Part shown: piece by piece, positions 1 through 64,000 of the stretch | Position numbering within the stretch: position 1 is the stretch's first letter | How the letters are laid out: each line of letters opens with the position of its first letter | NCBI GenBank assembly: GCA_963832675.1 | Contig: CAWHUY010000012.1 | Coordinates: 16,857 to 80,856, forward strand | DNA length: 64,000 nucleotides | Direction: 5' to 3' | Origin: an uncultured Spirochaetota bacterium | GTDB taxonomy: Bacteria; Spirochaetota; Spirochaetia; DSM-27196; DATKUC01 | Position numbers and translations under genes: made by a program | The notes under the pieces: generated by a model | Databases searched by the model: none | What the model saw: the letters and a program-made list of their open reading frames with translations, nothing else | What the model was told of the DNA's origin: nothing

Positions 1-483
1 GGGCAGAAAACGTTCCACGGTGTCCTTGAGACACTCGGTAAGTGGAAGGTCCTTGAGAGGCACGTTTCGGTAGCGGGCGTCGTTGCGGGGATTGCGGGGA
101 TCGGAGGGTTCGAGCTCCGGCGGCGGAACGTCATAACTTCGGCGCCAGATATGAACCTGCTCTTCGCCATGTTTTGCCGCAGTCTCGGACTTGTTGAGCC
201 CTTGCAGACCACCATAGTGGCGCTCGTTCAGGCGCCAGGTCTTGTGGACCGGAAGCCATACCTGGTCGATTTCCTGAAGGACAATATCGAGAGTGTGGAT
301 CGCCCGTTTCAATACCGAGGTATAGGCTACGTCGAAAACATACCCGCCGTCCCGGAGGAGTCGTCCGCCTTCGTGCGCCTCGGCGACGCCGGTCTCCGAA
401 AGCTCCACGTCGGTCCACCCGGTAAAACGGTTCTCCCGGTTCCAGTCGCTTTCACCATGACGAACGAGTACCAGCTTTTGCAT
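1..483 (-). CDS. gpmA: 2,3-bisphosphoglycerate-dependent phosphoglycerate mutase, N-terminal part only (gene runs off the left edge of the window)
   Basis: Absent from the ORF track because it has no stop in the window. Reverse complement from the ATG at 483-481 reads [32 protein letters not shown]...[18 protein letters not shown], the histidine-phosphatase RHGES / NERHYG signature of dPGM. Confidence 0.9.
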
Positions 484-609
484 GTCTTTCTCCTTTCGAT
501 CCTTGTGAGTTATTGCAAATTCGTAGTCAAATATTCACAAATCGGGTCACGTGTCCACTCGGAGAGTGTCTACTCGAGCCGGCCGCGTGATTCCTCTGAG
601 CGCCTCGGA

Positions 610-1065
610 TCAGGAGTTCTTCTCTGGTTCACTCTTGTTCTCTTCGGCAACCAGCTGGTGCGCGGTTGTCCACGCGAGAAGCGCGCACTTGATTCGCAGA
701 GGAAACTTTGCAACTCCCTGCATTGCCTCGAGATCTGCTGCCTCGTCGGGGAACTCCGGAACTTCGTTGCGCGTGAGCATTCCCTTGAACTTGTCGATAA
801 GAGAGTTCGCCTCGGTCAAGGTCTTTCCGCGAAAAGCGTCGCACATCATGTCCGCCGACGCGAGACAGATTGAACAGCCCATACCCTCGAATGCCGCATC
901 CTGGATCTTTCCGTTTTCCACCTCGAGATAGAGCTCGATGTCGTCGCCGCACGACGGGTTCGCTGCTTCGAGGTGTCGCGCCGCATCAGGAAGCCGCTTC
1001 CGGTTCTTCTTTGACTTGTAATGATCGAGGATTATCTCTTTGTACAGGTCTTCGTTCAAATTCAT
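610..1065 (-). CDS. sufU: SufU/IscU-type Fe-S cluster assembly scaffold / sulfur acceptor
   Basis: 151 aa, starts LYKEIILDHYKSKKN. Conserved Cys in NPSCGDD, GMGCSIC and RIKCALLAW. Its ATG overlaps the sufS stop (ATGA at 1065-1062). Confidence 0.85.
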   Translation of the reverse strand: MNLNEDLYKEIILDHYKSKKNRKRLPDAARHLEAANPSCGDDIELYLEVENGKIQDAAFEGMGCSICLASADMMCDAFRGKTLTEANSLIDKFKGMLTRNEVPEFPDEAADLEAMQGVAKFPLRIKCALLAWTTAHQLVAEENKSEPEKNS

Positions 1066-2336
1066 CCAAACACTTCCTTCACCCTTGCGAGTGCACGAAT
1101 GAAGATGTCAATCTCCTCCGTGGTGTTGTACAGGTAGAGCGACGCGCGGACGGTTCCCGGAATACCCAGAAAACGCATATAGGGCTGCGCGCAGTGGAAT
1201 CCGGTCCGAACCGCAATGCCTTCGCTGTCGAGAACGGCGCCGGTATCGTGTGAATGAACGTCGTCTACGTTGAACGAAAAAATGCCGCCAAGATGTTCCT
1301 TGTCGGAAGTTGCGTAGACCGCTATTCCCGGCACATCCTCCGCCGCGGCGGTCAGATAGCGTATGAGCATCCTTTCGTGCGCCGCCACCCGCTCCATTCC
1401 CAGGTTCGTGAGATAGCGAACCGCGGCGCCAAACCCGATGACGCCCGCGACGTTCGGTGTCCCTGCTTCGAAGCGTTCCGGTATTCCCCTGAAAGTGGCG
1501 CGATCCTTGTACACTTTAACGATCATGTCGCCTCCGTAGTTGTACGGAGTCATCTCGTCAAGAAGTCTCTCCTTGCCATAAAGCACACCGGTCCCGGTGG
1601 GACCGAGCATCTTGTGGCTCGAAAACACGAGAAAGTCGCAGTCGATGTCGGTCACATCGGTTTTGTGATGGGACACATACTGCGCACCGTCCACGAGAAC
1701 CACTGCCCCGTGCGCGTGGGCGATTCGCGCTATCTCTTTCACCGGTGGCATGTAGCCCGAGACGTTCGACATTGCCGTAATCGCCACGAGTCTTGTGCGG
1801 TCGGTTATGGTCTCTTCGATGCCTGAAAGCGAGAGGGTTCCGCTCTCCGGATCTATGGGAAAGAACTTGAGAATTAGTCCCTTCTCCCGGGCCAGCTCCT
1901 GCCACGGAACGAGGTTGGCGTGGTGTTCGAACTCGCTGGTGACTATCTCATCCCCGGCCTCGAGCCGCTGTCTGCCCCAACCGCTTGCCACCATATTGAC
2001 GCCCTCGGTAGCGCCTTTTGTGAAGACGATGTGACCGTCGGCGGGGGAATTGATGAACGAGCGCAAGCTGTCTCGCGCTGCGTCAAAGGCGAGCGTCGCG
2101 CGCTCGCTGAACTCATATACCCCTCGGTGGATGTTCGCACCCATCGTAGTGTAGTAGGCGATTTCAGCATCAATGACGGACTGCGGCTTCAGCGAGGTTG
2201 CAGCATTATCGAGGTAGACAAACCGTTTGCCGCGCATCTTCTGCAGAAGGATCGGAAAATCCTTCCGCACGAGGTCCACATCGTACGGGCTGCTGTTTTG
2301 AACTCCGGCTTTGCCGGCGGTGTTGATCTGACTCAT
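1062..2336 (-). CDS. sufS: cysteine desulfurase, SufS type (class V PLP aminotransferase fold)
   Basis: Motifs FEHHANLVPWQ, PLP-Lys region FSSHKMLGPTGTGVLYG, and active-site Cys loop RTGFHCAQP. I prefer the internal ATG at 2336 (MSQINTAGK..., 424 aa) over the 2429 track start. Confidence 0.9.
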   Translation of the reverse strand: MSQINTAGKAGVQNSSPYDVDLVRKDFPILLQKMRGKRFVYLDNAATSLKPQSVIDAEIAYYTTMGANIHRGVYEFSERATLAFDAARDSLRSFINSPADGHIVFTKGATEGVNMVASGWGRQRLEAGDEIVTSEFEHHANLVPWQELAREKGLILKFFPIDPESGTLSLSGIEETITDRTRLVAITAMSNVSGYMPPVKEIARIAHAHGAVVLVDGAQYVSHHKTDVTDIDCDFLVFSSHKMLGPTGTGVLYGKERLLDEMTPYNYGGDMIVKVYKDRATFRGIPERFEAGTPNVAGVIGFGAAVRYLTNLGMERVAAHERMLIRYLTAAAEDVPGIAVYATSDKEHLGGIFSFNVDDVHSHDTGAVLDSEGIAVRTGFHCAQPYMRFLGIPGTVRASLYLYNTTEEIDIFIRALARVKEVFG

Positions 2337-2452
2337 CTTATTCCGACCGGGATCACACGGTAAACCTACCAATTTCTCTACCGGGTTGTCAATGGAGGAA
2401 ACTTTATCGATTGACCAATGACGCCTCAACCGTCACGAAACGCTCTGCATGT

Positions 2453-2479
2453 GGCCATGCCGATAGCGGCGGCATGGCC
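2453..2479 (-). terminator. 10-bp perfect hairpin between sod and sufS (possible terminator or attenuator, no U-tract)
   Basis: GGCCATGCCG-ATAGCGG-CGGCATGGCC read directly, inside the 227-nt sod-sufS spacer. Confidence 0.25.
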
Positions 2480-2563
2480 CGAAACGCCGGCCGCCCCGGC
2501 TGCGCCGCAGCACTCACCCACCGCGGCGCCTCGAGTATCGGTCGGGCGGAGGCTGCCCGAACT

Positions 2564-3175
2564 CTATTTGACAGCGGCCTTGAGGTTTTGGGTTACCTGA
2601 TTCCAGTTGATGACGTTGAAGAAGTTGCTGATGTATTCCGGCCGCTTGTTTTGATATTTCAAGTAGTAGGCGTGTTCCCACACGTCAATTCCCAGAATTG
2701 GCGTGCGACCGTCGGTGTAGGGACTGTCCTGATTTGGGGTGCTCTGCACCTCGAGAGTCCCGCTCTTGTTAACGACGAGCCATGCCCACCCGCTGCCGAA
2801 TCGAGTCGCGGCCGCGTCGGAAAACAACTCTTTGAATTTATCAAAGCTGCCGAAGGCAGAATTGATCGCGGACGCGATTTCGCCGCTCGGTGTGCCGCCG
2901 GCCTTCGGCGCCATCATCGGCCAGAACAGCGAGTGGTTCATGTGTCCGCCGCCGTTGTTGCGGACCGCCGTGCGGATCTTTTCCGGAAGGGAGTTCAATT
3001 CCCGGACAATTCTGACGATGTCCCAATTTTCGTACTCGGTACCCTGGACAGCAGCGTTGAGCTTGGACACATATCCTTCGTGATGCTTGTCATGGTGAAT
3101 GCGCATCGTCTGCTCGTCGATGTAGGGTTCGAGCGCGTTGTATGCGTAGGGTAGCTCGGGTGTCTTGAAAGCCAT
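2564..3175 (-). CDS. Fe/Mn-family superoxide dismutase
   Basis: [32 protein letters not shown] at the N-terminus, and the [13 protein letters not shown] signature near the C-terminus. 203 aa. Confidence 0.95.
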
Positions 3176-3297
3176 TTCATCCTCCTGTCGTTGTATCGTT
3201 CTTCGTCTAAAGTACTATGGATGCGCAGAAAAACATAGTAAATCGATCAGAAATACGGATACCGAGGATGACGTTCACAAACACGAGACTCGGCGGT

Positions 3298-4323
3298 CTA
3301 CTGCTTCAGATAAAATCCGGAATCGGGAAGTTTTCCGCCGATCGATGCGGGAGAGAACTTGAGGAGCACGCGGAGAAAAGCTTCGACGGCCGATCGGGCC
3401 GCTTCGGCCGGTTCGTAGACCAGACTCATCCGCGGAACTGCGTCAGCCGCGGCGGCGGCTTTGAGCCCCATCCCATGCTTCTCGATGAGTATTCCTGCGT
3501 CTTTCGGGTCGCTGTTCACCCAATCCACCGAATCACGATAACGGGCAAGAAAAGCCGTGATCGCCAGGGGGTGATCCTGCACAGCGCGCCTTCGCACCAC
3601 CAGGCAGCCCTGTGCAAGCGGCGTCGTGCCGCCGACCGTCTTTTTCCAGAGCTCTTCGAACCGCAGCGCCACGCGCGCATTCGGGTTTTTTTCCAGCACC
3701 TGCGTGACGAACGGTTCCGGCAGCAGTGCAAGCTTCACCCGTCCGGCGATCATCATGCTGGCGAGCTCCACCTGGTCGAAATTGAAGTTGAGTTCGACGT
3801 CGGTGTCGGGACTCAATCCGTTTTCCGAAAGGACGTAGCGCATGAGGATATCCGGGTTCGCCCCTTTACCGGTCAGATAGACCGTCTTTCCCTTGAGATC
3901 CTCAAGACTCTCGACGGTGGTTCCGTTGGAGACCAGGTAGAGCACGCCGAGGACATTTACCGCAGCAAGCTCATACTCCACGCCGCTGTTGTAGAGCTTT
4001 GCCGCGATATTGAGCGGAAGACTGGCGACGTCCACCTCCCCGCTGAGGATGCGGGAGACCATGAGCTCGGGAGTCCCCACCACCTCGTAATGAGCAGAGA
4101 GGTCGTCGGTTACCCGGGGAGCCTGATCGATCAGGCGGATCATGCCCATGCCGGTCGGCCCGCGGAGCGTTGCCACACGGAGAGTCACCTCCTGCCCGAC
4201 GGCAGTGCCCGGCTTGTTGTTCCTGTTCGACACGGCCTCCCGCGCGCCCGCGCCAAAAAGCGACACGCTCGGTAAGAGGCAGAGCACCGCCGCTAGGGTT
4301 ACCGCTGCTTTTCCCCGGATCAT
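3298..4323 (-). CDS. periplasmic solute-binding protein, NMT1/THI5 (nitrate/sulfonate/taurine-type) family, orphan (no permease or ATPase nearby)
   Basis: Signal peptide MIRGKAAVTLAAVLCLLPSVSLFGAGA and SBP-like body. The ATG at 4323 overlaps the upstream stop (TGATG). The track start at 4338 is an alternative. Confidence 0.6.
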   Translation of the reverse strand: MIRGKAAVTLAAVLCLLPSVSLFGAGAREAVSNRNNKPGTAVGQEVTLRVATLRGPTGMGMIRLIDQAPRVTDDLSAHYEVVGTPELMVSRILSGEVDVASLPLNIAAKLYNSGVEYELAAVNVLGVLYLVSNGTTVESLEDLKGKTVYLTGKGANPDILMRYVLSENGLSPDTDVELNFNFDQVELASMMIAGRVKLALLPEPFVTQVLEKNPNARVALRFEELWKKTVGGTTPLAQGCLVVRRRAVQDHPLAITAFLARYRDSVDWVNSDPKDAGILIEKHGMGLKAAAAADAVPRMSLVYEPAEAARSAVEAFLRVLLKFSPASIGGKLPDSGFYLKQ

Positions 4324-5630
4324 CACTGTTGCACCCATTTCAGCTCCTCCTCTACGCTGTTCGGCGCCCAGCCCTCCCGAACGGCCTTCTGATAGGTCTT
4401 TGCGCGATCACGGTCGTTCACCATAATCACCCCAACGAGCCGGTTCGCTCGATACCAGAGCAGTCGGTAGCGATCTCCGCTGCCGGTCTGCTCGACAGCG
4501 CGATAGGCAGATTCCTCTTCGATCCTGCGCGCGGCGGTGATACCCGCCGCGTGGGCAGTATTGACTCCCGGTAGAACGCCGGCAGAAAAGTAGTACTGGC
4601 CGAACACCTCGCATTTCAAGCGGAACGGCGGGTTCTCGAAAATCGACCGTGGGTTTTGCGTGCCGAGGCCCAGATAGGATGCAGCGTTTCGCGCGGCAAT
4701 CTCACCCTGGTACTCCGCCGCATGCCAGAGATACGAAAGGAACCCTTGCGCGTGCTCGGCGACGTCACCGGCGGCGAACACTCCAGGCGCGCTGGTTTCC
4801 AGATACTCATTGACCGTTATACCCCGCCGAACATCGATGCCCGCACCGACAGCCAGATCCACCGACGGCCTCACGCCGGTGCAGGCGACTACGGCATCAA
4901 CGCCTACCCTCTCATTGCCGAGGATTGCGGTAATTCCCTCTCCAGCGTTCGTCTCCCCCGGCCTCCCCGGCTCGAGAGCACTCACCCTCTTTCCGGCCGC
5001 AATCTCGATCCCGTTCGATTCGATAAACCGGGCAAGATGCCGGGAGGCATAGTCGTTGAGCTGTCTTCCCATTACGCCCCGTGCCGAGACGCTGAAAACG
5101 ACCTCTTTTCCCATGCGGGAGAATTGTTCGCACACCTCCACGCCGAGGACGCCGCCCCCGACAACCAGAATCCGACGCGCGCCTTTTGTCGCATCCAACA
5201 GATGCTCCACATCGGCCGCGGTCCACACGGTGTGGATCGGCACCCGGTCGGCGCCCGGAACTTCAAGCGGTGCCGAAACGCTCCCGGTGGTCAGGAGCGC
5301 TGCGTCCCAGCGAATCGTCTGCCCATCGTCAAGACTTACGCGCTTTTGCCCGATATCAAGCTCCACTACCTTGCGGCCGGAGAGCAGGGAGATGCGGTTC
5401 GATCGGTACCAATCGTCGGTCTCGAGCGAAAATGCGTCTCGAGAAAACGGCATGTTCTTCGAGATTTTCGTCCGTTTGTACGGGAGCCGGTCTTCCCCGT
5501 TCACCAGCACTATGTCCACTGCCCCGCCAATCGAGGCGAGTGTTTTTGCAGCGGTGAATCCTGCGATGCCGGCGCCTGCCACTACCACTCGCGGAAACTT
5601 TTGTCCAAATTCATTCGCCATTTCTTTCAT
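4323..5630 (-). CDS. FAD/NAD(P)-dependent pyridine nucleotide-disulfide-family oxidoreductase
   Basis: Two Rossmann dinucleotide motifs (VVVAGAGIAGFTAA and ILVVGGGVLGVE), plus an AAGDV motif. 435 aa. Confidence 0.75.
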   Translation of the reverse strand: MKEMANEFGQKFPRVVVAGAGIAGFTAAKTLASIGGAVDIVLVNGEDRLPYKRTKISKNMPFSRDAFSLETDDWYRSNRISLLSGRKVVELDIGQKRVSLDDGQTIRWDAALLTTGSVSAPLEVPGADRVPIHTVWTAADVEHLLDATKGARRILVVGGGVLGVEVCEQFSRMGKEVVFSVSARGVMGRQLNDYASRHLARFIESNGIEIAAGKRVSALEPGRPGETNAGEGITAILGNERVGVDAVVACTGVRPSVDLAVGAGIDVRRGITVNEYLETSAPGVFAAGDVAEHAQGFLSYLWHAAEYQGEIAARNAASYLGLGTQNPRSIFENPPFRLKCEVFGQYYFSAGVLPGVNTAHAAGITAARRIEEESAYRAVEQTGSGDRYRLLWYRANRLVGVIMVNDRDRAKTYQKAVREGWAPNSVEEELKWVQQ

Positions 5631-5634
5631 ACAC

Positions 5635-5663
5635 TTGCACTCAACATTTCCATACGCTATAAT
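5635..5663 (+). promoter_or_regulatory. sigma70-type promoter for the DHOD-like gene
   Basis: TTGCAC-N17-TATAAT read directly, about 50 nt upstream of the ATG at 5714. Confidence 0.55.
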
Positions 5664-5713
5664 TTCTCACACCTTACACGTTCCTGCGAACTATGCCGAC
5701 AAAGGAAACCAAT

Positions 5714-6697
5714 ATGTCAGATCTTTCGACGTCCTACCTGGGGCTGAAACTGAAGAATCCTCTCATCGTTTCGAGCTCCAGCATGACTCAATCGCTCAAT
5801 GGTGTAAAGAAGTGCGCCGAGCAGGGCGCCGCCGCGGTCGTGCTCAAGTCATTATTCGAAGAACAGATTGAAGTGGAAGTCGACGCCCAGGAAAAAGAGG
5901 TCGACGTTTCGATCCACCCCGAGGCACAGGAGTACGTGCGTCAGATGGGCATGCGACTCGGTCCCAACAGCTACCTCGACCTGATCCGGGAATCGAAGCA
6001 TTCAGTCGATATCCCGATCATTGCGAGCGTGAACTGCGTCGACGTCAAATGGTGGGGACATTACGCAAAACAGATACAAAGCGCCGGGGCCGATGCTTTG
6101 GAATTGAACATATCGATTATGCCTCGCGGCCTCTCGGAGGCCGCGGAAACGATCGAAAAGCAGTTCACCTCAATAGTGCAGGCTGTTCGACAGCAGGTCG
6201 ATATTCCACTTGCCGTCAAGATCGGCCCCTATTTTTCCTCCCTCCCGAAATTCGTTCTCGAGCTCGAAAAGGCCGGCGCTTCGGCCGTTGTCCTCTTCAA
6301 TCGGTTCTACCAGCTCGATATCGACTTGCGGCTCATGAAGCTCGCGCCAGGCTATCAGTTCTCGAGTCCGAATGAAATCCACGTCCCGTTGCGCTGGATT
6401 TCGATCCTGTCGGAAAAGGTGAAACTGGACCTCGCGGCCTCTACCGGCGTTCACGACGGCGAAGCGGCCGCAAAGATGCTTCTGGCCGGCGCCGCCGCCG
6501 TACAGATCTGTTCAACCCTCTTTCTGCACGGGTTCAACCAGATTCAGGTCATTCTGAATCAGCTCGATCAGTGGATGAAGTCTCAAGGAATGAACAGCGT
6601 GGATCAGTTCCGGGGGAGGTTGAGCCAAAAAGGCAGCCCGAACCCCGAAGCGTACGAAAGATTCCAGTACATCAAGGCTCTTACCGGCGTCGCCTGA
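5714..6697 (+). CDS. dihydroorotate dehydrogenase-like (PreA/DHOD-fold TIM barrel flavoprotein)
   Basis: MSDLSTSYLGLKLKNPLIVSSSS...GAAAVVLKSLFEEQ...ASVN...LELNIS... is typical of the DHOD-like family. The internal ATG at 5714 is preferred over 5693. Confidence 0.7.
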   Translation: MSDLSTSYLGLKLKNPLIVSSSSMTQSLNGVKKCAEQGAAAVVLKSLFEEQIEVEVDAQEKEVDVSIHPEAQEYVRQMGMRLGPNSYLDLIRESKHSVDIPIIASVNCVDVKWWGHYAKQIQSAGADALELNISIMPRGLSEAAETIEKQFTSIVQAVRQQVDIPLAVKIGPYFSSLPKFVLELEKAGASAVVLFNRFYQLDIDLRLMKLAPGYQFSSPNEIHVPLRWISILSEKVKLDLAASTGVHDGEAAAKMLLAGAAAVQICSTLFLHGFNQIQVILNQLDQWMKSQGMNSVDQFRGRLSQKGSPNPEAYERFQYIKALTGVA

Positions 6698-6708
6698 GGC
6701 GACGCCGA

Positions 6709-7980
6709 TCACGCTCCGGCGAAAAGGTCTCTGAAAAACAGCTGGACCGAATCGAAAACCTTTCGGAAAAATCCGCCCTCTTCGACTGCGCGAGTTGCCC
6801 GAAGCGGGAATCGACCGACCTCTTTGCCGTTGACGGTATAGACTACCGCTCCCAATGAATCGCCTTTTTTCACCGGCGCAACGATGTCGCGCTGCTGCTC
6901 CACCACGCCCTTCAATTCGGTTACCTCTTCCTTGGGAAGAACCAGCACCGGCTCCTGCTCAGGAGCGATCTCAACGTGCCGCGCATTGCCCTTCCAAACG
7001 AGCACCGGTGCCGGTTTCGGGTATCCAAGCGTGAGTTTCGTAAACTTGGCGAAACCGTAGTCCAGGAGCTGCTCGGTTTCCTGCGCGCGAAGGCGGCTGC
7101 CACTTTCATGCATTTCGTCGCGCACCCCCAGAACCACAGCGATCAGCCGCATTCCGTCGCGCTCGGCCGTTACCGCCATATTGTACCCGGATTCGTCGAT
7201 GTACCCCGTCTTCAGACCGTCGGCACCGGCGTATTTCCACAGCAGCACATTTCGATTTCGTTGGGTAATGGGATGCTCGTGATTCCCGTTTATGAGGTTC
7301 ACGGGCTGCGGATAGGTGAACTCGCGCAGCGAGAGGAGGTCTCGTAGCGCGTCGGGATGAAGGGCGATGAAGTGCCTGCAGAAATCGGCATACTCGCGGG
7401 CAGTGACGCGGTTCTGCGCGCTTATTCCCGAAGGTTCGACGAAGTGCATTACCCGATAGCCGAACCGTCTCGCTTCGTCGTTCATCATCCGGGCAAACGC
7501 CGGAATCGAACCCGCGATCTGGTAGGCAAGCGCGTAGGCCGCGTCATTTCCCGAAGCGACGACAAGTCCCTTCAGAAGCTGATCGACTGTTAGCTGCTGA
7601 TTGGGACCGAGGAACATCAAGGATGATCCGTAGGGCATGTTCCTGGCCCAGGCCTGGCGGACCGGCTGGATTACCTGCTCGGGATCCAGTCTGCCCTGGG
7701 CGATCTGCTCGAGCGCAATGTGCAGCGTCATCAGCTTGGTCAGGCTGGCCGGAGCAATCGGCTCGTCGGGATGATATTCGAAAAGGACCTTTCCGGTTTC
7801 CGCTTCCATGAGAATCGCCGATACGGCCTGGAGTGAAGGTGCCCGATCGATAGCGACGTTGGACTTGGAGAAGGCCGGCGATGCCGCAAACGGCAGAGCT
7901 CCGTATACGAGTAGAGCAATAGGGAGTACAAGACGGTTTAGATTGCGGTGCATGGCAGAGAGTATACAGAGTTTTTTCAT
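6709..7980 (-). CDS. D-alanyl-D-alanine carboxypeptidase (S11, PBP5/6-type)
   Basis: SxxK (ASLTKLM), SxN (ASGND) and KTG (LKTGY) motifs in the correct order. Signal peptide from the ATG at 7980 (MKKLCILSAMHRNLNRLVLPIALLVYGALPFAASPAFS). Confidence 0.85.
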   Translation of the reverse strand: MKKLCILSAMHRNLNRLVLPIALLVYGALPFAASPAFSKSNVAIDRAPSLQAVSAILMEAETGKVLFEYHPDEPIAPASLTKLMTLHIALEQIAQGRLDPEQVIQPVRQAWARNMPYGSSLMFLGPNQQLTVDQLLKGLVVASGNDAAYALAYQIAGSIPAFARMMNDEARRFGYRVMHFVEPSGISAQNRVTAREYADFCRHFIALHPDALRDLLSLREFTYPQPVNLINGNHEHPITQRNRNVLLWKYAGADGLKTGYIDESGYNMAVTAERDGMRLIAVVLGVRDEMHESGSRLRAQETEQLLDYGFAKFTKLTLGYPKPAPVLVWKGNARHVEIAPEQEPVLVLPKEEVTELKGVVEQQRDIVAPVKKGDSLGAVVYTVNGKEVGRFPLRATRAVEEGGFFRKVFDSVQLFFRDLFAGA

Positions 7981-8048
7981 CGTGGCAAGCCGCAGAACCT
8001 GGCGCAAGGCCATCGCTACTTTGCACATCGGCACGAAGGGGCTATCTT

Positions 8049-8702
8049 GTGAGCATGTTTCGCCAAGACGAAAAACCGATTCCGATAGCTGAGATGGTAC
8101 TCGCGAGCATGTTCGCCGCAATGATAGCGGTGGGGGCCTACATCAGCGTCCCCATTCCGGGAAGCCCCGTTCCCATCGTGCTTCAGAACCTTTTTGTTCT
8201 GCTCGCCGGACTGATCCTCGGCTGGCGCTGGGCAGCCGCGGCCGTCAGTCTCTACCTGTTTGTCGGGCTGCTCGGCTTGCCGGTCTTTTCCGGCGGCACC
8301 GGTGGTATTGCCCATTTTCTCGGGCCGACCGGAGGTTACCTTGTTGGGTTTCTGGTCGCTGCGCCGCTTACCGGACTTATCGCGAATGGAAAACTGCCTG
8401 ATCGCCTGCACGACGACCGGGCGGTGCGCAGGAACTTTCCGTCGCTGCTGCGTGATAGCGTCGCGGTGGTCGCGGGCACCGCAGCCGTATACGCGGTTGG
8501 CATCCCGTGGTTGAAGGCGGTGACGGCGCTCTCATGGACCGGAGCTGCCGCGGCGGGACTTGTCCCATTCCTCGTTGGCGACCTCCTCAAAGCCGCTGCA
8601 GCCGTTGCGGCCGTGAGACTGCTCGCTCCGGTGCTTCGGGCAGCCCTCGGCGGGCGCTACTCGGCAGACCCTCCCGAGTCGACCGAAAACCGGGCAGGCT
8701 GA
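8049..8702 (+). CDS. bioY: biotin ECF transporter S component
   Basis: MVLASMFAAMIAVGAYISVPIPGSPVPIVLQNLFVLLAGLILG is a classic BioY N-terminus. Start is GTG 8049 or ATG 8055. Confidence 0.85.
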   Translation: MSMFRQDEKPIPIAEMVLASMFAAMIAVGAYISVPIPGSPVPIVLQNLFVLLAGLILGWRWAAAAVSLYLFVGLLGLPVFSGGTGGIAHFLGPTGGYLVGFLVAAPLTGLIANGKLPDRLHDDRAVRRNFPSLLRDSVAVVAGTAAVYAVGIPWLKAVTALSWTGAAAAGLVPFLVGDLLKAAAAVAAVRLLAPVLRAALGGRYSADPPESTENRAG

Positions 8703-8705
8703 GGA

Positions 8706-9509
8706 GTGGCAGTGCCGCTGATCGAGATCCGCGGACTATCACATGTTTTCCCGAGCAGTTCAGGGCGGGATGAGCGGTTTTCCGGTCTGCACGAACTTTC
8801 GCTGGACCTGAATGCGGGAGAATTTGTCGTGCTCGCGGGCCCCAGCGGCTCCGGTAAGACTCTTCTTGTCCGACACCTGAACGGACTTCTGGCCCCGACG
8901 GCGGGATCCGTTTTCTATGCCGGTGCGCCGCTGCGCACGCGGCTACGAGATGCCCGGCTCCGCATCGGCATGGTATTCCAGGATCCCGACCACCAGATCA
9001 TCGGACAGACTGTCGAGGAGGACATCGCCTTCGGACCTCGCAACGCCGGTCTGGAGGCACGGGAGATCGCTCGGCGGGTGAAAGCGGCCGCGGCGGCGTT
9101 CGGGATGAGCGAACTGCTCGATCGCGCACCGCGGACGCTCTCCGGCGGAGAGAAACGTCGCCTCGCGCTCTCCGGTGTTTTCGCTATGGAACCCTCGCTT
9201 ATTGTTTGTGACGAACCTTTTTCGAATCTCGACTTCGCGGCCGTGACGGGAGTGCTCGAAGCTCTGGTCGATGCGCACCGGTCCGGGTGCGGAATTGTAG
9301 TTGTCACTCACGAAATTGAGAAGGTGCTGGCGCACGCAACCCGGCTGGTTGTGCTGAAAAACGGTTTCCTCCGATATGACGGCCCGCCCGAGCCGGCGCT
9401 GGAACGTTTTGGCGAGTGGGGCCTGGTACCGGTGACTCGGCTCTTCCCGTCCGAGGGCGGAAGGCTGCTGCCTCATCTTACCTGGATGCCACCGCGGGGA
9501 TCCCGATGA
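8706..9509 (+). CDS. bioM: ECF transporter ATPase component (dedicated biotin module)
   Basis: Walker A GPSGSGKT, signature LSGGEKRRLAL, Walker B LIVCDEP. Start is GTG 8706 or GTG 8712 (GAGGAG at 8701-8706). Confidence 0.8.
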   Translation: MAVPLIEIRGLSHVFPSSSGRDERFSGLHELSLDLNAGEFVVLAGPSGSGKTLLVRHLNGLLAPTAGSVFYAGAPLRTRLRDARLRIGMVFQDPDHQIIGQTVEEDIAFGPRNAGLEAREIARRVKAAAAAFGMSELLDRAPRTLSGGEKRRLALSGVFAMEPSLIVCDEPFSNLDFAAVTGVLEALVDAHRSGCGIVVVTHEIEKVLAHATRLVVLKNGFLRYDGPPEPALERFGEWGLVPVTRLFPSEGGRLLPHLTWMPPRGSR

Positions 9510-10291
9510 CGGATGCGACGCTTTTCCAATACCGGTCCGGCGATTCGATCCTCCACCGAGCCGATCCGCGAATAAAGACCGCCGCTTTTCTCGCGTTCAA
9601 CATAGCTATCGCGGCGGCGAAGTTTCCCGGCGTCGGGGTTGCAGCGCTGGTGCTGGTCGCCGGGTACGCGGCGACGCGCGTCTCTTTCGTGCAGCCACTC
9701 CGGGGCGGCTGGCCGATCATGCTGCTGGCGTTTTTCGTTGTGATATCGCGCAGTGTCGACGCGCATGGGTCGGAGGTGGCGCCCGTCGTGTCGTGGGGAT
9801 CTATTCACCTGTATGGGGCCGGACTCCGATCCGGTGGAGTCTTCTCTCTCCGTCTCCTGGTTGCCCTGTGCGCGGCTCACCTTTTTGTGGCGACCACGCC
9901 GGTTCGCGCGCTGAGCCAGGTGGTCCGCTGGGCAATGTCTCCCCTTTTTCCGGAAAGCGCGGCCCGCGTCTCGGCGATGATCGGATTGACGGTGTCGTTT
10001 GTACCGATCTTCTTCCAGCTGACGACGGACTCCACAACAGCGCTTCTCTCCCGTGGCCTCTCGCCACTTCGGTCCCCGGTTCGTTATTTTCGCACCCTGT
10101 CGGTTGCAACGCTCCACGCGCTTCTCTACCGGTCCGGGGAAATATCGGCCGCACTCGAAAGCCGGGGTTTCCGCCCTGCGTCGGACCCCCCGGAGTTCAC
10201 ACCGCTGCGCCGGCTCGAACGGCGCGGCGTTGCCGCAACCGCGCTCTGTGCCGCTGCGGCAGCCGTTGCGGCGGCCGGGTTGTTCCTGTAA
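9506..10291 (+). CDS. bioN: ECF transporter transmembrane (T) component
   Basis: CbiQ/EcfT-like polytopic protein. The ATG at 9506 overlaps the ATPase stop (ATGA). N-terminus MTDATLFQYRSGDSILHRADPRIK is typical. Confidence 0.75.
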   Translation: MTDATLFQYRSGDSILHRADPRIKTAAFLAFNIAIAAAKFPGVGVAALVLVAGYAATRVSFVQPLRGGWPIMLLAFFVVISRSVDAHGSEVAPVVSWGSIHLYGAGLRSGGVFSLRLLVALCAAHLFVATTPVRALSQVVRWAMSPLFPESAARVSAMIGLTVSFVPIFFQLTTDSTTALLSRGLSPLRSPVRYFRTLSVATLHALLYRSGEISAALESRGFRPASDPPEFTPLRRLERRGVAATALCAAAAAVAAAGLFL

Positions 10292-10357
10292 TCCCGCAAC
10301 AACTGCTTCAATTCGCCTCGGGTTGCACCAAGCGCCGCCCGCGGGTATAACTCATCC

Positions 10358-11317
10358 ATGCTGCAGTCGGACTCCGGGCCATCTCAGAAGGCTCCTTCGG
10401 CGACGCCGGACGTTGCCGGACAAATCTTCACCTTTCTCGCATTTCTGATCTGGGGCCTTCTGCCCTTCTACTGGAAGTGGCTGCGCTCGGTTCCGGCTGT
10501 CGAGATCCTTGCACACCGGGTGATCTGGTCGGCCCTCTTCATGGGACTTCTCGTCGTCTTTCGCTACCGCGGCGAGGTCCGGGATTTTCTGAACGATTCC
10601 CATGCGCGCGCGCGTTCGATTGCCGCAGTCGCCTTTTGCGCCGTGGCCGTCGGTGCGAACTGGCTGCTCTACGTGTGGGCGGTAAATGCAGACCACGTCA
10701 TCGAGGCAAGCCTCGGCTACTACTTCACGCCGCTTCTCAACGTTTTTCTGGGTGTCGTATTCCTCAAAGAACGTCCAAAACGACTGGAGATCTCGGCGCT
10801 CATTCTCGCCACGATCGGGGTAATTGTGGTAACCGTCGGTTTCGGCAGCGTGCCGTGGATCAGCATTGGACTCGCCGTCAGTTTCGGGTCCTATGGCCTG
10901 GTCAAAAAGATCGGCCACCTGAACGCCGCCGTGGGGCTCTCGTTCGAAATGCTCCTCATAGTTCCTGCAGCCGGAATCTATCTGACAATCATCGGAACGC
11001 GCGGTGAGAGCCACTTCAGCAGTTCGCCACTGAGCTCAATCCTTCTTGCCGGAAGCGGCGTGATAACCGCAATCCCGCTTCTCCTGTTCGGCGCCGGGGC
11101 CCGGCGCGTTCCGCTTTCAAATGTCGCTTTTTTTCAATATCTCGCACCGACGCTGATGCTGCTCATCGGAACAATTGCTTACCGGGAGCCGTTCACTACG
11201 CCTCAGCTTCTCAGCTTCTTTTTTATCTGGGCCGCCCTTGCGCTCTACACGATCTCGCTTGTTCGCACCTCCCGCGGGCGCCCGGCTGAGAGGTCTCCTG
11301 GGAAGGAACACTCGTGA
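10358..11317 (+). CDS. rarD: EamA/DMT-family transporter, RarD type
   Basis: FLAFLIWGLLPFYWKWL...ILAHRVIWS...GYYFTPLLNVFLGVVFLKER is the RarD signature region. 10 TM helices. Confidence 0.75.
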   Translation: MLQSDSGPSQKAPSATPDVAGQIFTFLAFLIWGLLPFYWKWLRSVPAVEILAHRVIWSALFMGLLVVFRYRGEVRDFLNDSHARARSIAAVAFCAVAVGANWLLYVWAVNADHVIEASLGYYFTPLLNVFLGVVFLKERPKRLEISALILATIGVIVVTVGFGSVPWISIGLAVSFGSYGLVKKIGHLNAAVGLSFEMLLIVPAAGIYLTIIGTRGESHFSSSPLSSILLAGSGVITAIPLLLFGAGARRVPLSNVAFFQYLAPTLMLLIGTIAYREPFTTPQLLSFFFIWAALALYTISLVRTSRGRPAERSPGKEHS

Positions 11318-12276
11318 GGCGGGCTGACGGCAGCGGCAGTCTCCATTCCTGGCGGACTCCCACCCCGCGAATCGCGGTGCTGATCGGAGTACTTTTCACC
11401 TCCACTTCTGCTATCCTGATCCGGCTTTCGGACGCGCCTCCGCTTGCGATTGCGGCCTGGCGCATGACCTTTTCGGCGCTGCTTATGCTTGTCCCAATGG
11501 TCTGGTCAATAGTGCCGGCCAGAATTCCACTGGGTGCGCCGAGACGCCTTCGGGGCACAGACCTTCTGTGGTGCATCGCAAGCGGTTTCTTTCTCGCACT
11601 CCATTTCGCATCCTGGATCACATCGCTCAGCTTCACCTCGGTAGCCGCAGCGACGGTACTGGTAGACACACACCCGATCTTCATCGTCGTCCTGAGTTCG
11701 CTATTTCTGAAGGAGAAAGTTCGCCGCCTCTCTCTCGGGCTGATCCTTATCGCATTGGCAGGAAGCGTACTGCTTGCCGTGGAGCCAGGATCCGGTGCAG
11801 GAGGAACTCTCTACGGAAACGGTCTCGCCCTTTTCGGGGCCATTGCGGTATCCGGCTATCTTATGATCGGCCGCATCGTGCGCCCCAGGCTCGGCGTGAC
11901 TCAGTACACCTTCCTGGTCTACGCTTCGGCAGCCGCCATGCTCCTCGGGGTCTGTCTCATCACCGGGACCCCGGTTTCCGGCTTCTCCCCGGTCAACTAC
12001 CTGTTGTTCGCGGGCCTTGCGGTATTTCCGACGCTGCTCGGACACAGCGTCTTCAACTGGGCGCTCAGATACCTGCCGCCGATATTCATATCCATCTCGG
12101 TGCTGGGTGAGCCGGTCCTTGCAACATGCATGGCCCTCCTCGTCTTTTCGGAGGTCCCCACCGCCCTGACCGTGATTGGCGGGGCGGTCGTCATTGGCGC
12201 TATCGGTGCCTACCTCCTGTACGAAAACGCGCTTCCACAGCGAGGCGGGCGCACACCAGTCCGAGCCACCGACTGA
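11314..12276 (+). CDS. EamA/DMT-family transporter
   Basis: Two EamA repeats, polytopic. The GTG start overlaps the rarD stop (GTGA). Confidence 0.7.
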   Translation: MRRADGSGSLHSWRTPTPRIAVLIGVLFTSTSAILIRLSDAPPLAIAAWRMTFSALLMLVPMVWSIVPARIPLGAPRRLRGTDLLWCIASGFFLALHFASWITSLSFTSVAAATVLVDTHPIFIVVLSSLFLKEKVRRLSLGLILIALAGSVLLAVEPGSGAGGTLYGNGLALFGAIAVSGYLMIGRIVRPRLGVTQYTFLVYASAAAMLLGVCLITGTPVSGFSPVNYLLFAGLAVFPTLLGHSVFNWALRYLPPIFISISVLGEPVLATCMALLVFSEVPTALTVIGGAVVIGAIGAYLLYENALPQRGGRTPVRATD

Positions 12277-12328
12277 GAAGAGCCTGAGAGAGCTGTCGAA
12301 GATTTCTCAACTCTGATAGGATACCGAA

Positions 12329-13480
12329 ATGAATCGAAGGTCCGACAGTCTGCAACACCGTTTTGCAAACAGCTCACCGTCGGTCCGGTCACTTTTGGAA
12401 TCGGCACGGACCGCCGTCGGACAGGTCCTCGCCGTCAAGCCGGATGAATCGGTTCTCATCGTCACGAACCCGGTTTCGGACGTCTCAGATATTTCGATGG
12501 CCATCTACGATGCGGCTGTCGAAGCAGGAGCGCGGCCGGTGCTCGCATATCAGCCGCGAAAAAGTCAGCTGGACTTCGCGGAGCCGGCGGTGATCGAGGC
12601 AATCCGCAGCAGACCCGACGTCTTCATCTCGATGAGTGCGGGCAAACTCGGTAAGGACCGCAGAGGCATCGTGGAGCCGTATGAATCGCAAGGAAGACGA
12701 TTCGACAATCTGTTCCACTTTCTCCTCTACGGCGAGAAATCAATGCGAAGCTTCTGGTCCCCCGGGGTAACCCGAGAAATCTTTCTTCGAGCCGTTCCTA
12801 TCGACTACGGAACGCTTCGGCTAAAATGCGCGGCACTGAAACAGGTGCTCGATCACGCGACCTCGGTCCGCATCACCACGCGGGCCGGAACCGAGCTCAC
12901 CATCGGTGTCAACGGTCGCACGGCCTACGTCGACGACGGAGATTTCACTCTTCCGGGCCGCGGCGGAAATCTGCCGGCGGGAGAGACCTACATCTCTCCG
13001 GCCCTCGGCAGCAGTGAGGGGCTTATCGTCTTCGACGGCAGTATCTCCTCCTATTCAGGAACGATTCAGATACGACAGCCCATCCGCGTCGAGGTTGTCG
13101 GAGGCTTCGTCACGAGCGTTGACGGCGGCACGGAAGCGGACGAACTCGCGGATACGATCCGGCGCGGGGAAGAGAACACCACAGCTCTGGAAAAACAGGG
13201 GAAGCTCCCTGCGGGTGACGGGGAACTGTACCGCCGCAACGTTCGCAACATTGGAGAGCTCGGCATCGGACTCAACCCCGCGGCGCGCGTCTCCGGCAAC
13301 ATGCTCGAAGACGAGAAAGCCTTCCGCACCTGCCACGTAGCGATTGGTCACAACTACGACGGGGATGCGCCGGCTCTCACCCATCTCGACGGTGTGATTC
13401 GAAATCCTACGATTTCCGTCGTCCACGATGACGGGTCGCAGATGGATGTCATGCGCGACGGTGAGTTTGTGTCGGTGTAA
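12329..13480 (+). CDS. M29-family aminopeptidase (AmpS/PepS-like)
   Basis: 383 aa. GGNLPAGETYISP and HVAIGHNYD-type metal-site regions are characteristic of thermophilic metalloprotease M29. Confidence 0.7.
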   Translation: MNRRSDSLQHRFANSSPSVRSLLESARTAVGQVLAVKPDESVLIVTNPVSDVSDISMAIYDAAVEAGARPVLAYQPRKSQLDFAEPAVIEAIRSRPDVFISMSAGKLGKDRRGIVEPYESQGRRFDNLFHFLLYGEKSMRSFWSPGVTREIFLRAVPIDYGTLRLKCAALKQVLDHATSVRITTRAGTELTIGVNGRTAYVDDGDFTLPGRGGNLPAGETYISPALGSSEGLIVFDGSISSYSGTIQIRQPIRVEVVGGFVTSVDGGTEADELADTIRRGEENTTALEKQGKLPAGDGELYRRNVRNIGELGIGLNPAARVSGNMLEDEKAFRTCHVAIGHNYDGDAPALTHLDGVIRNPTISVVHDDGSQMDVMRDGEFVSV

Positions 13481-13511
13481 CCCGCATCCGGGAGAAGTTG
13501 TCTGATTTCCC

Positions 13512-13541
13512 TTGCAAAACTTCGTACAACCGATATATAGT
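13512..13541 (+). promoter_or_regulatory. sigma70-type promoter of nrdR
   Basis: TTGCAA-N18-TATAGT read directly, 66 nt upstream of the nrdR ATG. Confidence 0.45.
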
Positions 13542-13585
13542 GTATTCGCGCGCGAGAATCACGGCGAAAAACGCTATATGTAGCG
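13528..13585 (+). promoter_or_regulatory. two candidate NrdR boxes (AT-centred palindromes)
   Basis: Box 1 is AACCGATATATAGTGT (13528-13543, overlaps the -10). Box 2 is CGCTATATGTAGCG (13572-13585, 12/14 palindromic). Centres are about 43 bp apart, roughly four helical turns. Both resemble the published acaCwAtATaTwGtgt consensus. Confidence 0.45.
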
Positions 13586-13606
13586 CGGCTGGGAGCGAAT
13601 GGGGAG

Positions 13607-14095
13607 ATGCGGTGCCCACACTGCCACAGTCTGGAAGACAAGGTAATTGAATCGCGTACACTCGCGAGCGGCGATGCGATTCGCCGCCGCCGGGAATGCA
13701 CCGAGTGCGGTTACCGGTTCACCTCCTACGAGCGCATCGAAGAAAAACAGCTTATGGTCGTCAAACGCAGCGGTGACCGCCGGGAGCCGTTCAGCCGGGA
13801 AAAACTCGAACGCGGAATACAGCGCGCGCTCGAAAAACGTTCGGTGAGCCAGGTTCAGATAGAGAACATGATCAATCAGCTCGAGGATGAGGCCTCAATG
13901 AAGGGGCGCGGAAGCCATGAGATCGCGTCCCGGGATATCGGTGAAATGGTTCTGAAACTGCTCTACCGGATAGACAAAGTTGCCTATATCCGCTTTGCGT
14001 CGGTATATCGCAATTTCGAAGGAGTCGGCGAGTTCGTTCGAGAGATCGAGACGTTGAGCGTGGTTGCCGACAACGAATCGGACGCAGAGGAGTGA
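13607..14095 (+). CDS. nrdR: transcriptional repressor NrdR (zinc ribbon + ATP-cone)
   Basis: MRCPHCHSLEDKVIESR...RRRECTECGYRFTSYERIE...REPFSREKLERGIQRALEKR. Confidence 0.95.
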   Translation: MRCPHCHSLEDKVIESRTLASGDAIRRRRECTECGYRFTSYERIEEKQLMVVKRSGDRREPFSREKLERGIQRALEKRSVSQVQIENMINQLEDEASMKGRGSHEIASRDIGEMVLKLLYRIDKVAYIRFASVYRNFEGVGEFVREIETLSVVADNESDAEE

Positions 14096-14208
14096 CGCAG
14101 CCGTAGGGTCTGTATGGCGCGGGGTACGCGGGGAGGGGAAACCGGGATCGGTCGAGTTTTCGGGTCGTGTCGGCAGATATCGGACCGTTTGCTTGCCGGG
14201 GTAACACT

Positions 14209-14238
14209 GCAGCGGCTCCCGGACTAGGGGAGCCGCTG
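14209..14238. terminator. 12-bp perfect hairpin between convergent nrdR and tRNA (bidirectional terminator candidate)
   Basis: GCAGCGGCTCCC-GGACTA-GGGAGCCGCTGC read directly. No clear U-tract on either strand. Confidence 0.4.
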
Positions 14239-14283
14239 CAACTTGAGTCGAGGTATCCAGTTCTTGTGGATTGTGACACCTGA

Positions 14284-14356
14284 TAGCGGCGAAGGGACTT
14301 GAACCCCTGACCGAGCGGATATGAGCCGCTTGCTCTACCACCTGAGCTACGCCGCC
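14284..14356 (-). tRNA. tRNA with anticodon CAT (elongator tRNA-Met, or tRNA-Ile2 if lysidinylated). Not an initiator
   Basis: Reverse complement GGCGGCGTAGCTCAGGTGGTAGAGCAAGCGGCTCATATCCGCTCGGTCAGGGGTTCAAGTCCCTTCGCCGCTA folds as a 73-nt cloverleaf (7/4/5/5 stems, loop CTCATAT, TTCAAGT T-loop). No encoded CCA. It lacks the initiator 1:72 mismatch and the GGG/CCC anticodon stem. Confidence 0.9.
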
Positions 14357-14415
14357 TTATCGCAATGGAGCGTACTATACCAACGCCTTCTGTTTCTGTC
14401 AACACAATGCCCTGT

Positions 14416-15798
14416 TCAGGACTGCTCCGTGCGCGCTCGTCCGCCCCGAAGAGAGAATACCACTCCTACCCCGCATAGAAATGCCGACACCAGGAAAGCA
14501 AGCCGGACGCTCTCGACAATTGCCGCGGAGGGAACTCCCGCCAGCATCTGATGTCCGATCTTCACACTGAATATCAGAAGGGATATTCCCATGCTGAGCA
14601 TCTGTCCGAGTACCCGCATTGTCCCCAGCGTTGCCGACGCTACCCCGTAGGAGCGTTTGTCCACGTCCCGCAAAGCACCGTTTGTATTTGGCGATGAGAA
14701 AAACGCGAACCCGACGCCGAGTACGGCGAGCCAGATTATAATTCCGGCAAATGGCGTAGAGGCATCGACCAACGACAGCCCGAAAAGCCCGACGACCGTC
14801 AGAACCATGCCAAACGAAGCGACGATTCTTGGCTGGGCGCGGTCCGACATTCTTCCGGCGAACGGCGACAGAAGCGCCTGAACGATCGGTTGCGCGACCA
14901 GAATGAGACCAGCCTCACCGGCGGGCAGCCGGCGAACGTACTGCAGGTAGAGGCTGAGCAGAAAAGTTACCGCAAAAGTGGCCATGTAGTTGAGCAGGGC
15001 GGCGGCGTTCGCCGACCCGAAACCTGGATTCTTGATGAATAGCGAGATGTCCAGAAGCGGGTAGGCAATTCTCCTCTGCCGTCTGAGAAAGAGAAGTGCG
15101 CCAAGAACTCCGGCCCCAAGATAGAGGACGCCGGGCAACGAGGGAAGGAGAGAGACTCCGTACATGGCAGCGACCAGAAGACCGACGTAGATGATTGAAC
15201 CTGCCACGTCGAGTCTCTCCGGTTGCTCCGATTTCCACTCCCCTTTCAGCCGCCATACGACGAGCACGATGACAAACAACGCGATCGGAATCTGCACGAG
15301 AAACACGCTTCGCCACCCCGCGTACTGCACGAGTGCGCCGCCGGCAACCGGCCCGAACGAGAGTCCAAGATAGGTGGCGGCGACGTTGATTCCGAGCGCC
15401 TTCCCTCGCTCATGCGGCTCAAAGACGGATGTCACCATCGCGACGCTCGTGCCGAACAGCATTGCGCTCGCGATGCCCTGAACGACGCGGACCAGCAGCA
15501 AAAAAACGATGCTTGGCGCGATCGCACAGAGGAAGGTCGTCGCAGCATAAGCTGCCATTCCCAGAAGAAAAATCCGCTTGCGTCCGACTATGTCGGCGAT
15601 TCGCCCGAACGGCAGAAGGAGCGCTCCTGCCGCAAGAAGGTAGACCGTGGCAATCCAATTCAACGTCACGGCGTCGGCATGAAATTCCGACGCAATTGCC
15701 GGGAGAGCCACGTTGATCGCAGAGGACATGAAGGGTGCAAGAAGCGCGGCGATCGTTGCGACAAGCAAGGTTGTTCGTTTCAGAGGGGCCTCCTCCAT
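14416..15798 (-). CDS. MFS transporter, 14-TMS DHA2 (EmrB/QacA-like) drug/H+ antiporter family
   Basis: 460 aa. Motif A GRIADIVGRKRIF, multiple hydrophobic spans. Starts 6 nt after the upstream gene stop. Confidence 0.8.
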   Translation of the reverse strand: MEEAPLKRTTLLVATIAALLAPFMSSAINVALPAIASEFHADAVTLNWIATVYLLAAGALLLPFGRIADIVGRKRIFLLGMAAYAATTFLCAIAPSIVFLLLVRVVQGIASAMLFGTSVAMVTSVFEPHERGKALGINVAATYLGLSFGPVAGGALVQYAGWRSVFLVQIPIALFVIVLVVWRLKGEWKSEQPERLDVAGSIIYVGLLVAAMYGVSLLPSLPGVLYLGAGVLGALLFLRRQRRIAYPLLDISLFIKNPGFGSANAAALLNYMATFAVTFLLSLYLQYVRRLPAGEAGLILVAQPIVQALLSPFAGRMSDRAQPRIVASFGMVLTVVGLFGLSLVDASTPFAGIIIWLAVLGVGFAFFSSPNTNGALRDVDKRSYGVASATLGTMRVLGQMLSMGISLLIFSVKIGHQMLAGVPSAAIVESVRLAFLVSAFLCGVGVVFSLRGGRARTEQS

Positions 15799-15804
15799 TC
15801 GGTT

Positions 15805-17475
15805 CTACAGAAGGTTGTGTGCTATCGCTTCGGCGAAAAGTATCCCATTCCATCGGCTGTGGCGCTGGTAGGAAATCTTGTCATCGTATCGGTCGATCCT
15901 CGTGAGCCGTTCCTGCATATTCTTCACCGCTTTTCCAAGAACCGTAAGACGGTCCTCAAGCGAAGGGTCGCGTCCGGCTTCCCGCGCATCGGGAAGTATC
16001 AGCGCGTACAGAAGAAAGTACAGGTGATTGTATGGATCAAGTTTCGAAACGCCGGCCTCCCGCGTGAGACTGTGCATTTCGGCTATTCCTTCGATGCGGT
16101 GACCGGCTCGGGCCAGCGTGTAACCGTGAAACGCTTTCAGGAGATGATCGCTGACGAGGCCCGAACCGGCGCGCCCCACAGTCAGATCTTCGAGATCGGA
16201 AAATCCGCTTTGCCACACCAGCGATTCGACGGTGAACGGGTCGTTTTCCGGGGAAATCTCGCCGGCCCGGTCAAGGGCGGCAAGCGCCTCGTCGAAGCTT
16301 TCGTTTATGATATGTGCTTCCGCCGTGAAGAAAAGCGTCTCGCGCGTGACTCGCATACCGGCGAGCATCTGCACGGCACGGCCCGGCATCCCGGCGTACG
16401 CAAGCGATCGTGCGAGCCACGCGTAGAAGATGATATGCGCCGGGATATGCTGGCAGAGCTGTGCTTCCGTCAGCGAATGCTGGAAATGGCGTTGGGCTTC
16501 GTCGTATCTTCCGAGCTCGAACAGGACGCGACCGCGGATAAGCGCGAGATAGAGTCCCCATTCCCGCATCCCCGCCTGCACCGCGAGGCCGGACAGCTGC
16601 TCAATCCGCTCGGTAACGCGGGTGTAGCTTCCAAAGATGAAATGACTCGCCGTTTCGAGCGCGTGACTTCGCACGTACTCGTAGACTGAAACATCGGGCT
16701 CGACATACTTTCCCGAGATAACGAAGTACTCGCGGGCATCCGTCAGCTGTTCCTGGGCGAGCATGAGAAGACCAAACTCGGAGTGTGCCGCGGCCAGACC
16801 GCGAGGATCGGCGGCATCCTGGTACATGATGATCGCCCGCTTGATGAGCTTGAGCGCAGGTCCCTGTTCGCCTCGGGTAAAAAGGTACCGTGCCCGCTGG
16901 AGCCGGAGATCCGCTTTCTCCACTCCCGGGTCCACCTCCAGTTCAATGTTGCCGGACCGCTCGAAAGCAGTATCGGCGCCGTGGTGGTCGTCGGCCAGAA
17001 GGGCCAGGCGCAGGCGGAGTCCGAGGACTATTGCGGTTTCTATGGGGCCAGAAGCAGGGGGAGCAGCGTCAATTTGATAGGGACAATCGCCGTACAGAAG
17101 TCGGAATGCCGTCGCGAGCTCACGCCGGTCGAGGAGATCGGCAACAAGCTCTCCAAAAAGATGCCGCTCCTCCGGCGGCTCGACGGCACCACGCGAAACC
17201 TCGAAAAGCGCCTCCGAAACGGGAATGAGGCGCTGGCGTCGAAGGGCGAGCGCACGGGAGACGATGACTCTCCGTGCTTCCCTCGCCGTCGCACCCAACA
17301 GTCCGGCGAGCGAACGTTCGAGGTCCGGGATCGAAGGCCTCAGCAAGAGTTCACTGTCAACCAGATTCAGGTCGGCGAGTAGCTTGGTGATTTCCGGAAC
17401 GCGCGCCGGAGGGATATCGAGCTCCGACAGTATTTCCATTGTGCGCGGCACAGGAAAAAGCTCCCAGCAGAGCAT
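15805..17475 (-). CDS. helical-repeat (TPR/MalT-like) C-terminal portion of a large STAND-type ATPase (separate ORF only because of a frameshift near 17520)
   Basis: Leu/Ala-rich repeats. The frame is open upstream of its first Met back to 17520 and reads ...FADLGSAEQTVLYAVMLCWELFPVP..., continuous in sense with the end of the upstream ORF. Confidence 0.6.
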   Translation of the reverse strand: MLCWELFPVPRTMEILSELDIPPARVPEITKLLADLNLVDSELLLRPSIPDLERSLAGLLGATAREARRVIVSRALALRRQRLIPVSEALFEVSRGAVEPPEERHLFGELVADLLDRRELATAFRLLYGDCPYQIDAAPPASGPIETAIVLGLRLRLALLADDHHGADTAFERSGNIELEVDPGVEKADLRLQRARYLFTRGEQGPALKLIKRAIIMYQDAADPRGLAAAHSEFGLLMLAQEQLTDAREYFVISGKYVEPDVSVYEYVRSHALETASHFIFGSYTRVTERIEQLSGLAVQAGMREWGLYLALIRGRVLFELGRYDEAQRHFQHSLTEAQLCQHIPAHIIFYAWLARSLAYAGMPGRAVQMLAGMRVTRETLFFTAEAHIINESFDEALAALDRAGEISPENDPFTVESLVWQSGFSDLEDLTVGRAGSGLVSDHLLKAFHGYTLARAGHRIEGIAEMHSLTREAGVSKLDPYNHLYFLLYALILPDAREAGRDPSLEDRLTVLGKAVKNMQERLTRIDRYDDKISYQRHSRWNGILFAEAIAHNLL

Positions 17476-17503
17476 GACGGCGTAGAGAACTGTCTGCTCG
17501 GCA

Positions 17504-18868
17504 CTACCCAGATCCGCAAATCACGCCCCACACCGTGCGAAGCTCCGGGGGCACATCCGCAGCTTCAGTTTCTTTCAAACCGGCCCGTGTCTGAACGTGA
17601 AAAAGATAGAACATCGAAACGATATTTCCGCCGGTTCGTTCTCGTATCCATTCCGGTGGTTTCGGGCCTCCCGGACTTTCATCCAGAAAGCGGCGCGAAA
17701 GCTCATCGGTAACCGCGTCGTCGATCGCCGGGATCCGAAGCTTTCGATAGGGAAAATCTCTCAGCTCAGGCGGAAGATAGGGCTTCTGGGAAACGAGTAT
17801 GGGGATGAACGCCTGTGACGGCAGGAACCGCTCGAAAACGGAACCGAGGATCTCAAGCGTATCGGTCTGATAGGCTTGCACGTTGTAACAGACAAGCACC
17901 GCCGGGATGAGCAGCGCCTCCATTCGCCGAACAAACGCCTGGACAAAAAGCCCGTAGGCAAGAAGGAAGTCACGCTGGAGAGAATCCGGACAAAGATGGT
18001 CTCCGCGTTGGCCGAGAAGGGATTCGAGCAATCCTATCCGTTCCGCCCAGGAAGGACGTTCACGGGCACTCAAATGAATCGGCACCTCTCCGAGCTCCCA
18101 TCCTCGCAGACTGTTCACCAGAGGTGAAATCACAGATTGGCGGCGGACACCGGGGTTAAGCTCGATGTAGCTGGATCGCCCCTCCTCGCCGCCGAGTCGT
18201 TCCAGGGCGTACGAAAGGTTCTGCCGTTTGCCGGACATACGCGGTCCGTGCAGCAACAGCACTCCCGGCTTCCAGTCATCATCCCAGTAGGTGCCCAGTG
18301 CATCCACAACCTGCTGGTGAATCTGGGGGTGACGACAGAACTCAGCGGCTTCACCCAATTTGGTCGGTGCTCGCACGTTGCGCTCGTCAACCACCCAGTA
18401 TCCGTTGCTCCAGTGCATTCGCAGCTGGGATTCGAGCCCGGGTGCAGCGCTTTCCCCGACGAGCAACGCTTCGTCGAGCTCGGCGGTTCGCAGTTTCGTT
18501 CGCATCCCTCGAAGAACCGCTTCATGGTCCTCTTCGGCGGTTGCCTCGAGGAGCAACAGGAATCCCATCAGGTCGTCGCGTCGGGATACCAGATATCGGT
18601 ACGCTGAGAAGACTGCATCGACAAGATTCTTCGTTTCCGTCGTCTGTCCGCCGGTGAAGAGGAACAGAGCGTCTCCCCCGTCCGCGCGCACATGTCGCGC
18701 TCCGCGGGACTCGAGCAAGTTCAGAATACTTCGCTCAACCGACGTCATGTAGGGCTGCTTGATCTTCTGGAGCTGACGAATGTTGTGTATTTGAATGAGC
18801 AGATAAAACATCGACACCGCCGTCGTCCCCCCACTATCCGCCGCCTGACTTGCTATCAATGTCTGCAT
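17504..18868 (-). CDS. N-terminal portion of a STAND-type ATPase: degenerate nucleotidyl-cyclase-like domain + P-loop NTPase
   Basis: Cyclase-like GARHVRADGGDALFLFTG with the first metal Asp motif replaced (FYLLIQIHN). Walker-A-like LLLHGPRMSGKRQ. Start taken at the internal ATG at 18868, because the track ORF overlaps the PilZ gene. Confidence 0.5.
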   Translation of the reverse strand: MQTLIASQAADSGGTTAVSMFYLLIQIHNIRQLQKIKQPYMTSVERSILNLLESRGARHVRADGGDALFLFTGGQTTETKNLVDAVFSAYRYLVSRRDDLMGFLLLLEATAEEDHEAVLRGMRTKLRTAELDEALLVGESAAPGLESQLRMHWSNGYWVVDERNVRAPTKLGEAAEFCRHPQIHQQVVDALGTYWDDDWKPGVLLLHGPRMSGKRQNLSYALERLGGEEGRSSYIELNPGVRRQSVISPLVNSLRGWELGEVPIHLSARERPSWAERIGLLESLLGQRGDHLCPDSLQRDFLLAYGLFVQAFVRRMEALLIPAVLVCYNVQAYQTDTLEILGSVFERFLPSQAFIPILVSQKPYLPPELRDFPYRKLRIPAIDDAVTDELSRRFLDESPGGPKPPEWIRERTGGNIVSMFYLFHVQTRAGLKETEAADVPPELRTVWGVICGSG

Positions 18869-18917
18869 TTTCGTAGAAACCGGCGGAATTGTGAAGAGGG
18901 AAACGGTCCGGACGCGA

Positions 18918-20165
18918 CTACATGTCTGATTCGGAAATCGTGGACAGGTCTGCAGCTCCCTTTTGGTCGACGTCTCCGGTGTACTGCTCGCCGTACAGCT
19001 CTTGAAAGAGCGTTTCCATGTTTTCGAGGGACATGTCGAGGAAACGGATCCCGAGATAGATCCTGTCGGCATCCTTGTAGCGCCGCATGATTCGTCCCTT
19101 GGCCGGAAGACTCTTTTCGCCGAGATAAATCGTAAGGTCGAGATCGGTGTACAAGCCCAGGTTTGGCCCGTTCAGCGGATAACCGAATAGCAGCCCGGAT
19201 CCGCTGATGTCGATGAGCTCCGCGCTGCCGAATTCCTCTTTGACCGGTTCGGCTTTGAAATAGCCGTTCACGGTCAGTGAGTAAGCCAAAACTCGTGAAA
19301 ACTGAAAGACAAATTCAATCGCCTTGGGCTCGAACCCCGGAGTAAGCTCTTTGGACCGCAGCAGGTAGAGGTACCCGACAACATACTGATGAAAGAGGAC
19401 CGGACAGTAGAGTTCCGCGGCAATACCGCGCTGCTTCTGGCGATCACCCACCGCAGAGATGCTCTGCAGCGCGGTGAACACCTCTTCTCCCGCGGTTGTT
19501 TCCACGCGGACAACATCCGGCTGCGTCAGAATCCTTTCCCGTATCACTCTACTGATTTTGAGCGTATCGGGAGAGACGAACGGAAGGATGAGGATCTTGC
19601 CGGAGTTTCCAATAACCCGCTCCTCGAACAATTGCGGCCTACGCTCCCGGAACATGACTATTTTGTTCTCCGAGGAAAACTCACGCGCCCGCTCCCGGAA
19701 CGACCTCAGGAGCTCGCTTATGCGGGCGGCGTCGAATGTCGGCTCAACTGCAGCACTCTCGATCCGCTCCGAAACTTCACCCCGCGGGTAGTTGAGCTCC
19801 ACCTGCTTCCCGTCCACGAGAAAGGTCACCCGCACGCCCTTTGGCGAGATGATGCGTTCATATCCGCGTGTGAGATCCCGCAGAATTTCCTTTGGCCCCA
19901 ACGCGTGGATCATCGAGCCCTTCTTTGCCGTGATCTTGGTCTTGAAGGTCATCGGGTTGCCGCGGAAGCGGAAGTAAAAAACCCCTTCGGAGGGTCCTGG
20001 AATTCGCAGTGGCGATTGCAACTCGCACTCCAGCTTATTGTTCGCGAAAGAGGATATAGTACAACTGGCGCGTTGAGTGTCGACGTGAATTTCCAGTGGA
20101 GACTTGTTCTCCACCACGGTCTTGAGGATGAACTCTTTTTCGATCCTGTTCAGCTCATTTGCCAT
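18918..20165 (-). CDS. PilZ-like domain protein with N-terminal PilZN-type domains
   Basis: C-terminal AELIDISGSGLLF...AKGRIMRRY...GIRFLDMS matches the D/NxSxxG half of the PilZ motif. I could not see a clear RxxxR upstream. 415 aa. Confidence 0.6.
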   Translation of the reverse strand: MANELNRIEKEFILKTVVENKSPLEIHVDTQRASCTISSFANNKLECELQSPLRIPGPSEGVFYFRFRGNPMTFKTKITAKKGSMIHALGPKEILRDLTRGYERIISPKGVRVTFLVDGKQVELNYPRGEVSERIESAAVEPTFDAARISELLRSFRERAREFSSENKIVMFRERRPQLFEERVIGNSGKILILPFVSPDTLKISRVIRERILTQPDVVRVETTAGEEVFTALQSISAVGDRQKQRGIAAELYCPVLFHQYVVGYLYLLRSKELTPGFEPKAIEFVFQFSRVLAYSLTVNGYFKAEPVKEEFGSAELIDISGSGLLFGYPLNGPNLGLYTDLDLTIYLGEKSLPAKGRIMRRYKDADRIYLGIRFLDMSLENMETLFQELYGEQYTGDVDQKGAADLSTISESDM

Positions 20166-20169
20166 TTCG

Positions 20170-20934
20170 TCACTGTGCGTTGTTCATCCAAGTTGGTGTT
20201 TCAGGTTCGATTGCCGTGCCGACAGGCGGCGGCGAGGCAAGAGCGGAGAAATCAGCCTGAACCCCACTAATATACCACCTGTTCGCCGATTTTTCCAGAA
20301 ATATGTCTCCGACAGCGTTTCCCGGGTCTCCGGTAATCACTATTCTCACGTTGGCTGAGTTCGCATCCGGGCGGCCAATTCTGCCGATTCGCCAACTCAA
20401 CGGGATGTACCCTGCTTTCAGGTCGTTTCCCAGTCGCCGGGAGAGGAAAACGGCGTTGTCGGGAAGGATTAGATCGTCGTCGACGCGCCCCTCGGCAAGC
20501 TGTCGGAAAAACCCGACTACCAGATCGTACAGGCCGCGAGTCTCCGCGTCGTTCACCCACCGATCCTGCAATGGACCAATGCGGCTGTCGGCAGGGACCA
20601 GACGCTCCATCAGCCCGGTCTGCATGAGATACTCGTCTTCCCGTCCGCTGAACTCAACCCCGGGGGCCGTCCGGGCTGCCGGCACTGGCCGGACGCCGCC
20701 CGCCGGTGGTACAGGGGCGGTTTTTCCCGGTGACGCCTGGGGACCGACAGTTATTTGCGTCGGTCCCGGCGACGCGGGTACGCTGCTCGCGCCCGCTTTT
20801 CCGGAGCTCGTATTCTTTTCGGACCCACTTGCGCTGACCGGAGCGAAAGGCTTTTCCGCGCGCGCGCGCGCGCCGCACGCGGCGAGCAGCAGGCAGACGC
20901 AAACTATTCCGGCGACCCATTGCAGAATTCTCAT
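20170..20934 (-). CDS. lipoprotein, function unknown
   Basis: MRILQWVAGIVCVCLLLAACG lipobox, followed by a Pro/Ala/Ser-rich linker. Its stop is 4 nt before the PilZ gene start. Confidence 0.65.
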   Translation of the reverse strand: MRILQWVAGIVCVCLLLAACGARARAEKPFAPVSASGSEKNTSSGKAGASSVPASPGPTQITVGPQASPGKTAPVPPAGGVRPVPAARTAPGVEFSGREDEYLMQTGLMERLVPADSRIGPLQDRWVNDAETRGLYDLVVGFFRQLAEGRVDDDLILPDNAVFLSRRLGNDLKAGYIPLSWRIGRIGRPDANSANVRIVITGDPGNAVGDIFLEKSANRWYISGVQADFSALASPPPVGTAIEPETPTWMNNAQ

Positions 20935-21029
20935 GTATCGAATGAATCGTAGCAGAACCGATCTCGTTGGTCAAAGCGGTGTACAGGAGCGGCCGAATCG
21001 GCTAAGATGGGGTCTCGTCCGGAAATTCT

Positions 21030-22316
21030 ATGAACACTAAAGACAGCATAATATGGCACCTCGATCGCGAGTACACCGCTCCGGTTCGAGACCCCCTCTG
21101 GAAGCACATCTATCTTTCACACGGCCTCATGAAAGTGGTTGACTCGCCGGACTTCCAGCAGCTCCACCGGATCAAACAGCTGGGCCCGAGCTACCTCGTC
21201 TATCCTGGCGCCACTCATACGCGTCTGAACCACAGTTTCGGCGTGTTTCACCTGGCACGCCGGATCATTCGCGCTCTTCTCAGCTTCGACAGCTGCATGG
21301 AACTCAGCCTCGAGGGGGTGAAAGCTTTTCTGTGCGCGGCTTTGCTCCACGATGTGGGTCACTTCCCCTACGCGCACAGTCTGAAAGACCTGCCCCTGCG
21401 CGAGCACGAACAGCTCACCGGCCAGATCATTCTCTCCTCTCCGCTCCGTGAGATCATTCAGTCCCATGTGGGAACCGATCCTGAGATCGTTGCGGCCATT
21501 GTCGACCTCTCGCATCCAGCGGGTGAAGACGATGAAGTAGCCTTTTTCCGGCACATTCTTTCGGGTACGCTCGACCCGGACAAGCTGGACTACTTGAACC
21601 GGGATGCCTATTTCTGTGGCGTACCGTACGGGATTCAGGACATTGACTTCGCGATCAGCCGGATGCGCCCCTTCGGCAGCGCCGGCCTTGCAATGGATAT
21701 TTCGGGCATATCGGCAATCGAGCACATACTCTTTTCGAAATACCTGATGTATCGCGCCGTCTACTGGCATCGAACTGTCCGTGTCGCGACGGCCATGATC
21801 AAGAAGGCCTTGCTTCTCGCCCTCCGCGACGAGGTCATCCGCCCGGAAGAGCTCTATGGTCTCGACGATGAGCTTTTTTTCTCTCGGCTTTCGGGAATCG
21901 ACTATCCTCCCTTCGAGCTCATCACACGAGTGCCCAACAGGGAGCTGTATCGGGTTGCCTGGGACACCCCTTTCCGCGAAGACGACCCAGTGCAGCGGAG
22001 GCTCACCGACCTGGAGAACCGCACCAGGACCGAGGCCGAAATCGCCGATCGTTTGAGCTCGCCGAAAATGACTGTCCGGCCCGAGGAGGTAATTATCGAT
22101 ATTCCGGAGAACATATCCTTTGAAGTGACCATTCCTGTGGTAAACGAGGAGGGCGTGGTCGATTACATGGACTCGGGAACCGTCTTCACCCATCAGGTAG
22201 TGGAAGATTTCACGCGCACGCTTCGGCGGGTACGTCTGATCGTTTCCCCGCGGGCGGCCGCTCTCGTCGACGACGCCCCAGCGCTCCTCGCGGAGGCCCT
22301 TTCGGGGAGTGTATGA
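21030..22316 (+). CDS. HD-domain phosphohydrolase, dNTP triphosphohydrolase (dGTPase/SAMHD1)-like
   Basis: THTRLNHSFGVFHLA...ALLHDVGHFPYAH...LDPDKLDYLNRDAYFCG are the HD and downstream motifs of this family. Confidence 0.75.
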   Translation: MNTKDSIIWHLDREYTAPVRDPLWKHIYLSHGLMKVVDSPDFQQLHRIKQLGPSYLVYPGATHTRLNHSFGVFHLARRIIRALLSFDSCMELSLEGVKAFLCAALLHDVGHFPYAHSLKDLPLREHEQLTGQIILSSPLREIIQSHVGTDPEIVAAIVDLSHPAGEDDEVAFFRHILSGTLDPDKLDYLNRDAYFCGVPYGIQDIDFAISRMRPFGSAGLAMDISGISAIEHILFSKYLMYRAVYWHRTVRVATAMIKKALLLALRDEVIRPEELYGLDDELFFSRLSGIDYPPFELITRVPNRELYRVAWDTPFREDDPVQRRLTDLENRTRTEAEIADRLSSPKMTVRPEEVIIDIPENISFEVTIPVVNEEGVVDYMDSGTVFTHQVVEDFTRTLRRVRLIVSPRAAALVDDAPALLAEALSGSV

Positions 22317-23143
22317 CGCAAATTCAGGAGCTCATGCAGGGCGAGATACCCCCACGGATCAGGCGGTTCGTCAAGACGGTGGGGCGTGGCATAAATGAGT
22401 TCCAGATGATCGGCGAGGGAGACTCCGTGCTTCTCGGCATTTCCGGAGGCAAGGACTCGCTTGCCATGGCGCTCGCGCTCTCACTTCGCCGCCGCTGGCT
22501 GCCGATCAAGTACAACCTCCACGCGGTGCAAATCGAGTGGGCCGAATACCCGCTGACTCGAGAGTCGAAGGAACAGCTTGGCGCCTACTTTGACACCCTC
22601 GAAATACCGTTCCAGTTCCTCGAAGCGCACATGTTTCCCGAATCCTTTCGCGGCAAGTTCAGTTGCTACCTTTGTTCCCGCAATCGCAAACGAATATTTT
22701 TTGACCACATCAATCGACTCGGTACCAACAAAATCGCTCTCGGGCACCATCTCGACGACATAATCGAAACCACCCTGATGAATCTTTTCTACCACGGTTC
22801 CTTTGGCACGATGATGCCGGTGCAGGATTTCTTCGGTGGTAAGACGCAGATCATCCGCCCGATGTGCCGAGTCACGGATGCCACTGTGCGCAATATCTCC
22901 GCATTCCTCGATCTGCCCGTTGTTTCTATCAACTGTCCGCACAAAGACACGACGATCCGAACGGACATGAAGCTGATCATTCAATCACTTGCACACAAGA
23001 ACAAACATGTCCGCGAAAACATCTACCGCGCACCCTGGAATATCCTCACCGACTACCTTCCGGGACCGCAGAAACCGCGGATGGAGCCCAACGCGACGGC
23101 CGCTCCCGACCCGTTCTCGGCTTGCAACAGCTCTCGAAGTTGA
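22313..23143 (+). CDS. PP-loop ATP pyrophosphatase, TtcA-like tRNA thiolation enzyme family
   Basis: SGGKDS PP-loop (LLGISGGKDSLAMA), plus Cys motifs CYLCSRNRKR and INCPHKD. The ATG overlaps the HD gene stop (ATGA). Confidence 0.7.
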   Translation: MTQIQELMQGEIPPRIRRFVKTVGRGINEFQMIGEGDSVLLGISGGKDSLAMALALSLRRRWLPIKYNLHAVQIEWAEYPLTRESKEQLGAYFDTLEIPFQFLEAHMFPESFRGKFSCYLCSRNRKRIFFDHINRLGTNKIALGHHLDDIIETTLMNLFYHGSFGTMMPVQDFFGGKTQIIRPMCRVTDATVRNISAFLDLPVVSINCPHKDTTIRTDMKLIIQSLAHKNKHVRENIYRAPWNILTDYLPGPQKPRMEPNATAAPDPFSACNSSRS

Positions 23144-23163
23144 CTACATTTAACGGGAAATCA

Positions 23164-23622
23164 ATGAAGAAGCCAAAATTAATGAAAGAACGTATCCGTC
23201 GGGTAAGTGTATTGTTCAAAGAGCTCGGCTACGATCTGCAGGATCACGAGTACTTCGACGATACCTTCACCGCCGGGCTTCTCTCCGACGACGGTTTTCA
23301 GGCAGGCCTGTTCATCGACAAGGAGAGCAAATTTCTCGAGCTCGCGTTCACGTTTTCATTTTCCCCTTCGCTGTCGGAGTTCATCAAAGAGCGAATCGAA
23401 GAGATGCTTCACATTGTCTACGAATTCGGCTGCTACATAAGTATTCAGAACTCGTCGCGAGAGATCTCGTTCTCCCTTTTTTCGAAAATCTATTACGTCG
23501 GTTTGAACTATCTCACGCTTCGGGAAACTCTGAAGGACTTCCGCGGAGCTATCGACGCGCTCCAGGAGCTTCTGGAGATCCAGAAAGAGTTCGGAAAGGG
23601 AGCCTCTCATGGAGATTCATAA
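23164..23622 (+). CDS. hypothetical cytoplasmic protein (possibly YbjN/chaperone-like fold)
   Basis: Starts at the internal ATG at 23164 (MKKPKLMKERIRRV...). Acidic, 152 aa. No motif I can name with confidence. Confidence 0.45.
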   Translation: MKKPKLMKERIRRVSVLFKELGYDLQDHEYFDDTFTAGLLSDDGFQAGLFIDKESKFLELAFTFSFSPSLSEFIKERIEEMLHIVYEFGCYISIQNSSREISFSLFSKIYYVGLNYLTLRETLKDFRGAIDALQELLEIQKEFGKGASHGDS

Positions 23623-24319
23623 TCTCATGGAAGACGAGGTTATCCGAATTGTCAGTGAAATCGCGGACGAAGACGCCCGGACAGGGGCGTATGGATACGC
23701 GACGACTCCCGAGTGCCAGATGGATGCGGCCTGCTTCGTCCTGAACCGGATTCCTCAGCAGTACGTCACCTCCGGGCGCGGGCTCACCTACCTGCAGAAT
23801 GAATTTCGTGAGAATCCGCAGCTTGCTGTCGACCTGGTTACGCTGGCTCATGAAGGGTTGCGGCGCGTGAGCACCGTGCAACGCTCCTACTACGCGAACG
23901 GGTCGGCGGTCGATTCCCCCGCGCAGAATCCGTACGACGGTTCCGTCCCCGCCCATCACTTTCCGGCCATACGCGGCCGCGTGTTCGACTGCATGACCTT
24001 TGCGCCGGTTGTTGGAGTCGAAGTCTGGCTCAAGCGGGATGGGGCCCCTGCCCCTATGGTCAACGGGCGCTGGCAGAATCCGTGCGGGTTGGTCGACAGC
24101 ACCGCCGGCAGCTATATGTTCTGGCCTGCACCGGTGCCCGCGACGGAGACAGGAGAGCGGAAACTGTTCGAATTTGAAGTCACGGTGGAAGAGTCGAACG
24201 AGTACGAGGCCTTTCATCACTTCTTCAAGCTCGAGGCCACCTCATCCGATTTCGAAGACAACACGCTGCGTCTGACCCGCGAATACATGCTCCAGGATCT
24301 GTTTCTCGCCCGCAGATGA
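23609..24319 (+). CDS. ComFB-domain protein with C-terminal carboxypeptidase-regulatory-like beta-sandwich
   Basis: NLMEDEVIRIVSEI...ECQMDAACFVLNRIPQQYVTSGRG matches the ComFB pattern (Cys...D..alaLN.lpP.Yv). The C-terminal IRGRVFDCMTFAPVVGVEVWL is CarboxypepD_reg-like. Overlaps the upstream gene by 14 nt. Confidence 0.6.
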   Translation: MEIHNLMEDEVIRIVSEIADEDARTGAYGYATTPECQMDAACFVLNRIPQQYVTSGRGLTYLQNEFRENPQLAVDLVTLAHEGLRRVSTVQRSYYANGSAVDSPAQNPYDGSVPAHHFPAIRGRVFDCMTFAPVVGVEVWLKRDGAPAPMVNGRWQNPCGLVDSTAGSYMFWPAPVPATETGERKLFEFEVTVEESNEYEAFHHFFKLEATSSDFEDNTLRLTREYMLQDLFLARR

Positions 24320-24337
24320 AGTCCGCCTGTGCAGAGA

Positions 24338-24625
24338 CTAGAAGAACTCGGAAGTAATACTCACATCCTGGAGCCTGCCAGGAACCTCGTCTTCGACGAA
24401 ACGGAGAACCTTCTGCATGACACCTTCGCCAAACGTCCGCGAGTTGGAGACCACCGCACCGCCGATTTGCGCAAACGACAGGCTGTCCAGGAGATCAACT
24501 TCGGCAGCCGAGATTCGGTATTTTACTCGAATTCTCTCTTTCAAGGATTTCACGATTTTCCGCTTTTCTTTGATCGATGTGACGTCGGGCAGCTCGAGAA
24601 TGAGCTGAATCATTGAAACTACCAC
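24338..24625 (-). CDS. DUF503 (YlxP-like) protein
   Basis: 95 aa. IQLILELPDVTSIKEKRKIVKSLKERI...FAQIGGAVVSN is typical of DUF503. Confidence 0.7.
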   Translation of the reverse strand: MVVSMIQLILELPDVTSIKEKRKIVKSLKERIRVKYRISAAEVDLLDSLSFAQIGGAVVSNSRTFGEGVMQKVLRFVEDEVPGRLQDVSITSEFF

Positions 24626-24649
24626 GATATCCTCCCGATAACCGTTCGT

Positions 24650-25786
24650 TCAGTCGAACAGCTCGTTGATGTTATCTACCTTCAGATCGAGAACACCGGC
24701 ACCGCGGTCGCCGCCCATTCGGTCTTTGAGCGGCAGATATTGTTCGTTGTACTTTCTCGCAAGCTTGAACAGATCGTCACCTGCGTAAGCCTCGGGAATG
24801 CGCACCGCCAGGTTATAGGCGGCTTCGGAAAAACCGCGGCGCATGACGTGAATCGGGTCAGAAATGGTCAGTGCGAAATGGGGCCCATAGTAGAAGAGCA
24901 TCATGAGGACGAGCAGGACAATCGCGGCGAAATAGACCAGGTTGCTGTAGGATTGCTGTGCATTCAGCACTCGAAGGTCGAAAAACAGCTCCAATCCGGC
25001 GCTTTTGATATATCCGTAATCGTTTGGCCCGAAATAGCTCACATAGTACTGGTTGCCGAAACGGCTGTAACGGGTCGTTCCGTCGGATTTCACAATGAGC
25101 AGCGACTGCTCGGTATCCGCGTAAGAGGAAAGTCTGGCGGCCTCAGCGGGATCGGCGAGTTTCTCCTTCTGTATGAAAGAAACCACCTTTGGCGGACTTT
25201 GCTGAAATTGGTCCTGGATACCGGGGATCGAGATAAGGGAGCTAAGCAGACTCCCCGCCATGACCACAAAGATAAACACCGACACGCCGACGGTCGCGAC
25301 TTTACCGACGTGCCGTTGCGCCATCACTGAGTCGACGTTCTTTACGCGGCGAAGCAACTTCAATATCCTGAGGAGCCTCAGGATTCGTGCGATCCGTATG
25401 GCTTTCACCACTTTGAGCACATTCATGAAACTACCGAAGCCGCCGAGGAGAGTCGTTCCCGTGAGCAGCGCGAGTACGGCCGGACCCGAATTGAGAAGCA
25501 GCAGCGGGATGGATGCAAGAAAGTCTACCCAACCCCGTTCGTGGAGAAAGTACCGCGTGGCGCGGCGGTTGAGAAGCGCGAAATAGAATCGCGTCAGGAA
25601 CTCGATTGTGAAGAAGAGATCGAAACCGAAACCCGTGAAGACCAGTGTGCGGCGGATACTCCATTTCCAGCCCGAGACGACAGCGAAGTCCTCGAGAAAA
25701 GTTTGCACCAGCACGAGAAGAATTGCTGCGATGACGAGGCCTTCGAAAAAATCCACCCAGCGGTTTCGTTTCATCATCTGTCCCAC
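24650..25786 (-). CDS. voltage-sensor-domain membrane protein with an extracytoplasmic insert and a C-terminal HAMP-like domain (no pore, no output domain)
   Basis: S1-S3 hydrophobic helices, then S4 with Arg/Lys at every third position (KAIRIARILRLLRILKLLRR). A fifth TM, an insert of about 95 aa, a sixth TM, then PIHVMRRGFSEAAYNLAVRIPEAYAGDDLFKLARKYNEQYL (HAMP-like). No TxGYG filter. Confidence 0.6.
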   Translation of the reverse strand: MGQMMKRNRWVDFFEGLVIAAILLVLVQTFLEDFAVVSGWKWSIRRTLVFTGFGFDLFFTIEFLTRFYFALLNRRATRYFLHERGWVDFLASIPLLLLNSGPAVLALLTGTTLLGGFGSFMNVLKVVKAIRIARILRLLRILKLLRRVKNVDSVMAQRHVGKVATVGVSVFIFVVMAGSLLSSLISIPGIQDQFQQSPPKVVSFIQKEKLADPAEAARLSSYADTEQSLLIVKSDGTTRYSRFGNQYYVSYFGPNDYGYIKSAGLELFFDLRVLNAQQSYSNLVYFAAIVLLVLMMLFYYGPHFALTISDPIHVMRRGFSEAAYNLAVRIPEAYAGDDLFKLARKYNEQYLPLKDRMGGDRGAGVLDLKVDNINELFD

Positions 25787-25798
25787 CAGTCTCCCGGG

Positions 25799-26728
25799 CT
25801 ACCAGCCGTTCTCGGCCGCAATCATGTAGAATTCGTCCAGCATCTTCACGTCGAACCCGTAGAAGCGGTAGTTGCGGCGCGCAATGCTCAACCAGCTCTT
25901 GTCCGGAGAGTCTGCACCGCGATCGACGCGCAGCTGAGGATGATAATTTCGGCAGCGCGCCGCGAATACCGCGGCGATTCTTGCCGTCGCCTCAACGAAC
26001 CGGTTTTCTGAGAAGGAGATGTTCGCATTGACCGCGCTTCGGACAAGCTGTTCCGGAAGCAACTTCAGCTGACCGGTCAGCGCCTCGACCACCTTTTCCG
26101 CAAACTGCGGCTGAATGGTGCCGGCGATTCGTTCCTGCCCAACCACGTTGCTCGAAGCGGTCAACGCATATATAGCCGGACGAAGGAGCAGGGTTGCCAG
26201 GACAAGGCCGCGGATTTCGTCTTTGCCGATCCGCAGCCGCTGAACCTTTGTCAGCTCGAAATGCACGTAGGATTTCCGGAGAAATATCTCGTCTATATAC
26301 CGGTCGACGGCGCCGAAGACCAGGGCGGCAAAGGCGCCGGTGAACGCCCGTCGGGCGTCCAGGTTGGCCAGCAGGCTTACGAGAAAATTGTATATTTCGG
26401 ATTGAATTTTCGAGATGTCGGTCGTTCGCTGTTTCAGGATTGGAGCAAACGCGAAAGATACTTTTGTGAACACAATCTCTTTGAGCTCCGGAAAAAGCCG
26501 CTCGTTCGTCTCTCTCGCCATCGCCTGGACCAGAATTGCGAACACCTGACTCCAGCTTTTTCCAACGAAATAGGGTGCTGCGGTGAGAGTCGGGGCGAGC
26601 TGTGCAGCATTGGCGTGAAGGAATTGTATAACCTGCTCCTCGCGCTGCAGTTCGGAAAAACCCTTCAGTGCGGGATTGGCGAGAAGTCGTTGTACGAATG
26701 TTTGTGCACGGTCAATCTCTTCGATCAT
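25799..26728 (-). CDS. hypothetical protein, co-transcribed with the voltage-sensor/HAMP gene
   Basis: Start taken at the internal ATG at 26728 (MIEEIDRAQTFVQRLL...). Helical, no recognisable motif. Its stop is 12 nt before the next gene start. Confidence 0.5.
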   Translation of the reverse strand: MIEEIDRAQTFVQRLLANPALKGFSELQREEQVIQFLHANAAQLAPTLTAAPYFVGKSWSQVFAILVQAMARETNERLFPELKEIVFTKVSFAFAPILKQRTTDISKIQSEIYNFLVSLLANLDARRAFTGAFAALVFGAVDRYIDEIFLRKSYVHFELTKVQRLRIGKDEIRGLVLATLLLRPAIYALTASSNVVGQERIAGTIQPQFAEKVVEALTGQLKLLPEQLVRSAVNANISFSENRFVEATARIAAVFAARCRNYHPQLRVDRGADSPDKSWLSIARRNYRFYGFDVKMLDEFYMIAAENGW

Positions 26729-26754
26729 CCCACCTCCGGCCGCTGTCGAGGCGT

Positions 26755-26783
26755 CTGACAAAAACTTTTTCGCAAAGTATACT
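26755..26783 (+). promoter_or_regulatory. sigma70-type promoter of the giant envelope gene
   Basis: CTGACA-N17-TATACT read directly. The -10 ends 9 nt before the ATG at 26793 and there is no SD, so the transcript would have a very short leader or none. Confidence 0.45.
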
Positions 26784-26792
26784 ACACTGTTA

Positions 26793-29700
26793 ATGAGGTT
26801 CGACACAACCCGCGGCGTATCCACGGTCGCCCGCTTGCTGCCCCTGATCGCCATGCTCGTGGTAGTGCTGGTGCCGGACGGTGTCGCGCAGGTCGTGCTC
26901 CCGGAGGCGGTCCGCCAGAATTTGCCCGACTACCTCTTCCTGGGCGAAGCCCCCACTGCCCTGCTGCAAAGTAAAGTGGGCGACGCCGATGTCGACCTCT
27001 ATGCCGCAGGATCGTGGCAAACAACTATTTCAGCATCGCTCGCAATCGGGATTCATCCGGGCCTGGGAAACGGCAGCGGCTATCAGTTCCCCTACCCTTT
27101 TCCCGGTATGGACCCGTTCTCGTTCCTCAACCAGGTCGACCTTACCATATCCCTCTGGATCCTCAACCGCTATTTCTTCCAGACAACATTTCTTGACCAG
27201 TTTGCTCTCAACACTTTTCTTCTCGGTTACCAGGGTCAAAAGGGCGAGTTCGTGCAGAAGGTCCTCATCGGCAATACACTAATGCCGTTTTCTCAGTATC
27301 CGTTCCTCGCAGTCGACGGCACCGAATACCCGACGGATCAGAGGCCGCTCGGCCCGGCCACACAGCCAACGGCCAATGGGGCAATTCCGGCGCCCGGAAC
27401 GGCACCTGCAGGACAGACGCCGGCATCTGAGGGCGATATCCCGCCTTTCAACCCTCCGGCATCTGCCGGCATAACGCCCGATTCAAGCAGCTCCTCCGGG
27501 GGAGCTCCGGCTACGCCTCGGGCGCAACCAACGTGACGAATTCGCTGGGAATTGCCGCTCTGTTCGAGACCGACCGCAGTCGGCACGAGCTCGTCTTTCG
27601 CTACGAGGACAACGGACTGGCCCACAAGTCCTACCTGGGCACAAACGAGGTTGTACGAACGCACATCAACCCGGCCGACTACACCTCGGGCAGATTCTTC
27701 GTCCTTCCGGACGCGAACATCACGAATCTGCAGGTTTACCTGGAAGATCCGGCAGGGACGGTTCCCGCCACAAGCATAGGTGGCGCCTTCGGGATGTTCA
27801 GGAAGGCGAATCTCGATCAGATTGCCGTGTATGATCTGCAGGCGGGAACGCTGTTTCTGCGGGAAAAACCGGTGGGCCGAGTACTCGTGACCTACACGAA
27901 AGGGGGCGCCACCGTCGGAGACGCAAGCCTCGGGCAACAATGCCGTCTATGCTCTGATTACAGCCGGAGCGCCGATTCGGGAACTACCCGGTCCAATTCG
28001 ACTGGAATGCCCCAGCGGCTACACGCCACCGAACTTCAACAACATGATGTCAGACAGTGGCCGCGTCGACGTAGACGACATCCACTACACCATCGGCGGC
28101 ACCGACTACCTCCTGCTGTGGCAACCCGGCTACTACTCGCCCTTCGAGCTGCAGAACCAGTACGACGCGACCGACGCGGTCAACAACGCGAACTCGACGG
28201 TCGGAACGATTGCCGCAACACGGGCGATCATCGCGCGTCGCGGCACCTCCTCGCCCTACACGCTTTCACCGAACAGAAACGCCGTGATCATCCCCGACGA
28301 CAACCGGGTAGCCGTCGTCGATCCGGCCGACTCGAGCGTCCGCGACTTCGTGAACCGTTACCCGTTCGCCGACACACAGCCCGAGCTACCCCGACCTCTA
28401 CGGGGTCAGCCCCAACGCAATCCCGGCCTACACCCCGTTCGACGTCATGATCGAACAGCAGATCACGCGCACCGCGATTACGATCGACAGCGACGCGGTT
28501 CCCGGCTCGGTGCATGTTGCGATCAACGGCAAGGAGACAACTTCGTTCACCGTCGACTACACATCCGGCACCGTGAGCTTTCCCTTTCCGATAGTGCCGA
28601 CCGACAATATCGACATCACCTACCGGACGCGAAGCGCGGGAACAACGGGCGGCCAGATAGTCTTCGGCAGCGGCAACACGATCCTGCTCTCCAACCGGCT
28701 GGTTCTCGACCTCGCGCTCGGCCTCCGCTGGAGCGTGCTCACCGGCGGCTACACTACCGAGCCCGGCCAGAGCCCCGGCTCTATCGTGACCTCGGCTCGA
28801 CTCTCCTACACCGGCACGCGATTCACCGGCTCAATCGCCGCCGGCGTTTCGGTGACCTCTCCGGACACCACGGGGATTCTTCGGCTTGCGGGCATGGGCG
28901 AAGACACCAGCCTTTTCGCCGTCGATGCGACGCGGCTTCTGCCCTCGGCCGCTGCCGACGGAGCTGGGTGCCTTCACCGAAACGAACCGGGGTGAAACCT
29001 ACTACAAAGACTACGGCGCGAAAGACCCGCTTGGGGGAACATCACTGCAGCCCTACAACTGGTCGAGCATCCCCTCGTCGCAGCAGTACCCCTACGCGAG
29101 CGGTTCGCGTATCGGGCCCTATGCGGCGACCGGGGGAACCGACGGACCCGACGGACAGGTGATGGTGCTCGACTATCACCTCGCGAACAGCCAATGGGTC
29201 GGCGGTGACCTCGCCGCGCCCTCCGGACAGGAGCTCGATCTTTCGGCGGCGCGGGCAATCGCGGTGACCTGGCGGCTGGCCTCTCCGCTCTCCGGATCGG
29301 TCTCCGGTACGCGTGCGCATCTTTCTGCAGGCGGGAAGCCTCGGCGAAGACCGTGACGGCAACGGTCAGCTCGACTCGGGCAACAGCGCGGTGAACCCCG
29401 GCTTCGACTTTCATGACAGCGCGCACAGCAACATTGTGCTGCGGGCGGGCGGGCCGCCCTGGACTCCCTTCGTTCACACCGAGGACACCAACGGAAACGG
29501 GATCCTTGATGCGAGGAAGTCAAACATCGTACTTACCAAGGAGTTGAGCGTAGACAGCAGCGACGTAAGTTCGCCCGTAAGCGCGGCCACCGGCTTTGTT
29601 CGTACCGAAATCCCGCTGACCGCGGCCGACCGGGCGAAGCTGCGCGACGTGCGCGGCGTGCGGATTGTCGTGTACGACACAGCCGGCGGTTCCGACGGGC

Positions 29701-32199
29701 GCGTCGTTGTCGGCGGGATCACGATCGAGGGAACGAGCTTTTCGGGAGCGATCAACCCGGCATCGAGCACCGGAACGCTCAACCTGCGAGAAACCGACGA
29801 ATCGGTTCTCGCTCCGGCAACTCCCCTGCTGAACGCCTTTCCCGAAACATCACCGATGCTCGCCGGCTCGGCCGCCAACCAGGTGCTGCTCGTCTCGTGG
29901 GGCTCGCCGACTCCATTTGCGACCACCGACACCTGGTCGGCAGTCCACTACACCACACCTGTTCTCGACAGCCAGTACAGCGACCTGGTCTTCTACGTCG
30001 GCGCCGGCCGCGTTGAACGGCGGCCCCGCCGAAATCCTCACGGTTCACTATGACTACGATGATACGACTCCCGGACTGAACGCGACGTTCACGTGCCTGC
30101 GGTAGACAGCCCGCCCCACTGGCACAAGATCGATATCGGCCTCGCCGCCCGGACTGTCTCCATAGACGGCACGCGTCGATCCGGGCGCTACGGTCAGCTT
30201 CAGCCCTTCGGGAAACAACGCTGACCCGGCTGCAGTTCGACGGCACCGGCACAACGACCGGCGAGGCTCGCCATAGACGAAATCGCGTTGACAAATGCGG
30301 CGACCCGCTGGGGTGCGGGCACCCAGGTGCAGGCTACCTACTCGGCGCCGGGGGTTATCCTCCACTCCGGGAGATGTCTCGATATTGAAAGATGCGACGA
30401 TTTCGGCAAGCGGCTATGCCCGCACCAGCGGATTCGCTCGATGGCGCAGGAAACCAACCCGCAGAACGCAGGCCTCGCGCTGCAGGGCGGTGCCGACATC
30501 CTCATTGCTCATCTCGACGCGAATTTTTCCGTCGACGGTTCCTGGACCGATGCAAACGTGCCGGGGTCGAGAAGCGATCTGGTCACCGCGGGCGGCCACG
30601 CGTTGCGGCTTCCGGCCGCGCCATCGCCGGTAACCTTCACTGACGCGTTTCAGCGCAGCTATTCGCCCGTTCAACCGCAACTCTTCCGGAAGAACACCCT
30701 CAGCCGTCGCCATCCCGCAGGCGTTGAGCATAACCCTGGGAACCCAGGGGTCCTATCCCGGGCAGCTTAACGCCAATGTCTCCGGCAGTACGACGACCTC
30801 CGGCGCGACCTTGAACCAGACCTGGACAACTACGGTAAGCTCCGCCTGGCCCGGTCCGTTCTCGCTCCAGCTCGGCGCAAACTTCTCCGACCTCTCTTCA
30901 TACGATCTTACCGACAACTCCGCCTATCCGGTGGCATGGATCGACGCCTACCGGTTTGCCCTTCCGTGGAACGCCGATCCTTCCGCAACGAGAACCGGCA
31001 CCATGACGCTGGACCTGGCATTGAATCTGGCGGCTGTGGCGCCTGAATTGTCGTTCGCGGCAAGCTACCAGACCGCCTACGGCAGCTCCGGGTCATCGGG
31101 TGTAACGCAGACAAATCAGCAGCTTTCCACGGCGTCAGTGACGCTGAGTGTCCCGATAACACTGGTCCCCGCAGCCGGGGGCTCCCCGCAATCCGGCCTT
31201 CTCTCCGGCCTGACCATAACGCCGTCCTATCAGCGCGTGGTCAAGGCCGCTGGGATTCCGGTCCGATCATGGCTGTCGGTGATGGGAGCGGACGCGTCGA
31301 CCGCAGCGTCGGTGATGGACTTTCGCCTCTACGGAAACGATATCGCCTATTACGGCGGCTCGATTTCCGATCAGACCTACTTCTTCACGGCGGCGCCATT
31401 CTACGATCTTTTCTCCCAGCCGCTCGTCGGGACATTCGCAAGTCAGAGCAGCGGTTACGCATACGCGCTTTATGAGCCCGGTACCTCGCTCGGGATATCC
31501 CGATCGATCGGATCGAACTGGGCCGACCTCATTGTGCCGAACCGCGTCCAGGTGAGCGGTGAGCCGTGATCTGACTCGCCAGGCGGACTCGGTCACGGAC
31601 GGGAACAGCGTCGACATCGGTCTTACCTACGCGGCGATCAATCTGTTCGGTCGACTCGGCGCCTACCCCCTATTTCCGTTTTACCGCAGCGAAGAGATAA
31701 CTTCCTCGATCGATCTGAAGTTCCAGACTGCGACGACCCAGACCGGGCCCTACTGGTCGCTCTATCATCTGCTGAGCACTACGGTACGGGTCACCGAGGA
31801 AGACAGCGTGTCGCTCGATAATCAGTTTACGGTGAGCGCGCAGCCTGAGACCGCCTATTCGGATACCGGAACGGCGGCCTTCAACTGGCGAACCCATCCG
31901 ACCACAATCTTCGGGATCAAGCAAGATTAGCGACGCGCTCGCAAACGGGGCCTACGTCGCGCACAAGGAGGCAGCGTCGGTCGCATGGAACCAGACGCCC
32001 ACGGTTCTCGGATTGGCCCAATCCGGTTTGACGCTGACTCTCGAACACGACAGCGGACTTGCACATTCCCAAAATGGGTGAGATTTCCGTCTTCGGAAAG
32101 TTCGGTTTTGGACTGACTCCCTACTCCACAAGCCCCTCAGACGGCCAGATCGTGTCGCTCGGCCTGCAGATCGGAATCAAGGGACAGCTTCAATTCTAG
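26793..32199 (+). pseudogene. giant (about 1800 aa when reconstructed) exported, beta-rich, Ca-loop-containing envelope protein, disrupted by at least 13 frame changes
   Basis: Signal peptide MRFDTTRGVSTVARLLPLIAMLVVVLVPDGVAQ. Sense jumps between frames at about 27534, 27933, 28380, 28935, 29310, 30010, 30100-30290, 30700, 31555, 31915 and 32080. Contains DRDGNGQLD and DTNGNGILD loops. Ends ...GLQIGIKGQLQF then TAG. Confidence 0.7.
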
Positions 32200-32253
32200 C
32201 CTCGACTCCCGAGATCCGGAACGCGTAGACGTGGCTTTTTTCGATCGGCGGGG

Positions 32254-32280
32254 TATAATCTGCCGTTGAACGATAGGAGG
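32254..32280 (+). promoter_or_regulatory. TATAAT -10 box and GGAGG ribosome-binding site of the first barrel-like paralog
   Basis: TATAAT at 32254-32259 (weak -35). GGAGG at 32276-32280, 5 nt before the ATG at 32286. Confidence 0.4.
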
Positions 32281-32285
32281 TTCAC

Positions 32286-33800
32286 ATGCGTGGGAAAACT
32301 TGGTGCAGCGCGATCAGCGGGCGGTATCTGCTGGTTGCTTTAGTCGTTGCAGCACTCTTCGCGCCCGCAGTTGCCACCGCGCAGACCACGCCCTCGGCGC
32401 CCTCGGGCGGAGCAATAATTCCCGGCATCAACGATGTCGGTGGCAATTCCAACAAGACAAAGTTCGGTATGGATCTGCTGATTGGAGTTCAAACCTTCCC
32501 GAATCCGGACTACAATCCCTCCGATCCTGCGAGCAGCCCGACAATCGGGTATCAGAGTCTCGGTCTCCGCCCGGATCTCTCTTTCGGAAAGTTCGGCGTC
32601 GGCCTCAACCTCATGTTCAACTATCGATTCAACGCCGGGCCGGACCAGAACCAGTTCGCGGTACGGAAAGAGGACTGGGTTCCCGATGCAAATACCAGCC
32701 TTCCTCGAGCTCTACCTTCCGAAGATCCGGTACGTCCGCTGGGACCACAAAGGAGCACCGCTCTATATCCTTCTCGGCCAGGTTGACAACGGCGTTCTGG
32801 GAAACGGGTACATAATGGGCGGCTACACCAATACGCAGTTTCTTCCGCAGCGTCCGGTTTTCGGCCTGAGCTTCGACGTGGACGGTGCGCTCTTCGGGTT
32901 CCCCTATGTCGGCATCGAGACGTTCGCCGCAAATCTTGCCGCCTGGGATCTCCTTGGCGGTCGTTTCTATGTTCGGCCTCTGAAAGGGTTGAGCGTACCG
33001 GTAATCCAGGATCTGCAGATCGGCTCATCCCTGGTGGTGGACCGCAATCCCTTCTACTTCGCCGAACGCGATCCCGGGGGTCTCTACAACAGCCAAACCG
33101 GCAGCCTCTCGGCGCCATCGAACGCGCAGGTGTTCATTTGGGGTGTCGACACGCGTCTGCCGATTCTGACGAATCCGGTCGTGAGCCTCGCGACTCTATG
33201 GCGACTTCGTGCAGCAGAAGAGAGGTCAGGGCGAGATGGTAGGGGCAGGCGGTCGTTTTTTCGGAATCATTACCTACGGCGCTCAGATGCGTTTCGTCGG
33301 CGAAAACTTCATCCCCGACTATTTCGATTCGACCTACGATCTGTACCGCGTGCAGAAGTATTCGATCTACACCGGCCAGAACTACGTTGACGGAAGTCTC
33401 TCGCCGGTGAATATGCCGGCCTATACCGGCTGGCTCGGAAGCGTCGGCCTCTCGATTCTCGACGACAAGCTGTCATTCATTGCAAGCATGGACGGCGCGT
33501 TCAATGCCGACCTCTCGAATCTCGGTTGCTGCGACCTTTGCCTATCCTCATCTGCGGGCGGTTCTAACGATGGCTCAGGGAATAATCCCCGGGTTCGCCG
33601 TTTCGGCCACCTACGACAAGTATTCAATCGATAGCTGGAACTCGCTTGTCAGCGCAGACAACGCAGTCATCGGCGCGAGAATCGACTACAAAACCGGTCC
33701 CGCCGTAATATCGCTTGTCTACGATTTGAAGCACAATACGACTCCGGGGCAGCCGTGGACGGTTACGTCGCGGCTGGAGACCTCGATCACCCTTTTCTGA
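32286..33800 (+). pseudogene. exported barrel-like protein, paralog of the C-terminal half of 33911-36016, with three frame changes
   Basis: Signal peptide MRGKTWCSAISGRYLLVALVVAALFAPAVATAQ. Frame changes at about 32695, 33200 and 33530. Ends ...RLETSITLF. Shares FL..L..KI.Y..W...P.....G...L G.G..M and GIET....L......GGRFY.RP blocks with the next gene. Confidence 0.7.
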
Positions 33801-33910
33801 ATATCGGAGGACCCCTATGAAGCGTGCACGTACTGCACCGCCGACGGTTTTAGCGCTTATTCTGTCTCCTCTGCGGAGCAGTTGCTGCATATGCCCAGAA
33901 AGCGCCCGTC

Positions 33911-36016
33911 ATGACGCTCGATTACTTCGATAACGATCAGCAGATCACCGTTACGAACAAGGATGGCATGGCGTACCAGTTCGTAAATTTGGGAATGCAG
34001 CTTACGCCCGGGGATCGCGTCAGCACGCGAAGCTCGACGGCAGAGCTCCGCCTCGATCCGAACGGCACAATAATCAAGCTCGCGCCCTACACCGACTTTA
34101 CCGTCGATTCGGTCGCGGGAGTCGGCCAGAGCCACACCAACAGTTTCACCCTGCAATCGGGAACGCTGCACGCCGTCGTAGCCAGAGTTACCGGTACGAA
34201 CTATGAGTTCCGAACGCACGCGGCTGTTGGGGGAATTCGCGGAACCGATTTCGGTATGCTGGTGATTCCCGGTAAAGCCGATCAGTTGTTCGTGAAAGAG
34301 GGATTGGTCGAGTTCACAAAAACCGGAGGACAGACGCTGCAGGTTGCATCCGGCCAGTTTGCCGATGCGCTCGCACCGACGTTCCAGGCCGTCGCGCTGT
34401 CTGGCCAGCAAATCGCAGACCTCTTCAAGAATCTTGATTTCACCAAGCTCGATCCGACCCGGGTTCCCGGTCAACAGATCGCAAAATCCACTACGCCGGC
34501 AGAAAATGCTCCGCCGGAGACACCGACAAAGGCTGAAGCTCCAACTCCACCCAAATCCGGTGGCGGATCTTCCTTTCTGGCCGATTTCTTCAGTCTCGAG
34601 ATCGGTGGAGTCACAATCGACGGGGTTACCTACTCGAAACTCGTACTTGGCCCGCACTTCCAGATCGGCAAACTGAAGGCGGCTCTCTACCTGCCGGTGA
34701 TCTATTCGTCGAATGTGCTCGACCCTGCCGACTGGTATCGCCCCAACGGCAACAACGAGTGGAGCTTTGGATTCGACAAGTCCACTTTCGTCGACGGTGC
34801 AAAGGATTTCCTCACCGATCTCATGCTGAAGATCAACTACATTGAATGGGGCAAGCAACGGGATCCGTTCTTTTTCAAGATCGGCAATCTCAACGACATG
34901 ACGCTGGGACACGGTGTTCTGATGCGCAACTTCGCCAACAACGCTGATTTTCCGGCAGTGCGGCGAGTGGGCCTGAATCTCGGATTGGATTTCAAATCCG
35001 CAGGAATCGAAACGGTCGTAAACGATCTGGCAAACCCGGAGATCTTTGGCGGCAGATTCTACCTGAGGCCGTTTGGAAAGACTTTCCCGCTCGCTCTCGG
35101 GCTGAGCGCCGTCACTGACCTTACTCCCGCATCAGAGGTCCCAACCCTGCCGGCGGGAACCGGTGCGTCTGTCGCGCAGGCGTATGCCGACGCGGTATCC
35201 GCAAATCCGCTTTTCCTGACGGTCGGAGCGGACCTCGACTTTCCGCTGGCTGAATCCGATAAGCTTTCTGCCATACTCTTCGCGGACGTTGCCGGTCTGG
35301 TTCCCTATCTCCGAAACAGCGTCGCCGGGCTCTCCACCGGCTTCCATACCGACGCGGTTCTATACGTCGATCCGGCAGGAAAGCATTCCTTCCGCAACTA
35401 CGCGGCCGCAACCGGTCTCCTGGGCAATATCGCAGCGCTCAACTACCGCCTGGAATATCGGATATACAACGGCGTCATTCACCCGGCCTTCTTTGATACC
35501 GTTTACGAACGGCTGCGCGGTCAATACGCGGCTGACGTCATGACCTACCTCGAAAACCCGACCGACAGCAGGTATGACCAGGTGACGATGGGAATCTATG
35601 GCGAAGCCGGTTTCACGCTGTTCAGCGCCGTAGATTTCCAGGCCGGGTACTTCTGGCCCTGGACGTGGGACTCGGCCGGAAACCTCCAGTTCGGCGACAA
35701 CGACTATCTGAAGCTGATGCTGGCAGTGCACAAGAAGAAACTGCCGCTCGGGATATACGGTTCCATTTCGTACGAACGAACTAAATTCGTCCCGACGCTG
35801 CTCGGAAAATCGACGACCTACGGAAAGTTGAGCCTCTTCGATGCGAACACAGCTGTTGTCGGTGAGCTCGTCTATCCGGTTGCGCCGCCGCTCGACCTCA
35901 TGCTGCGGGTCACGACCACGGTTCGGCACGACAGCGCTGGAAATGTCATCTACGACACGAATGGGAATCCGACCTTCAGCCCATCGGTCACCATTGAAAC
36001 GCGCATAGGGTTCTAG
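33911..36016 (+). CDS. FecR-domain protein fused to a C-terminal-Phe barrel-like domain. The signal peptide lies upstream in another frame (start ATG 33817)
   Basis: N-terminal FecR-like region (TPGDRVSTRSSTAELRLDPNGTIIKLAPYTDFTV...FRTHAAVGGIRGTDF). C-terminus ...SVTIETRIGF. GGAGG at 33806-33810 plus the ATG at 33817 encode MKRARTAPPTVLA..., which needs a 1-nt shift near 33860 to join LLCGAVAAYAQKAPVMTLDY. Confidence 0.7.
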   Translation: MTLDYFDNDQQITVTNKDGMAYQFVNLGMQLTPGDRVSTRSSTAELRLDPNGTIIKLAPYTDFTVDSVAGVGQSHTNSFTLQSGTLHAVVARVTGTNYEFRTHAAVGGIRGTDFGMLVIPGKADQLFVKEGLVEFTKTGGQTLQVASGQFADALAPTFQAVALSGQQIADLFKNLDFTKLDPTRVPGQQIAKSTTPAENAPPETPTKAEAPTPPKSGGGSSFLADFFSLEIGGVTIDGVTYSKLVLGPHFQIGKLKAALYLPVIYSSNVLDPADWYRPNGNNEWSFGFDKSTFVDGAKDFLTDLMLKINYIEWGKQRDPFFFKIGNLNDMTLGHGVLMRNFANNADFPAVRRVGLNLGLDFKSAGIETVVNDLANPEIFGGRFYLRPFGKTFPLALGLSAVTDLTPASEVPTLPAGTGASVAQAYADAVSANPLFLTVGADLDFPLAESDKLSAILFADVAGLVPYLRNSVAGLSTGFHTDAVLYVDPAGKHSFRNYAAATGLLGNIAALNYRLEYRIYNGVIHPAFFDTVYERLRGQYAADVMTYLENPTDSRYDQVTMGIYGEAGFTLFSAVDFQAGYFWPWTWDSAGNLQFGDNDYLKLMLAVHKKKLPLGIYGSISYERTKFVPTLLGKSTTYGKLSLFDANTAVVGELVYPVAPPLDLMLRVTTTVRHDSAGNVIYDTNGNPTFSPSVTIETRIGF

Positions 36017-36031
36017 TACTCTAGTTCCCTG

Positions 36032-37918
36032 ATGGGAGAACATCGCCGCTCACCAACGGGCCGCATCCACGTTCTGCGGGACGAGGTCGCCCGAAAGATT
36101 GCCGCCGGAGAGGTCGTCGAACGGCCCCATTCGGTCGTACGCGAGCTTCTCGACAACGCCCTCGACGCGGGAGCCGGTGAGATCCAGGTACACCTGTCGC
36201 GCGGCGGCACGCAGCAGATCCGCGTCGTGGATGACGGTGCGGGAATGGGGATCGACGACCTGGATCTGTGCTGGCTGCCTCATGCGACATCGAAAATCGA
36301 AACCGAAGCGGATCTGTCGACCACGCGCTCGCTCGGCTTCCGCGGCGAAGCGCTTTCGAGCATCGCCGCGGTCGCACGGTTGGAAATCGTAAGCAACCCG
36401 GCAGACGGGGGCCCCGCCGGAAGACTGGTCGTTCACGGGGGAAACCGTATTGCCATCGAACCGTGGCGGGGCCCGAAAGGCACCAGCGTCGATGTCGGCG
36501 AGATTTTCTATTCGCTGCCGGCGAGACGGAAATTTCTGCGAACCGCGGGTGCCGAATCAGCGATGTGCCGGCTCGTGATCATCGATCGCGCGCTCGCGTT
36601 CCCCGAAACCGGCTTCCGCTACTTCACCGAAGGTTCATTGCGGGCGTTTTTCCCCGCTGCGCGGAGCGTCGGCGGGGCCGCGTCGCCCGAACGCGAGACA
36701 ACCCGCATGGTGGCCGGAGCCGACGGCGGCCTCACCGACGCCGACAAGGGGCCCTCACCAGAGGGACTCAAGCGCCGCATACTCCAGGTATTCCCCGATA
36801 TCGTGGAGCAGGCGTTCTTGCGCACCATCTCCGGATCGGGTCCCGGCTTCAGCTTCGACGCGGTTCTCGAGACCCCGGACCTGTTCCGTACAGATCGAAA
36901 ATTCATTCAGATCTTTGTGAATAGGCGGCGGATCTGGGATTTCGCCTTCGTTCAGGCCATCGAGTATGCGTTTGCCGGATACCTTCCCGGGGGCCGCTAC
37001 CCTATTGCCTTTCTCTTTCTCAACGTCGATCCACAGCTGGTCGATTTCAACATCCATCCGGCAAAAAGAGAGGCGAGATTTCGCAACGCCGCAGAAATCC
37101 ATCATCGAATTGTCGAGGTGGTCCGCTCGTTCCTTTCGGCACACGCAAAACGGATCGCCTCCTCTGGATTTCAGACCGGCGATGGCTTGCTCGACGGCTT
37201 CGCCGCCGGTCGACCGATCAAAATCGGCATGAACGAACAAACGGCGATTGCCGCCCAGCCGCGGCCCTCCCTGACCCCATCCATCGCCGATCGGAGCTCT
37301 GTCGACTACGACCTCAAGAATCGCCTGGATCCCGGGGAAAAATCCCCGGTTCGCTACCTTGGTCAGATCATGGGACTGTTTCTCGTAGCCGAAATGGGTG
37401 AGCGCCTTCTTATTGTCGATCAACATGCTGCGCACGAGAGACTGCTTTTTGACCAATTCATGGCCGGTGGGCCGGTGCAATCACTGCTCGTGCCGCTGGA
37501 GGTTACACTCGAACCTGATCAGTCCAGGATGTTGGCGAAAAACCGCGAATTGCTCGAACGGCAGGGAATCACTGTCGAGCCCGTCGACCCTGCAGTCCCC
37601 ACGGATGAACCGACTGAGGATAGCTCTCCTGTCTGGCGAGTTTCGGCGGTTCCGGCCTCTCTCTCCGGTTCGCTGAAGAGGCTGGTTGACGGACTGCAGG
37701 GCCTCGAGGTAGCTGGCGGTGGAATTGTTCGACAGCTGTACGCGACCATGGCGTGTCGCGCGGCGGTGATGGACGGCGACCCAGTCGACGCGGTTACCGC
37801 GGTGACGCTGATCGAGAACTCCCTTCGACTCGAGAACCCCCGTTGTCCGCACGGTCGGCCGATCTGGCACGAAATCACCCGGTCAAGATTGTTCGAGCTC
37901 GTAGGTCGCGTGGTATAG
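36032..37918 (+). CDS. mutL: DNA mismatch repair protein MutL (endonuclease-proficient type)
   Basis: GHKL ATPase N-terminus IAAGEVVERPHSVVRELLDNALDAGA. C-terminal endonuclease motifs DQHAAHERLLFDQF and CPHGRP. Confidence 0.95.
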   Translation: MGEHRRSPTGRIHVLRDEVARKIAAGEVVERPHSVVRELLDNALDAGAGEIQVHLSRGGTQQIRVVDDGAGMGIDDLDLCWLPHATSKIETEADLSTTRSLGFRGEALSSIAAVARLEIVSNPADGGPAGRLVVHGGNRIAIEPWRGPKGTSVDVGEIFYSLPARRKFLRTAGAESAMCRLVIIDRALAFPETGFRYFTEGSLRAFFPAARSVGGAASPERETTRMVAGADGGLTDADKGPSPEGLKRRILQVFPDIVEQAFLRTISGSGPGFSFDAVLETPDLFRTDRKFIQIFVNRRRIWDFAFVQAIEYAFAGYLPGGRYPIAFLFLNVDPQLVDFNIHPAKREARFRNAAEIHHRIVEVVRSFLSAHAKRIASSGFQTGDGLLDGFAAGRPIKIGMNEQTAIAAQPRPSLTPSIADRSSVDYDLKNRLDPGEKSPVRYLGQIMGLFLVAEMGERLLIVDQHAAHERLLFDQFMAGGPVQSLLVPLEVTLEPDQSRMLAKNRELLERQGITVEPVDPAVPTDEPTEDSSPVWRVSAVPASLSGSLKRLVDGLQGLEVAGGGIVRQLYATMACRAAVMDGDPVDAVTAVTLIENSLRLENPRCPHGRPIWHEITRSRLFELVGRVV

Positions 37919-37945
37919 ACACCGCGGATTCGGACCTCCCGGTCC

Positions 37946-39937
37946 TCAAAGGCTCGAGAGCAAATTCTCCACCGCCGCACGGTCGGAATACTGCGGGTCG
38001 CGCTGAAGCAGTTTTGTCAGAATCGCCTTTGCCCCCGCCTTATCTCCGCTCGCAATAAGCACTTCACCCATCCTGTGGTAGGCTTCCCAGTAGTTCGGAT
38101 CGATCTTCATAAGTTCGACCAGAGCCTGCTGAGCGTCGGTGTACTGCTTGCTTCCGATATATGCAAGCGCGAGATGGTATCTCATTTGAGTGTCATTCGG
38201 CTTTTTTGCGATCGCCGCCTTGTAGTGGGAGACGCTCTGAGAGTAGAGCTCCTTGTGAAGGTATACGTTCCCGAGATTGGTATTGACTTCGATTGAATCA
38301 GGTTCGATCCTCGCGGCGGCAAGCAAGAAGTTGAGCGCCTGGTCATACATCTTCATATCGTCGAGGACCTTCCCAAGCTCGACCATCGCCTTCACGTAAC
38401 TGCTGTTTTTTTGAATCGCCTTGGTGAGGGAGGCCACCGCATCATTCTCATTGCCCAAAGCCTCCTGGATCTGCCCCTGCAGGTAGTAGTACTGAGCTTC
38501 ATCCGCATTGAGTGAAATCGCCGTCTGCACGAGCGGAAGCGCCTCGGTCGGCTTCTTCTCTTCGAACAGAACGAGCGCGAGATTGTAGTTGTTCGCGGGA
38601 TCGTTCGAACTGAGAGAAACCGCACGACGGAAGGCGATCTCCGACTGATCGAGTTTTCCCATCTGGTAGAATGCTTGCCCGAGACGGAACTGATAGATGG
38701 CGGAGCCTGCATCGTATTGAACTGCTTTCTGAAGCGAGGTGACGGCATTGTTCACATCGCCCTTGTCGAGCAGAATCGACCCGATGCGGTAATGGGCGCG
38801 CGCATCGGAAGACTTCACCTGCGCGGCGAACTGAAAGGCCTGGAGTGCGCTTTTCTGGTCCTTGAGGGTAAGGTCGGTGATTCCCAGGTTGTAGTAGGCG
38901 TTGTCGATGTAGGGGTTCAATCGGACGCAGTTCTCATACGAGCCGCGAGCGTCCTGGTATTGGCCGGCGCGGAATTGCGCGTTGCCAAGTGCGAACAGCA
39001 CGTTTGCATCGTCCGGATTCAGACGCGCCGCGCTCTTCAACTCTTTTATTGCCTCATCGTAGAGCTCAGTTTGCTGATACACCTGCCCCAGGGTAAAGTG
39101 CGGTTCCCAGAGGCTTGGATCCGCAGCAATTGCCTGATTGGCAAGCTGAACCGCCTTCTGCATATTTGTCGAGTTCTTCGGATCCTCGAGGAAGTAGGAA
39201 CGCGCCAGTTTCGAAAGTGCAGGCGGATAGTCCGACTGGACACCGAGCGCATCATTGAACCTCTGGCGCGCAGTGCCAAAATCCCCCTTCTCCATCGCGG
39301 CGACACCCTGATCCATCAGCCCTTTCAGTTTTTGCTGCTGCGCCCGCTGCTGCGCGTTGAGCTCGGCGAGGCGTTTCGCTTCAGCGTCCTTTTGCTGTTG
39401 TTCGATCTGTTTCTGCCGCTCAAGCTCGGCCTGCTTCTGGGCGGCAAGCTGCTTCTGGACCTCGAGTTCGGTCTGCAGCCTCTGTGCCTCGGCCTCCCTG
39501 GCTTTGGCTTCGGCCTCTTTGGCCCTCGCGAGTGCGTCCGCCTGTTGCGCCATCAGTGACGAATCTTGCGGATTTCGATTTTTCATATTGGCGCCGAGCT
39601 GATCGAGCGATTGCCGAAGCTGCTCATTTTGCTGCTCGAGGGCCGACATCTGCTGCTTCTGCTGCGCCTCCTCGGCCGCTTTCTTGGCCGCGAGGACCTG
39701 ATCTTTCAGCTTCCTGGCGTCCTGGTCACTGGAATTGGCAATCAGGAGCTCATCGATGAGATCGAGCGCCCGTTGATACTCGCCGTTCTTCATGTAGTCG
39801 GCAGCGATAGTAAGTTTGTTGTGTCTGACGGCGTCGGAACCGGCGCCCGCACGATTGGCGATAAGCACGATACCGCCGACGAGGAGAAGCAGGGCCAACA
39901 CGCCGCCTGCGATGGCGATTATGAGCCGGTTGTTCAT
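37946..39937 (-). CDS. membrane-anchored TPR-repeat protein with a Q/A/E/K coiled-coil segment
   Basis: Start at the ATG at 39937 (GGAGG upstream), MNNRLIIAIAGGVLALLLLVGGIVLI TM anchor, a long coiled coil, then about 14 TPR-like repeats. Confidence 0.7.
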   Translation of the reverse strand: MNNRLIIAIAGGVLALLLLVGGIVLIANRAGAGSDAVRHNKLTIAADYMKNGEYQRALDLIDELLIANSSDQDARKLKDQVLAAKKAAEEAQQKQQMSALEQQNEQLRQSLDQLGANMKNRNPQDSSLMAQQADALARAKEAEAKAREAEAQRLQTELEVQKQLAAQKQAELERQKQIEQQQKDAEAKRLAELNAQQRAQQQKLKGLMDQGVAAMEKGDFGTARQRFNDALGVQSDYPPALSKLARSYFLEDPKNSTNMQKAVQLANQAIAADPSLWEPHFTLGQVYQQTELYDEAIKELKSAARLNPDDANVLFALGNAQFRAGQYQDARGSYENCVRLNPYIDNAYYNLGITDLTLKDQKSALQAFQFAAQVKSSDARAHYRIGSILLDKGDVNNAVTSLQKAVQYDAGSAIYQFRLGQAFYQMGKLDQSEIAFRRAVSLSSNDPANNYNLALVLFEEKKPTEALPLVQTAISLNADEAQYYYLQGQIQEALGNENDAVASLTKAIQKNSSYVKAMVELGKVLDDMKMYDQALNFLLAAARIEPDSIEVNTNLGNVYLHKELYSQSVSHYKAAIAKKPNDTQMRYHLALAYIGSKQYTDAQQALVELMKIDPNYWEAYHRMGEVLIASGDKAGAKAILTKLLQRDPQYSDRAAVENLLSSL

Positions 39938-39992
39938 CCGTCCTCCTGTGATCCCGGACCGGCACTCGCACACCGAACCGGCGGATGGTGAG

Positions 39993-40697
39993 TTACGGTG
40001 CGATGTCGAGAGGCTCGGATTTGTTCTCCAGCCCGGCATTCCCACCTGAGAGGTTTTTCGTGTCGCTCGAAGCGCTGTTCAGGGAGTTGAGAACGCTGTC
40101 AAGAACCGCCTTGCGCCGGGCCTCTTCCGTTGCCTGTTTCTGCTTTTCGTCGGCAATCCTTTTCTGTTCGGCATCAACCTCTCCCTTGAGAAGCGAGATC
40201 ATTTTTTCGATGGAAGCGCGCTGGGGATCATCGGGCTTGAGGCCGAGGTAGGTCACGTAGTCACTGACGGCCGCGTCGTATTGTTTCGACTCGACCCTTA
40301 CGTTGCCGCGGTTCAGATAGGGCGACGGAAACGAGCTGTTGATTTCGATAGCTCTTGAGTACATCTCGGCGGCCTTTGTGGCCTGTTTCATAGCCAGGTA
40401 ATTGTTACCGATGTCATAGTAGAAAAGCGCACGGTCGGTCCCCGGCAGATCGGCCCCGCGGCTGAGAATGCTTATCGCCTGTTCGTGCTGACCGAGCTGT
40501 TCATAACAGATCCCGAGGTAGAGGTAGATTCGGTCGTTTCTCGGGTCATCCTGAAGTGCACTTTCAAGCAGAGCCGCTGCTTCCCTCGGCTTATTCTGGA
40601 GAAACAGTTCCTCTCCCTGATCGAGGAGAGTCTTCGCCGAAACGGGCAATGCGCAGACTGTCGCTGCCGCCAAAGCGATAATAAACAGTCTAATCAC
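39993..40697 (-). CDS. secreted TPR-repeat protein
   Basis: A GTG start at 40697 gives VIRLFIIALAAATVCALPVSAKT as the signal peptide. TPR repeats plus a charged C-terminal tail. Longer track starts would overlap the divergent gene. Confidence 0.6.
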   Translation of the reverse strand: MIRLFIIALAAATVCALPVSAKTLLDQGEELFLQNKPREAAALLESALQDDPRNDRIYLYLGICYEQLGQHEQAISILSRGADLPGTDRALFYYDIGNNYLAMKQATKAAEMYSRAIEINSSFPSPYLNRGNVRVESKQYDAAVSDYVTYLGLKPDDPQRASIEKMISLLKGEVDAEQKRIADEKQKQATEEARRKAVLDSVLNSLNSASSDTKNLSGGNAGLENKSEPLDIAP

Positions 40698-40721
40698 TCT
40701 AAAATTCCGCGCACGACGGGT

Positions 40722-40750
40722 TTGACACCGAGGCACAAAGCCATTAATCT
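40722..40750 (+). promoter_or_regulatory. sigma70-type promoter of the TM-TPR-Mrr-like operon
   Basis: TTGACA-N17-TAATCT read directly, 38 nt upstream of the ATG at 40789. Confidence 0.5.
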
Positions 40751-40788
40751 GTGCTCTATATTTATGGTATACAGCTGATGAGCGTTTC

Positions 40789-42150
40789 ATGCCGGTGATC
40801 GTCATTCTCATAGTAATACTCGGTATCGCGGTGGGAGTCTTTATCGTTTTCATCGTTCGTTGGGTCATCGCTCCAAAACAGATGGAGACCCTTGCATTGC
40901 TCGTAAAACAAAACAGAACTGCGCCCGCAATCAAGCTCGCCAAGCGCATTGTCGTCAAGGAACCGCGAAATGCCGACGCGCACTATTACCTTGGACTGGC
41001 ATACCTTAACGAGCAGAAGCCGGAACTTGCGTTGATGGAACTGAAGACCGTCAACCAGATAGGCATATTCAACGGTTACTGCAAGGAAATTCCCTTTAGA
41101 ACAACGATAGCAGATTTATATGCAAAATTCAATCAAACTGAAGAATCGCTGAAAGAATATCTACTGCTGCTGAAGATAGAGCCGTCGAACGCCTCAAACT
41201 ACTTCCAGGTCGGCAGGCTGTTCGAAGACCGTGACCGGACCGACAAGGCGGCACAATTCTACAAGAAGGCAATCTCTCTCGATAAACGCCACGCAGAGGC
41301 TCACTTTCGGCTGGGCCGCATCCTCTACAGAGCCGGGCGACCGATTGAGTCGCGTGCAGAGATTGCCCTCGCCATCGGATCGCAGACGGACAATAGCGAA
41401 GCCTATTACTACCTCGGACGACTCGAAAAAGACGCACAGGATTTCGTTTCGGCGCTCGCTTCGTTCGAGAAAGCGTCGCGAGACCCGACGTTCAAAGTGA
41501 AATCCCTCGTCGAGCGAGGCGCCTGTTTTCTCAGTCTGAATAACATCGATCGCGCGACTGTCGAGCTCCAACGGGCGGTAAGCCTCTCGACCGATGAGAG
41601 CTCGCAGGACGCGCTCTATGGCAGGTACTTTCTGTCGCTCTGTTACGAACGGAGCAGAAACATCGAGGCAGCGATCGAACAATGGGAACGGATCTACGAA
41701 CGCAAAGCGAATTTCCGCGACGTCGCCGAGAAGCTCAATCAGTACCAGGACATCAAGGCAGACGATCAAGTCAAGGACTTCCTCACCGCGGGCCAGGACG
41801 AGTTTCTCGCCATGTGCCGCGCGGCGACTGCAGCGATGGGACTCGCCGTGAGGGATAGCTCCCCGATGCACGACGGGTGTCAGATCGTCGCTGTGGAACC
41901 ACAAAACAAGTGGCGCAACACCCGAAAGCTCCCAACTCTGATCTGGTTTCTCCGCGTGACCAACCTCGTGGACGAATCGGCGGTTCGAGGGTTTCACGAG
42001 GAGATGAAGAAACAGAGTATCACGCGCGGCGTTATCGTTTCGAGCTCCGGATTCTCACGTCTCGCGATGCATTTTGCGATGTCCAGACCGGTCGATCTCT
42101 ACGATCGTGACCGGCTCCAGGGATTGCTCAGGGAGAACGGCGCTCGATGA
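40789..42150 (+). CDS. membrane-anchored TPR protein with C-terminal Mrr-like (restriction endonuclease fold) domain
   Basis: N-terminal TM MPVIVILIVILGIAVGVFIVFIV and about 7 TPRs. C-terminal FLAMCRAATAAMGLAV...HDGCQIVAV...LIWFLRV...RGVIVSSSGFS...VDLYDRDRLQGLL follows the Mrr_cat layout, but the (E/Q)xK lysine appears replaced (FLR). Confidence 0.55.
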   Translation: MPVIVILIVILGIAVGVFIVFIVRWVIAPKQMETLALLVKQNRTAPAIKLAKRIVVKEPRNADAHYYLGLAYLNEQKPELALMELKTVNQIGIFNGYCKEIPFRTTIADLYAKFNQTEESLKEYLLLLKIEPSNASNYFQVGRLFEDRDRTDKAAQFYKKAISLDKRHAEAHFRLGRILYRAGRPIESRAEIALAIGSQTDNSEAYYYLGRLEKDAQDFVSALASFEKASRDPTFKVKSLVERGACFLSLNNIDRATVELQRAVSLSTDESSQDALYGRYFLSLCYERSRNIEAAIEQWERIYERKANFRDVAEKLNQYQDIKADDQVKDFLTAGQDEFLAMCRAATAAMGLAVRDSSPMHDGCQIVAVEPQNKWRNTRKLPTLIWFLRVTNLVDESAVRGFHEEMKKQSITRGVIVSSSGFSRLAMHFAMSRPVDLYDRDRLQGLLRENGAR

Positions 42151-42160
42151 GGTTCCGGCT

Positions 42161-42949
42161 GTGAAGATTCTCTGCGTCTCCGACCACATAGACCCGCTTG
42201 TCTACAGCACCAAACTGAAAGAGCGGTTTCGCGACGTCGACATGGTGATCAGCGCGGGCGATCTTCCCATGGAGTACCTGGGATTCATCGCCAGCAGCCT
42301 GAACAAAGAGCTCTATTTCATATTTGGAAATCACAACCTAAAAAGATTGAACCTCTTCAAGAAAAGACGGACGGCATTCTCCATTACCGATCCATCGGGA
42401 AATCCCGCGCTGGATAATTACTTCGGGTCGATCTATATCGGCGGCAGAATTGTAAAAACCCGTCACAAATTGTTGATAGCCGGACTCGGCGGTAGTATGC
42501 TTTATAACGGTGATGAGAATCAGTTCACCGACTTCCAGATGTACCGGAAGATCTTTCGGCTGATTCCCCGTCTGCTCTGGAATAGAGTTGTGCATGGACG
42601 ATTTCTCGATATTCTTTTGACCCATGCGCCGCCTCGGGGAATTCACGACAAACCGGACCCGTGCCATACTGGATTCAGAAGCTTTCTGTGGTTTATGCGG
42701 AAGTTCAAACCACGATTTCTGTTACATGGACACATTCATCTCTATGACATGAATGCGCAGCGGATGACCGTCTATCATGAGACTACGATCATCAACGTGT
42801 ATGATCACTATGTCCTGACTCTGCCTGCGGCGGGCCGGGACCAGGCGCCGAACATCCCGCTTGTTGCGGAGACGGCAAGTGATATCAGCAAACAAGAGAA
42901 CAAACCGGACAGTGTCCGGCCGGAAACGGTCCGGAGGGACCAAGCATGA
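42161..42949 (+). CDS. calcineurin-like metallophosphoesterase
   Basis: GTG start at 42161 (VKILCVSDHID). Motifs DxH, GDLP, GNHN, THAPP and HGHIH in canonical order. Confidence 0.75.
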   Translation: MKILCVSDHIDPLVYSTKLKERFRDVDMVISAGDLPMEYLGFIASSLNKELYFIFGNHNLKRLNLFKKRRTAFSITDPSGNPALDNYFGSIYIGGRIVKTRHKLLIAGLGGSMLYNGDENQFTDFQMYRKIFRLIPRLLWNRVVHGRFLDILLTHAPPRGIHDKPDPCHTGFRSFLWFMRKFKPRFLLHGHIHLYDMNAQRMTVYHETTIINVYDHYVLTLPAAGRDQAPNIPLVAETASDISKQENKPDSVRPETVRRDQA

Positions 42950-43878
42950 GTGCGTTTATCGATCAGGAAGCGAGCCAGGATTTCAACAAGGCTCGTGGAC
43001 AGGAAACTCTGTCGCGGGTAATGAGCCTTCTCAACCCCACGGGAGATGAGATGCTCTCGCTTCAGGAGGTGAAGGATCTTCTGCGGCCGAAGAGCGAGAC
43101 CTATCGCGGAATGCAGGTGGTGTCGATCGACAGAATCGTTGGCAGCGAGGGTCGCTACAGGGACTTCAATCGCCGATTCCTCCCGCGTCACGAGTATCTG
43201 CGAAACCGGTGGACACGCGTCGACAAGGCGCATCTTCAGTCGATCATCCTCCCGCCCATAAAGCTTTATGAAATCGGCGGAGTCTACTTCGTGCGAGACG
43301 GAAACCACCGGGTATCGGTCGCCCGTCAGCAGGGTGTGCAGGCAATCGACGCCGAGGTTGTCTCCCTGGGATCGGAAATTGCCCTGCATCCCAACATGAA
43401 CAAGCGTGCGCTCCTGCGTGCCGTTGTGGAATACGAAAAGACGCAATTCTACGAAAAGACCCGCTTCAACATCATTATCCCGGACTACGATCTCGTATTC
43501 ACGGCTACCGGCCGCTATGACGAGGTGGTCCAGCACATCTACGGGCACAAGTACTACATCAATCAGCACTACGAGCACGAGATTCCGCTCGAGACGGCCG
43601 TCATCTCCTGGTTCAACAACGTGTTCAAGCCCATCGTGGACATCATCGGGCATGAAGGCTTGTTACACCGATTCCCCGGAAGAACTGCGGCCGACCTCTA
43701 CGTCTGGATCGTCAAACACTGGCATCTGCTCAAAGAGAGCAACGGGCCGAACGTACCGATCAAGGATGCAGCGATGGATTTCTCCCTGCGTTACGGCAAA
43801 GGGATCCGCACCCGCATCCGCGAAACATTTCATCGACTGTTCAGAAGATCCGCGACCGGTATGCCTCCAAGAGCCTGA
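42946..43878 (+). CDS. ParB/Srx-fold domain protein (DUF4032-like)
   Basis: YEIGGVYFVRDGNHRVSVARQQG is the ParB/sulfiredoxin DGxHR motif. The ATG overlaps the upstream stop (ATGA). Confidence 0.6.
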   Translation: MSAFIDQEASQDFNKARGQETLSRVMSLLNPTGDEMLSLQEVKDLLRPKSETYRGMQVVSIDRIVGSEGRYRDFNRRFLPRHEYLRNRWTRVDKAHLQSIILPPIKLYEIGGVYFVRDGNHRVSVARQQGVQAIDAEVVSLGSEIALHPNMNKRALLRAVVEYEKTQFYEKTRFNIIIPDYDLVFTATGRYDEVVQHIYGHKYYINQHYEHEIPLETAVISWFNNVFKPIVDIIGHEGLLHRFPGRTAADLYVWIVKHWHLLKESNGPNVPIKDAAMDFSLRYGKGIRTRIRETFHRLFRRSATGMPPRA

Positions 43879-43930
43879 TTGCCGGTATGAGGAGTGCGAG
43901 TCCCGGTGGCAAGCTTCTGCCGTCGGTCGC

Positions 43931-44653
43931 TCAGTAGGGATAGGGACCGGAGACGAGCTCGACCCGGAGTTTCGGGTCGAAAGCGGAGGCGTACAGATCG
44001 TAGTCGCCGGCCTGGTTCGGCCTCCTTGCCCATGATCTGTCGTGAGCGGGACCGGTCCAGCCGGAACCACCCGCCGCGCGGAGAATGACCCGGCGGGGTC
44101 GATAACGGATACGGTGACAGCGGGAAGGGGGCTTGCTACGGTCACCGACTGTTCGCGTATCGCGAGCGAAGGGAACGCAAGAGACGCAGCGATGGATTTC
44201 CGGCTGATCGATCACGAAAGTTCGCTCATCGCCGCGATCCTGAAAGATCGATCAGCACCACGCGATACTCGCCCCGCGGAAACGCAGTGCCGTCCGACAT
44301 CGTGATGTTATTGCTTCCAATCCACTGCTGGTTGTGATTTTGCCTCGTCTCTCCCATGTGTCGGGCGAGAGCGACCAGAAAAGTTGCGCCCGATCATTGA
44401 TCAGGTAGAGATGGGCCAGATCGGAGAAACCATCCTCGTCTTCCGGTTGGACAAAGACGGAAAGTTGCTCATACCTGGTGTTGAGCGTGCGATTGTCGAC
44501 CACCGCGAGTTCGCGATAGATTCCCGCTATTCGCGGCGGCGCTCCGCTGCATGAAAAGAGGGCAAGTGCGACCGCGAAGAGCGCAGCCGCACCCGTGAGG
44601 TGGGTGGCCCGCGTCCATTCGAATTCGCGGCGTCCAGCCGACATCAGGTGCAT
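43931..44653 (-). pseudogene. small lipoprotein gene with about 4 frame changes
   Basis: Lipobox ALALFSCSG. Sense path: ...FWSLSPDTW | QNHNQQWIGSNNITMSDGTAFPRGEYRVVLIDLSG | DERTFVIDQP | SIAASLAFPSLAIREQSVTVASPLPAVTVSVIDPAGS... | AGDYDLYASAFDPKLRVELVSGPYPY, spread over three frames. Confidence 0.55.
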
Positions 44654-44755
44654 GGCCTATCTTGACGGTTTCCGCCCGGTCCGGCAATACCGGCATGACG
44701 CGACTGTTCGGTTGCCTTCCGGCCTGATAGAGTAACACTAGAAAGGAGATCGCAA

Positions 44756-45547
44756 GTGGCAGATCCTGATAGAGCGGAATTGCTTTTGGTCGCGACGGCG
44801 GCAGCCGAAGAGGCCAGTCAGGTGCACCTCGATTTGGCGGAGAAAGGTTTTTCGATTGCAACCAAGAGCGCCCTGCACGACCGCGTTACCGACGCCGACT
44901 ACCGGGCCGAGGAAACTATTGTCACCGCTGTACGTGCGCGGTTTCCCGATCACAACATCGTGGCCGAGGAAAACAGTTACGAGGAAACCGGCTCACCCTA
45001 TTGCTGGTACATTGACCCGCTCGACGGGACCGTAAACTATTCCCGCGGTGTGCCCTACTTCAGCGTATCGATTGCGGTGGCGTTCCGGGGTGAACTCCTG
45101 GCCGCGGTAGTTCGGGATTCGTCAACGGGAGAAACCTTCGCGGCGGTCAAGGAGGGCGGCGCCTTTCGGAATAACACGCGCATCTGGACCAGCCGAACCG
45201 ATGACTATGGAGATGCGATCCTCATAAGCGGTTTCTTTTATCTTGACCGTAGGAGCACCGAGGAGAACCTGGGCACGATCGCGCGCCTGTTTGAAAAACG
45301 CGTGATCTCGGTAAGGCGGCTTGGCTCGGCGGCTCTGGATATGTGCCAGGTCGCCTGCGGTCGCGTCGATGCCTACTGGCAATCGCACCTCAATGTCTGG
45401 GATTTCGCTGCAGGCAAACTTATCCTTGAAGAGGCAGGCGGCCGGGTCTCTGACGCCTCTGGCGGGGCCGTGACGCTTTCTGCGGGATATATCGTCGCGA
45501 CGAACGGCGCCTTTCACGACAAGCTTCTTGCGGTAATAAATGAATAA
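44756..45547 (+). CDS. inositol monophosphatase family protein
   Basis: Motifs WYIDPLDGTVNY and WDFAAGKLILEEAGG. Confidence 0.85.
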   Translation: MADPDRAELLLVATAAAEEASQVHLDLAEKGFSIATKSALHDRVTDADYRAEETIVTAVRARFPDHNIVAEENSYEETGSPYCWYIDPLDGTVNYSRGVPYFSVSIAVAFRGELLAAVVRDSSTGETFAAVKEGGAFRNNTRIWTSRTDDYGDAILISGFFYLDRRSTEENLGTIARLFEKRVISVRRLGSAALDMCQVACGRVDAYWQSHLNVWDFAAGKLILEEAGGRVSDASGGAVTLSAGYIVATNGAFHDKLLAVINE

Positions 45548-45598
45548 TCCGGCGTAGAGCCGCAGCAGCCCAACGCGGCGCTGGCCATATTTCTGCAG

Positions 45599-47104
45599 CT
45601 ACCGGCCGCCAACCTGCCGCACAAGGTCAGCAAACCGACTGCGCAACTCAAGAGCAGCGGCGGACGTGCGCGGGTCCGGTTCAAACAGCATTGAAGTTTC
45701 AACCATGTTCCCGGCCGCTTCGGCCAGACTTGCGTACCGACCGGTGGCAACTGCCTGGAGCATTGCCGTTCCAAGCGCGGAGGCCTCAGGACACTTCATG
45801 CGTCTGATTGGTCTGCCGATGACATCGGCTTTGATCTGGCACCAGAGATCACTTCGCGCGCCTCCGCCAAGCGACCGCACCTCTTCGTAGTCGGTCCCCA
45901 GCTCTTCCATGTCGGAGAGGACCATCCGCATGACCAGGGAAAGCCCCTCGAGCAGCGCACGCACGAGGTGTCCGCGTGTGTGACTGAGAGTGAGACCGCT
46001 GAATAGACCGCGGAGGGCCGGATCGAGCCGAAGGGTCCCCGGCCCCGCCATGAAGGGCAAGAAAAGGAGTCCGTCGCTCCCGGTCGCAATCTCTGCAGCA
46101 AGCCGTATCAGCGAGTCGTACGGATCCTGATCCAGTCTGCGTGCCTGGTCCCTCACATCCGGAAAAAGCGTGTCCCGGAGCCACTTGAAACTGATTCCAC
46201 CGGCGGAGGTCCATCCCATTACCAGATACTCTCCGGGAACAGCATGGCACTGTAGAGCCATAGTAGCGATTCGTCCGGCGGGATACCCGCCCAGGGTTCC
46301 GGCGACGACCAGCGCCGCTCCGGTGGTTTCCGTCGCAATACCCGGCCCGATGCTTCCCGCACCGAGCATTGCCGCGGTCTGATCCATGGCTCCGGTAACG
46401 GCAACGCAGTCCGGTCCAAGGCCAATCGCCTCCCGCGCATCGGCTCTGACTCGCCCCACCACTCTTCCCGACTCCGATAGAGGCGAGAGCCATTCGACGG
46501 GAATTCCGGCCGCGTCGAGCATGCCGCGCCACCATCGTTTGTGCCGAATATCCAGCATGTAGGAGGAGGTATAGAGGGAGTATTCGCCACAGAACTCACC
46601 AGTCAGCCGGTGAAGAATGAAGTCTTCGACCAGAAGAAGTCTCGATGTGCGGGCCACAGTCTGCGGCTCGTGACGGTTGAGCCAGCGCACCTTGGATACC
46701 GGCCACGTCGCCGAAAGTTCTATCTGGCCGGTCGGATTCTCGTTGCCAAAAATCCCGGCGAGCTCGGCAGCCTCTTCGGTGGCTCGGGTGTCGAGCCAGA
46801 CGATGGCATTTCGGACGGGGCGGGCATCCTCATCGAGGAGGATGATCGTTTCGCCCTGACTCGACACCCCGATGGAACGCACCGCCCTTCCGTCGATTCC
46901 AGCTCTGCTTATCGCCTCGCGAGCAGTTTCGACGCAGCATCGCCAGTAGACTTCAGGGTCAAGCTCGACAAAGTCCTTCGCCGGAGTTTCGAGCGCGTAT
47001 TCTTTGAGCGAGAGCGCGACGAGCGCACCCGATTCCACCGCAAAGAGGGCGGCCTTAACCGCGGTAGTTCCAACGTCAAGGGAAAGGTAGCACTCCATCG
47101 CCAA
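45599..47104 (-). CDS. FGGY-family carbohydrate kinase (xylulokinase/ribulokinase-like)
   Basis: N-terminal YLSLDVGTTAVKAALF and C-terminal LGGGARSDLWCQIKADVIG signatures. Confidence 0.85.
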   Translation of the reverse strand: MAMECYLSLDVGTTAVKAALFAVESGALVALSLKEYALETPAKDFVELDPEVYWRCCVETAREAISRAGIDGRAVRSIGVSSQGETIILLDEDARPVRNAIVWLDTRATEEAAELAGIFGNENPTGQIELSATWPVSKVRWLNRHEPQTVARTSRLLLVEDFILHRLTGEFCGEYSLYTSSYMLDIRHKRWWRGMLDAAGIPVEWLSPLSESGRVVGRVRADAREAIGLGPDCVAVTGAMDQTAAMLGAGSIGPGIATETTGAALVVAGTLGGYPAGRIATMALQCHAVPGEYLVMGWTSAGGISFKWLRDTLFPDVRDQARRLDQDPYDSLIRLAAEIATGSDGLLFLPFMAGPGTLRLDPALRGLFSGLTLSHTRGHLVRALLEGLSLVMRMVLSDMEELGTDYEEVRSLGGGARSDLWCQIKADVIGRPIRRMKCPEASALGTAMLQAVATGRYASLAEAAGNMVETSMLFEPDPRTSAAALELRSRFADLVRQVGGR

Positions 47105-47105
47105 G

Positions 47106-48458
47106 CTACGCGGTGTCCCGAACTATCCGAATTTTCAGGAGCTTGCAGACAAATGCGAGCTCCTGTGCGTAATCACCGAACACCGCGGCAAAATGTTGAG
47201 ATTGCACATGATCGAGAATCTGCCGTACCGGCACATCGGGGTAGAATTGAACGCTCGGCCACGAGGGAAGCGGAACGCCCATTTCGACCCATTGGGGTGC
47301 CGCTCTGCCCTCACCGGTTACCACGTGCATTCGGTAACCATCGGCGTCTTCCGAAAGACAGGCGAGGGTCAGCCGGCCGCTCTTCATGCGAGAGCAGTGG
47401 GCGAGCCCGTCGAGGATCACCGTGGACACGCTCTTTATCTGCGGCTTCCCGTCGATGAGCTGTTCCGGGATCATGCCGTCCACGCCCATGAGAATCCATT
47501 CAGGATGGTGCTCATAGTGCTCCAGGAATGTCGTTATCTTTCCCGAAACCCATTTGAGAATCAGCTCGGCGACCAGGTTCCCTACGTCGTTTTCATCTAC
47601 ATAGGGAATGCCTTCGGAGGCGACAAGCGATGAGGGCACACTGTGAACTGCGTTCATCTCCAGCGCGATTCCTTCGACGCACTTGTAGGAAAAAGCGGAG
47701 AAGTTCTTCTCGCGGCAAATGTCGACTGTGGCCATATACATGCGAATTGCCCGCTCGATAACGACGTCCTGCGGCCTGCCCAGCGGATATTCCCAATTGG
47801 CAGTTTTTTCCGCGACGGTCTTCCTGACCCGCTCATCGTCGAGTGACTCCATTCGTCGATCAAGCTGGAGCATGTCGACGCTCTCGACCTCGGGTCCGAT
47901 CCGGTCGCGAAGCAGAGTCACGTTGTAGCCGGTCGAGTAAAGCCCCATGTCATTGAATCCGATCATTCCGACCCGGGCATGCCTGAGCTTTTTCACGGTC
48001 TGCGCCGCACGCCCGAATTTCAGAATGGGATCCACGTCCATCGGCGAATCGGGTGGATTGAATAGGTAGATGAAGTTAAATCCCCATCGCTCCAGTGGGT
48101 ACCGGAGGGCTGTCGAGCCGGCACCTCCCGCGGGGGAAATGAGCGTGTCTCCTTCGGTGAATCCCCCGAAACTGTAGAGCACCATCGGTTCGTTTCTGAA
48201 CTCCATCAAAACGCGAATGACACCGCGGTAGTCTATCCAGTTGACAATGTTGGCTATAAGAAAGTCCCACGGTTTGCTTCTGAGCTCCCGAATGGCCCGT
48301 TCCACCTCGACGACCTCTCCGAAAACCGGGTCGGTCGCGACAAGCTCGATTCCCCCGTCCCGCAGCTGTGCTTCGGCCCTGCGGCTTATTGCTTTCAACC
48401 TCGCGGGCTCGTAGAACGACGTGCCGAATGAAACATACCCCGCCCTGACTGGCTCCAT
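47106..48458 (-). CDS. putative sugar isomerase of the L-fucose/L-arabinose isomerase family
   Basis: 450 aa. The size, N-terminal Rossmann-like layout and position directly upstream of an FGGY kinase fit COG2407-type isomerases. No sharp motif seen, so this is tentative. Confidence 0.45.
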   Translation of the reverse strand: MEPVRAGYVSFGTSFYEPARLKAISRRAEAQLRDGGIELVATDPVFGEVVEVERAIRELRSKPWDFLIANIVNWIDYRGVIRVLMEFRNEPMVLYSFGGFTEGDTLISPAGGAGSTALRYPLERWGFNFIYLFNPPDSPMDVDPILKFGRAAQTVKKLRHARVGMIGFNDMGLYSTGYNVTLLRDRIGPEVESVDMLQLDRRMESLDDERVRKTVAEKTANWEYPLGRPQDVVIERAIRMYMATVDICREKNFSAFSYKCVEGIALEMNAVHSVPSSLVASEGIPYVDENDVGNLVAELILKWVSGKITTFLEHYEHHPEWILMGVDGMIPEQLIDGKPQIKSVSTVILDGLAHCSRMKSGRLTLACLSEDADGYRMHVVTGEGRAAPQWVEMGVPLPSWPSVQFYPDVPVRQILDHVQSQHFAAVFGDYAQELAFVCKLLKIRIVRDTA

Positions 48459-48471
48459 ATTTCCTCCGATC

Positions 48472-49962
48472 CTATAGTGCGCGCAGCGACATGTCCATGC
48501 GGTCGATCAGGAAATCGACCATTTCCGGCGTCGCGATTAGCGGAAGTTTCGTCAGCGCCGCCGGAGGCGCTTTCACTTTGTACGCCTGCGAGCTGATGTC
48601 TATGCATGCGTCGTTCAATGCCCGCACGAACCGCGTCACCGCCTCTTCGTCATGAAAATAGATCGAGGAGAGATGGCGGAGCCCTTCGATTCGATCGATA
48701 TGTTGCGGGTAACGCGCCGCCAGGCGCTCGAGTTCGGCGTGATAGTATTCACCGAGTTCCCCGATATAGGGGCCGTTTTCCTGGACGAAGCTCATCGTCA
48801 CCAGATAGTAGAGAGAGGCGAGCTCTTCCTGTCCGTTCGTTACCAATGCGCCGAACTGATTCAGGTTGTCCATCGGAGCCGTCGTTATGATTCTCGACGC
48901 GGGGGTGTGCCCGCCGGGGAAACCCTTTCCAACCGAAACGAAATCCGGCGTGAGGCCGTACTCGCGAAACAGAAAGAGCTCCGGCGACCACATGCAGGAC
49001 TGAATTTCATCCACGATCACCGGTATGTCGTGCTCGTGGCAGATGTCGTAGGCTGTCTGCAAAAACTCCTTCGACAACAGCACTGCCCCGTAATTCATCA
49101 AAACGATCTCATGAAAGAAACCTGCGACCTTGTATCTGCCGACATCGTACTCTTCGACCACCGCGCGAAAGGAATCGGCGTCGTTGATCCCGACCGGACG
49201 AACCAGGAAGATCTCTGCGGCCTCCATCTTTCCCCGAAGAAGCGGCCACAACCCTCTCATCATTTGCGTGAGGATTGTAGTTCCGTGGTAGTTGGCGTCG
49301 ATTCCTCCGTTGAAGTCTCCCACGACCAGAAAGACCGGGATTTTTCCGTCGTACGGAGGTGTCTCCCGGGCATCGTCGAGCCTGAAAAACCGCGCAAGCA
49401 TCATCTTGAGAGCCGCCTCCACCGCGAGACTTCCAGTCTCCAGATTGATGACGCGGTTGAGAACGTGCGGCGAGGTGTCGCCGAGAATGCGATCGAGTCC
49501 GGCGGTGTCCTCTTTCGGGACACCGGAAGCGCAGCGTATCAGCTCCCGTTCGAGTGTGCGCGTGACGTGGCCCCGGGTGTTGTTGTGCGTGACGTTGGAA
49601 ATGCCGAGTGAACGGGCGATTTCTACAAGCTCATATCCGGGAAACTCGTGACCGAGCGATGCGTGATAGTGCTCACTTTTGGAAACGAGATAGAGCCGCC
49701 CATCCTCTCCGACGCGCGTGAAGCCAAAACCTCCGATCGGCGCCGCGGCCGTCCTGGTTGCCGCATCGAATGACCTGGTTCCGGCGCCGCGCGCAGAATT
49801 CCCCATCGCCGGGGACACTCGTGCGCCGACCTCGCCAACCAGTGCGTTGCAGCGGTCGAGGAAGGCCGTCGGGGCGAAATCGATCTTCGTGGCAGCCCGA
49901 GCAGTGAGGTAAGCGGGATCGGTACCGGTGAGAAATGCGCGCGCCGCGCACACGGCGGCCAT
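48472..49962 (-). CDS. class III PLP-dependent aminotransferase
   Basis: DEIQSCMWSPELFLFREYGLTPDFVSVGKGFPGG (PLP-Lys in SVGKG). Start is uncertain (ATG at 50085, 49962 or 49806). Confidence 0.75.
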   Translation of the reverse strand: MAAVCAARAFLTGTDPAYLTARAATKIDFAPTAFLDRCNALVGEVGARVSPAMGNSARGAGTRSFDAATRTAAAPIGGFGFTRVGEDGRLYLVSKSEHYHASLGHEFPGYELVEIARSLGISNVTHNNTRGHVTRTLERELIRCASGVPKEDTAGLDRILGDTSPHVLNRVINLETGSLAVEAALKMMLARFFRLDDARETPPYDGKIPVFLVVGDFNGGIDANYHGTTILTQMMRGLWPLLRGKMEAAEIFLVRPVGINDADSFRAVVEEYDVGRYKVAGFFHEIVLMNYGAVLLSKEFLQTAYDICHEHDIPVIVDEIQSCMWSPELFLFREYGLTPDFVSVGKGFPGGHTPASRIITTAPMDNLNQFGALVTNGQEELASLYYLVTMSFVQENGPYIGELGEYYHAELERLAARYPQHIDRIEGLRHLSSIYFHDEEAVTRFVRALNDACIDISSQAYKVKAPPAALTKLPLIATPEMVDFLIDRMDMSLRAL

Positions 49963-50171
49963 ATACTCTTCGCCGACGAGATCCGAAAGACTTCGACGTA
50001 CGGAATGAAGATGGCTGGAAGTGCCGATCCTATTTCGCCCTGGACTGATGCTCACAGACGTCACCTCACGCGATGGCCGTTTCATCTGACTGCGAAGGTC
50101 ATGCTATTCCGCGAAAACGTCCATGTCAAGCAGAAAGTGCTCATTTCGATCACTTTCAATGATTACCGGCA

Positions 50172-50954
50172 TCATGGCGCAGCGCCCCAAAACCTGACCC
50201 CGGCATCGGAGTATTTCTTGCGAACCGCCGGAGAGATCTCATCATCGGTTATCACCCCGTCGACTTCGTCCAGGCCGGCAAACTCGACAAACGAGGTACG
50301 ATCGAACTTCTCCGAATCAACAAGAATAAATGACGACTCCGAGCGCTGCATGATCAGCTCCTGCATACGGGAAGTGCGTTCGTCGGTGGTGGTGAATCCG
50401 GCATCGACGCTGACTGCGTCCGCGCCGAAGAACGCCTTTTCGACGTGGAACGTCTGGATGATTTTCTCGGCAAGCGAACCGCACACATCTCGTCTCTCCA
50501 CGCGGACCTCCCCACCGATCAGAATGACCTTGCACCAGCTCGCGAGGGTGTCGATATGCGTAAAAGAGTTCGTCAGGACGATCAGATTTTTCAGTTTGCC
50601 GGTCTGGAGCCGCACCGAGAGTGCTTCTGCGAGTTTCAACACCGTTGTTCCTGAGTCGAGAAACAGCCGATCGTTGTCTTCGACCAGGGTCGCCGCTATG
50701 TTACCGATGAGTGTCTTTTGCAGGCTCCGATGAGCCGCCGATACGCGGTAGGAATAGTCATGGGTTATCTGCGGCGAAAGCTGAACGCCTCCGTGAACGC
50801 GGATGACTTTTCGCTCCCGTTCTGCCTGGGCGAAGAGACGGCGAACCGTGGCCTCGGAGATGGCGAGTTCACCCGCGACGCTGCTCACGTCGACCCGCTG
50901 CCGATGCTGGAGCATTTCCACAAGCCTGATGATTCGGACGTCGGTCTTTGTCAT
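50172..50954 (-). CDS. DeoR-family transcriptional regulator
   Basis: ATG at 50954 with GGGAGG upstream. HTH VSSVAGELAISEATVRRLF, plus a DeoR C-terminal sugar-phosphate sensor domain. Confidence 0.85.
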   Translation of the reverse strand: MTKTDVRIIRLVEMLQHRQRVDVSSVAGELAISEATVRRLFAQAERERKVIRVHGGVQLSPQITHDYSYRVSAAHRSLQKTLIGNIAATLVEDNDRLFLDSGTTVLKLAEALSVRLQTGKLKNLIVLTNSFTHIDTLASWCKVILIGGEVRVERRDVCGSLAEKIIQTFHVEKAFFGADAVSVDAGFTTTDERTSRMQELIMQRSESSFILVDSEKFDRTSFVEFAGLDEVDGVITDDEISPAVRKKYSDAGVRFWGAAP

Positions 50955-51089
50955 TGTCTGCCTCCCGCTGCTCCCAGACGCTGCCCACATTGTAGTTCAA
51001 GCCGACGGGCTCGTGCAACAAAGGCGGAGATACGAGCCGGCGCACTCGTGCAAACATTTGACGATTTTGTGCAGAATCGGCGCAATTTC

Positions 51090-51117
51090 TTGACATTTCA
51101 ATCATTACAACTATAAT
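51090..51117 (+). promoter_or_regulatory. consensus sigma70 promoter abutting the M24 gene start
   Basis: TTGACA-N16-TATAAT read directly. The -10 ends 1 nt before the ATG at 51119. Confidence 0.5.
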
Positions 51118-51118
51118 C

Positions 51119-52234
51119 ATGATTACTGTGACGAAACTGGACGAGGTCCGGAATAAGTTGACGCGTGTTCGGCACTTCATGAACCAGCACGGGTACGACG
51201 CAACGATCTTTCTCCAGGAGCCGAACTTCGCGTGGCTCACCTGCGGCGGCTCCGACGCTATAGAGCACACCAATGAGATGGGAAAAGCCTTCGGCAATAT
51301 TCTCATCACGCGGGAGCGGGCCTACGTTCTTGCCAACAACATCGAAATGCCGCGGATCCTTGCGGAAGAGGTTCCCTCCCGGATTTTTGAACCGATCCGA
51401 TATGCTTGGCTCGATCAGCAGGCGGAGTCGGTTGTCCGCTCGATCGTCGGCTCAGGAACGCTTGCAAGCGACACGCCGATGGAGGGCGCGACCCACGAGC
51501 GACTCCGGCTGTCACAGCTGCGAACACCACTGGTGGAAACTGAGCTTTCGCGTTTTCGCGCGCTTTGCCGACTGACGGCGGACGCAATGCGGGACGCAGT
51601 CAAAAAAATAGTCCCCGGCATGAGTGAGATCGATATTGGTGCGATTGCCGGATACGAAATTCTGCGTCGCGGCGCGTTCCCTGCCCTGGTGCTCGTCGGA
51701 ACAGATGAGCGGGTTTTCTCGTTCAGACATCCGGTCCCGACGGAAAAGAAGCTGACCGCCTACTGCATGGTCGTAGTCTGCGCACAGAAATGGGGCCTTG
51801 TGTCGAGCATGTCGCGCCTCGTTCACTTTGGCCCGCTCCCCCGGGAAATCGCCAGCAAGCATCGAGCGGTGCAGGAAATTGACACCGCGGTCGCCGACGC
51901 GACCCGCGCGGGAGCGTCGTTGGCGCAGGTATTCGCCGCGGCCAGGAGCGCATACAGGTCGGCCGGTTATCCCGGCGAGGAGGTCCGCCACTTCCAGGGA
52001 GGCACCTGCGGGTACTACACGCGGGAACAGGATCTCACACCCGACTCCCCGTACATCATCCACGACACGGAAGTTTTCGCGCATAACCCGTCGATCACCG
52101 GAGTGAAAAGCGAGGATACGATTCTCCTCGACAAGGGAACCTATTCGATTCTCACTGAAATCCCCGACTGGCCCGCGAACGAGGTGACCCGCGGAAATCT
52201 TACCCTGAGGAGGCCCGGAATCCTCGTCCTGTAG
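51119..52234 (+). CDS. M24-family metallopeptidase / creatinase-prolidase fold
   Basis: Creatinase-like N-domain (RNKLTRVRHFMNQHGYDATIFL) and a pita-bread C-domain. The start is uncertain because of the promoter position. Confidence 0.65.
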   Translation: MITVTKLDEVRNKLTRVRHFMNQHGYDATIFLQEPNFAWLTCGGSDAIEHTNEMGKAFGNILITRERAYVLANNIEMPRILAEEVPSRIFEPIRYAWLDQQAESVVRSIVGSGTLASDTPMEGATHERLRLSQLRTPLVETELSRFRALCRLTADAMRDAVKKIVPGMSEIDIGAIAGYEILRRGAFPALVLVGTDERVFSFRHPVPTEKKLTAYCMVVVCAQKWGLVSSMSRLVHFGPLPREIASKHRAVQEIDTAVADATRAGASLAQVFAAARSAYRSAGYPGEEVRHFQGGTCGYYTREQDLTPDSPYIIHDTEVFAHNPSITGVKSEDTILLDKGTYSILTEIPDWPANEVTRGNLTLRRPGILVL

Positions 52235-52247
52235 CGCTCCGCTCTGC

Positions 52248-53765
52248 CTATTCGATCCGAATTGCGCCGAAACGCTTCTCGAGAGTCTCGACGGCGCGCA
52301 GAGATACCGCCCTTCCAATTGCCTCTTCGCCGGATGTGAAAAACGCGCGGATGACGGCCCGTTCATTGGTGGAAGCGCGTAGATAGCCGCTGTACCAGCC
52401 CCTGTCGAGTCTGACCCGCCCGGGGGTAAGATCGACGCCCCGGCTTACCTGAACACCTCCCAGCTCTACTCCATCTGTGGTCGCGGTCACCGACGCCGCA
52501 CCCTCTGCGCGGCACGCGGCGACAAGCTCCATCATAGCCGCCTCAACGGCCGCGTCACTCTCGAGCCGGTAGTTGAGCTCTCCGGTGGAAAAGATCTTTG
52601 ATTCGCCGACCCACATCTCATCGAGAAGCGTTTCGTTCGATTTCAAGGCGTTCAGAAAACGAAGGGCGGTGACAATCGAGTTTTCCGCGTTGATCCGGAC
52701 TCCGCCGAGCTCGAGTCGATGGTAGTAGTGGCCCGACTCCTCGGCCGCAAAATGCGCACCGATTCTATGCATGTAGTCCTTGATCTGCGAATGGCCGTTG
52801 CGGAAAAGCACCGGCGCGATCGGGAATCTTCCCCACATTTCCAGTGCAACCGGATTAACCTTCGGGTCAAAGAGCACAGGTACCGCGTGGCCTCCCGACC
52901 CCGTGAGGCGCTCCCCGTACAGGATCGCGACGGCAGAAAACCCCGCGCTCAGAATCCCGCGGCTGTCGCCGAAGACCAACCGGTCTCCATCGCCGTCGAC
53001 TCCGATCACGACTGCCGGTGCGGCGCCGGCGTGCGAAGGAAGCCGCGCGGCCCTCCCTACGGCGTCGTCCATCTTCCCGTGGCTGGTGGGATTCGGTGCA
53101 CCGAGCGGAAAATTGCCGTCCGGCAGCAGGTGCATTGGATGGACCTCTACGCCGGCGCGGTCAAGGGCCTGAAACATCTCACTGCCGGCTGAACCATTCA
53201 TCGCATCAAACACGACTCGCAAACCCGACAGCTCGCCATCCGCCGTGTGCGCTGCGTGAAGAGAGTATTCTACGTATTCCGAGGTGACGTCCACAACGTG
53301 AAGGGAACCGCCGGTCGAGGGTGACAACCGCTCGCTTCCGTGATAGATCTGCCGGACCCGCGAAAGCCCACCCTCCGGACCGGAGTCAAGACCGACCGCG
53401 CGGACCGCGGGTACGGTGAACTTGGTTCCAATGTCACGCCCGGGATTGTGTGACGCCGTGATCGAAAGACCGATTGTCGGCCCGTACCGTTGCGTCGTCC
53501 GATGAGCGAGATAGTAGCTTTGCGGCGTGCTGACAGGATCAACGCATGCAAACGTTCGAAACCCGCCGTCCATGGCAGCCTGGATCGCAAGCTCCATCAC
53601 CGTCGCAGCGCCCAGGCGCGCATCCCGGCTTATCGTGACATTTTCCGCACCGAGCGACCTGCCGTAGATGAGCGCGGCTTCGAACAGGCGGTAAACTTCC
53701 CTGCTGTCAAACTCCCCGTTTTCCCAACGGGCGTCATATACCTTGATGGGATCACGCACCGGCAT
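52248..53765 (-). CDS. phosphohexomutase (phosphoglucomutase/phosphomannomutase family)
   Basis: Active-site Ser loop SITASHNPG and Mg loop GVDGDGDRLVF. Confidence 0.85.
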   Translation of the reverse strand: MPVRDPIKVYDARWENGEFDSREVYRLFEAALIYGRSLGAENVTISRDARLGAATVMELAIQAAMDGGFRTFACVDPVSTPQSYYLAHRTTQRYGPTIGLSITASHNPGRDIGTKFTVPAVRAVGLDSGPEGGLSRVRQIYHGSERLSPSTGGSLHVVDVTSEYVEYSLHAAHTADGELSGLRVVFDAMNGSAGSEMFQALDRAGVEVHPMHLLPDGNFPLGAPNPTSHGKMDDAVGRAARLPSHAGAAPAVVIGVDGDGDRLVFGDSRGILSAGFSAVAILYGERLTGSGGHAVPVLFDPKVNPVALEMWGRFPIAPVLFRNGHSQIKDYMHRIGAHFAAEESGHYYHRLELGGVRINAENSIVTALRFLNALKSNETLLDEMWVGESKIFSTGELNYRLESDAAVEAAMMELVAACRAEGAASVTATTDGVELGGVQVSRGVDLTPGRVRLDRGWYSGYLRASTNERAVIRAFFTSGEEAIGRAVSLRAVETLEKRFGAIRIE

Positions 53766-53969
53766 TTCATTCTCCTGTGGACCAAAACGGCTTGTATGCT
53801 GCTTCTATTTGATTGAATCGATCATATCCAAAGTTTCCCGGCGAATATTAGAACGCTGAATTGAACATGTCAAGCAAAACGCTCAGCTTAACTTCGGTTC
53901 TTTGCAGAACGACCGATCATTGCCGATATTGAGCACATAGGGTAACTTCGGTTAACGGGGGGGAACGAC

Positions 53970-55127
53970 ATGCAGCATGTCTGGAATTCGTTCGTACAAT
54001 TTCTCACCGTGTCTGTCCATGTCGGAAAGTCTGCGCTCCCCTTCTCACTACTGGATATCTTTCTGAAGCTCGTTCTTCCCATTCTGGTGTATCAGATCGT
54101 CTGGCGACTGCTTTCGCGCCCGGCTTTGCGCTTTGTCGCGCGGCTTTCCGTATCGCGAGGTGCACGGCACCGAATTCATCGCTGGATTCGGATCATCGTC
54201 CGGATTCTTTTCGTGCTGCTCGCGCTCACCCTGGCGGCGACAATCCTCGGCGCCGGAATGAAAGAATTTCTCACTGCGGCGCTGCGGTTGTTGAATCAGC
54301 CGATATACAGCTCCGGCAACACGCGCATCAGCCTTCTCACGCTCGTACTCTCGATACCGGTGATATATGTCTCTTCCTGGCTTTCAAAGATCGTCCGGCG
54401 GCGCATCGACCACAATTTGCTTTCCCGCATTTCGATGGATCATGCGCGACGGTTTACAGCCTCGAACCTGTTGCGATACGCATTTCTCGTTATTTTTATG
54501 CTGATCGGCTTGTCGATAATTGGCATCGACTTTTCATCGCTGCTGGTCATCTTCGGCGTGCTCGGCATCGGCATAGGTTTCGGCCTCCAGAATATCATCG
54601 CAAATTTCGTTTCCGGGCTCGTCATCTTCGTGTCACGACCCATCAAGGTCGGCGATCGCATACTCGTAAACGAGCACGAGGGCGATGTCGTCCAGATACG
54701 ATTGATCGCATCCGTGATCAATACACTCACAAATGAGACGCTCATAATCCCGAACTCCCAGATCGTGAACAATGCGGTTCACAACTACTCGTATGAAGAC
54801 CGACGAATCATCATAGTGAACGAGGTTCAGGTCTCCTACGGATCGGACCTGGACCAGGTGGAGCGTGTCCTGTCCGCGGTCGGGGCCCGCAACCCGTACA
54901 GGATCGTCGAACGGCCGAGTACCGTCCTCGTGCGCTCGTTCGACGATTCCGGAATTACGGTTGAACTGCGGACGTGGATCGCAGCGGCTCCGGACAAGAT
55001 GAAGGCCCGGTCCTGGGCAAATCTCGAAATCTGGCGCGCCTTCAAGAAAAGCGGAATTGAGATCCCTTTCCCACAGCTGGACCTGCACGTCAAAAACGGA
55101 CCGATCCGGCCCCCCGAGGGGAAGTAG
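53970..55127 (+). CDS. small-conductance mechanosensitive channel (MscS family)
   Basis: GVLGIGIGFGLQNIIANFVSGLVIFVSRPIKVGDRI is the pore-helix/beta-domain signature. Confidence 0.85.
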   Translation: MQHVWNSFVQFLTVSVHVGKSALPFSLLDIFLKLVLPILVYQIVWRLLSRPALRFVARLSVSRGARHRIHRWIRIIVRILFVLLALTLAATILGAGMKEFLTAALRLLNQPIYSSGNTRISLLTLVLSIPVIYVSSWLSKIVRRRIDHNLLSRISMDHARRFTASNLLRYAFLVIFMLIGLSIIGIDFSSLLVIFGVLGIGIGFGLQNIIANFVSGLVIFVSRPIKVGDRILVNEHEGDVVQIRLIASVINTLTNETLIIPNSQIVNNAVHNYSYEDRRIIIVNEVQVSYGSDLDQVERVLSAVGARNPYRIVERPSTVLVRSFDDSGITVELRTWIAAAPDKMKARSWANLEIWRAFKKSGIEIPFPQLDLHVKNGPIRPPEGK

Positions 55128-55130
55128 CAC

Positions 55131-55160
55131 TTTCCACGGGAAAAAGGGTTATCTTATAAT
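55131..55160 (+). promoter_or_regulatory. sigma70-type promoter of the 55178 membrane-protein gene
   Basis: TTTCCA-N18-TATAAT, followed by GGGAGG 5 nt before the ATG at 55178. Confidence 0.4.
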
Positions 55161-55177
55161 GAAACAGGGAGGAACAA

Positions 55178-55648
55178 ATGGGAATTCTTATCGTCGTAGA
55201 AGGACTCGTTCTCATCGGGCTCGGTTTCCTGGGACTCCAGAGCCGTATAATCCGTAGGCTGCCGGAAGCCACCCAGACCATTGCTCGGATCACACGCTAC
55301 CAGGGTTGGATCGGGATTTTCGGGGCGATTTGGGGACTCATCGATTTCATCTACGCACTGCGTTGGATCCCGCTCATCGGCGGGGGCCTCGGTGTGATGT
55401 GGATATCGATGTTCGTTGGAACTCTCCTCACGCTTTTGCTGGGTGTGCTTTTTGGCTACGGAATGATTCAACGGGGGATCCTCGGCAAAGCCTCCGAGGA
55501 CACAAAAGAAAAGATCGAGAGCCTGATCGCCCGTATCACCGCGTCTCAGATTCCTCTCGGGTTTATCAGCGCTATCGGTGGGGCGTGGATAGTAATCTAC
55601 TACTTGATCATCTCAAGCCAGATCTTCGCGAGGGCCATCGGTCACTGA
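55178..55648 (+). CDS. small integral membrane protein (4 TM), function unknown
   Basis: Strong RBS and four hydrophobic spans. The 3' end overlaps the aspA stop region by 36 nt (convergent). Confidence 0.6.
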   Translation: MGILIVVEGLVLIGLGFLGLQSRIIRRLPEATQTIARITRYQGWIGIFGAIWGLIDFIYALRWIPLIGGGLGVMWISMFVGTLLTLLLGVLFGYGMIQRGILGKASEDTKEKIESLIARITASQIPLGFISAIGGAWIVIYYLIISSQIFARAIGH

Positions 55649-57112
55649 TAAGTCTTTCCGCTCGAAGTCTGCCGCGTCCGAGGACGCGATGTCTGCCGCG
55701 CCCAGGGGCGCGATCGGGACCGACCGGGGATGTGTCATTCTATGTGGATCAAGAATCTCGGTCAGTGCCTGCTCCGACAACAATCGCTTCTTTCTGAGCA
55801 GGAGAAGTACCCGTTCGCCGGTTTGCAACGCCTCTTTTGCCAGCGCTGCCGCCGCGTCGTATCCGATGTAGGGCACCAGCGCCGTGACGATGCCGATTGA
55901 GTCCTCTACCATGGCGCGACACCGGTCCACGTTCGCGGTTATTCCGTCGATACAGGCCACGGCCAGCGTCCGGCACCCACGCTCCAATATTTGGATCGAT
56001 TGAAACAGATTCGCGCCGATCACCGGTTCGAACGCGTTGAGCTCGAGCTGCCCGGCCTGGGCGGCGAGCGTGATGGTCATATCGTTACCCATCACCTGAA
56101 AACAGATCTGATTGACCACCTCGGGGATAACCGGATTTACCTTGCCCGGCATTATCGTCGAACCGGGCTGGACCGCGGGAAGATTGATCTCGTTCAATCC
56201 GGTGCGGGGACCCGACGACAGCAGGCGCAGATCATTACACAATTTCGACAGTTTGACTGCAATCCGCTTCAGCACTCCGGAAACTTGCACAAATACACCG
56301 GCGTCCGAAGTCGCCTCCACCAGGTTGGGCGACGTCTCGAGAGAAAGTCCGGTGATCGCACAAAGTCTGGCGCAAACTGCGCTCACGTACCCCGGTGGTG
56401 CGTTGATCCCGGTACCGATTGCAGTTGCGCCGAGGTTTATCTCATGCAGGAGGCGACTCGCCTCGGTCAGTCGATCGATGTCTTCCCCGATCGTGACCGC
56501 ATACGCATCGAACTCCTGACCCAGCGTCATCGGGACCGCGTCCTGCAGCTGCGTCCGGCCCATCTTGATCACCGAGGCGAACTCGCGCCCCTTCGCCTCG
56601 AGGGAGATCCGAAGTTGCCGCATTGCGTCGAGCAATGTCTGGATGTAGGCAACCGACGCGATCTTCACTGCGGTCGGATAGACGTCATTGGTCGACTGGG
56701 ACAAATTCACATGATTGTTCGGATGACAATAGTGGTACTCGCCTCGGGCGTGTCCAAGAAGCTCGAGTGCGCGGTTTGCGATTACCTCGTTCGCATTCAT
56801 GTTCGTCGAGGTGCCCGCCCCACCCTGGATTACGTCGACAACGAAGTGTGCGTCGAGCCGGTTCCCCTGCACCTCTCTCGCGGCGCTCACTATTGCTTCG
56901 GCCATCTGCGCATCGAGAATTCCCAGCTCCCGGTTCGTTTGCGCGGCCGCCTCTTTCACCGCACCGAGGGCCCTGATCAGCAGCGGGTAGTGGGACAGGA
57001 GAGTTCCGGTCACACGGAAGTTCTCGACCGCTCGAAGCGTCTGCACGCCATAATAGACCTCTGCGGGTACCTGCATCTCTCCAAGACTGTCGTGCTCGGT
57101 GCGAGAAATCAT
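55613..57112 (-). CDS. aspA: aspartate ammonia-lyase (class II fumarase/aspartase family)
   Basis: SS-loop GSTIMPGKVNPVIPE (the aspartase-type VNPVIPE), and N-terminal TEHDSLGEMQVPAEVYYGVQTLRA. Confidence 0.85.
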   Translation of the reverse strand: MISRTEHDSLGEMQVPAEVYYGVQTLRAVENFRVTGTLLSHYPLLIRALGAVKEAAAQTNRELGILDAQMAEAIVSAAREVQGNRLDAHFVVDVIQGGAGTSTNMNANEVIANRALELLGHARGEYHYCHPNNHVNLSQSTNDVYPTAVKIASVAYIQTLLDAMRQLRISLEAKGREFASVIKMGRTQLQDAVPMTLGQEFDAYAVTIGEDIDRLTEASRLLHEINLGATAIGTGINAPPGYVSAVCARLCAITGLSLETSPNLVEATSDAGVFVQVSGVLKRIAVKLSKLCNDLRLLSSGPRTGLNEINLPAVQPGSTIMPGKVNPVIPEVVNQICFQVMGNDMTITLAAQAGQLELNAFEPVIGANLFQSIQILERGCRTLAVACIDGITANVDRCRAMVEDSIGIVTALVPYIGYDAAAALAKEALQTGERVLLLLRKKRLLSEQALTEILDPHRMTHPRSVPIAPLGAADIASSDAADFERKDLSVTDGPREDLA

Positions 57113-57284
57113 GCTTCCTCCTCTCGGGTCTGCCCGACGACGCCGGCGCCCGTTTCGGGTTTCGATGGTTCAGAGCCAGGCAAGGATGGCGAACGCGCGC
57201 AGTGTACACGATTTATCAATTCTCTGCCGCCCCCGTCGGTCGATTTGATTGCACGCTGCGAATCGGACAGTTATATTCTACCCG

Positions 57285-58544
57285 GTGAGAACAAACAAAC
57301 GTTGGATTGTCGTTTCTGCTGTTTCCGTCGGGCTGGCGATCGCCTTCGCGGCCGGCATCCTTCTGGGCCGGGTCTATTTTCCGGGGATCGGTGCCCCGGC
57401 GAACGAAACGACTCACCCAACCCCACCCGACTACGCGCTCATTCGAAACGCATGGAGACTCATTGATCGCTTCTACGTCGACCGATCGGCACTCAAGTCC
57501 ACACCGCTGACCTACGGGGCCATCGAGGGGATGGTAAGCGCCCTCGGCGACACCGGCCACTCGACGTTTCTTACACCGGACATGGTTAAGCAGGAGTCGA
57601 CGCTGAGAAGCGGCCATTACGTCGGCGTGGGGCTCGATATTCAGATGAAGGGCGGCAAGGTGACCATTGTTACCGCATTCACGGGCTCTCCCGCGGAAAC
57701 GGCCGGGTTGCGAAGCGGCGAGATCATAACCAAGGTGGACGGAGTGGAAATCTCGGCGAAGCCACTCGGGCAGGTCGTGCAAAACATCGTCGGAGCGGTC
57801 GGGACCGATGTGACGCTCACAATCTACGATCCGCCGACCGGGTTGTTCCGGGATGTCACGCTCACTCGCGCGATTATCGTGCTGCACAATGTTACGTGGC
57901 AGATGATCCCCGCAACCCGATTCGCCGACCTCCGTATCGCAGAATTCAGTGAGGGTGTTTCGAAGGACCTCCGGAAGGCGCTCTCAGAAATCCGCCGGCA
58001 GAATGCTCAGGGAATCGTGCTGGATCTGCGAAACAACCCGGGAGGAATTCTGCACGAGGCGGTGGGCGTGGCGAGTCAGTTTCTCGCCTCGGGAAACGTC
58101 CTTCTCACAAAGAATGCATCAGGCCGAACGACCGCAGAGCCGGTGCAAAAAGGCGGTGAGGCGGTACAGATCCCTCTATCGGTTCTCATCAACAACGGTA
58201 CTGCAAGCGCCGCGGAAATAGTGGCTGGCGCTCTCCAGGACGCAAAAAGAGCCGCTTTGATCGGGGAGACGACGTTTGGCACCGGGACGGTGCTTTCGCA
58301 ATTTCCGCTTTCGGACGGTTCTGCTCTGCTGCTCGCTACTGAAGAGTGGCTCACGCCTTCCGGCCGCACGATCTGGCACAAAGGGATAGAGCCTGATGAG
58401 ACGATAAAACTGCAACAGGACGTGTCCCCTCTGCTGCCCGCGGCACTTGTCGGCATGACCGGAGAATCATTCAAGCGAACCGAAGATGTACAAATGCTCG
58501 CGGCAGTGAACAGTCTGAGCTCCCCGCCAAATCCGGGCAACTAA
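57285..58544 (+). CDS. S41 C-terminal processing peptidase with PDZ domain
   Basis: PDZ segment GKVTIVTAFTGSPAETAGLRSGEIITKVDG, plus LDLRNNPGGIL and the GTASAAEI catalytic region. Start is GTG 57285 or TTG 57249. Confidence 0.85.
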   Translation: MRTNKRWIVVSAVSVGLAIAFAAGILLGRVYFPGIGAPANETTHPTPPDYALIRNAWRLIDRFYVDRSALKSTPLTYGAIEGMVSALGDTGHSTFLTPDMVKQESTLRSGHYVGVGLDIQMKGGKVTIVTAFTGSPAETAGLRSGEIITKVDGVEISAKPLGQVVQNIVGAVGTDVTLTIYDPPTGLFRDVTLTRAIIVLHNVTWQMIPATRFADLRIAEFSEGVSKDLRKALSEIRRQNAQGIVLDLRNNPGGILHEAVGVASQFLASGNVLLTKNASGRTTAEPVQKGGEAVQIPLSVLINNGTASAAEIVAGALQDAKRAALIGETTFGTGTVLSQFPLSDGSALLLATEEWLTPSGRTIWHKGIEPDETIKLQQDVSPLLPAALVGMTGESFKRTEDVQMLAAVNSLSSPPNPGN

Positions 58545-58584
58545 AAGCCGCTTCCGGCGGGTTGGTGACGGGGCGAGCCGGCGC

Positions 58585-58800
58585 CTACTGCTTCTTGCCG
58601 GAGCGATCGTTGTTCATCCGGCCTCGCGGTCTGGCACCATTGGTCGCTCGCCCGGTCGGCAGTTTTCCATGTTTGCCGCCGGGATTCACGCGCCGGTTGA
58701 GCGCTCCGGGGCCCTGGTTCTGATGTATCCGGCCCGGCTCCGTTTCATTTTTTACCCGATCGGTTTTCCCCTTTTGGTCATCAGCGTTCGTTTCGGCCAT
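58585..58800 (-). CDS. small basic, Gly/Arg/Asn-rich hypothetical protein (71 aa)
   Basis: ATG at 58800 preceded by GGAGG. Composition suggests a disordered protein. Confidence 0.4.
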   Translation of the reverse strand: MAETNADDQKGKTDRVKNETEPGRIHQNQGPGALNRRVNPGGKHGKLPTGRATNGARPRGRMNNDRSGKKQ

Positions 58801-59069
58801 AGAGTCCTCCTGCGGAACAACTACCCGCGACGATGAAGGCACATCCGGAATTCCGCAAGTGGTTCGGACTCCCCCTCACTGGTGCCTCTTCGGCCGCCCC
58901 GTCGCAAGTACTATATGTAATGTAACAGATAATTTCGTGCAGTGCAACGAGGGTGATCAAGCGGGACACATCCGGGATCTCCGCTAATATAACAGTATTT
59001 TAATCGACAAATCGTGGATTTATAGGCCCAATACGACGATAATTAGCATAGTTTCGATGGAAGGAGACT

Positions 59070-59258
59070 ATGATGATACAACCAGTGAATCATCAGTCAT
59101 ATCAAGCGCTCCTGAACGTGCGCTCGGCGGAGACGCCGGGTGAGCAGGAGCACGATGGGGACTCCGACGACGGTAGCCGCATTCTTGCGGCGCAGAAAAA
59201 CTCGCCGACGCTTCCCTTCGCCGCAGACATGGGAACAAAAGTCAACGTCATGGCCTAG
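59070..59258 (+). CDS. small acidic hypothetical protein (62 aa)
   Basis: GGAAGGAG RBS 5 nt before the ATG, followed by an intrinsic terminator. Confidence 0.45.
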   Translation: MMIQPVNHQSYQALLNVRSAETPGEQEHDGDSDDGSRILAAQKNSPTLPFAADMGTKVNVMA

Positions 59259-59288
59259 CCGCGACGTACTTTCTCCTCCTACGTCGAC

Positions 59289-59322
59289 GGCCGGAGTCCA
59301 GAGGGCTCCGGCCGTTTCTATT
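59289..59322 (+). terminator. rho-independent terminator after the 62-aa ORF
   Basis: GGCCGGAG-TCCAGAGGG-CTCCGGCC followed by GTTTCTATT. Confidence 0.6.
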
Positions 59323-59401
59323 GCAGTGGGAAGTCCGGGAGTTGCTGCGTCGCGGTTTCCCGGCTTGCCGGTATTCACCACACAGTCCGTTGCCACTCGG
59401 G

Positions 59402-59433
59402 AACAGAAAAGGCGGCCCTTTCGGATGGCCGCC
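59402..59433 (-). terminator. rho-independent terminator of rpsU
   Basis: On the minus strand, GGCGGCC-ATCCGAAAG-GGCCGCC followed by TTTTCTGTT, 26 nt after the rpsU stop. Confidence 0.65.
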
Positions 59434-59458
59434 TGTTTGTGCGTGAGTGAAGTGCAGC

Positions 59459-59677
59459 TCAATAGCTTTTCATTGCCTGAATCTTGCGCTGCTTTTTCAG
59501 TAGTTTCCGTTCGAGAGACTTCTTCTTTCGGTTCTTGATCGTGGAAGGTTTTTCGAAATACTCACGCTTCTTCCACTCGCGAATGATACCTTCTTTTTCA
59601 ACCATGCGTTTGAAGCGCTTGATGGCCTTCTCGAGATTCTCTCCCTCATCCAACTTGATGAACGCGATAAAAATCAC
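59459..59677 (-). CDS. rpsU: 30S ribosomal protein S21
   Basis: [47 protein letters not shown] matches the S21 core. The exact start is unclear (see findings). Confidence 0.85.
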
Positions 59678-59745
59678 CTCCCTTTTTGCAGGATTACAGC
59701 AGAGGCGCCCTCGGCTGTCTTGCATGTCCCGTCCGCTGTTCCCGG

Positions 59746-60756
59746 CTACGGGCCCGACGGTTCGGACTCATTGAATATTTTAGCGAAAATACGCTCTTTG
59801 TCAACGAGCGGTTGAGAGAGGAGGCTGTCCGGCTCGACGGGCACGCCGTCGACTCGTACTTCCCAGTGCAGGTGGGGACCCGTGGCAAGCCCGGTCATCC
59901 CCACAGCTCCGATGAGCTGGCCGACTTCGAGCCGCTCGCCCGCCTTGACCGCGATCTCGCTCAGGTGATAATAGAGGGAATAGACGCCCGGAAGATGTTC
60001 CACGACGACGGTGTTGCCGCTGATGATTCGAGGCCCCGCAAAGAGCACCCGACCGTTCCCGTCGCTTCGGACGGGGCTCCCCGTCGGCAGCGCGAGATCG
60101 ATACCATAGTGGATCGCGGCCTCCGCGTCGCCGCCGGTGTAGAGATAGCGTCGCCGATCTCCGAAATGCGATGTCACAATCGCCCCGTGCACGGGCATCG
60201 AAAGCCGTCCAAACCAGTATTGACCGCCAAGATCATGTCGCGCAAGTATCGCGAGAATCTCTTCGGCCTCAGCCGTTTTGCGCGGATCCGGTGTCGCCCG
60301 AAGGTCGGTCAGTGCGGCATTGAGCGGTATCTGTTCGTGGATGAACGGTCGATCGACGACCCGTATCTCCGTCTCGAGGGTTGAATCAGCTACCCGTGAG
60401 TCCACAGTTTTGAACGTTGCCCGAACCGTATAGTTTCCGGTCGGTGCGGTGCTCTCGACGGCGAGACAGGCTGCCCAAATCTCTACGTCCCGTGCGACCG
60501 AGATCCGAAATCCGGGCACATAAAGGACCACCTTTCCGGCGGGATCTCTCAACTGGAACTCGGCCGCCGTCGCCGGCTCGGAGAGGTGAACCGCTATCGA
60601 AAAGGCGTCTCCTCGTCTAACCGAAGTGGGAGAGACAAGCGCCGGGTTGGCCCACGCAGCAGCGGCAGCAAGGATAAAAAAAACAGCTGCCGATGTTGCT
60701 CGACCGCGACCGAAGATCACCCGCAAAAGCCCCCGACGGGAGGTTGCCCGGTTCAT
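59746..60756 (-). CDS. M23-family metallopeptidase
   Basis: [16 protein letters not shown] and [10 protein letters not shown] zinc-site motifs. N-terminal signal/anchor. The start overlaps the recJ stop. Confidence 0.85.
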
Positions 60757-62942
60757 TCGGCTGCATCCTCCGATCGGTCAGAGAGGTGCCGCCCTGCGGC
60801 CGGCTGAGACGCGCTAACACTCTTCGTACCGGCACGCCGCGCGTCCACCACGAGAAGCTGCGGGGTCTCGCGTCCCTGATACAGGTTCTTCGAAAGCTGG
60901 AAAACTACGTCGAGCTGATCGTTCGCGGTAAAATCTCTTCCGACCCGTTCCGCCGCGTTCCAGAACACGGCGGGCCATTTCACGCTTCCGGTGTCCAGGA
61001 GAAATTTCACGTGGCTCTGCGTCTCTCGACCCATGAGGTCGAGTTGAGCGATCCGCAGTCCGCGCGCGAGAAATGTCAGGGGTGGATTCTCCTGGCCGGA
61101 TGGTGCGAAAACCTTCTCGATCTCAAACAGCTTCGGCGTGACAAAATCGAGCGGCAATTCTGCATCGATCAGAAGCCGCTCATCCTCCTCGTCAGCGAGA
61201 TGCATGAAGTGAAGAACCTCCGGAATACGACCAATGAACTCGCTCAGCCGTTCGGGCGCCATGTGAAATCCGCCGGCAGAATCGTGCCCGCCCCAGTCGC
61301 TGAATATGTCAGAGAATTTCGAGAGGAATTCTGTGACGGCGAAGCCGCGCGCGGTTCGGATCGATCCAACGGACTTCTCCGGAAGCAGCGCCACCACCGC
61401 GGCGGGAACGTTGAAAAGCCGGGCCAGACGTCCGGCTATGATCCCGGTGATCCCTCTCTGGATGGAATCGTCGGTAACGACCACAAAACGGTTCTCCAGG
61501 TTTTCGAAACTCTTGTAGGCCTGCGGCAGAACACGCTCCCACGCATCTTCACCCGATCGTTTTCGATCGTCGTTCATCGAGGTCACCGCCGTTACCAGCT
61601 GTCCGATCTCCCCCGGGTCGCGGCTCAGCAGCAGCTTCACCGCTTTGTCGGGCTCGCCCATCCGCCCCGATGCGTTGATCACCGGCGCGACCTGCCACCC
61701 GACGTCCTTTGCCGTGAGCGCACGCCCAGCTACGCCGGTGCGAGCGAGAAGCTCGCGAAGGCCGGGCCGGGTAGTAACCTGCATCACCCGTAGTCCGACC
61801 CGCGCGAGAACGAGATTTTCGTTCTGCAGCGGCATCATGTCGGCGAGCGTGCCCAGAGCAACCAGGTCCAATGACGACTCGAATTTCGCGACGAGCTCCG
61901 GAATCCGTTTGAACACGAAGGTCGTGAATAGTCCTGCAAGCACGTCGATCTCTTCGGGAACCTGGGAAGCGTAGCGCGCAAGCCGTGATGCAGGGCGCAT
62001 TGCAAGAAGACTGCGATCGCGAAGTGCGGGAAAGAGCTTCCACACCTCCGGAGCGATGTCGAGAAGACCGACCTCCACGTTCGGCCCGAATATCCGGCGC
62101 AACATCGCCTCTTGGGCCGGCGCGTCGTAGACCAGGATCTGCTGCCCCTCGAGAAACGGGACTATTCTGGTGCGTTCCAGGTCAACCATGCCCGGAACTA
62201 CGTTCTCGATCAGCCTGTCAACCTCCACCAGGTTCTCGAGCTTCACCGCCTCCACGATCAACGTCTCGTTTCCCGGTCGGAGGTTCAGCAGGCAAACGGG
62301 CTGATTGTAGAAGTCTGTCTGCGCAAACGCGAGTGCCCAGCGCACTTTCGCCGTGAGCCCGCACGCACACAATCCCGCAAACGGGTAGCCGGCATCGACC
62401 AGCTTGGGATTGATTATTGCTGCCGCCGCCGGCAGAGCCTCCTGTGGATTGTGATGATCGACGACGATGGTGTCGATTCCTCGCTCGAGCGCATAGGCGA
62501 TCTCGGTCATGCTGGAGGTTCCGCAGTCGACGGCGATGATGAGCGTACCATCGGCCGCCGCAAACTCGTCGATCACACAGGTCGTGAGCCCGTAGGGATC
62601 GTCCCCCATCGGGAGCTTCCAGTCCACGAGGATCCCGAGGTCCGAAAGGGTTTCGACCATCAGTGCGATACTGGTAATCCCATCAACGTCGCGATCACCG
62701 AACACGAGCACTCTCTCCCCCTCGGAACGGGCGGTCATGATCCTCTCCACCGCATCCACCATTCCCTCGAACAGGAAGGGGTTGGGGAGATTCTTCAGAT
62801 CGTCCTCAAGGTGGAACTGGATAGCAGCCGGGTCGGTGACACCGCGACGCGCGAGGATAGAGGCTGTAAGCAGATCGACGCCGAAACGCTCCGAAAGGGA
62901 TCTCACGGCTGCCGAATCGATGTCTCCTTTTTGCCAGATCAT
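60753..62942 (-). CDS. recJ: single-stranded-DNA-specific exonuclease RecJ
   Basis: DHH-family motifs VFGDRDVDGITS, AVDCGTS and VVDHHNP, followed by DHHA1 GGHDSAGGF. Confidence 0.9.
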   Translation of the reverse strand: MIWQKGDIDSAAVRSLSERFGVDLLTASILARRGVTDPAAIQFHLEDDLKNLPNPFLFEGMVDAVERIMTARSEGERVLVFGDRDVDGITSIALMVETLSDLGILVDWKLPMGDDPYGLTTCVIDEFAAADGTLIIAVDCGTSSMTEIAYALERGIDTIVVDHHNPQEALPAAAAIINPKLVDAGYPFAGLCACGLTAKVRWALAFAQTDFYNQPVCLLNLRPGNETLIVEAVKLENLVEVDRLIENVVPGMVDLERTRIVPFLEGQQILVYDAPAQEAMLRRIFGPNVEVGLLDIAPEVWKLFPALRDRSLLAMRPASRLARYASQVPEEIDVLAGLFTTFVFKRIPELVAKFESSLDLVALGTLADMMPLQNENLVLARVGLRVMQVTTRPGLRELLARTGVAGRALTAKDVGWQVAPVINASGRMGEPDKAVKLLLSRDPGEIGQLVTAVTSMNDDRKRSGEDAWERVLPQAYKSFENLENRFVVVTDDSIQRGITGIIAGRLARLFNVPAAVVALLPEKSVGSIRTARGFAVTEFLSKFSDIFSDWGGHDSAGGFHMAPERLSEFIGRIPEVLHFMHLADEEDERLLIDAELPLDFVTPKLFEIEKVFAPSGQENPPLTFLARGLRIAQLDLMGRETQSHVKFLLDTGSVKWPAVFWNAAERVGRDFTANDQLDVVFQLSKNLYQGRETPQLLVVDARRAGTKSVSASQPAAGRHLSDRSEDAAE

Positions 62943-64000
62943 AGCGCGGCCATTTCCTCCAGGATCATAGGCTCTGCAACAGGCGCTTTTTCGCTGTAGC
63001 TGTAGGCCTGTTCGACCAATTCGGTCGCGGCCGCAAGACTTTCCTCCGACTCGGCAAAAAGCGTGCAGACAACCTCGCCTTTCCCCACAGCTTCGCCGCG
63101 CTTCCTGAGAAGCTCGATACCCACATGAGGATACACCTTATCGTCCGCCTTGCTTCGACCGGCACCGAGATAGACGCCGGCCATACCGACGGGATAGGCC
63201 CGAACGCCGGCCACGAATCCATTCGATGGCGCACGAATGCTGCCTTCAAATTTCGCCCGCACCAGGCCCATTCCCTTCTGGAAACGATCCGGATCTCCGT
63301 GCTGGGCCCGAATGTTGGCCAGGAAACGCTTCCAGGGCTCGCCGCCGGCGATCTTTTCCCGGCAGAGATTGACCGCTTCGTCGATGCTTTTTGCCCTGTC
63401 GCCAGCCACGAGCATCCATCCGGAAAGGCGAAGAGTCACCGCCATAAGATCTTCCGGCCCCTTTCCCTGGAGACAGAGTGCCGATTCCTCGGCCTCGACG
63501 AAATTGCCGACCATTCGACCTAGCGGATCGTTCATATTGGTGATGGCAGCCACGATTTTTTTCCCCAGGCTCACCCCGGTATCGACCAGCGACTTCGCGA
63601 GCGTTCGCGCCTCGTCCCTGTCCTTCATGAATGCGCCGTCGCCGCACTTCACATCGAAAATCAGCGCATCCGCACCTTCGGCAAACTTCTTCGAAAGGAT
63701 GCTCGCGGTGATGAGCGGCACCGACTCAACGGTTCCGGTCACGTCGCGAAGCGCATAGAGCAACCGGTCGGCCGGGACAATCTGGTCGCTCTGACCGGTC
63801 ATCGCGTAACCTACCTCGCCGAGAATACGTTTGAACTCGGCGGTGTCGCGCGCGATCTGGTAACCCGGGATCGATTCGAGCTTGTCGAGCGTGCCTCCCG
63901 TGTGGCCGAGAGAGCGGCCGCTCATCATCGGTACTTTGATGCCGAAACAGGCGACTATTGGCGCGAGAATCAGCGAGACCTTATCGCCGACGCCGCCGGT
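62939..64000 (-). CDS. thymidine / pyrimidine-nucleoside phosphorylase (5' end beyond the right edge of the window)
   Basis: GHTGGTLDKLESIPGY signature. The reading frame stays open upstream of the track Met to position 64000 (...TGGVGDKVSLILAPIVACFGIKVPMMSGR). Confidence 0.9.
   Translation of the reverse strand, partial: TGGVGDKVSLILAPIVACFGIKVPMMSGRSLGHTGGTLDKLESIPGYQIARDTAEFKRILGEVGYAMTGQSDQIVPADRLLYALRDVTGTVESVPLITASILSKKFAEGADALIFDVKCGDGAFMKDRDEARTLAKSLVDTGVSLGKKIVAAITNMNDPLGRMVGNFVEAEESALCLQGKGPEDLMAVTLRLSGWMLVAGDRAKSIDEAVNLCREKIAGGEPWKRFLANIRAQHGDPDRFQKGMGLVRAKFEGSIRAPSNGFVAGVRAYPVGMAGVYLGAGRSKADDKVYPHVGIELLRKRGEAVGKGEVVCTLFAESEESLAAATELVEQAYSYSEKAPVAEPMILEEMAAL

Follow-up and report, generated by a model that had tools for sequence, protein, structure and literature searches.

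To our knowledge, all characterized bacterial proteins that have an S4-type voltage sensor are ion channels, and the characterized voltage sensors that drive non-pore parts (the voltage-sensing phosphatases, Hv1 and TMEM266) are all eukaryotic. Little is known about how bacteria detect the potential across their own membrane, and voltage matters for bacterial motility, energy homeostasis and electrical signaling in communities. In Ci-VSP/TPTE, Hv1 and TMEM266 the S1-S4 sensor is joined to a non-pore part; these proteins end at S4, after which there is a phosphatase, a coiled coil or a cytoplasmic tail. The spirochaete protein described here likewise joins an S1-S4 sensor to a non-pore part. 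Unlike Ci-VSP/TPTE, Hv1 and TMEM266, it keeps the S4-S5 linker, S5 and S6, adds a periplasmic domain and a HAMP-like hairpin, is bacterial and has no enzyme domain. It has the same six-TM topology as BacNav (NavAb/NaChBac) and KvAP, with homologous S1-S5 and with S4 charges, a charge-transfer center and an S3 proline in common. In contrast to these proteins, it has no turret, pore helix, selectivity filter or channel-type S6 and has a folded soluble domain instead, and the conservation pattern of its family is inverted.

From S5 onwards the order of elements is that of the sensor kinase WalK, the chemoreceptors and Af1503: a TM helix, an extracytoplasmic alpha/beta domain, a second TM helix and then, next to the membrane, a helix-connector-helix that spans about 50 aa. 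Af1503 reportedly has a HAMP without an output domain as its only cytoplasmic domain. In the spirochaete protein, unlike WalK, the chemoreceptors and Af1503, the hairpin is preceded by a four-helix voltage sensor, and we know of no characterized HAMP protein with such a sensor in front of it. The author of the initial annotation was not aware of a characterized example either; a search of the full-text literature on voltage sensors linked to HAMP, kinases or GGDEF, on those of spirochaetes and on VSD-only proteins found no published description of the family.

The gene lies at 24650-25786 on the minus strand of the window, the 64,000-nucleotide stretch of DNA from an uncultured Spirochaetota bacterium that was analyzed here, with its stop codon at 24650-24652 (ORF list; all features below are on the same strand). 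The product has 378 aa if translation starts at GTG 25786, which has a GGGAG sequence 5 nt upstream, or 374 aa from ATG 25774, where the 374-aa database entry, labeled 'ion transporter', starts. Homologues are mostly 369-388 aa long. The KAIRIARILRLLRILKLLRR segment of S4 corresponds to residues 128-147 of the translation, and both the quoted insert peptide and SDPIHVMRRGF...DDLFKLARKYNEQYL were found in the translated 24650-25786 ORF. The family comprises 230 clusters at 50% identity with a single fixed architecture and is almost restricted to Spirochaetales. This architecture recurs in hundreds of proteins, far more than chance would be expected to produce, and a search of 1.84 billion representatives found the back-half module in this architecture only. 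The gene sequence was absent from the RNA runs and only three DNA metagenomes contained 5-8% of its words. A promoter and terminator scan at the locus returned sites no more numerous than in shuffled sequence.

[quoted passage not shown] The Pfam Ion_trans profile matches protein residues 12-185 (E 2e-11; 44 bits, cut-off 25), and an Ion_trans match was present in 85 of 95 diverse relatives scanned with Pfam. D56, F59, E62 and R66 are in S2 and D88 and P94 in S3. In the alignment with the Kv1.2-2.1 chimera, F59, E62, R66, D88 and P94 fall on F233, E236, R240, D259 and P265, and these residues are at least 90% conserved in the 95 representatives, whose identity to the window protein is 23-50%. 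In Kv1.2, F233, E236 and D259 form the gating charge-transfer center; here F59, E62 and D88 provide the S2 aromatic, the S2 acid and the S3 acid of such a center. S4 (residues 117-149, 25340-25438) has a lysine or arginine at every third position (K125, K128, R131, R134, R137, R140, K143, R146 and K149). Among these, R131, R134, R137, R140 and K143 are each at least 90% conserved in the 95 representatives, and the Kv chimera has R2-R4, K5 and R6 at the positions of R134, R137, R140, K143 and R146. AF2 confidence in S4 is moderate in the monomer model. Foldseek matches the N-terminal part to 4g7y, the sensor domain of Ci-VSP, with a TM-score of 0.60 on the target. Both the N-terminus like that of a voltage-gated channel and the basic residue at every third position of S4, here nine K/R from K125 to K149, had been claimed in the initial annotation, and both were confirmed. 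S1-S4 make up an entire voltage sensor, which looks functional: its S4 has six to nine charges and its charge-transfer center is intact. When the full-length family profile was searched against the PDB, only weak Kv/Cav sensor matches were found (E 0.04-0.08), so PDB sequence searches add little beyond Pfam.

The S4-S5 linker and S5 span residues 150-186 (25229-25339; AF2 helix 154-184), and the Ion_trans match ends here. The linker has the family motif S153-x-M-A-Q-R-H159, with S153 and H159 at least 90% conserved. Conservation is 0.64 in S3, 0.62 in S4, 0.57 in the linker and 0.57 in the hairpin, as compared to 0.31 in S5, 0.26 in the insert and 0.42 in S6. In channels the pore is usually the conserved half, and the pattern in this family appears to be the reverse of that expected for a channel.

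The Ion_trans match spans only positions 5-151 of the 241 in the profile (S1 to S5), and positions 152-241 are unmatched. The hydropathy scan gave TM-like windows for S1, S3, S5 (159-191) and S6 (278-308), and none within residues 192-276 even at a lax threshold. AF2 places two TM helices after the S4-S5 linker, at 154-184 and 272-308. By K/R counts, both termini, the S2-S3 loop and the S4-S5 linker are on the inner side of the membrane and the insert is on the outer side. Neither the Ion_trans profile, hydropathy nor the AF2 model revealed a re-entrant pore helix or selectivity filter between S5 and S6. The P-loop and filter are thus absent as had been claimed: the profile stops at 151 of 241, there is no hydrophobic window and the model shows a soluble domain, and a hidden pore domain was rejected on these observations. 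The sixth TM helix (residues 272-308, 24863-24973), also part of the original description, was recovered as an AF2 helix over these residues and as the hydropathy window 278-308. Its cytoplasmic end is conserved (Y300, P302, H303, F304), and no conserved polar or glycine-hinge residues were found in S5 or S6 in the family alignment.

The place of the pore loop is taken by an extracytoplasmic insert (residues 187-271, 24974-25228). It is polar and is modeled by AF2 with pLDDT 84-90 as helix, helix, strand, strand, helix, strand, strand. No region of the family is less conserved than the insert, and the distant members P0336 and P0390 have a different, longer sequence in its place; a role as a conserved ligand sensor is unlikely. 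Of the initial proposal of a small periplasmic sensor domain, the folded extracytoplasmic domain stands and the conserved ligand sensor probably falls. No Pfam match to the insert was found in 19 C-terminal halves and 95 full proteins, nor any match in the PDB profile search, and an identity as a Cache/PDC domain was rejected on the same searches. The order of secondary-structure elements in the AF2 model resembles that of a small PDC/Cache-type domain, a likeness in element order only.

S6 leads into a HAMP-like helix-connector-helix (residues 309-357, 24716-24862), with the family pattern SDPIHVMRRGF..YNL.V.IP....DD.F.LA..YN..YLPLKDR and with D310, P311, G318, Y324, N347, L351, P352 and K354 as conserved residues. 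The AF2 helices 311-320 and 338-357 directly follow the TM helix 272-308, with only moderate confidence in the monomer model. As in HAMP, a helix-connector-helix of about 50 residues comes after the last TM helix and opens with a conserved proline; P311 does not vary among close relatives and is 75-90% conserved in the more distant ones. For a HAMP, the first helix is unusual in that it is short and has an invariant glycine in its middle. Pfam HAMP (PF00672) had no match in the window protein at E<=1 and none in its C-terminal half at E<=10. Sub-threshold matches were found in 5 of 19 and 6 of 95 relatives (lowest E 0.002). In one of these relatives, P0249 (E 0.0027; 18.5 bits vs a cut-off of 25), residues 297-340 align to positions 4-47 of the 53 in the HAMP profile. 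HAMP was the commonest secondary Pfam match among the relatives, and it occurred at the expected place.

The hairpin was also aligned by hhalign with seven HAMP sequences, six of which pass the 25-bit Pfam HAMP cut-off; the seventh, PhoQ, is just below it at 24.4 bits. The alignment was in register, with E 0.009 over 34 columns. With the 95-sequence profile, P was 8e-4 at a probability of 24% over 25 columns, mainly in the connector and second helix. The real score of 17.7 was not reached by any of 200 column shuffles, which scored 8.4 +/- 1.8. The connector and second helix are in register with those of Af1503 (NLAVRIP..GDDLFKLARKY here, NLEAEVP..ADEIGILAKSI in Af1503). A search of the PDB with the back-half sequence profile did not find HAMP proteins at E<=10. 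For the HAMP-like sequence named in the initial annotation the evidence is mixed: the helix-connector-helix with its opening proline and a profile similarity above that of shuffles speak for it, and the Pfam threshold and the atypical first helix against it. The resemblance of the hairpin to HAMP appears weak but above chance, and membership in HAMP is not demonstrated.

The C-terminal tail (residues 358-378, 24653-24715) consists of a Gly/acid-rich linker and a short acidic amphipathic helix (LDLKVDNINELFD). Its AF2 pLDDT is below 50 except in the helix 371-377, and L368 and D372 are at least 90% conserved in close relatives. The protein ends with a conserved N-x3-L-P-x-K motif and this acidic tail. 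The stop 27 aa past NEQYL agrees with the early report that the protein ends soon after the hairpin. The accompanying claim that there is no output domain extends to the family: unlike WalK and the chemoreceptors, which have a kinase or MCP module, neither the window protein nor any of 95 diverse relatives has HisKA + HATPase_c, MCPsignal or another output domain by Pfam. Output domains were considered for the longer family members, and only acidic low-complexity tails are added there (P0245, P0249 and P0255). In the whole-model fold search there were zero matches at E<=1e-3. The best match was WalK (probability 0.84, E 0.3), a weak one with a TM-score of 0.29 and an rmsd of 11.5 A, and chemoreceptor models were also among the matches.

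The co-oriented gene directly upstream (25799-26728) encodes a soluble, all-helical protein of 309 aa. The ORF gives 351 aa from its first ATG, and 25799-26728 is the likely gene because homologues have 296-309 aa. We found 434 homologues of about 308 aa. The AF2 model is all-helical (pLDDT 85, pTM 0.87), and neither the PDB nor BFVD gave a match to its fold. The protein has no Pfam or NCBIfam family, no PDB profile match and no TM segment in the hydropathy scan, and it is predicted to be soluble and cytoplasmic. This is in line with the helical protein without a recognizable motif that had been noted at the start. One JGI label calls it a DNA polymerase III subunit, an identity that was rejected after the Pfam, NCBIfam, PDB profile and fold searches gave no match. 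The 12-nt gap first reported between the two genes is correct for a start at GTG 25786 and becomes 24 nt for a start at ATG 25774. The linkage of the pair was borne out by the locus survey: in 79 of 81 informative loci of Spirochaetales species the 309-aa gene comes immediately before the voltage-sensor gene, at 39-73% protein identity, and the stop and start codons of the two genes are often overlapping or close. Two species do not have the 309-aa gene at this position. The locus is inside a larger syntenic block with a giant gene, ComFB, HD and PilZ; given this block and the restriction to one bacterial order, the adjacency could partly reflect inherited gene order. A defence-system reading of the gene pair was rejected: PADLOC had no matches to the pair, which lies in a conserved core region of the chromosome.

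The anatomy of the voltage-sensor protein is well supported, and from it we infer the function. The voltage sensor is kept and an outside domain and hairpin replace the pore, which suggests that the protein probably reports voltage to a partner instead of conducting. We propose, with a probability of about 0.45, that it is a non-channel membrane-potential sensor that would signal via the hairpin and tail to a partner protein. A change in membrane potential would move S4. The S4-S5 linker (S153, H159) is expected at the inner face of the membrane, adjoining the end of S6 and the start of the hairpin, and the segment it would contact is the equally conserved one with Y300, F304, D310, P311 and G318. 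The linker could push on this segment, much as the S4-S5 linker of a channel pushes on S6, and the S5/S6 pair and the hairpin would then re-pack, probably in a dimer like that of two-TM sensor kinases and chemoreceptors. The output would be an altered binding surface made of the hairpin, the LPxK motif and the acidic tail, read by a cytoplasmic protein. The most likely reader would be the presumably co-transcribed 309-aa all-helical protein. More tentatively, and with considerable doubt, we suggest that this could be the first dedicated prokaryotic membrane-potential receptor, in which a channel-derived sensor acts through a HAMP-like transducer on a cytoplasmic partner whose all-helical fold has not been seen before.

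The retention of S5 and S6 and the 'ion transporter' label would also fit an unconventional ion conductor, either a tetramer with a filter-less S5/S6 pore capped by periplasmic domains or an Hv1-like proton-conducting sensor whose C-terminal helices serve only for oligomerization. Hv1, a voltage sensor with a C-terminal coiled coil that acts as a channel, is a precedent, and in the distant member P0336 the Ion_trans alignment reaches profile position 221 of 241, into S6. Conduction nevertheless seems unlikely in view of the missing P-loop and hydrophobic re-entrant segment. Conservation in S5 and S6 is among the lowest in the protein, with no conserved pore-type polar or hinge positions, and the strongest family-specific conservation is in cytoplasmic segments that a pore does not need. 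S1, in an alignment judged by eye, has no conserved mid-membrane acid like D112, the acidic selectivity residue in S1 of Hv1.

A protein without an output domain could instead be the voltage-sensing regulatory subunit of a membrane machine encoded elsewhere, such as a transporter, a flagellar stator or a secretion component, with the upstream gene a mere operon neighbor. The two species that keep the voltage-sensor gene without the partner at that position, and a synteny that may be partly inherited within one order, are consistent with this. The tight spacing and the linkage in 79 of 81 loci across such divergent proteins are not what a mere neighbor would lead one to expect, and the best-conserved residues outside the VSD are cytoplasmic instead of on lipid-facing TM surfaces; we consider a subunit of this kind improbable. 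Gating charges and a charge-transfer center that are near-invariant, unlike those of a mere anchor, also make it very improbable that the protein is mainly a periplasmic ligand sensor (TM, sensor domain, TM, HAMP) with S1-S4 as only an anchor or modulatory input. Such a sensor would account for the PDC/Cache-like element order of the insert, the resemblance of the back half to WalK and a weak, non-significant NCBIfam PhoR match over residues 244-323, but not readily for an insert that is the least conserved part (0.26), gives way to longer, unrelated sequence in distant members and has no Cache/PDC profile matches.

If the protein is a non-channel sensor that signals to a partner, free-living spirochaetes would have a direct molecular read-out of their own membrane voltage. 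Conserved in bacteria, with its sensor intact, its pore missing and its cytoplasmic end like that of a transducer, the protein is a concrete, clonable candidate for voltage-to-signal conversion, and it would be a natural experiment in which the S4-S5 linker drives a HAMP-type module. The 309-aa partner candidate has a confidently predicted fold without a match among solved structures. The voltage read-out could feed the adjoining c-di-GMP or motility genes (ComFB, PilZ), a connection suggested by synteny only. On the other side of the voltage-sensor gene, the co-oriented downstream gene (24338-24625, 95 aa) is a DUF503 gene, as originally assigned (Pfam DUF503, E 2.3e-26). It lies 24 nt past the voltage-sensor stop codon, has its own GGGAGG ribosome-binding site and is found downstream of the voltage-sensor gene in 76 of 84 loci.

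The product of 24650-25786 (minus strand) very probably pairs an intact voltage sensor with a HAMP-like cytoplasmic hairpin, keeping the S4-S5 linker and the S5/S6 pair and lacking both a pore and an output domain; its gene is tightly linked to that of a soluble neighbor. Read from its GTG, which has a GGGAG box 5 nt upstream, the ORF gives 378 aa, and every peptide quoted from it in the initial annotation was recovered in place upon translation; the identical database entry, labeled 'ion transporter', is 374 aa long and starts at the ATG at 25774. The co-oriented upstream ORF would give 351 aa if read from its first ATG. Because its homologues are 296-309 aa long, 25799-26728 (minus strand, 309 aa) is the likely partner gene. 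The DUF503 gene (24338-24625, minus strand), also predicted from the sequence, was confirmed by Pfam (E 2.3e-26); it starts 24 nt past the sensor stop codon and is preceded by a GGGAGG box of its own.

The Pfam Ion_trans profile matches residues 12-185 (E 2e-11, 44 bits, cut-off 25) over profile positions 5-151 of 241 only, corresponding to S1 through S5. In HMMER alignments with the Kv1.2-2.1 chimera, F59, E62, R66, D88 and P94 fall on F233, E236, R240, D259 and P265, and R134, R137, R140, K143 and R146 on R2-R4, K5 and R6. In Kv channels, F233, E236 and D259 make up the gating charge-transfer center, and P265 is the S3 proline. The charge ladder of S4 is prolonged outward by R131, K128 and K125. 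Among 95 cluster representatives, whose identity to the window protein is just 23-50%, D56, F59, E62, R66, D88, R131, R134, R137, R140 and K143 show no variation or at least 90% conservation; on this pattern S1-S4 looks like a working voltage sensor and not a relic, in line with the initial annotation. In sequence the protein resembles solved structures only weakly (E 0.03-0.08, S2-S5 of Kv/Cav channels); structurally, the model matches the Ci-VSP sensor domain (TM-score 0.60 on target).

Past profile position 151 nothing in the window protein matches Ion_trans, and the match ends likewise in 85 of the 95 relatives, that is, in those matching the profile at all. A hydropathy scan found no hydrophobic window in residues 192-276, even at a lax threshold, and the Lys/Arg distribution assigns this region to the exterior of the cell and the two termini to the cytoplasm. 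All structural evidence on this protein and its partner comes from monomer predictions. The AlphaFold2 model (30-sequence alignment, mean pLDDT 74.5, pTM 0.66) has S5 as helix 154-184, followed by an ordered domain (pLDDT 84-90) of helices 190-207 and 213-225, strands 229-234 and 237-241, helix 245-251 and strands 257-262 and 265-270, and then by a transmembrane helix, 272-308. The absence of a P-loop and the presence of a sixth transmembrane helix, both proposed earlier, were thus upheld, and a re-entrant pore loop was not seen, as residues 192-276 are polar and outside and the model has an ordered domain at 190-270. The proposed likeness of the insert to periplasmic sensor domains held in part: it is predicted to be folded and outside, but Pfam and PDB profile searches gave no match, Cache-type or other, and the order of its elements in the model is only a resemblance to a small four-strand PDC/Cache-type domain. 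Two distant relatives (P0336 and P0390) have different, longer inserts and still carry the sensor domain, the linker motif, the SDPIxVM..G segment and the YN..xLPxK motif.

After the sixth helix the model continues with helix 311-320, bearing an invariant glycine (G318), a 17-residue connector and helix 338-357. Pfam gives no HAMP match for the window protein. HAMP is the commonest secondary family among its relatives, in 5 of 19 C-terminal halves (best E 0.002) and 6 of 95 full proteins, always directly past TM6; in the relative P0249, residues 297-340 match profile positions 4-47 of 53 with 18.5 bits against a cut-off of 25. As a reference we aligned seven HAMP sequences, six of which passed the Pfam cut-off, with PhoQ just under it (24.4 bits). 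The family segment aligned with this set in register by hhalign (E 0.009, 34 columns), and the 95-sequence family profile gave P 8e-4 and a probability of 24% over 25 columns. None of 200 column-shuffled HAMP alignments reached the real score of 17.7 (8.4 +/- 1.8, maximum 15.1). The similarity spans the connector and second helix (NLAVRIP....DDLFKLARKYN against NLEAEVP....ADEIGILAKSI in Af1503), and the opening proline of the hairpin matches the HAMP proline in global alignment only. The HAMP-like domain of the initial annotation therefore stands as an in-register, above-chance similarity, with relatives below threshold; on these alignments the hairpin appears HAMP-like, a putative rather than an established HAMP domain.

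An exhaustive search of 1.84 billion representative proteins with a back-half profile (insert, TM6, hairpin and tail) retrieved 230 proteins at E<=1e-3, and every full-length match is about 355-400 aa long with the module at about 180-375. Pfam found no kinase, MCP, GGDEF or other output family in the 95 relatives, extending what had been noted for the window protein. The sole additions, in a few longer members, are acidic low-complexity tails. Three such proteins (P0245, P0249 and P0255, 459-509 aa) have strongly acidic, low-complexity C-termini 90-140 residues longer; the window protein, with its short acidic tail, may show such a disordered acidic arm in its minimal form.

We put at roughly 0.45 the probability of a mechanism in which the conserved linker (S153, H159) would pass S4 movement to the inner end of S6 and the start of the hairpin, where the receiving segment (Y300, F304, D310, P311, G318) is as conserved as the linker. 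Such a transfer would be analogous to linker-to-S6 coupling in channels. The hairpin, probably a dimeric bundle as in sensor kinases, would alter the presentation of the LPxK motif and acidic tail, which would be read by a cytoplasmic protein, most likely the 309-aa partner. The best whole-model fold match, WalK (probability 0.84, E 0.3, TM-score 0.29), fits this mechanism only loosely; its order is TM, extracellular domain, TM, HAMP, and the back half of the window protein is laid out like such two-TM HAMP sensors, unlike which its hairpin falls under the Pfam HAMP threshold. Af1503 is a precedent for HAMP without output.

Six-TM channels have an S1-S5 homologous to that of the window protein, which lacks their defining pore, and an unconventional channel or proton path is unlikely. 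In a channel the pore would be expected to be the most conserved part, whereas here mean conservation is 0.64 in S3, 0.62 in S4 and 0.57 in both the S4-S5 linker and the hairpin, and lower in S6 (0.42) and S5 (0.31), with 0.27 in the tail and 0.26 in the insert. The last value, the lowest of any region, argues against a conserved periplasmic ligand site; a periplasmic ligand sensor with S1-S4 as an accessory is the least probable reading. That the protein is the voltage-sensing subunit of another membrane machine is about as doubtful as a channel. Like the eukaryotic, pore-less Ci-VSP, Hv1 and TMEM266, the proposed transducer would join a voltage sensor to a non-pore effector, putative here, but it keeps S5/S6 and has a different back half. 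Full-text literature searches on voltage-sensor topics yielded no description of this family, nor of a transducer-coupled S4-type sensor from any bacterium.

For the partner, 434 homologues were retrieved, all of them unnamed and about 308 aa in length; a hydropathy scan showed no transmembrane segment, and Pfam gave no family. Its AlphaFold2 model is confident and all-helical (pLDDT 85, pTM 0.87), and without a fold match in the PDB (best E 0.66, TM-score <=0.21) or BFVD may represent a new fold. Conservation is very strong in a C-terminal motif, DRGADSPDKSW...YGFDVKMLDE. A single JGI label, 'DNA polymerase III gamma/tau', finds no support, with no match in a PDB profile search and none in either fold search.

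A one-genome-per-species GTDB scan returned 138 loci. All but one of the best 80 are from Spirochaetota, including Salinispira, Alkalispirochaeta, Marispirochaeta, Spirochaeta and Thalassospirochaeta; Salinispira pacifica is the closest named relative (74% identity). The exception (L078, contig CALOBC010000038.1), in a MAG labeled Myxococcota, is a complete spirochete-type locus with partner, sensor, DUF503 and ComFB genes at 36-62% identity; mis-binning of the contig is a more probable explanation than transfer. The partner gene lies directly upstream of the sensor gene in 79 of 84 loci, separated by a few bases or overlapping, which bears out the close coupling noted in the window; DUF503 follows in 76 and a convergent ComFB gene in 68. 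Three of the five loci without a partner end at a contig edge; the other two (L052 and L084) truly lack it, with more than 3 kb of upstream sequence. In these (positions 1-3300 and 1-3600), a giant divergent gene directly adjoins the sensor gene with no 309-aa gene between, so the partner is not obligatory at this position. Because the family falls within one order and inside a wider syntenic block, the linkage is suggestive rather than decisive. No RNA sequencing run was found to contain this sequence.

The giant gene diverges from the operon at 26946-29750 (plus strand) and on towards ~33400; it is a gene for 1100-1600 aa, without a Pfam family in relatives. Within the window it is broken: by tblastn the protein of a related locus (L004) matches frames 3, 2, 3, 1, 2 and 3 in turn, indicating at least four frameshifts within a stretch of 62-64% GC, through either pseudogene formation or assembly indel errors. 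Convergent to the operon on the plus strand are genes for a 236-aa ComFB-domain protein (23609-24319; domain at residues 4-88, C-terminal extension of about 150 aa) and a 152-aa protein of no family (23164-23622), the latter beside the ComFB gene in three of four loci inspected gene by gene. ComFB proteins are c-di-GMP/c-di-AMP receptors (PMC12448109). Further along, a 415-aa PilZ-domain protein (18918-20165, minus strand; DUF1577-PilZ in relatives), an HD/HD_assoc_2 phosphohydrolase (21030-22316, plus strand) and a PP-loop ATPase (22313-23143, plus strand) belong to the same block, syntenic across Spirochaetales, which, by synteny only, hints at a second-messenger neighborhood.

Follow-up and report, generated by a model that had tools for sequence, protein, structure and literature searches.

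Genes and features at the locus

The window, i.e. the whole 64-kb stretch of DNA from an uncultured spirochaete that we analysed, carries on its + strand (positions 26793-32199) one giant gene. Its codon-by-codon alignment to an intact ortholog revealed 17 frame segments separated by 16 frame changes, a segment count that discounts one in-frame +1/+5 pair in a variable stretch. The features of the locus are as follows.

25799..26728, - strand: divergent upstream gene, 309 aa, intact; 92% identical to its L001 ortholog, dN/dS 0.05
26755..26783, + strand: sigma-70-like site CTGACA-17-TATACT, its end 10 nt upstream of the ATG; 10/12 match, weak evidence of a promoter
26793..32199, + strand: gene of about 1,792 codons for the giant envelope protein; 85% identity to P0001 (1,797 aa) across its entire length
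27498..27502, + strand: first frame change, loss of 1 nt in or adjoining a G5 run of the variable linker; stop of the old frame at 27534-27536
29349..29510, + strand: two Asp/Gly-rich loop motifs, DRDGNGQLD and DTNGNGILD; family forms EDLDGDGxLD and SEDxNGNGxLD
30290..32196, + strand: region predicted to form the C-terminal outer-membrane beta-barrel, with about 25 long strands and a final Phe
32286..33800, + strand: downstream OMP-like gene, about 505 codons in 4 frame segments; +1 changes at 32699, 33192 and 33518
33817..36016, + strand: FecR-domain gene; at least one +1 shift at about 33854-33875, clean thereafter to its stop
36032..37918, + strand: mutL, intact, part of the conserved gene order; clean sequence 3' of the tract of frame breaks

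Three-frame translation showed protein-like text that hops from frame to frame, the abandoned frames turning Arg/Pro-rich, as described in an initial annotation of this DNA. The open reading frame pieces listed there were all found in place, and its two example junctions, at about 27933 and about 28380, are accurate within 5 nt (the breaks map at 27938 and about 28377). It had counted at least 13 frame changes; the 16 of the giant gene exceed this number, and there are more in the next two genes. The reconstructed product, which it put at ~1800 aa, has about 1,792 aa and contains the motifs reported, namely DRDGNGQLD (29349-29375), DTNGNGILD (29484-29510) and a final GIKGQLQF (32173-32196) followed by TAG. 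As for the near-consensus promoter that it placed at 26755-26783, the site exists, with 10 of its 12 positions matching, but shuffled sequence contains sites of this kind about as often (1.8 expected, compared with 2 found in the region).

The giant protein has a signal-peptide-like N-terminus, followed by a Pro/Ala/Gly/Ser linker (about 27330-27530) specific to the clade of the window and P0001, all-beta middle domains and a C-terminal barrel. Judging from their motifs, both Asp/Gly-rich loops may bind calcium; the invariant columns across the family are E856, D859, D865, E901 and D902. We also considered a true gene split at 27533, where a GTG overlaps the TGA stop, and rejected it because the second part would be devoid of an export signal and the relatives are fused.

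The two genes that follow are also of the envelope type. The OMP-like gene has a signal-peptide-like start and a C-terminal Phe; its intact 521-aa ortholog lies at L006:3714-5279, and its position is kept in the related loci L004 and L006. The FecR-domain gene starts at ATG 33817, downstream of a GGAGG, with its signal-peptide-like start in one frame and the remainder in the next, and has intact 745-aa orthologs in L004 and L006. On the other side, the 309-aa gene marks a clean 5' boundary of the tract.

Relatives and predicted structure of the giant protein

The intact ortholog, P0001 (VMW87_08370), is encoded by a Spirochaetia bacterium (GCA_035530755.1) and is colinear with the giant protein over its full length, at 85% identity. 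The identities with 16 further family members are 27-33%. The family, whose members have ~1,600-1,800 aa, comprises 957 cluster representatives at E <= 1e-3 from Spirochaetota and is unannotated. The existence of the intact 1,797-aa ortholog and the predicted C-terminal barrel confirm the reading of the pieces as a single exported envelope protein of ~1,800 aa, which the initial annotation had put forward. It had also named an outcome that would speak against this reading, separately initiated genes in relatives, which is contradicted by the finding of one ORF in every relative examined.

Gene order is shared as well. Like members of the P0001 family, the window harbours upstream genes for PilZ/DUF1577, HD, TilS-like, ComFB, DUF503, ion channel and 309-aa proteins, and downstream the OMP-like gene, the FecR-like gene and mutL, and its giant gene agrees with theirs in the conserved loops and the barrel C-terminus; the flanking genes are the same in L001, L003, L004 and L006. 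In contrast, only the window copy, among those examined, lacks a single ORF. Pfam and NCBIfam scans with the ten window pieces and 17 family members returned nothing credible, and PDB sequence searches with three family profiles gave no match. A genome-contig scan with a single protein found only P0001's own contig and L006, and a scan of JGI metagenomes found no relative.

We then turned to structure prediction. AF2 modelled the orthologous C-terminal 633 aa with a pLDDT of 80.7 and a pTM of 0.71, and the best PDB matches of this model (E <= 0.001) are all large outer-membrane barrels, i.e. MtrB, SprA, LptD and SlpA. With MtrB (6R2Q), LptD (4RHB) and Deinococcus SlpA (8AE1/8AGD), the predicted likeness is that of a many-stranded antiparallel barrel over those 633 residues, but at TM-scores of 0.24-0.39, 8-11% identity and no shared Pfam domain, it is a resemblance of fold class only. 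The match to SprA has E = 2.6e-4; the model is confident, but many barrel types match it. For the N-terminal 1,190-residue model, which is of low confidence (pLDDT 56.5), Foldseek matched SprA in four structures (E = 3e-26 to 2e-13, TM of about 0.33), the next best hit being at 3e-6.

As modelled, the giant protein would thus resemble SprA/Sov (6H3I, 6H3J, 8GL6, 8GL8) in that one giant chain forms an outer-membrane beta-barrel and carries large all-beta inserts. In contrast, SprA has about 2,400 aa compared with about 1,600-1,800 here, and the identity is 11-12%. No sequence-level link to SprA was found with Pfam, NCBIfam or PDB profiles: none of the 17 family members matches the SprA models (Pfam SprA N-terminal domain, NCBIfam/TIGRFAM SprA) at E <= 1. 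By analogy, the OMP-like gene adjoining the giant gene may recall PorV, the partner barrel of SprA, a lead taken from the literature; the scanned neighbours have no Pfam matches to type 9 components or C-terminal sorting domains. The type 9 system has been described as confined to Bacteroidota or to the wider Fibrobacteres-Chlorobi-Bacteroidetes group. In our best reading, the giant protein is an outer-membrane protein with a large beta-barrel that is probably SprA-like.

Distribution and spectrum of the frame breaks

The frame changes of the giant gene were placed by alignment to the ortholog as follows.

27938, about 28377, 28953, 29311, 30000, 30173, 30217, + strand: +1 changes
30264, 30367, 30704, 31558, 31922, 32059, + strand: remaining +1 changes
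about 27499, 30094, 30439, + strand: -1 changes

With those of the next two genes, ~20 single-base breaks lie in one 6.4-kb tract (about 27498-33870) that spans three genes. The tract is a continuous run of DNA rather than a unit of function and disregards gene boundaries: it extends across two intergenic regions and reaches only ~50 nt into the third gene, the remaining 2.1 kb of which is clean. No broken gene was found in the other ~57 kb of the window. The initial annotation had reported essentially no breaks in the flanks; this holds for the 5' side but is wrong for the 3' side, where the next two genes are also shifted.

In the 8.7 kb of upstream synteny with the same relative, at equal divergence, the only indels are of 3 and 12 nt in genes and of 2 nt in an intergenic region; thus, the frame breaks are not a matter of chance. 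According to a three-way alignment polarised with L006, the 13 breaks from 28953 onward are specific to the window and occur in neither of the two relatives. All other indels in the three lineages are in frame, being multiples of 3 or adjacent pairs that sum to one.

The indels of the tract, all of 1 nt, depart from parity (p = 0.0013), with 17 insertions and 3 deletions. The tract has 257 runs of at least three bases, yet of the insertions that are clearly placed, 15 in number, none falls in such a run, and the sole homopolymer break is that at about 27499 (G5). In a survey of prokaryotes, deletions exceeded insertions in every group (PMC2817411). Loss of mismatch repair was rejected as a cause, as the mutL gene next door is intact and the indels avoid homopolymers.

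Another possibility is that the protein is made despite the breaks, every site being bridged by programmed frameshifting, slippage of the transcript or editing. The selection still visible on the protein would fit this idea, but the sites have no motif in common and contain neither slippery heptamers nor long runs, a stop in the old frame follows anywhere between 6 and 783 nt further on, and the corresponding sites are unshifted in L001, L006 and every other relative examined. We therefore rejected it, giving it practically no credence, for want of a shared slippery or stimulatory motif and because the orthologs are unshifted.

An independent contig covers the beginning of the tract. Between Logan contig L008 (run ERR11571143) and the window there are 6 SNPs, which lie without exception inside the giant gene and make it about 14-fold denser in SNPs than the flanks (p = 7e-5). 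All six are at synonymous third positions, two of them downstream of the first break. L008 has the break at about 27499 and ends at 27571, just before the insertion-type breaks begin. Thus, for at least one frameshift the choice is between a real change and a systematic error in the same reads. It is the only break cross-checked in this manner, because exact look-ups for independent contigs with the window fragments P0022 and P0025, and with the FecR-like and MutL products, retrieved none. The run accession gave no result in the literature either.

Selection and the origin of the frame breaks

The giant gene has a dN/dS of 0.145, compared with 0.005-0.235 in flanking genes, and no in-frame stop in 1,783 aligned codons. 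With L006 as the outgroup, lineage-specific substitutions number 143 in the window (27/21/95 by codon position) and 179 in L001 (36/23/120), codon positions 1 and 2 taking the same share in both lineages, and relative-rate tests detected no extra substitutions on the window lineage. At conserved family columns, the amino-acid changes derived in the window and in the ortholog number 10 vs 14, 5 vs 4 and 1 vs 1. As regards the criteria for a pseudogene, changes that disrupt the frame relative to intact orthologs are present, and relaxed selection, in the form of excess lineage-specific and non-synonymous changes and of in-frame stops, is absent. A long-standing pseudogene from an old inactivation would account for the many frame breaks, but it is refuted by the lack of excess substitutions, the unchanged codon-position profile, the absence of stops and the dN/dS, and we consider it to have almost no chance of being correct. 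With old decay excluded, the three causes offered by the initial annotation, very recent decay, collapsed heterogeneity and local assembly error, all survive.

Very recent decay would mean a real inactivation of three adjacent envelope genes, perhaps begun by the deletion in the G run at about 27499, after which single-base indels accrued faster than substitutions. We regard this as a serious possibility, albeit a doubtful one. It is in line with the presence of the first break in L008, whose SNPs show a different consensus, and with the listing of the fragments as separate proteins in the public record; moreover, the broken genes are all of exported or outer-membrane type and adjacent in relatives, and could be lost together. 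However, we estimate at most about 40 neutral substitutions in 3.6 kb with 13 indels, i.e. at least about 1 indel per 3 substitutions. This is well above the ratio in bacterial spontaneous mutation, roughly 1 in 10. The bias to insertions and the avoidance of homopolymers are the opposite of the natural spectrum, and the lack of stops, the synonymous nature of all six SNPs, including the two after the first break, and the fact that the third gene is affected only in its first ~50 nt also argue against inactivation.

In a mixed case, which appears rather unlikely, the G-run deletion at about 27499 would be a real variant, possibly a reversible on/off slip in the linker, and the other ~19 breaks would be assembly errors. 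This break is indeed both the only homopolymer break and the only one covered by L008, and the insertion breaks all lie beyond 27571. However, a G5 tract is short for phase variation, the case is built on one independent contig, and the synonymous-only SNPs downstream argue for a downstream frame that is still translated. Even the insertions might be real, arising from a local process prone to insertions in an envelope gene cluster of SprA-like type that is still under purifying selection in the population, for instance if a surface machine is switched off in some cells, with intact alleles in others. We hold this to be very improbable; if it were true, a type-9-like translocon family would also be placed in Spirochaetota.

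The explanation that we favour, though with limited confidence, is that the ~20 frame changes are local single-base consensus errors in one ~6.4-kb stretch of a public 128-kb MAG contig. We infer such a technical origin because the insertion-dominated spectrum avoids homopolymers, the tract ignores gene boundaries and selection is visible in the polymorphism. As the sequence is otherwise without any sign of decay, errors are likelier than a dead gene, and the locus is most likely a cluster of envelope genes that are intact and under selection in an uncultured spirochaete. The tract might rest on few reads or on error-prone ones, or it might be a collapse of co-existing strains whose differences are mainly synonymous; either route could plausibly leave stray extra bases in the consensus. 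Two points go against consensus error: single-base insertions would hardly arise as artefacts if the contig comes from short-read de Bruijn assembly alone, and the first break recurs in L008.

The tract resembles the frameshift clusters of unpolished or low-coverage assemblies in that single-base indels without accompanying substitutions occupy one stretch and ignore gene boundaries. Unlike homopolymer-type platform errors, which would be expected in runs, the breaks of the tract do not lie in runs, and one of them is reproduced in a second assembly. Each insertion might also represent the two alleles of a SNP at a synonymous third position, set side by side. By our estimate, this fits 8 of 16 sites where about 0.35 per site is expected (p about 0.17), which cannot be told from random insertion, and it is no more than an idea.

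Should the breaks be errors, one conserved 1,800-aa protein and its partner appear in public entries as many false small proteins (P0020-P0026), which should be taken neither for a pseudogene nor for new small genes. Of more use, as a by-product, is the widespread, unannotated, spirochaete-specific family of giant outer-membrane barrels in a conserved neighbourhood. Its predicted fold appears closest to that of SprA, a lead worth testing that is independent of the broken copy.

One giant envelope protein read across shifting frames

Between positions 26650 and 33900 of the window, the ORF listing and the three-frame translation show protein-like text hopping among the three forward frames, with the frame left behind decaying to Arg/Pro-rich text at each switch, as the initial annotation had described. 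Joining 16 sense pieces by hand gave a 1,792-aa product. In a protein-collection search, it matched P0001, an intact 1,797-aa protein from the Spirochaetia MAG GCA_035530755.1, at 85% identity over 100% of the query, and 17 further proteins of ~1,580-1,700 aa at 27-33% identity; neither P0001 nor any of these 17 is informatively named or contains a Pfam domain. The intact ortholog bears out the earlier proposal of a single gene: the sense pieces together encode a single conserved envelope protein and are not separate genes. At 27533-27536 (GTGA), the GTG opening the next frame overlaps the first fragment's stop codon, which resembles a coupled two-gene arrangement. This overlap is probably a coincidence, because the second part would be devoid of an export signal.

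The window (26700-32400) and the P0001 gene (L001:8756-14149, in the relative's locus) share 85.6% identity at the DNA level. Projection of the alignment on the ortholog codons yielded 19 segments, two of which, an in-frame pair (+1/+5) within a variable region that is open throughout in the window frame, were discounted, leaving 17 frame segments and the following 16 frame changes, all on the + strand:

27938, ~28377, 28953, 29311, 30000, 30173, 30217, 30264, 30367, 30704, 31558, 31922, 32059 (+): +1 changes, 13 sites
~27499, 30094, 30439 (+): -1 changes, 3 sites

A three-way alignment of the window, L001 and L006 (a relative's locus, 71% amino-acid identity) takes in residues 590-1797. All 13 one-base indels in this region are specific to the window, and the remaining indels in all three lineages are in frame, being multiples of three or adjacent pairs summing to one.

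The protein belongs to a large family restricted to spirochaetes. With clusters formed at 50% identity, an exhaustive profile search retrieved 957 representatives at a cutoff of E <= 1e-3 and 551 at E <= 1e-30; most are 1,500-1,720 aa long. Word-indexed protein searches returned 19 and 10 members, so that the family looks far rarer in such searches than it is. The named members are all 'hypothetical proteins' of Spirochaetota MAGs, including Alkalispirochaetaceae and a Treponema sp., and sequence searches of Pfam, NCBIfam and the PDB gave no match to the family. The two Asp/Gly-rich loops pointed out in the initial annotation proved to be conserved family features and are predicted to bind calcium. 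Gene order is retained even where the giant proteins are only ~30% identical (window 18918-40958; L001, L003, L004 and L006):

upstream: PilZ/DUF1577, HD, TilS-like, ComFB, DUF503, ion channel, 309-aa gene, then the giant gene
downstream: OMP-like, FecR-like, mutL, TPR proteins

L003 lacks the OMP-like and FecR-like genes, and mutL directly follows the giant gene.

Extent of the frame-broken tract

Frame breaks also occur in the two genes that follow the giant gene:

32286-33800 (+): OMP-like gene whose product has a signal-peptide-like N-terminus and ends in Phe; four frames are needed to align it to the intact L006 ortholog (521 aa)
33817 (ATG; +): FecR-domain gene, third in the row, with GGAGG ahead and a signal-peptide-like start (domain scan and frame reading)

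Alignment to the L006 ortholog places +1 shifts at 32699, 33192 and 33518 in the OMP-like gene. The bulk of the FecR-domain gene sits in the next frame, where a TAG occupies 33851-33853 and no start codon occurs upstream of 33911. This requires one or more additional +1 shifts near 33854-33875, after which the remaining 2.1 kb of the gene are clean. In total, the tract comprises ~20 frame changes, 17 insertions and 3 deletions, from ~27498 to ~33870. It thus corresponds to a stretch of DNA rather than to a single gene, and the earlier statement that flanking genes have essentially no breaks does not hold for the 3' neighbours, with three shifts (32286-33800) and at least one (33817-33875).

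Outside the tract, long ORFs with a normal GC profile by codon position tile the window, and no further broken gene was seen in the rest of the 64 kb. The 8.7 kb upstream are 83.5% identical to L001, the sole indels being of 12 and 3 nt within genes and 2 nt in an intergenic region. At 58545-59458, ~900 nt have no convincing ORF, tRNA or Rfam match; they adjoin a small gene (59459-59725, -) that resembles ribosomal protein S21.

Nature and cause of the breaks

All indels of the tract are single bases, and insertions outnumber deletions (17 versus 3; p = 0.0013 against parity). In a survey of >5,000 indels, deletions exceeded insertions in every prokaryotic group examined (PMC2817411). Among the 15 clearly placed insertions, seven differ from both adjacent bases and eight create a run of two; none lies within a run of three or more, of which the tract holds 257 (50 of four or more bases). 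Such a placement is expected neither from replication slippage nor from homopolymer-type platform error; the insertions look like random bases at random positions. Programmed frameshifting was rejected, because the sites have no common motif, the distance to the next old-frame stop varies from 6 to 783 nt and the orthologs are unshifted at every site.

We found no signal of decay in the giant gene. Its dN/dS relative to L001 is 0.145 (Nei-Gojobori; dS 0.49), within the 0.005 to 0.235 of ten flanking genes, and the 1,783 aligned codons include no in-frame stop. At conserved family columns, defined on 16 outgroup proteins, window-derived and P0001-derived replacements number 10 versus 14, 5 versus 4 and 1 versus 1 with rising stringency. 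With L006 as the outgroup, the window has 143 lineage-specific substitutions (27/21/95 by codon position) and L001 has 179 (36/23/120); the window branch is thus no longer than that of L001, and first and second positions make up the same fraction of the changes in both (34% versus 33%). From these counts, we estimate that at most ~40 neutral substitutions accompany 13 indels in 3.6 kb. Old decay is excluded by the branch length, the codon-position profile, the absence of stops and the dN/dS.

Public databases (NCBI and ENA) list the fragments as individual proteins of a single 128,037-bp contig; the breaks therefore belong to the deposited sequence. Exact-protein look-ups recovered two independent Logan contigs of run ERR11571143, L007 (window 17589-24336; five mismatches, no gaps) and L008 (24342-27571; six mismatches, no gaps); further look-ups and a JGI scan yielded no more independent sequence. 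L008 also has the G-run deletion at ~27499 and the early stop. At least the first break is thus reproducible; this finding is what mainly speaks against a pure artefact. All insertion-type breaks lie beyond the end of L008 at 27571. The six mismatches of L008 all fall inside the giant gene (26793-27571) at synonymous third positions of the ancestral frames, two of them downstream of the first break; neutral changes would show this pattern with a probability of ~5e-4, assuming that ~28% of random changes are synonymous. As SNP density is also ~14x that of the flanks (p = 7e-5), co-existing strains differing in the giant gene are suggested.

The breaks are lineage-specific, single-base, insertion-dominated and outside homopolymers, without relaxed selection, in one 6.4-kb stretch crossing gene boundaries. 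We therefore somewhat favour a local consensus error in the MAG contig as the most likely cause of the ~20 breaks. Very recent inactivation, with real breaks, is less probable but a serious rival, given the first break reproduced in L008. A mixed case is possible.

Predicted structure

An AlphaFold2 model of the C-terminal 633 residues of P0001, based on a 12-sequence alignment, has ~25 long strands (pLDDT 80.7, pTM 0.71). The top PDB matches of this model, at E <= 0.001, are without exception large outer-membrane barrels (MtrB, SprA, LptD and SlpA; TM 0.24-0.39), in keeping with the barrel-style C-terminus noted initially. The N-terminal 1,190 residues (window 26793 to ~30370) gave a poor model (pLDDT 56.5), which four SprA structures match at E = 3e-26 to 2e-13, the next match being at 3e-6. 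Identity to SprA is 11-12%, with no profile match, and published accounts limit the type 9 secretion system to Bacteroidota or, more broadly, to the Fibrobacteres-Chlorobi-Bacteroidetes group. The giant protein may have an SprA-like architecture, with barrel strands broken by large all-beta inserts, which we regard as a lead rather than as membership.
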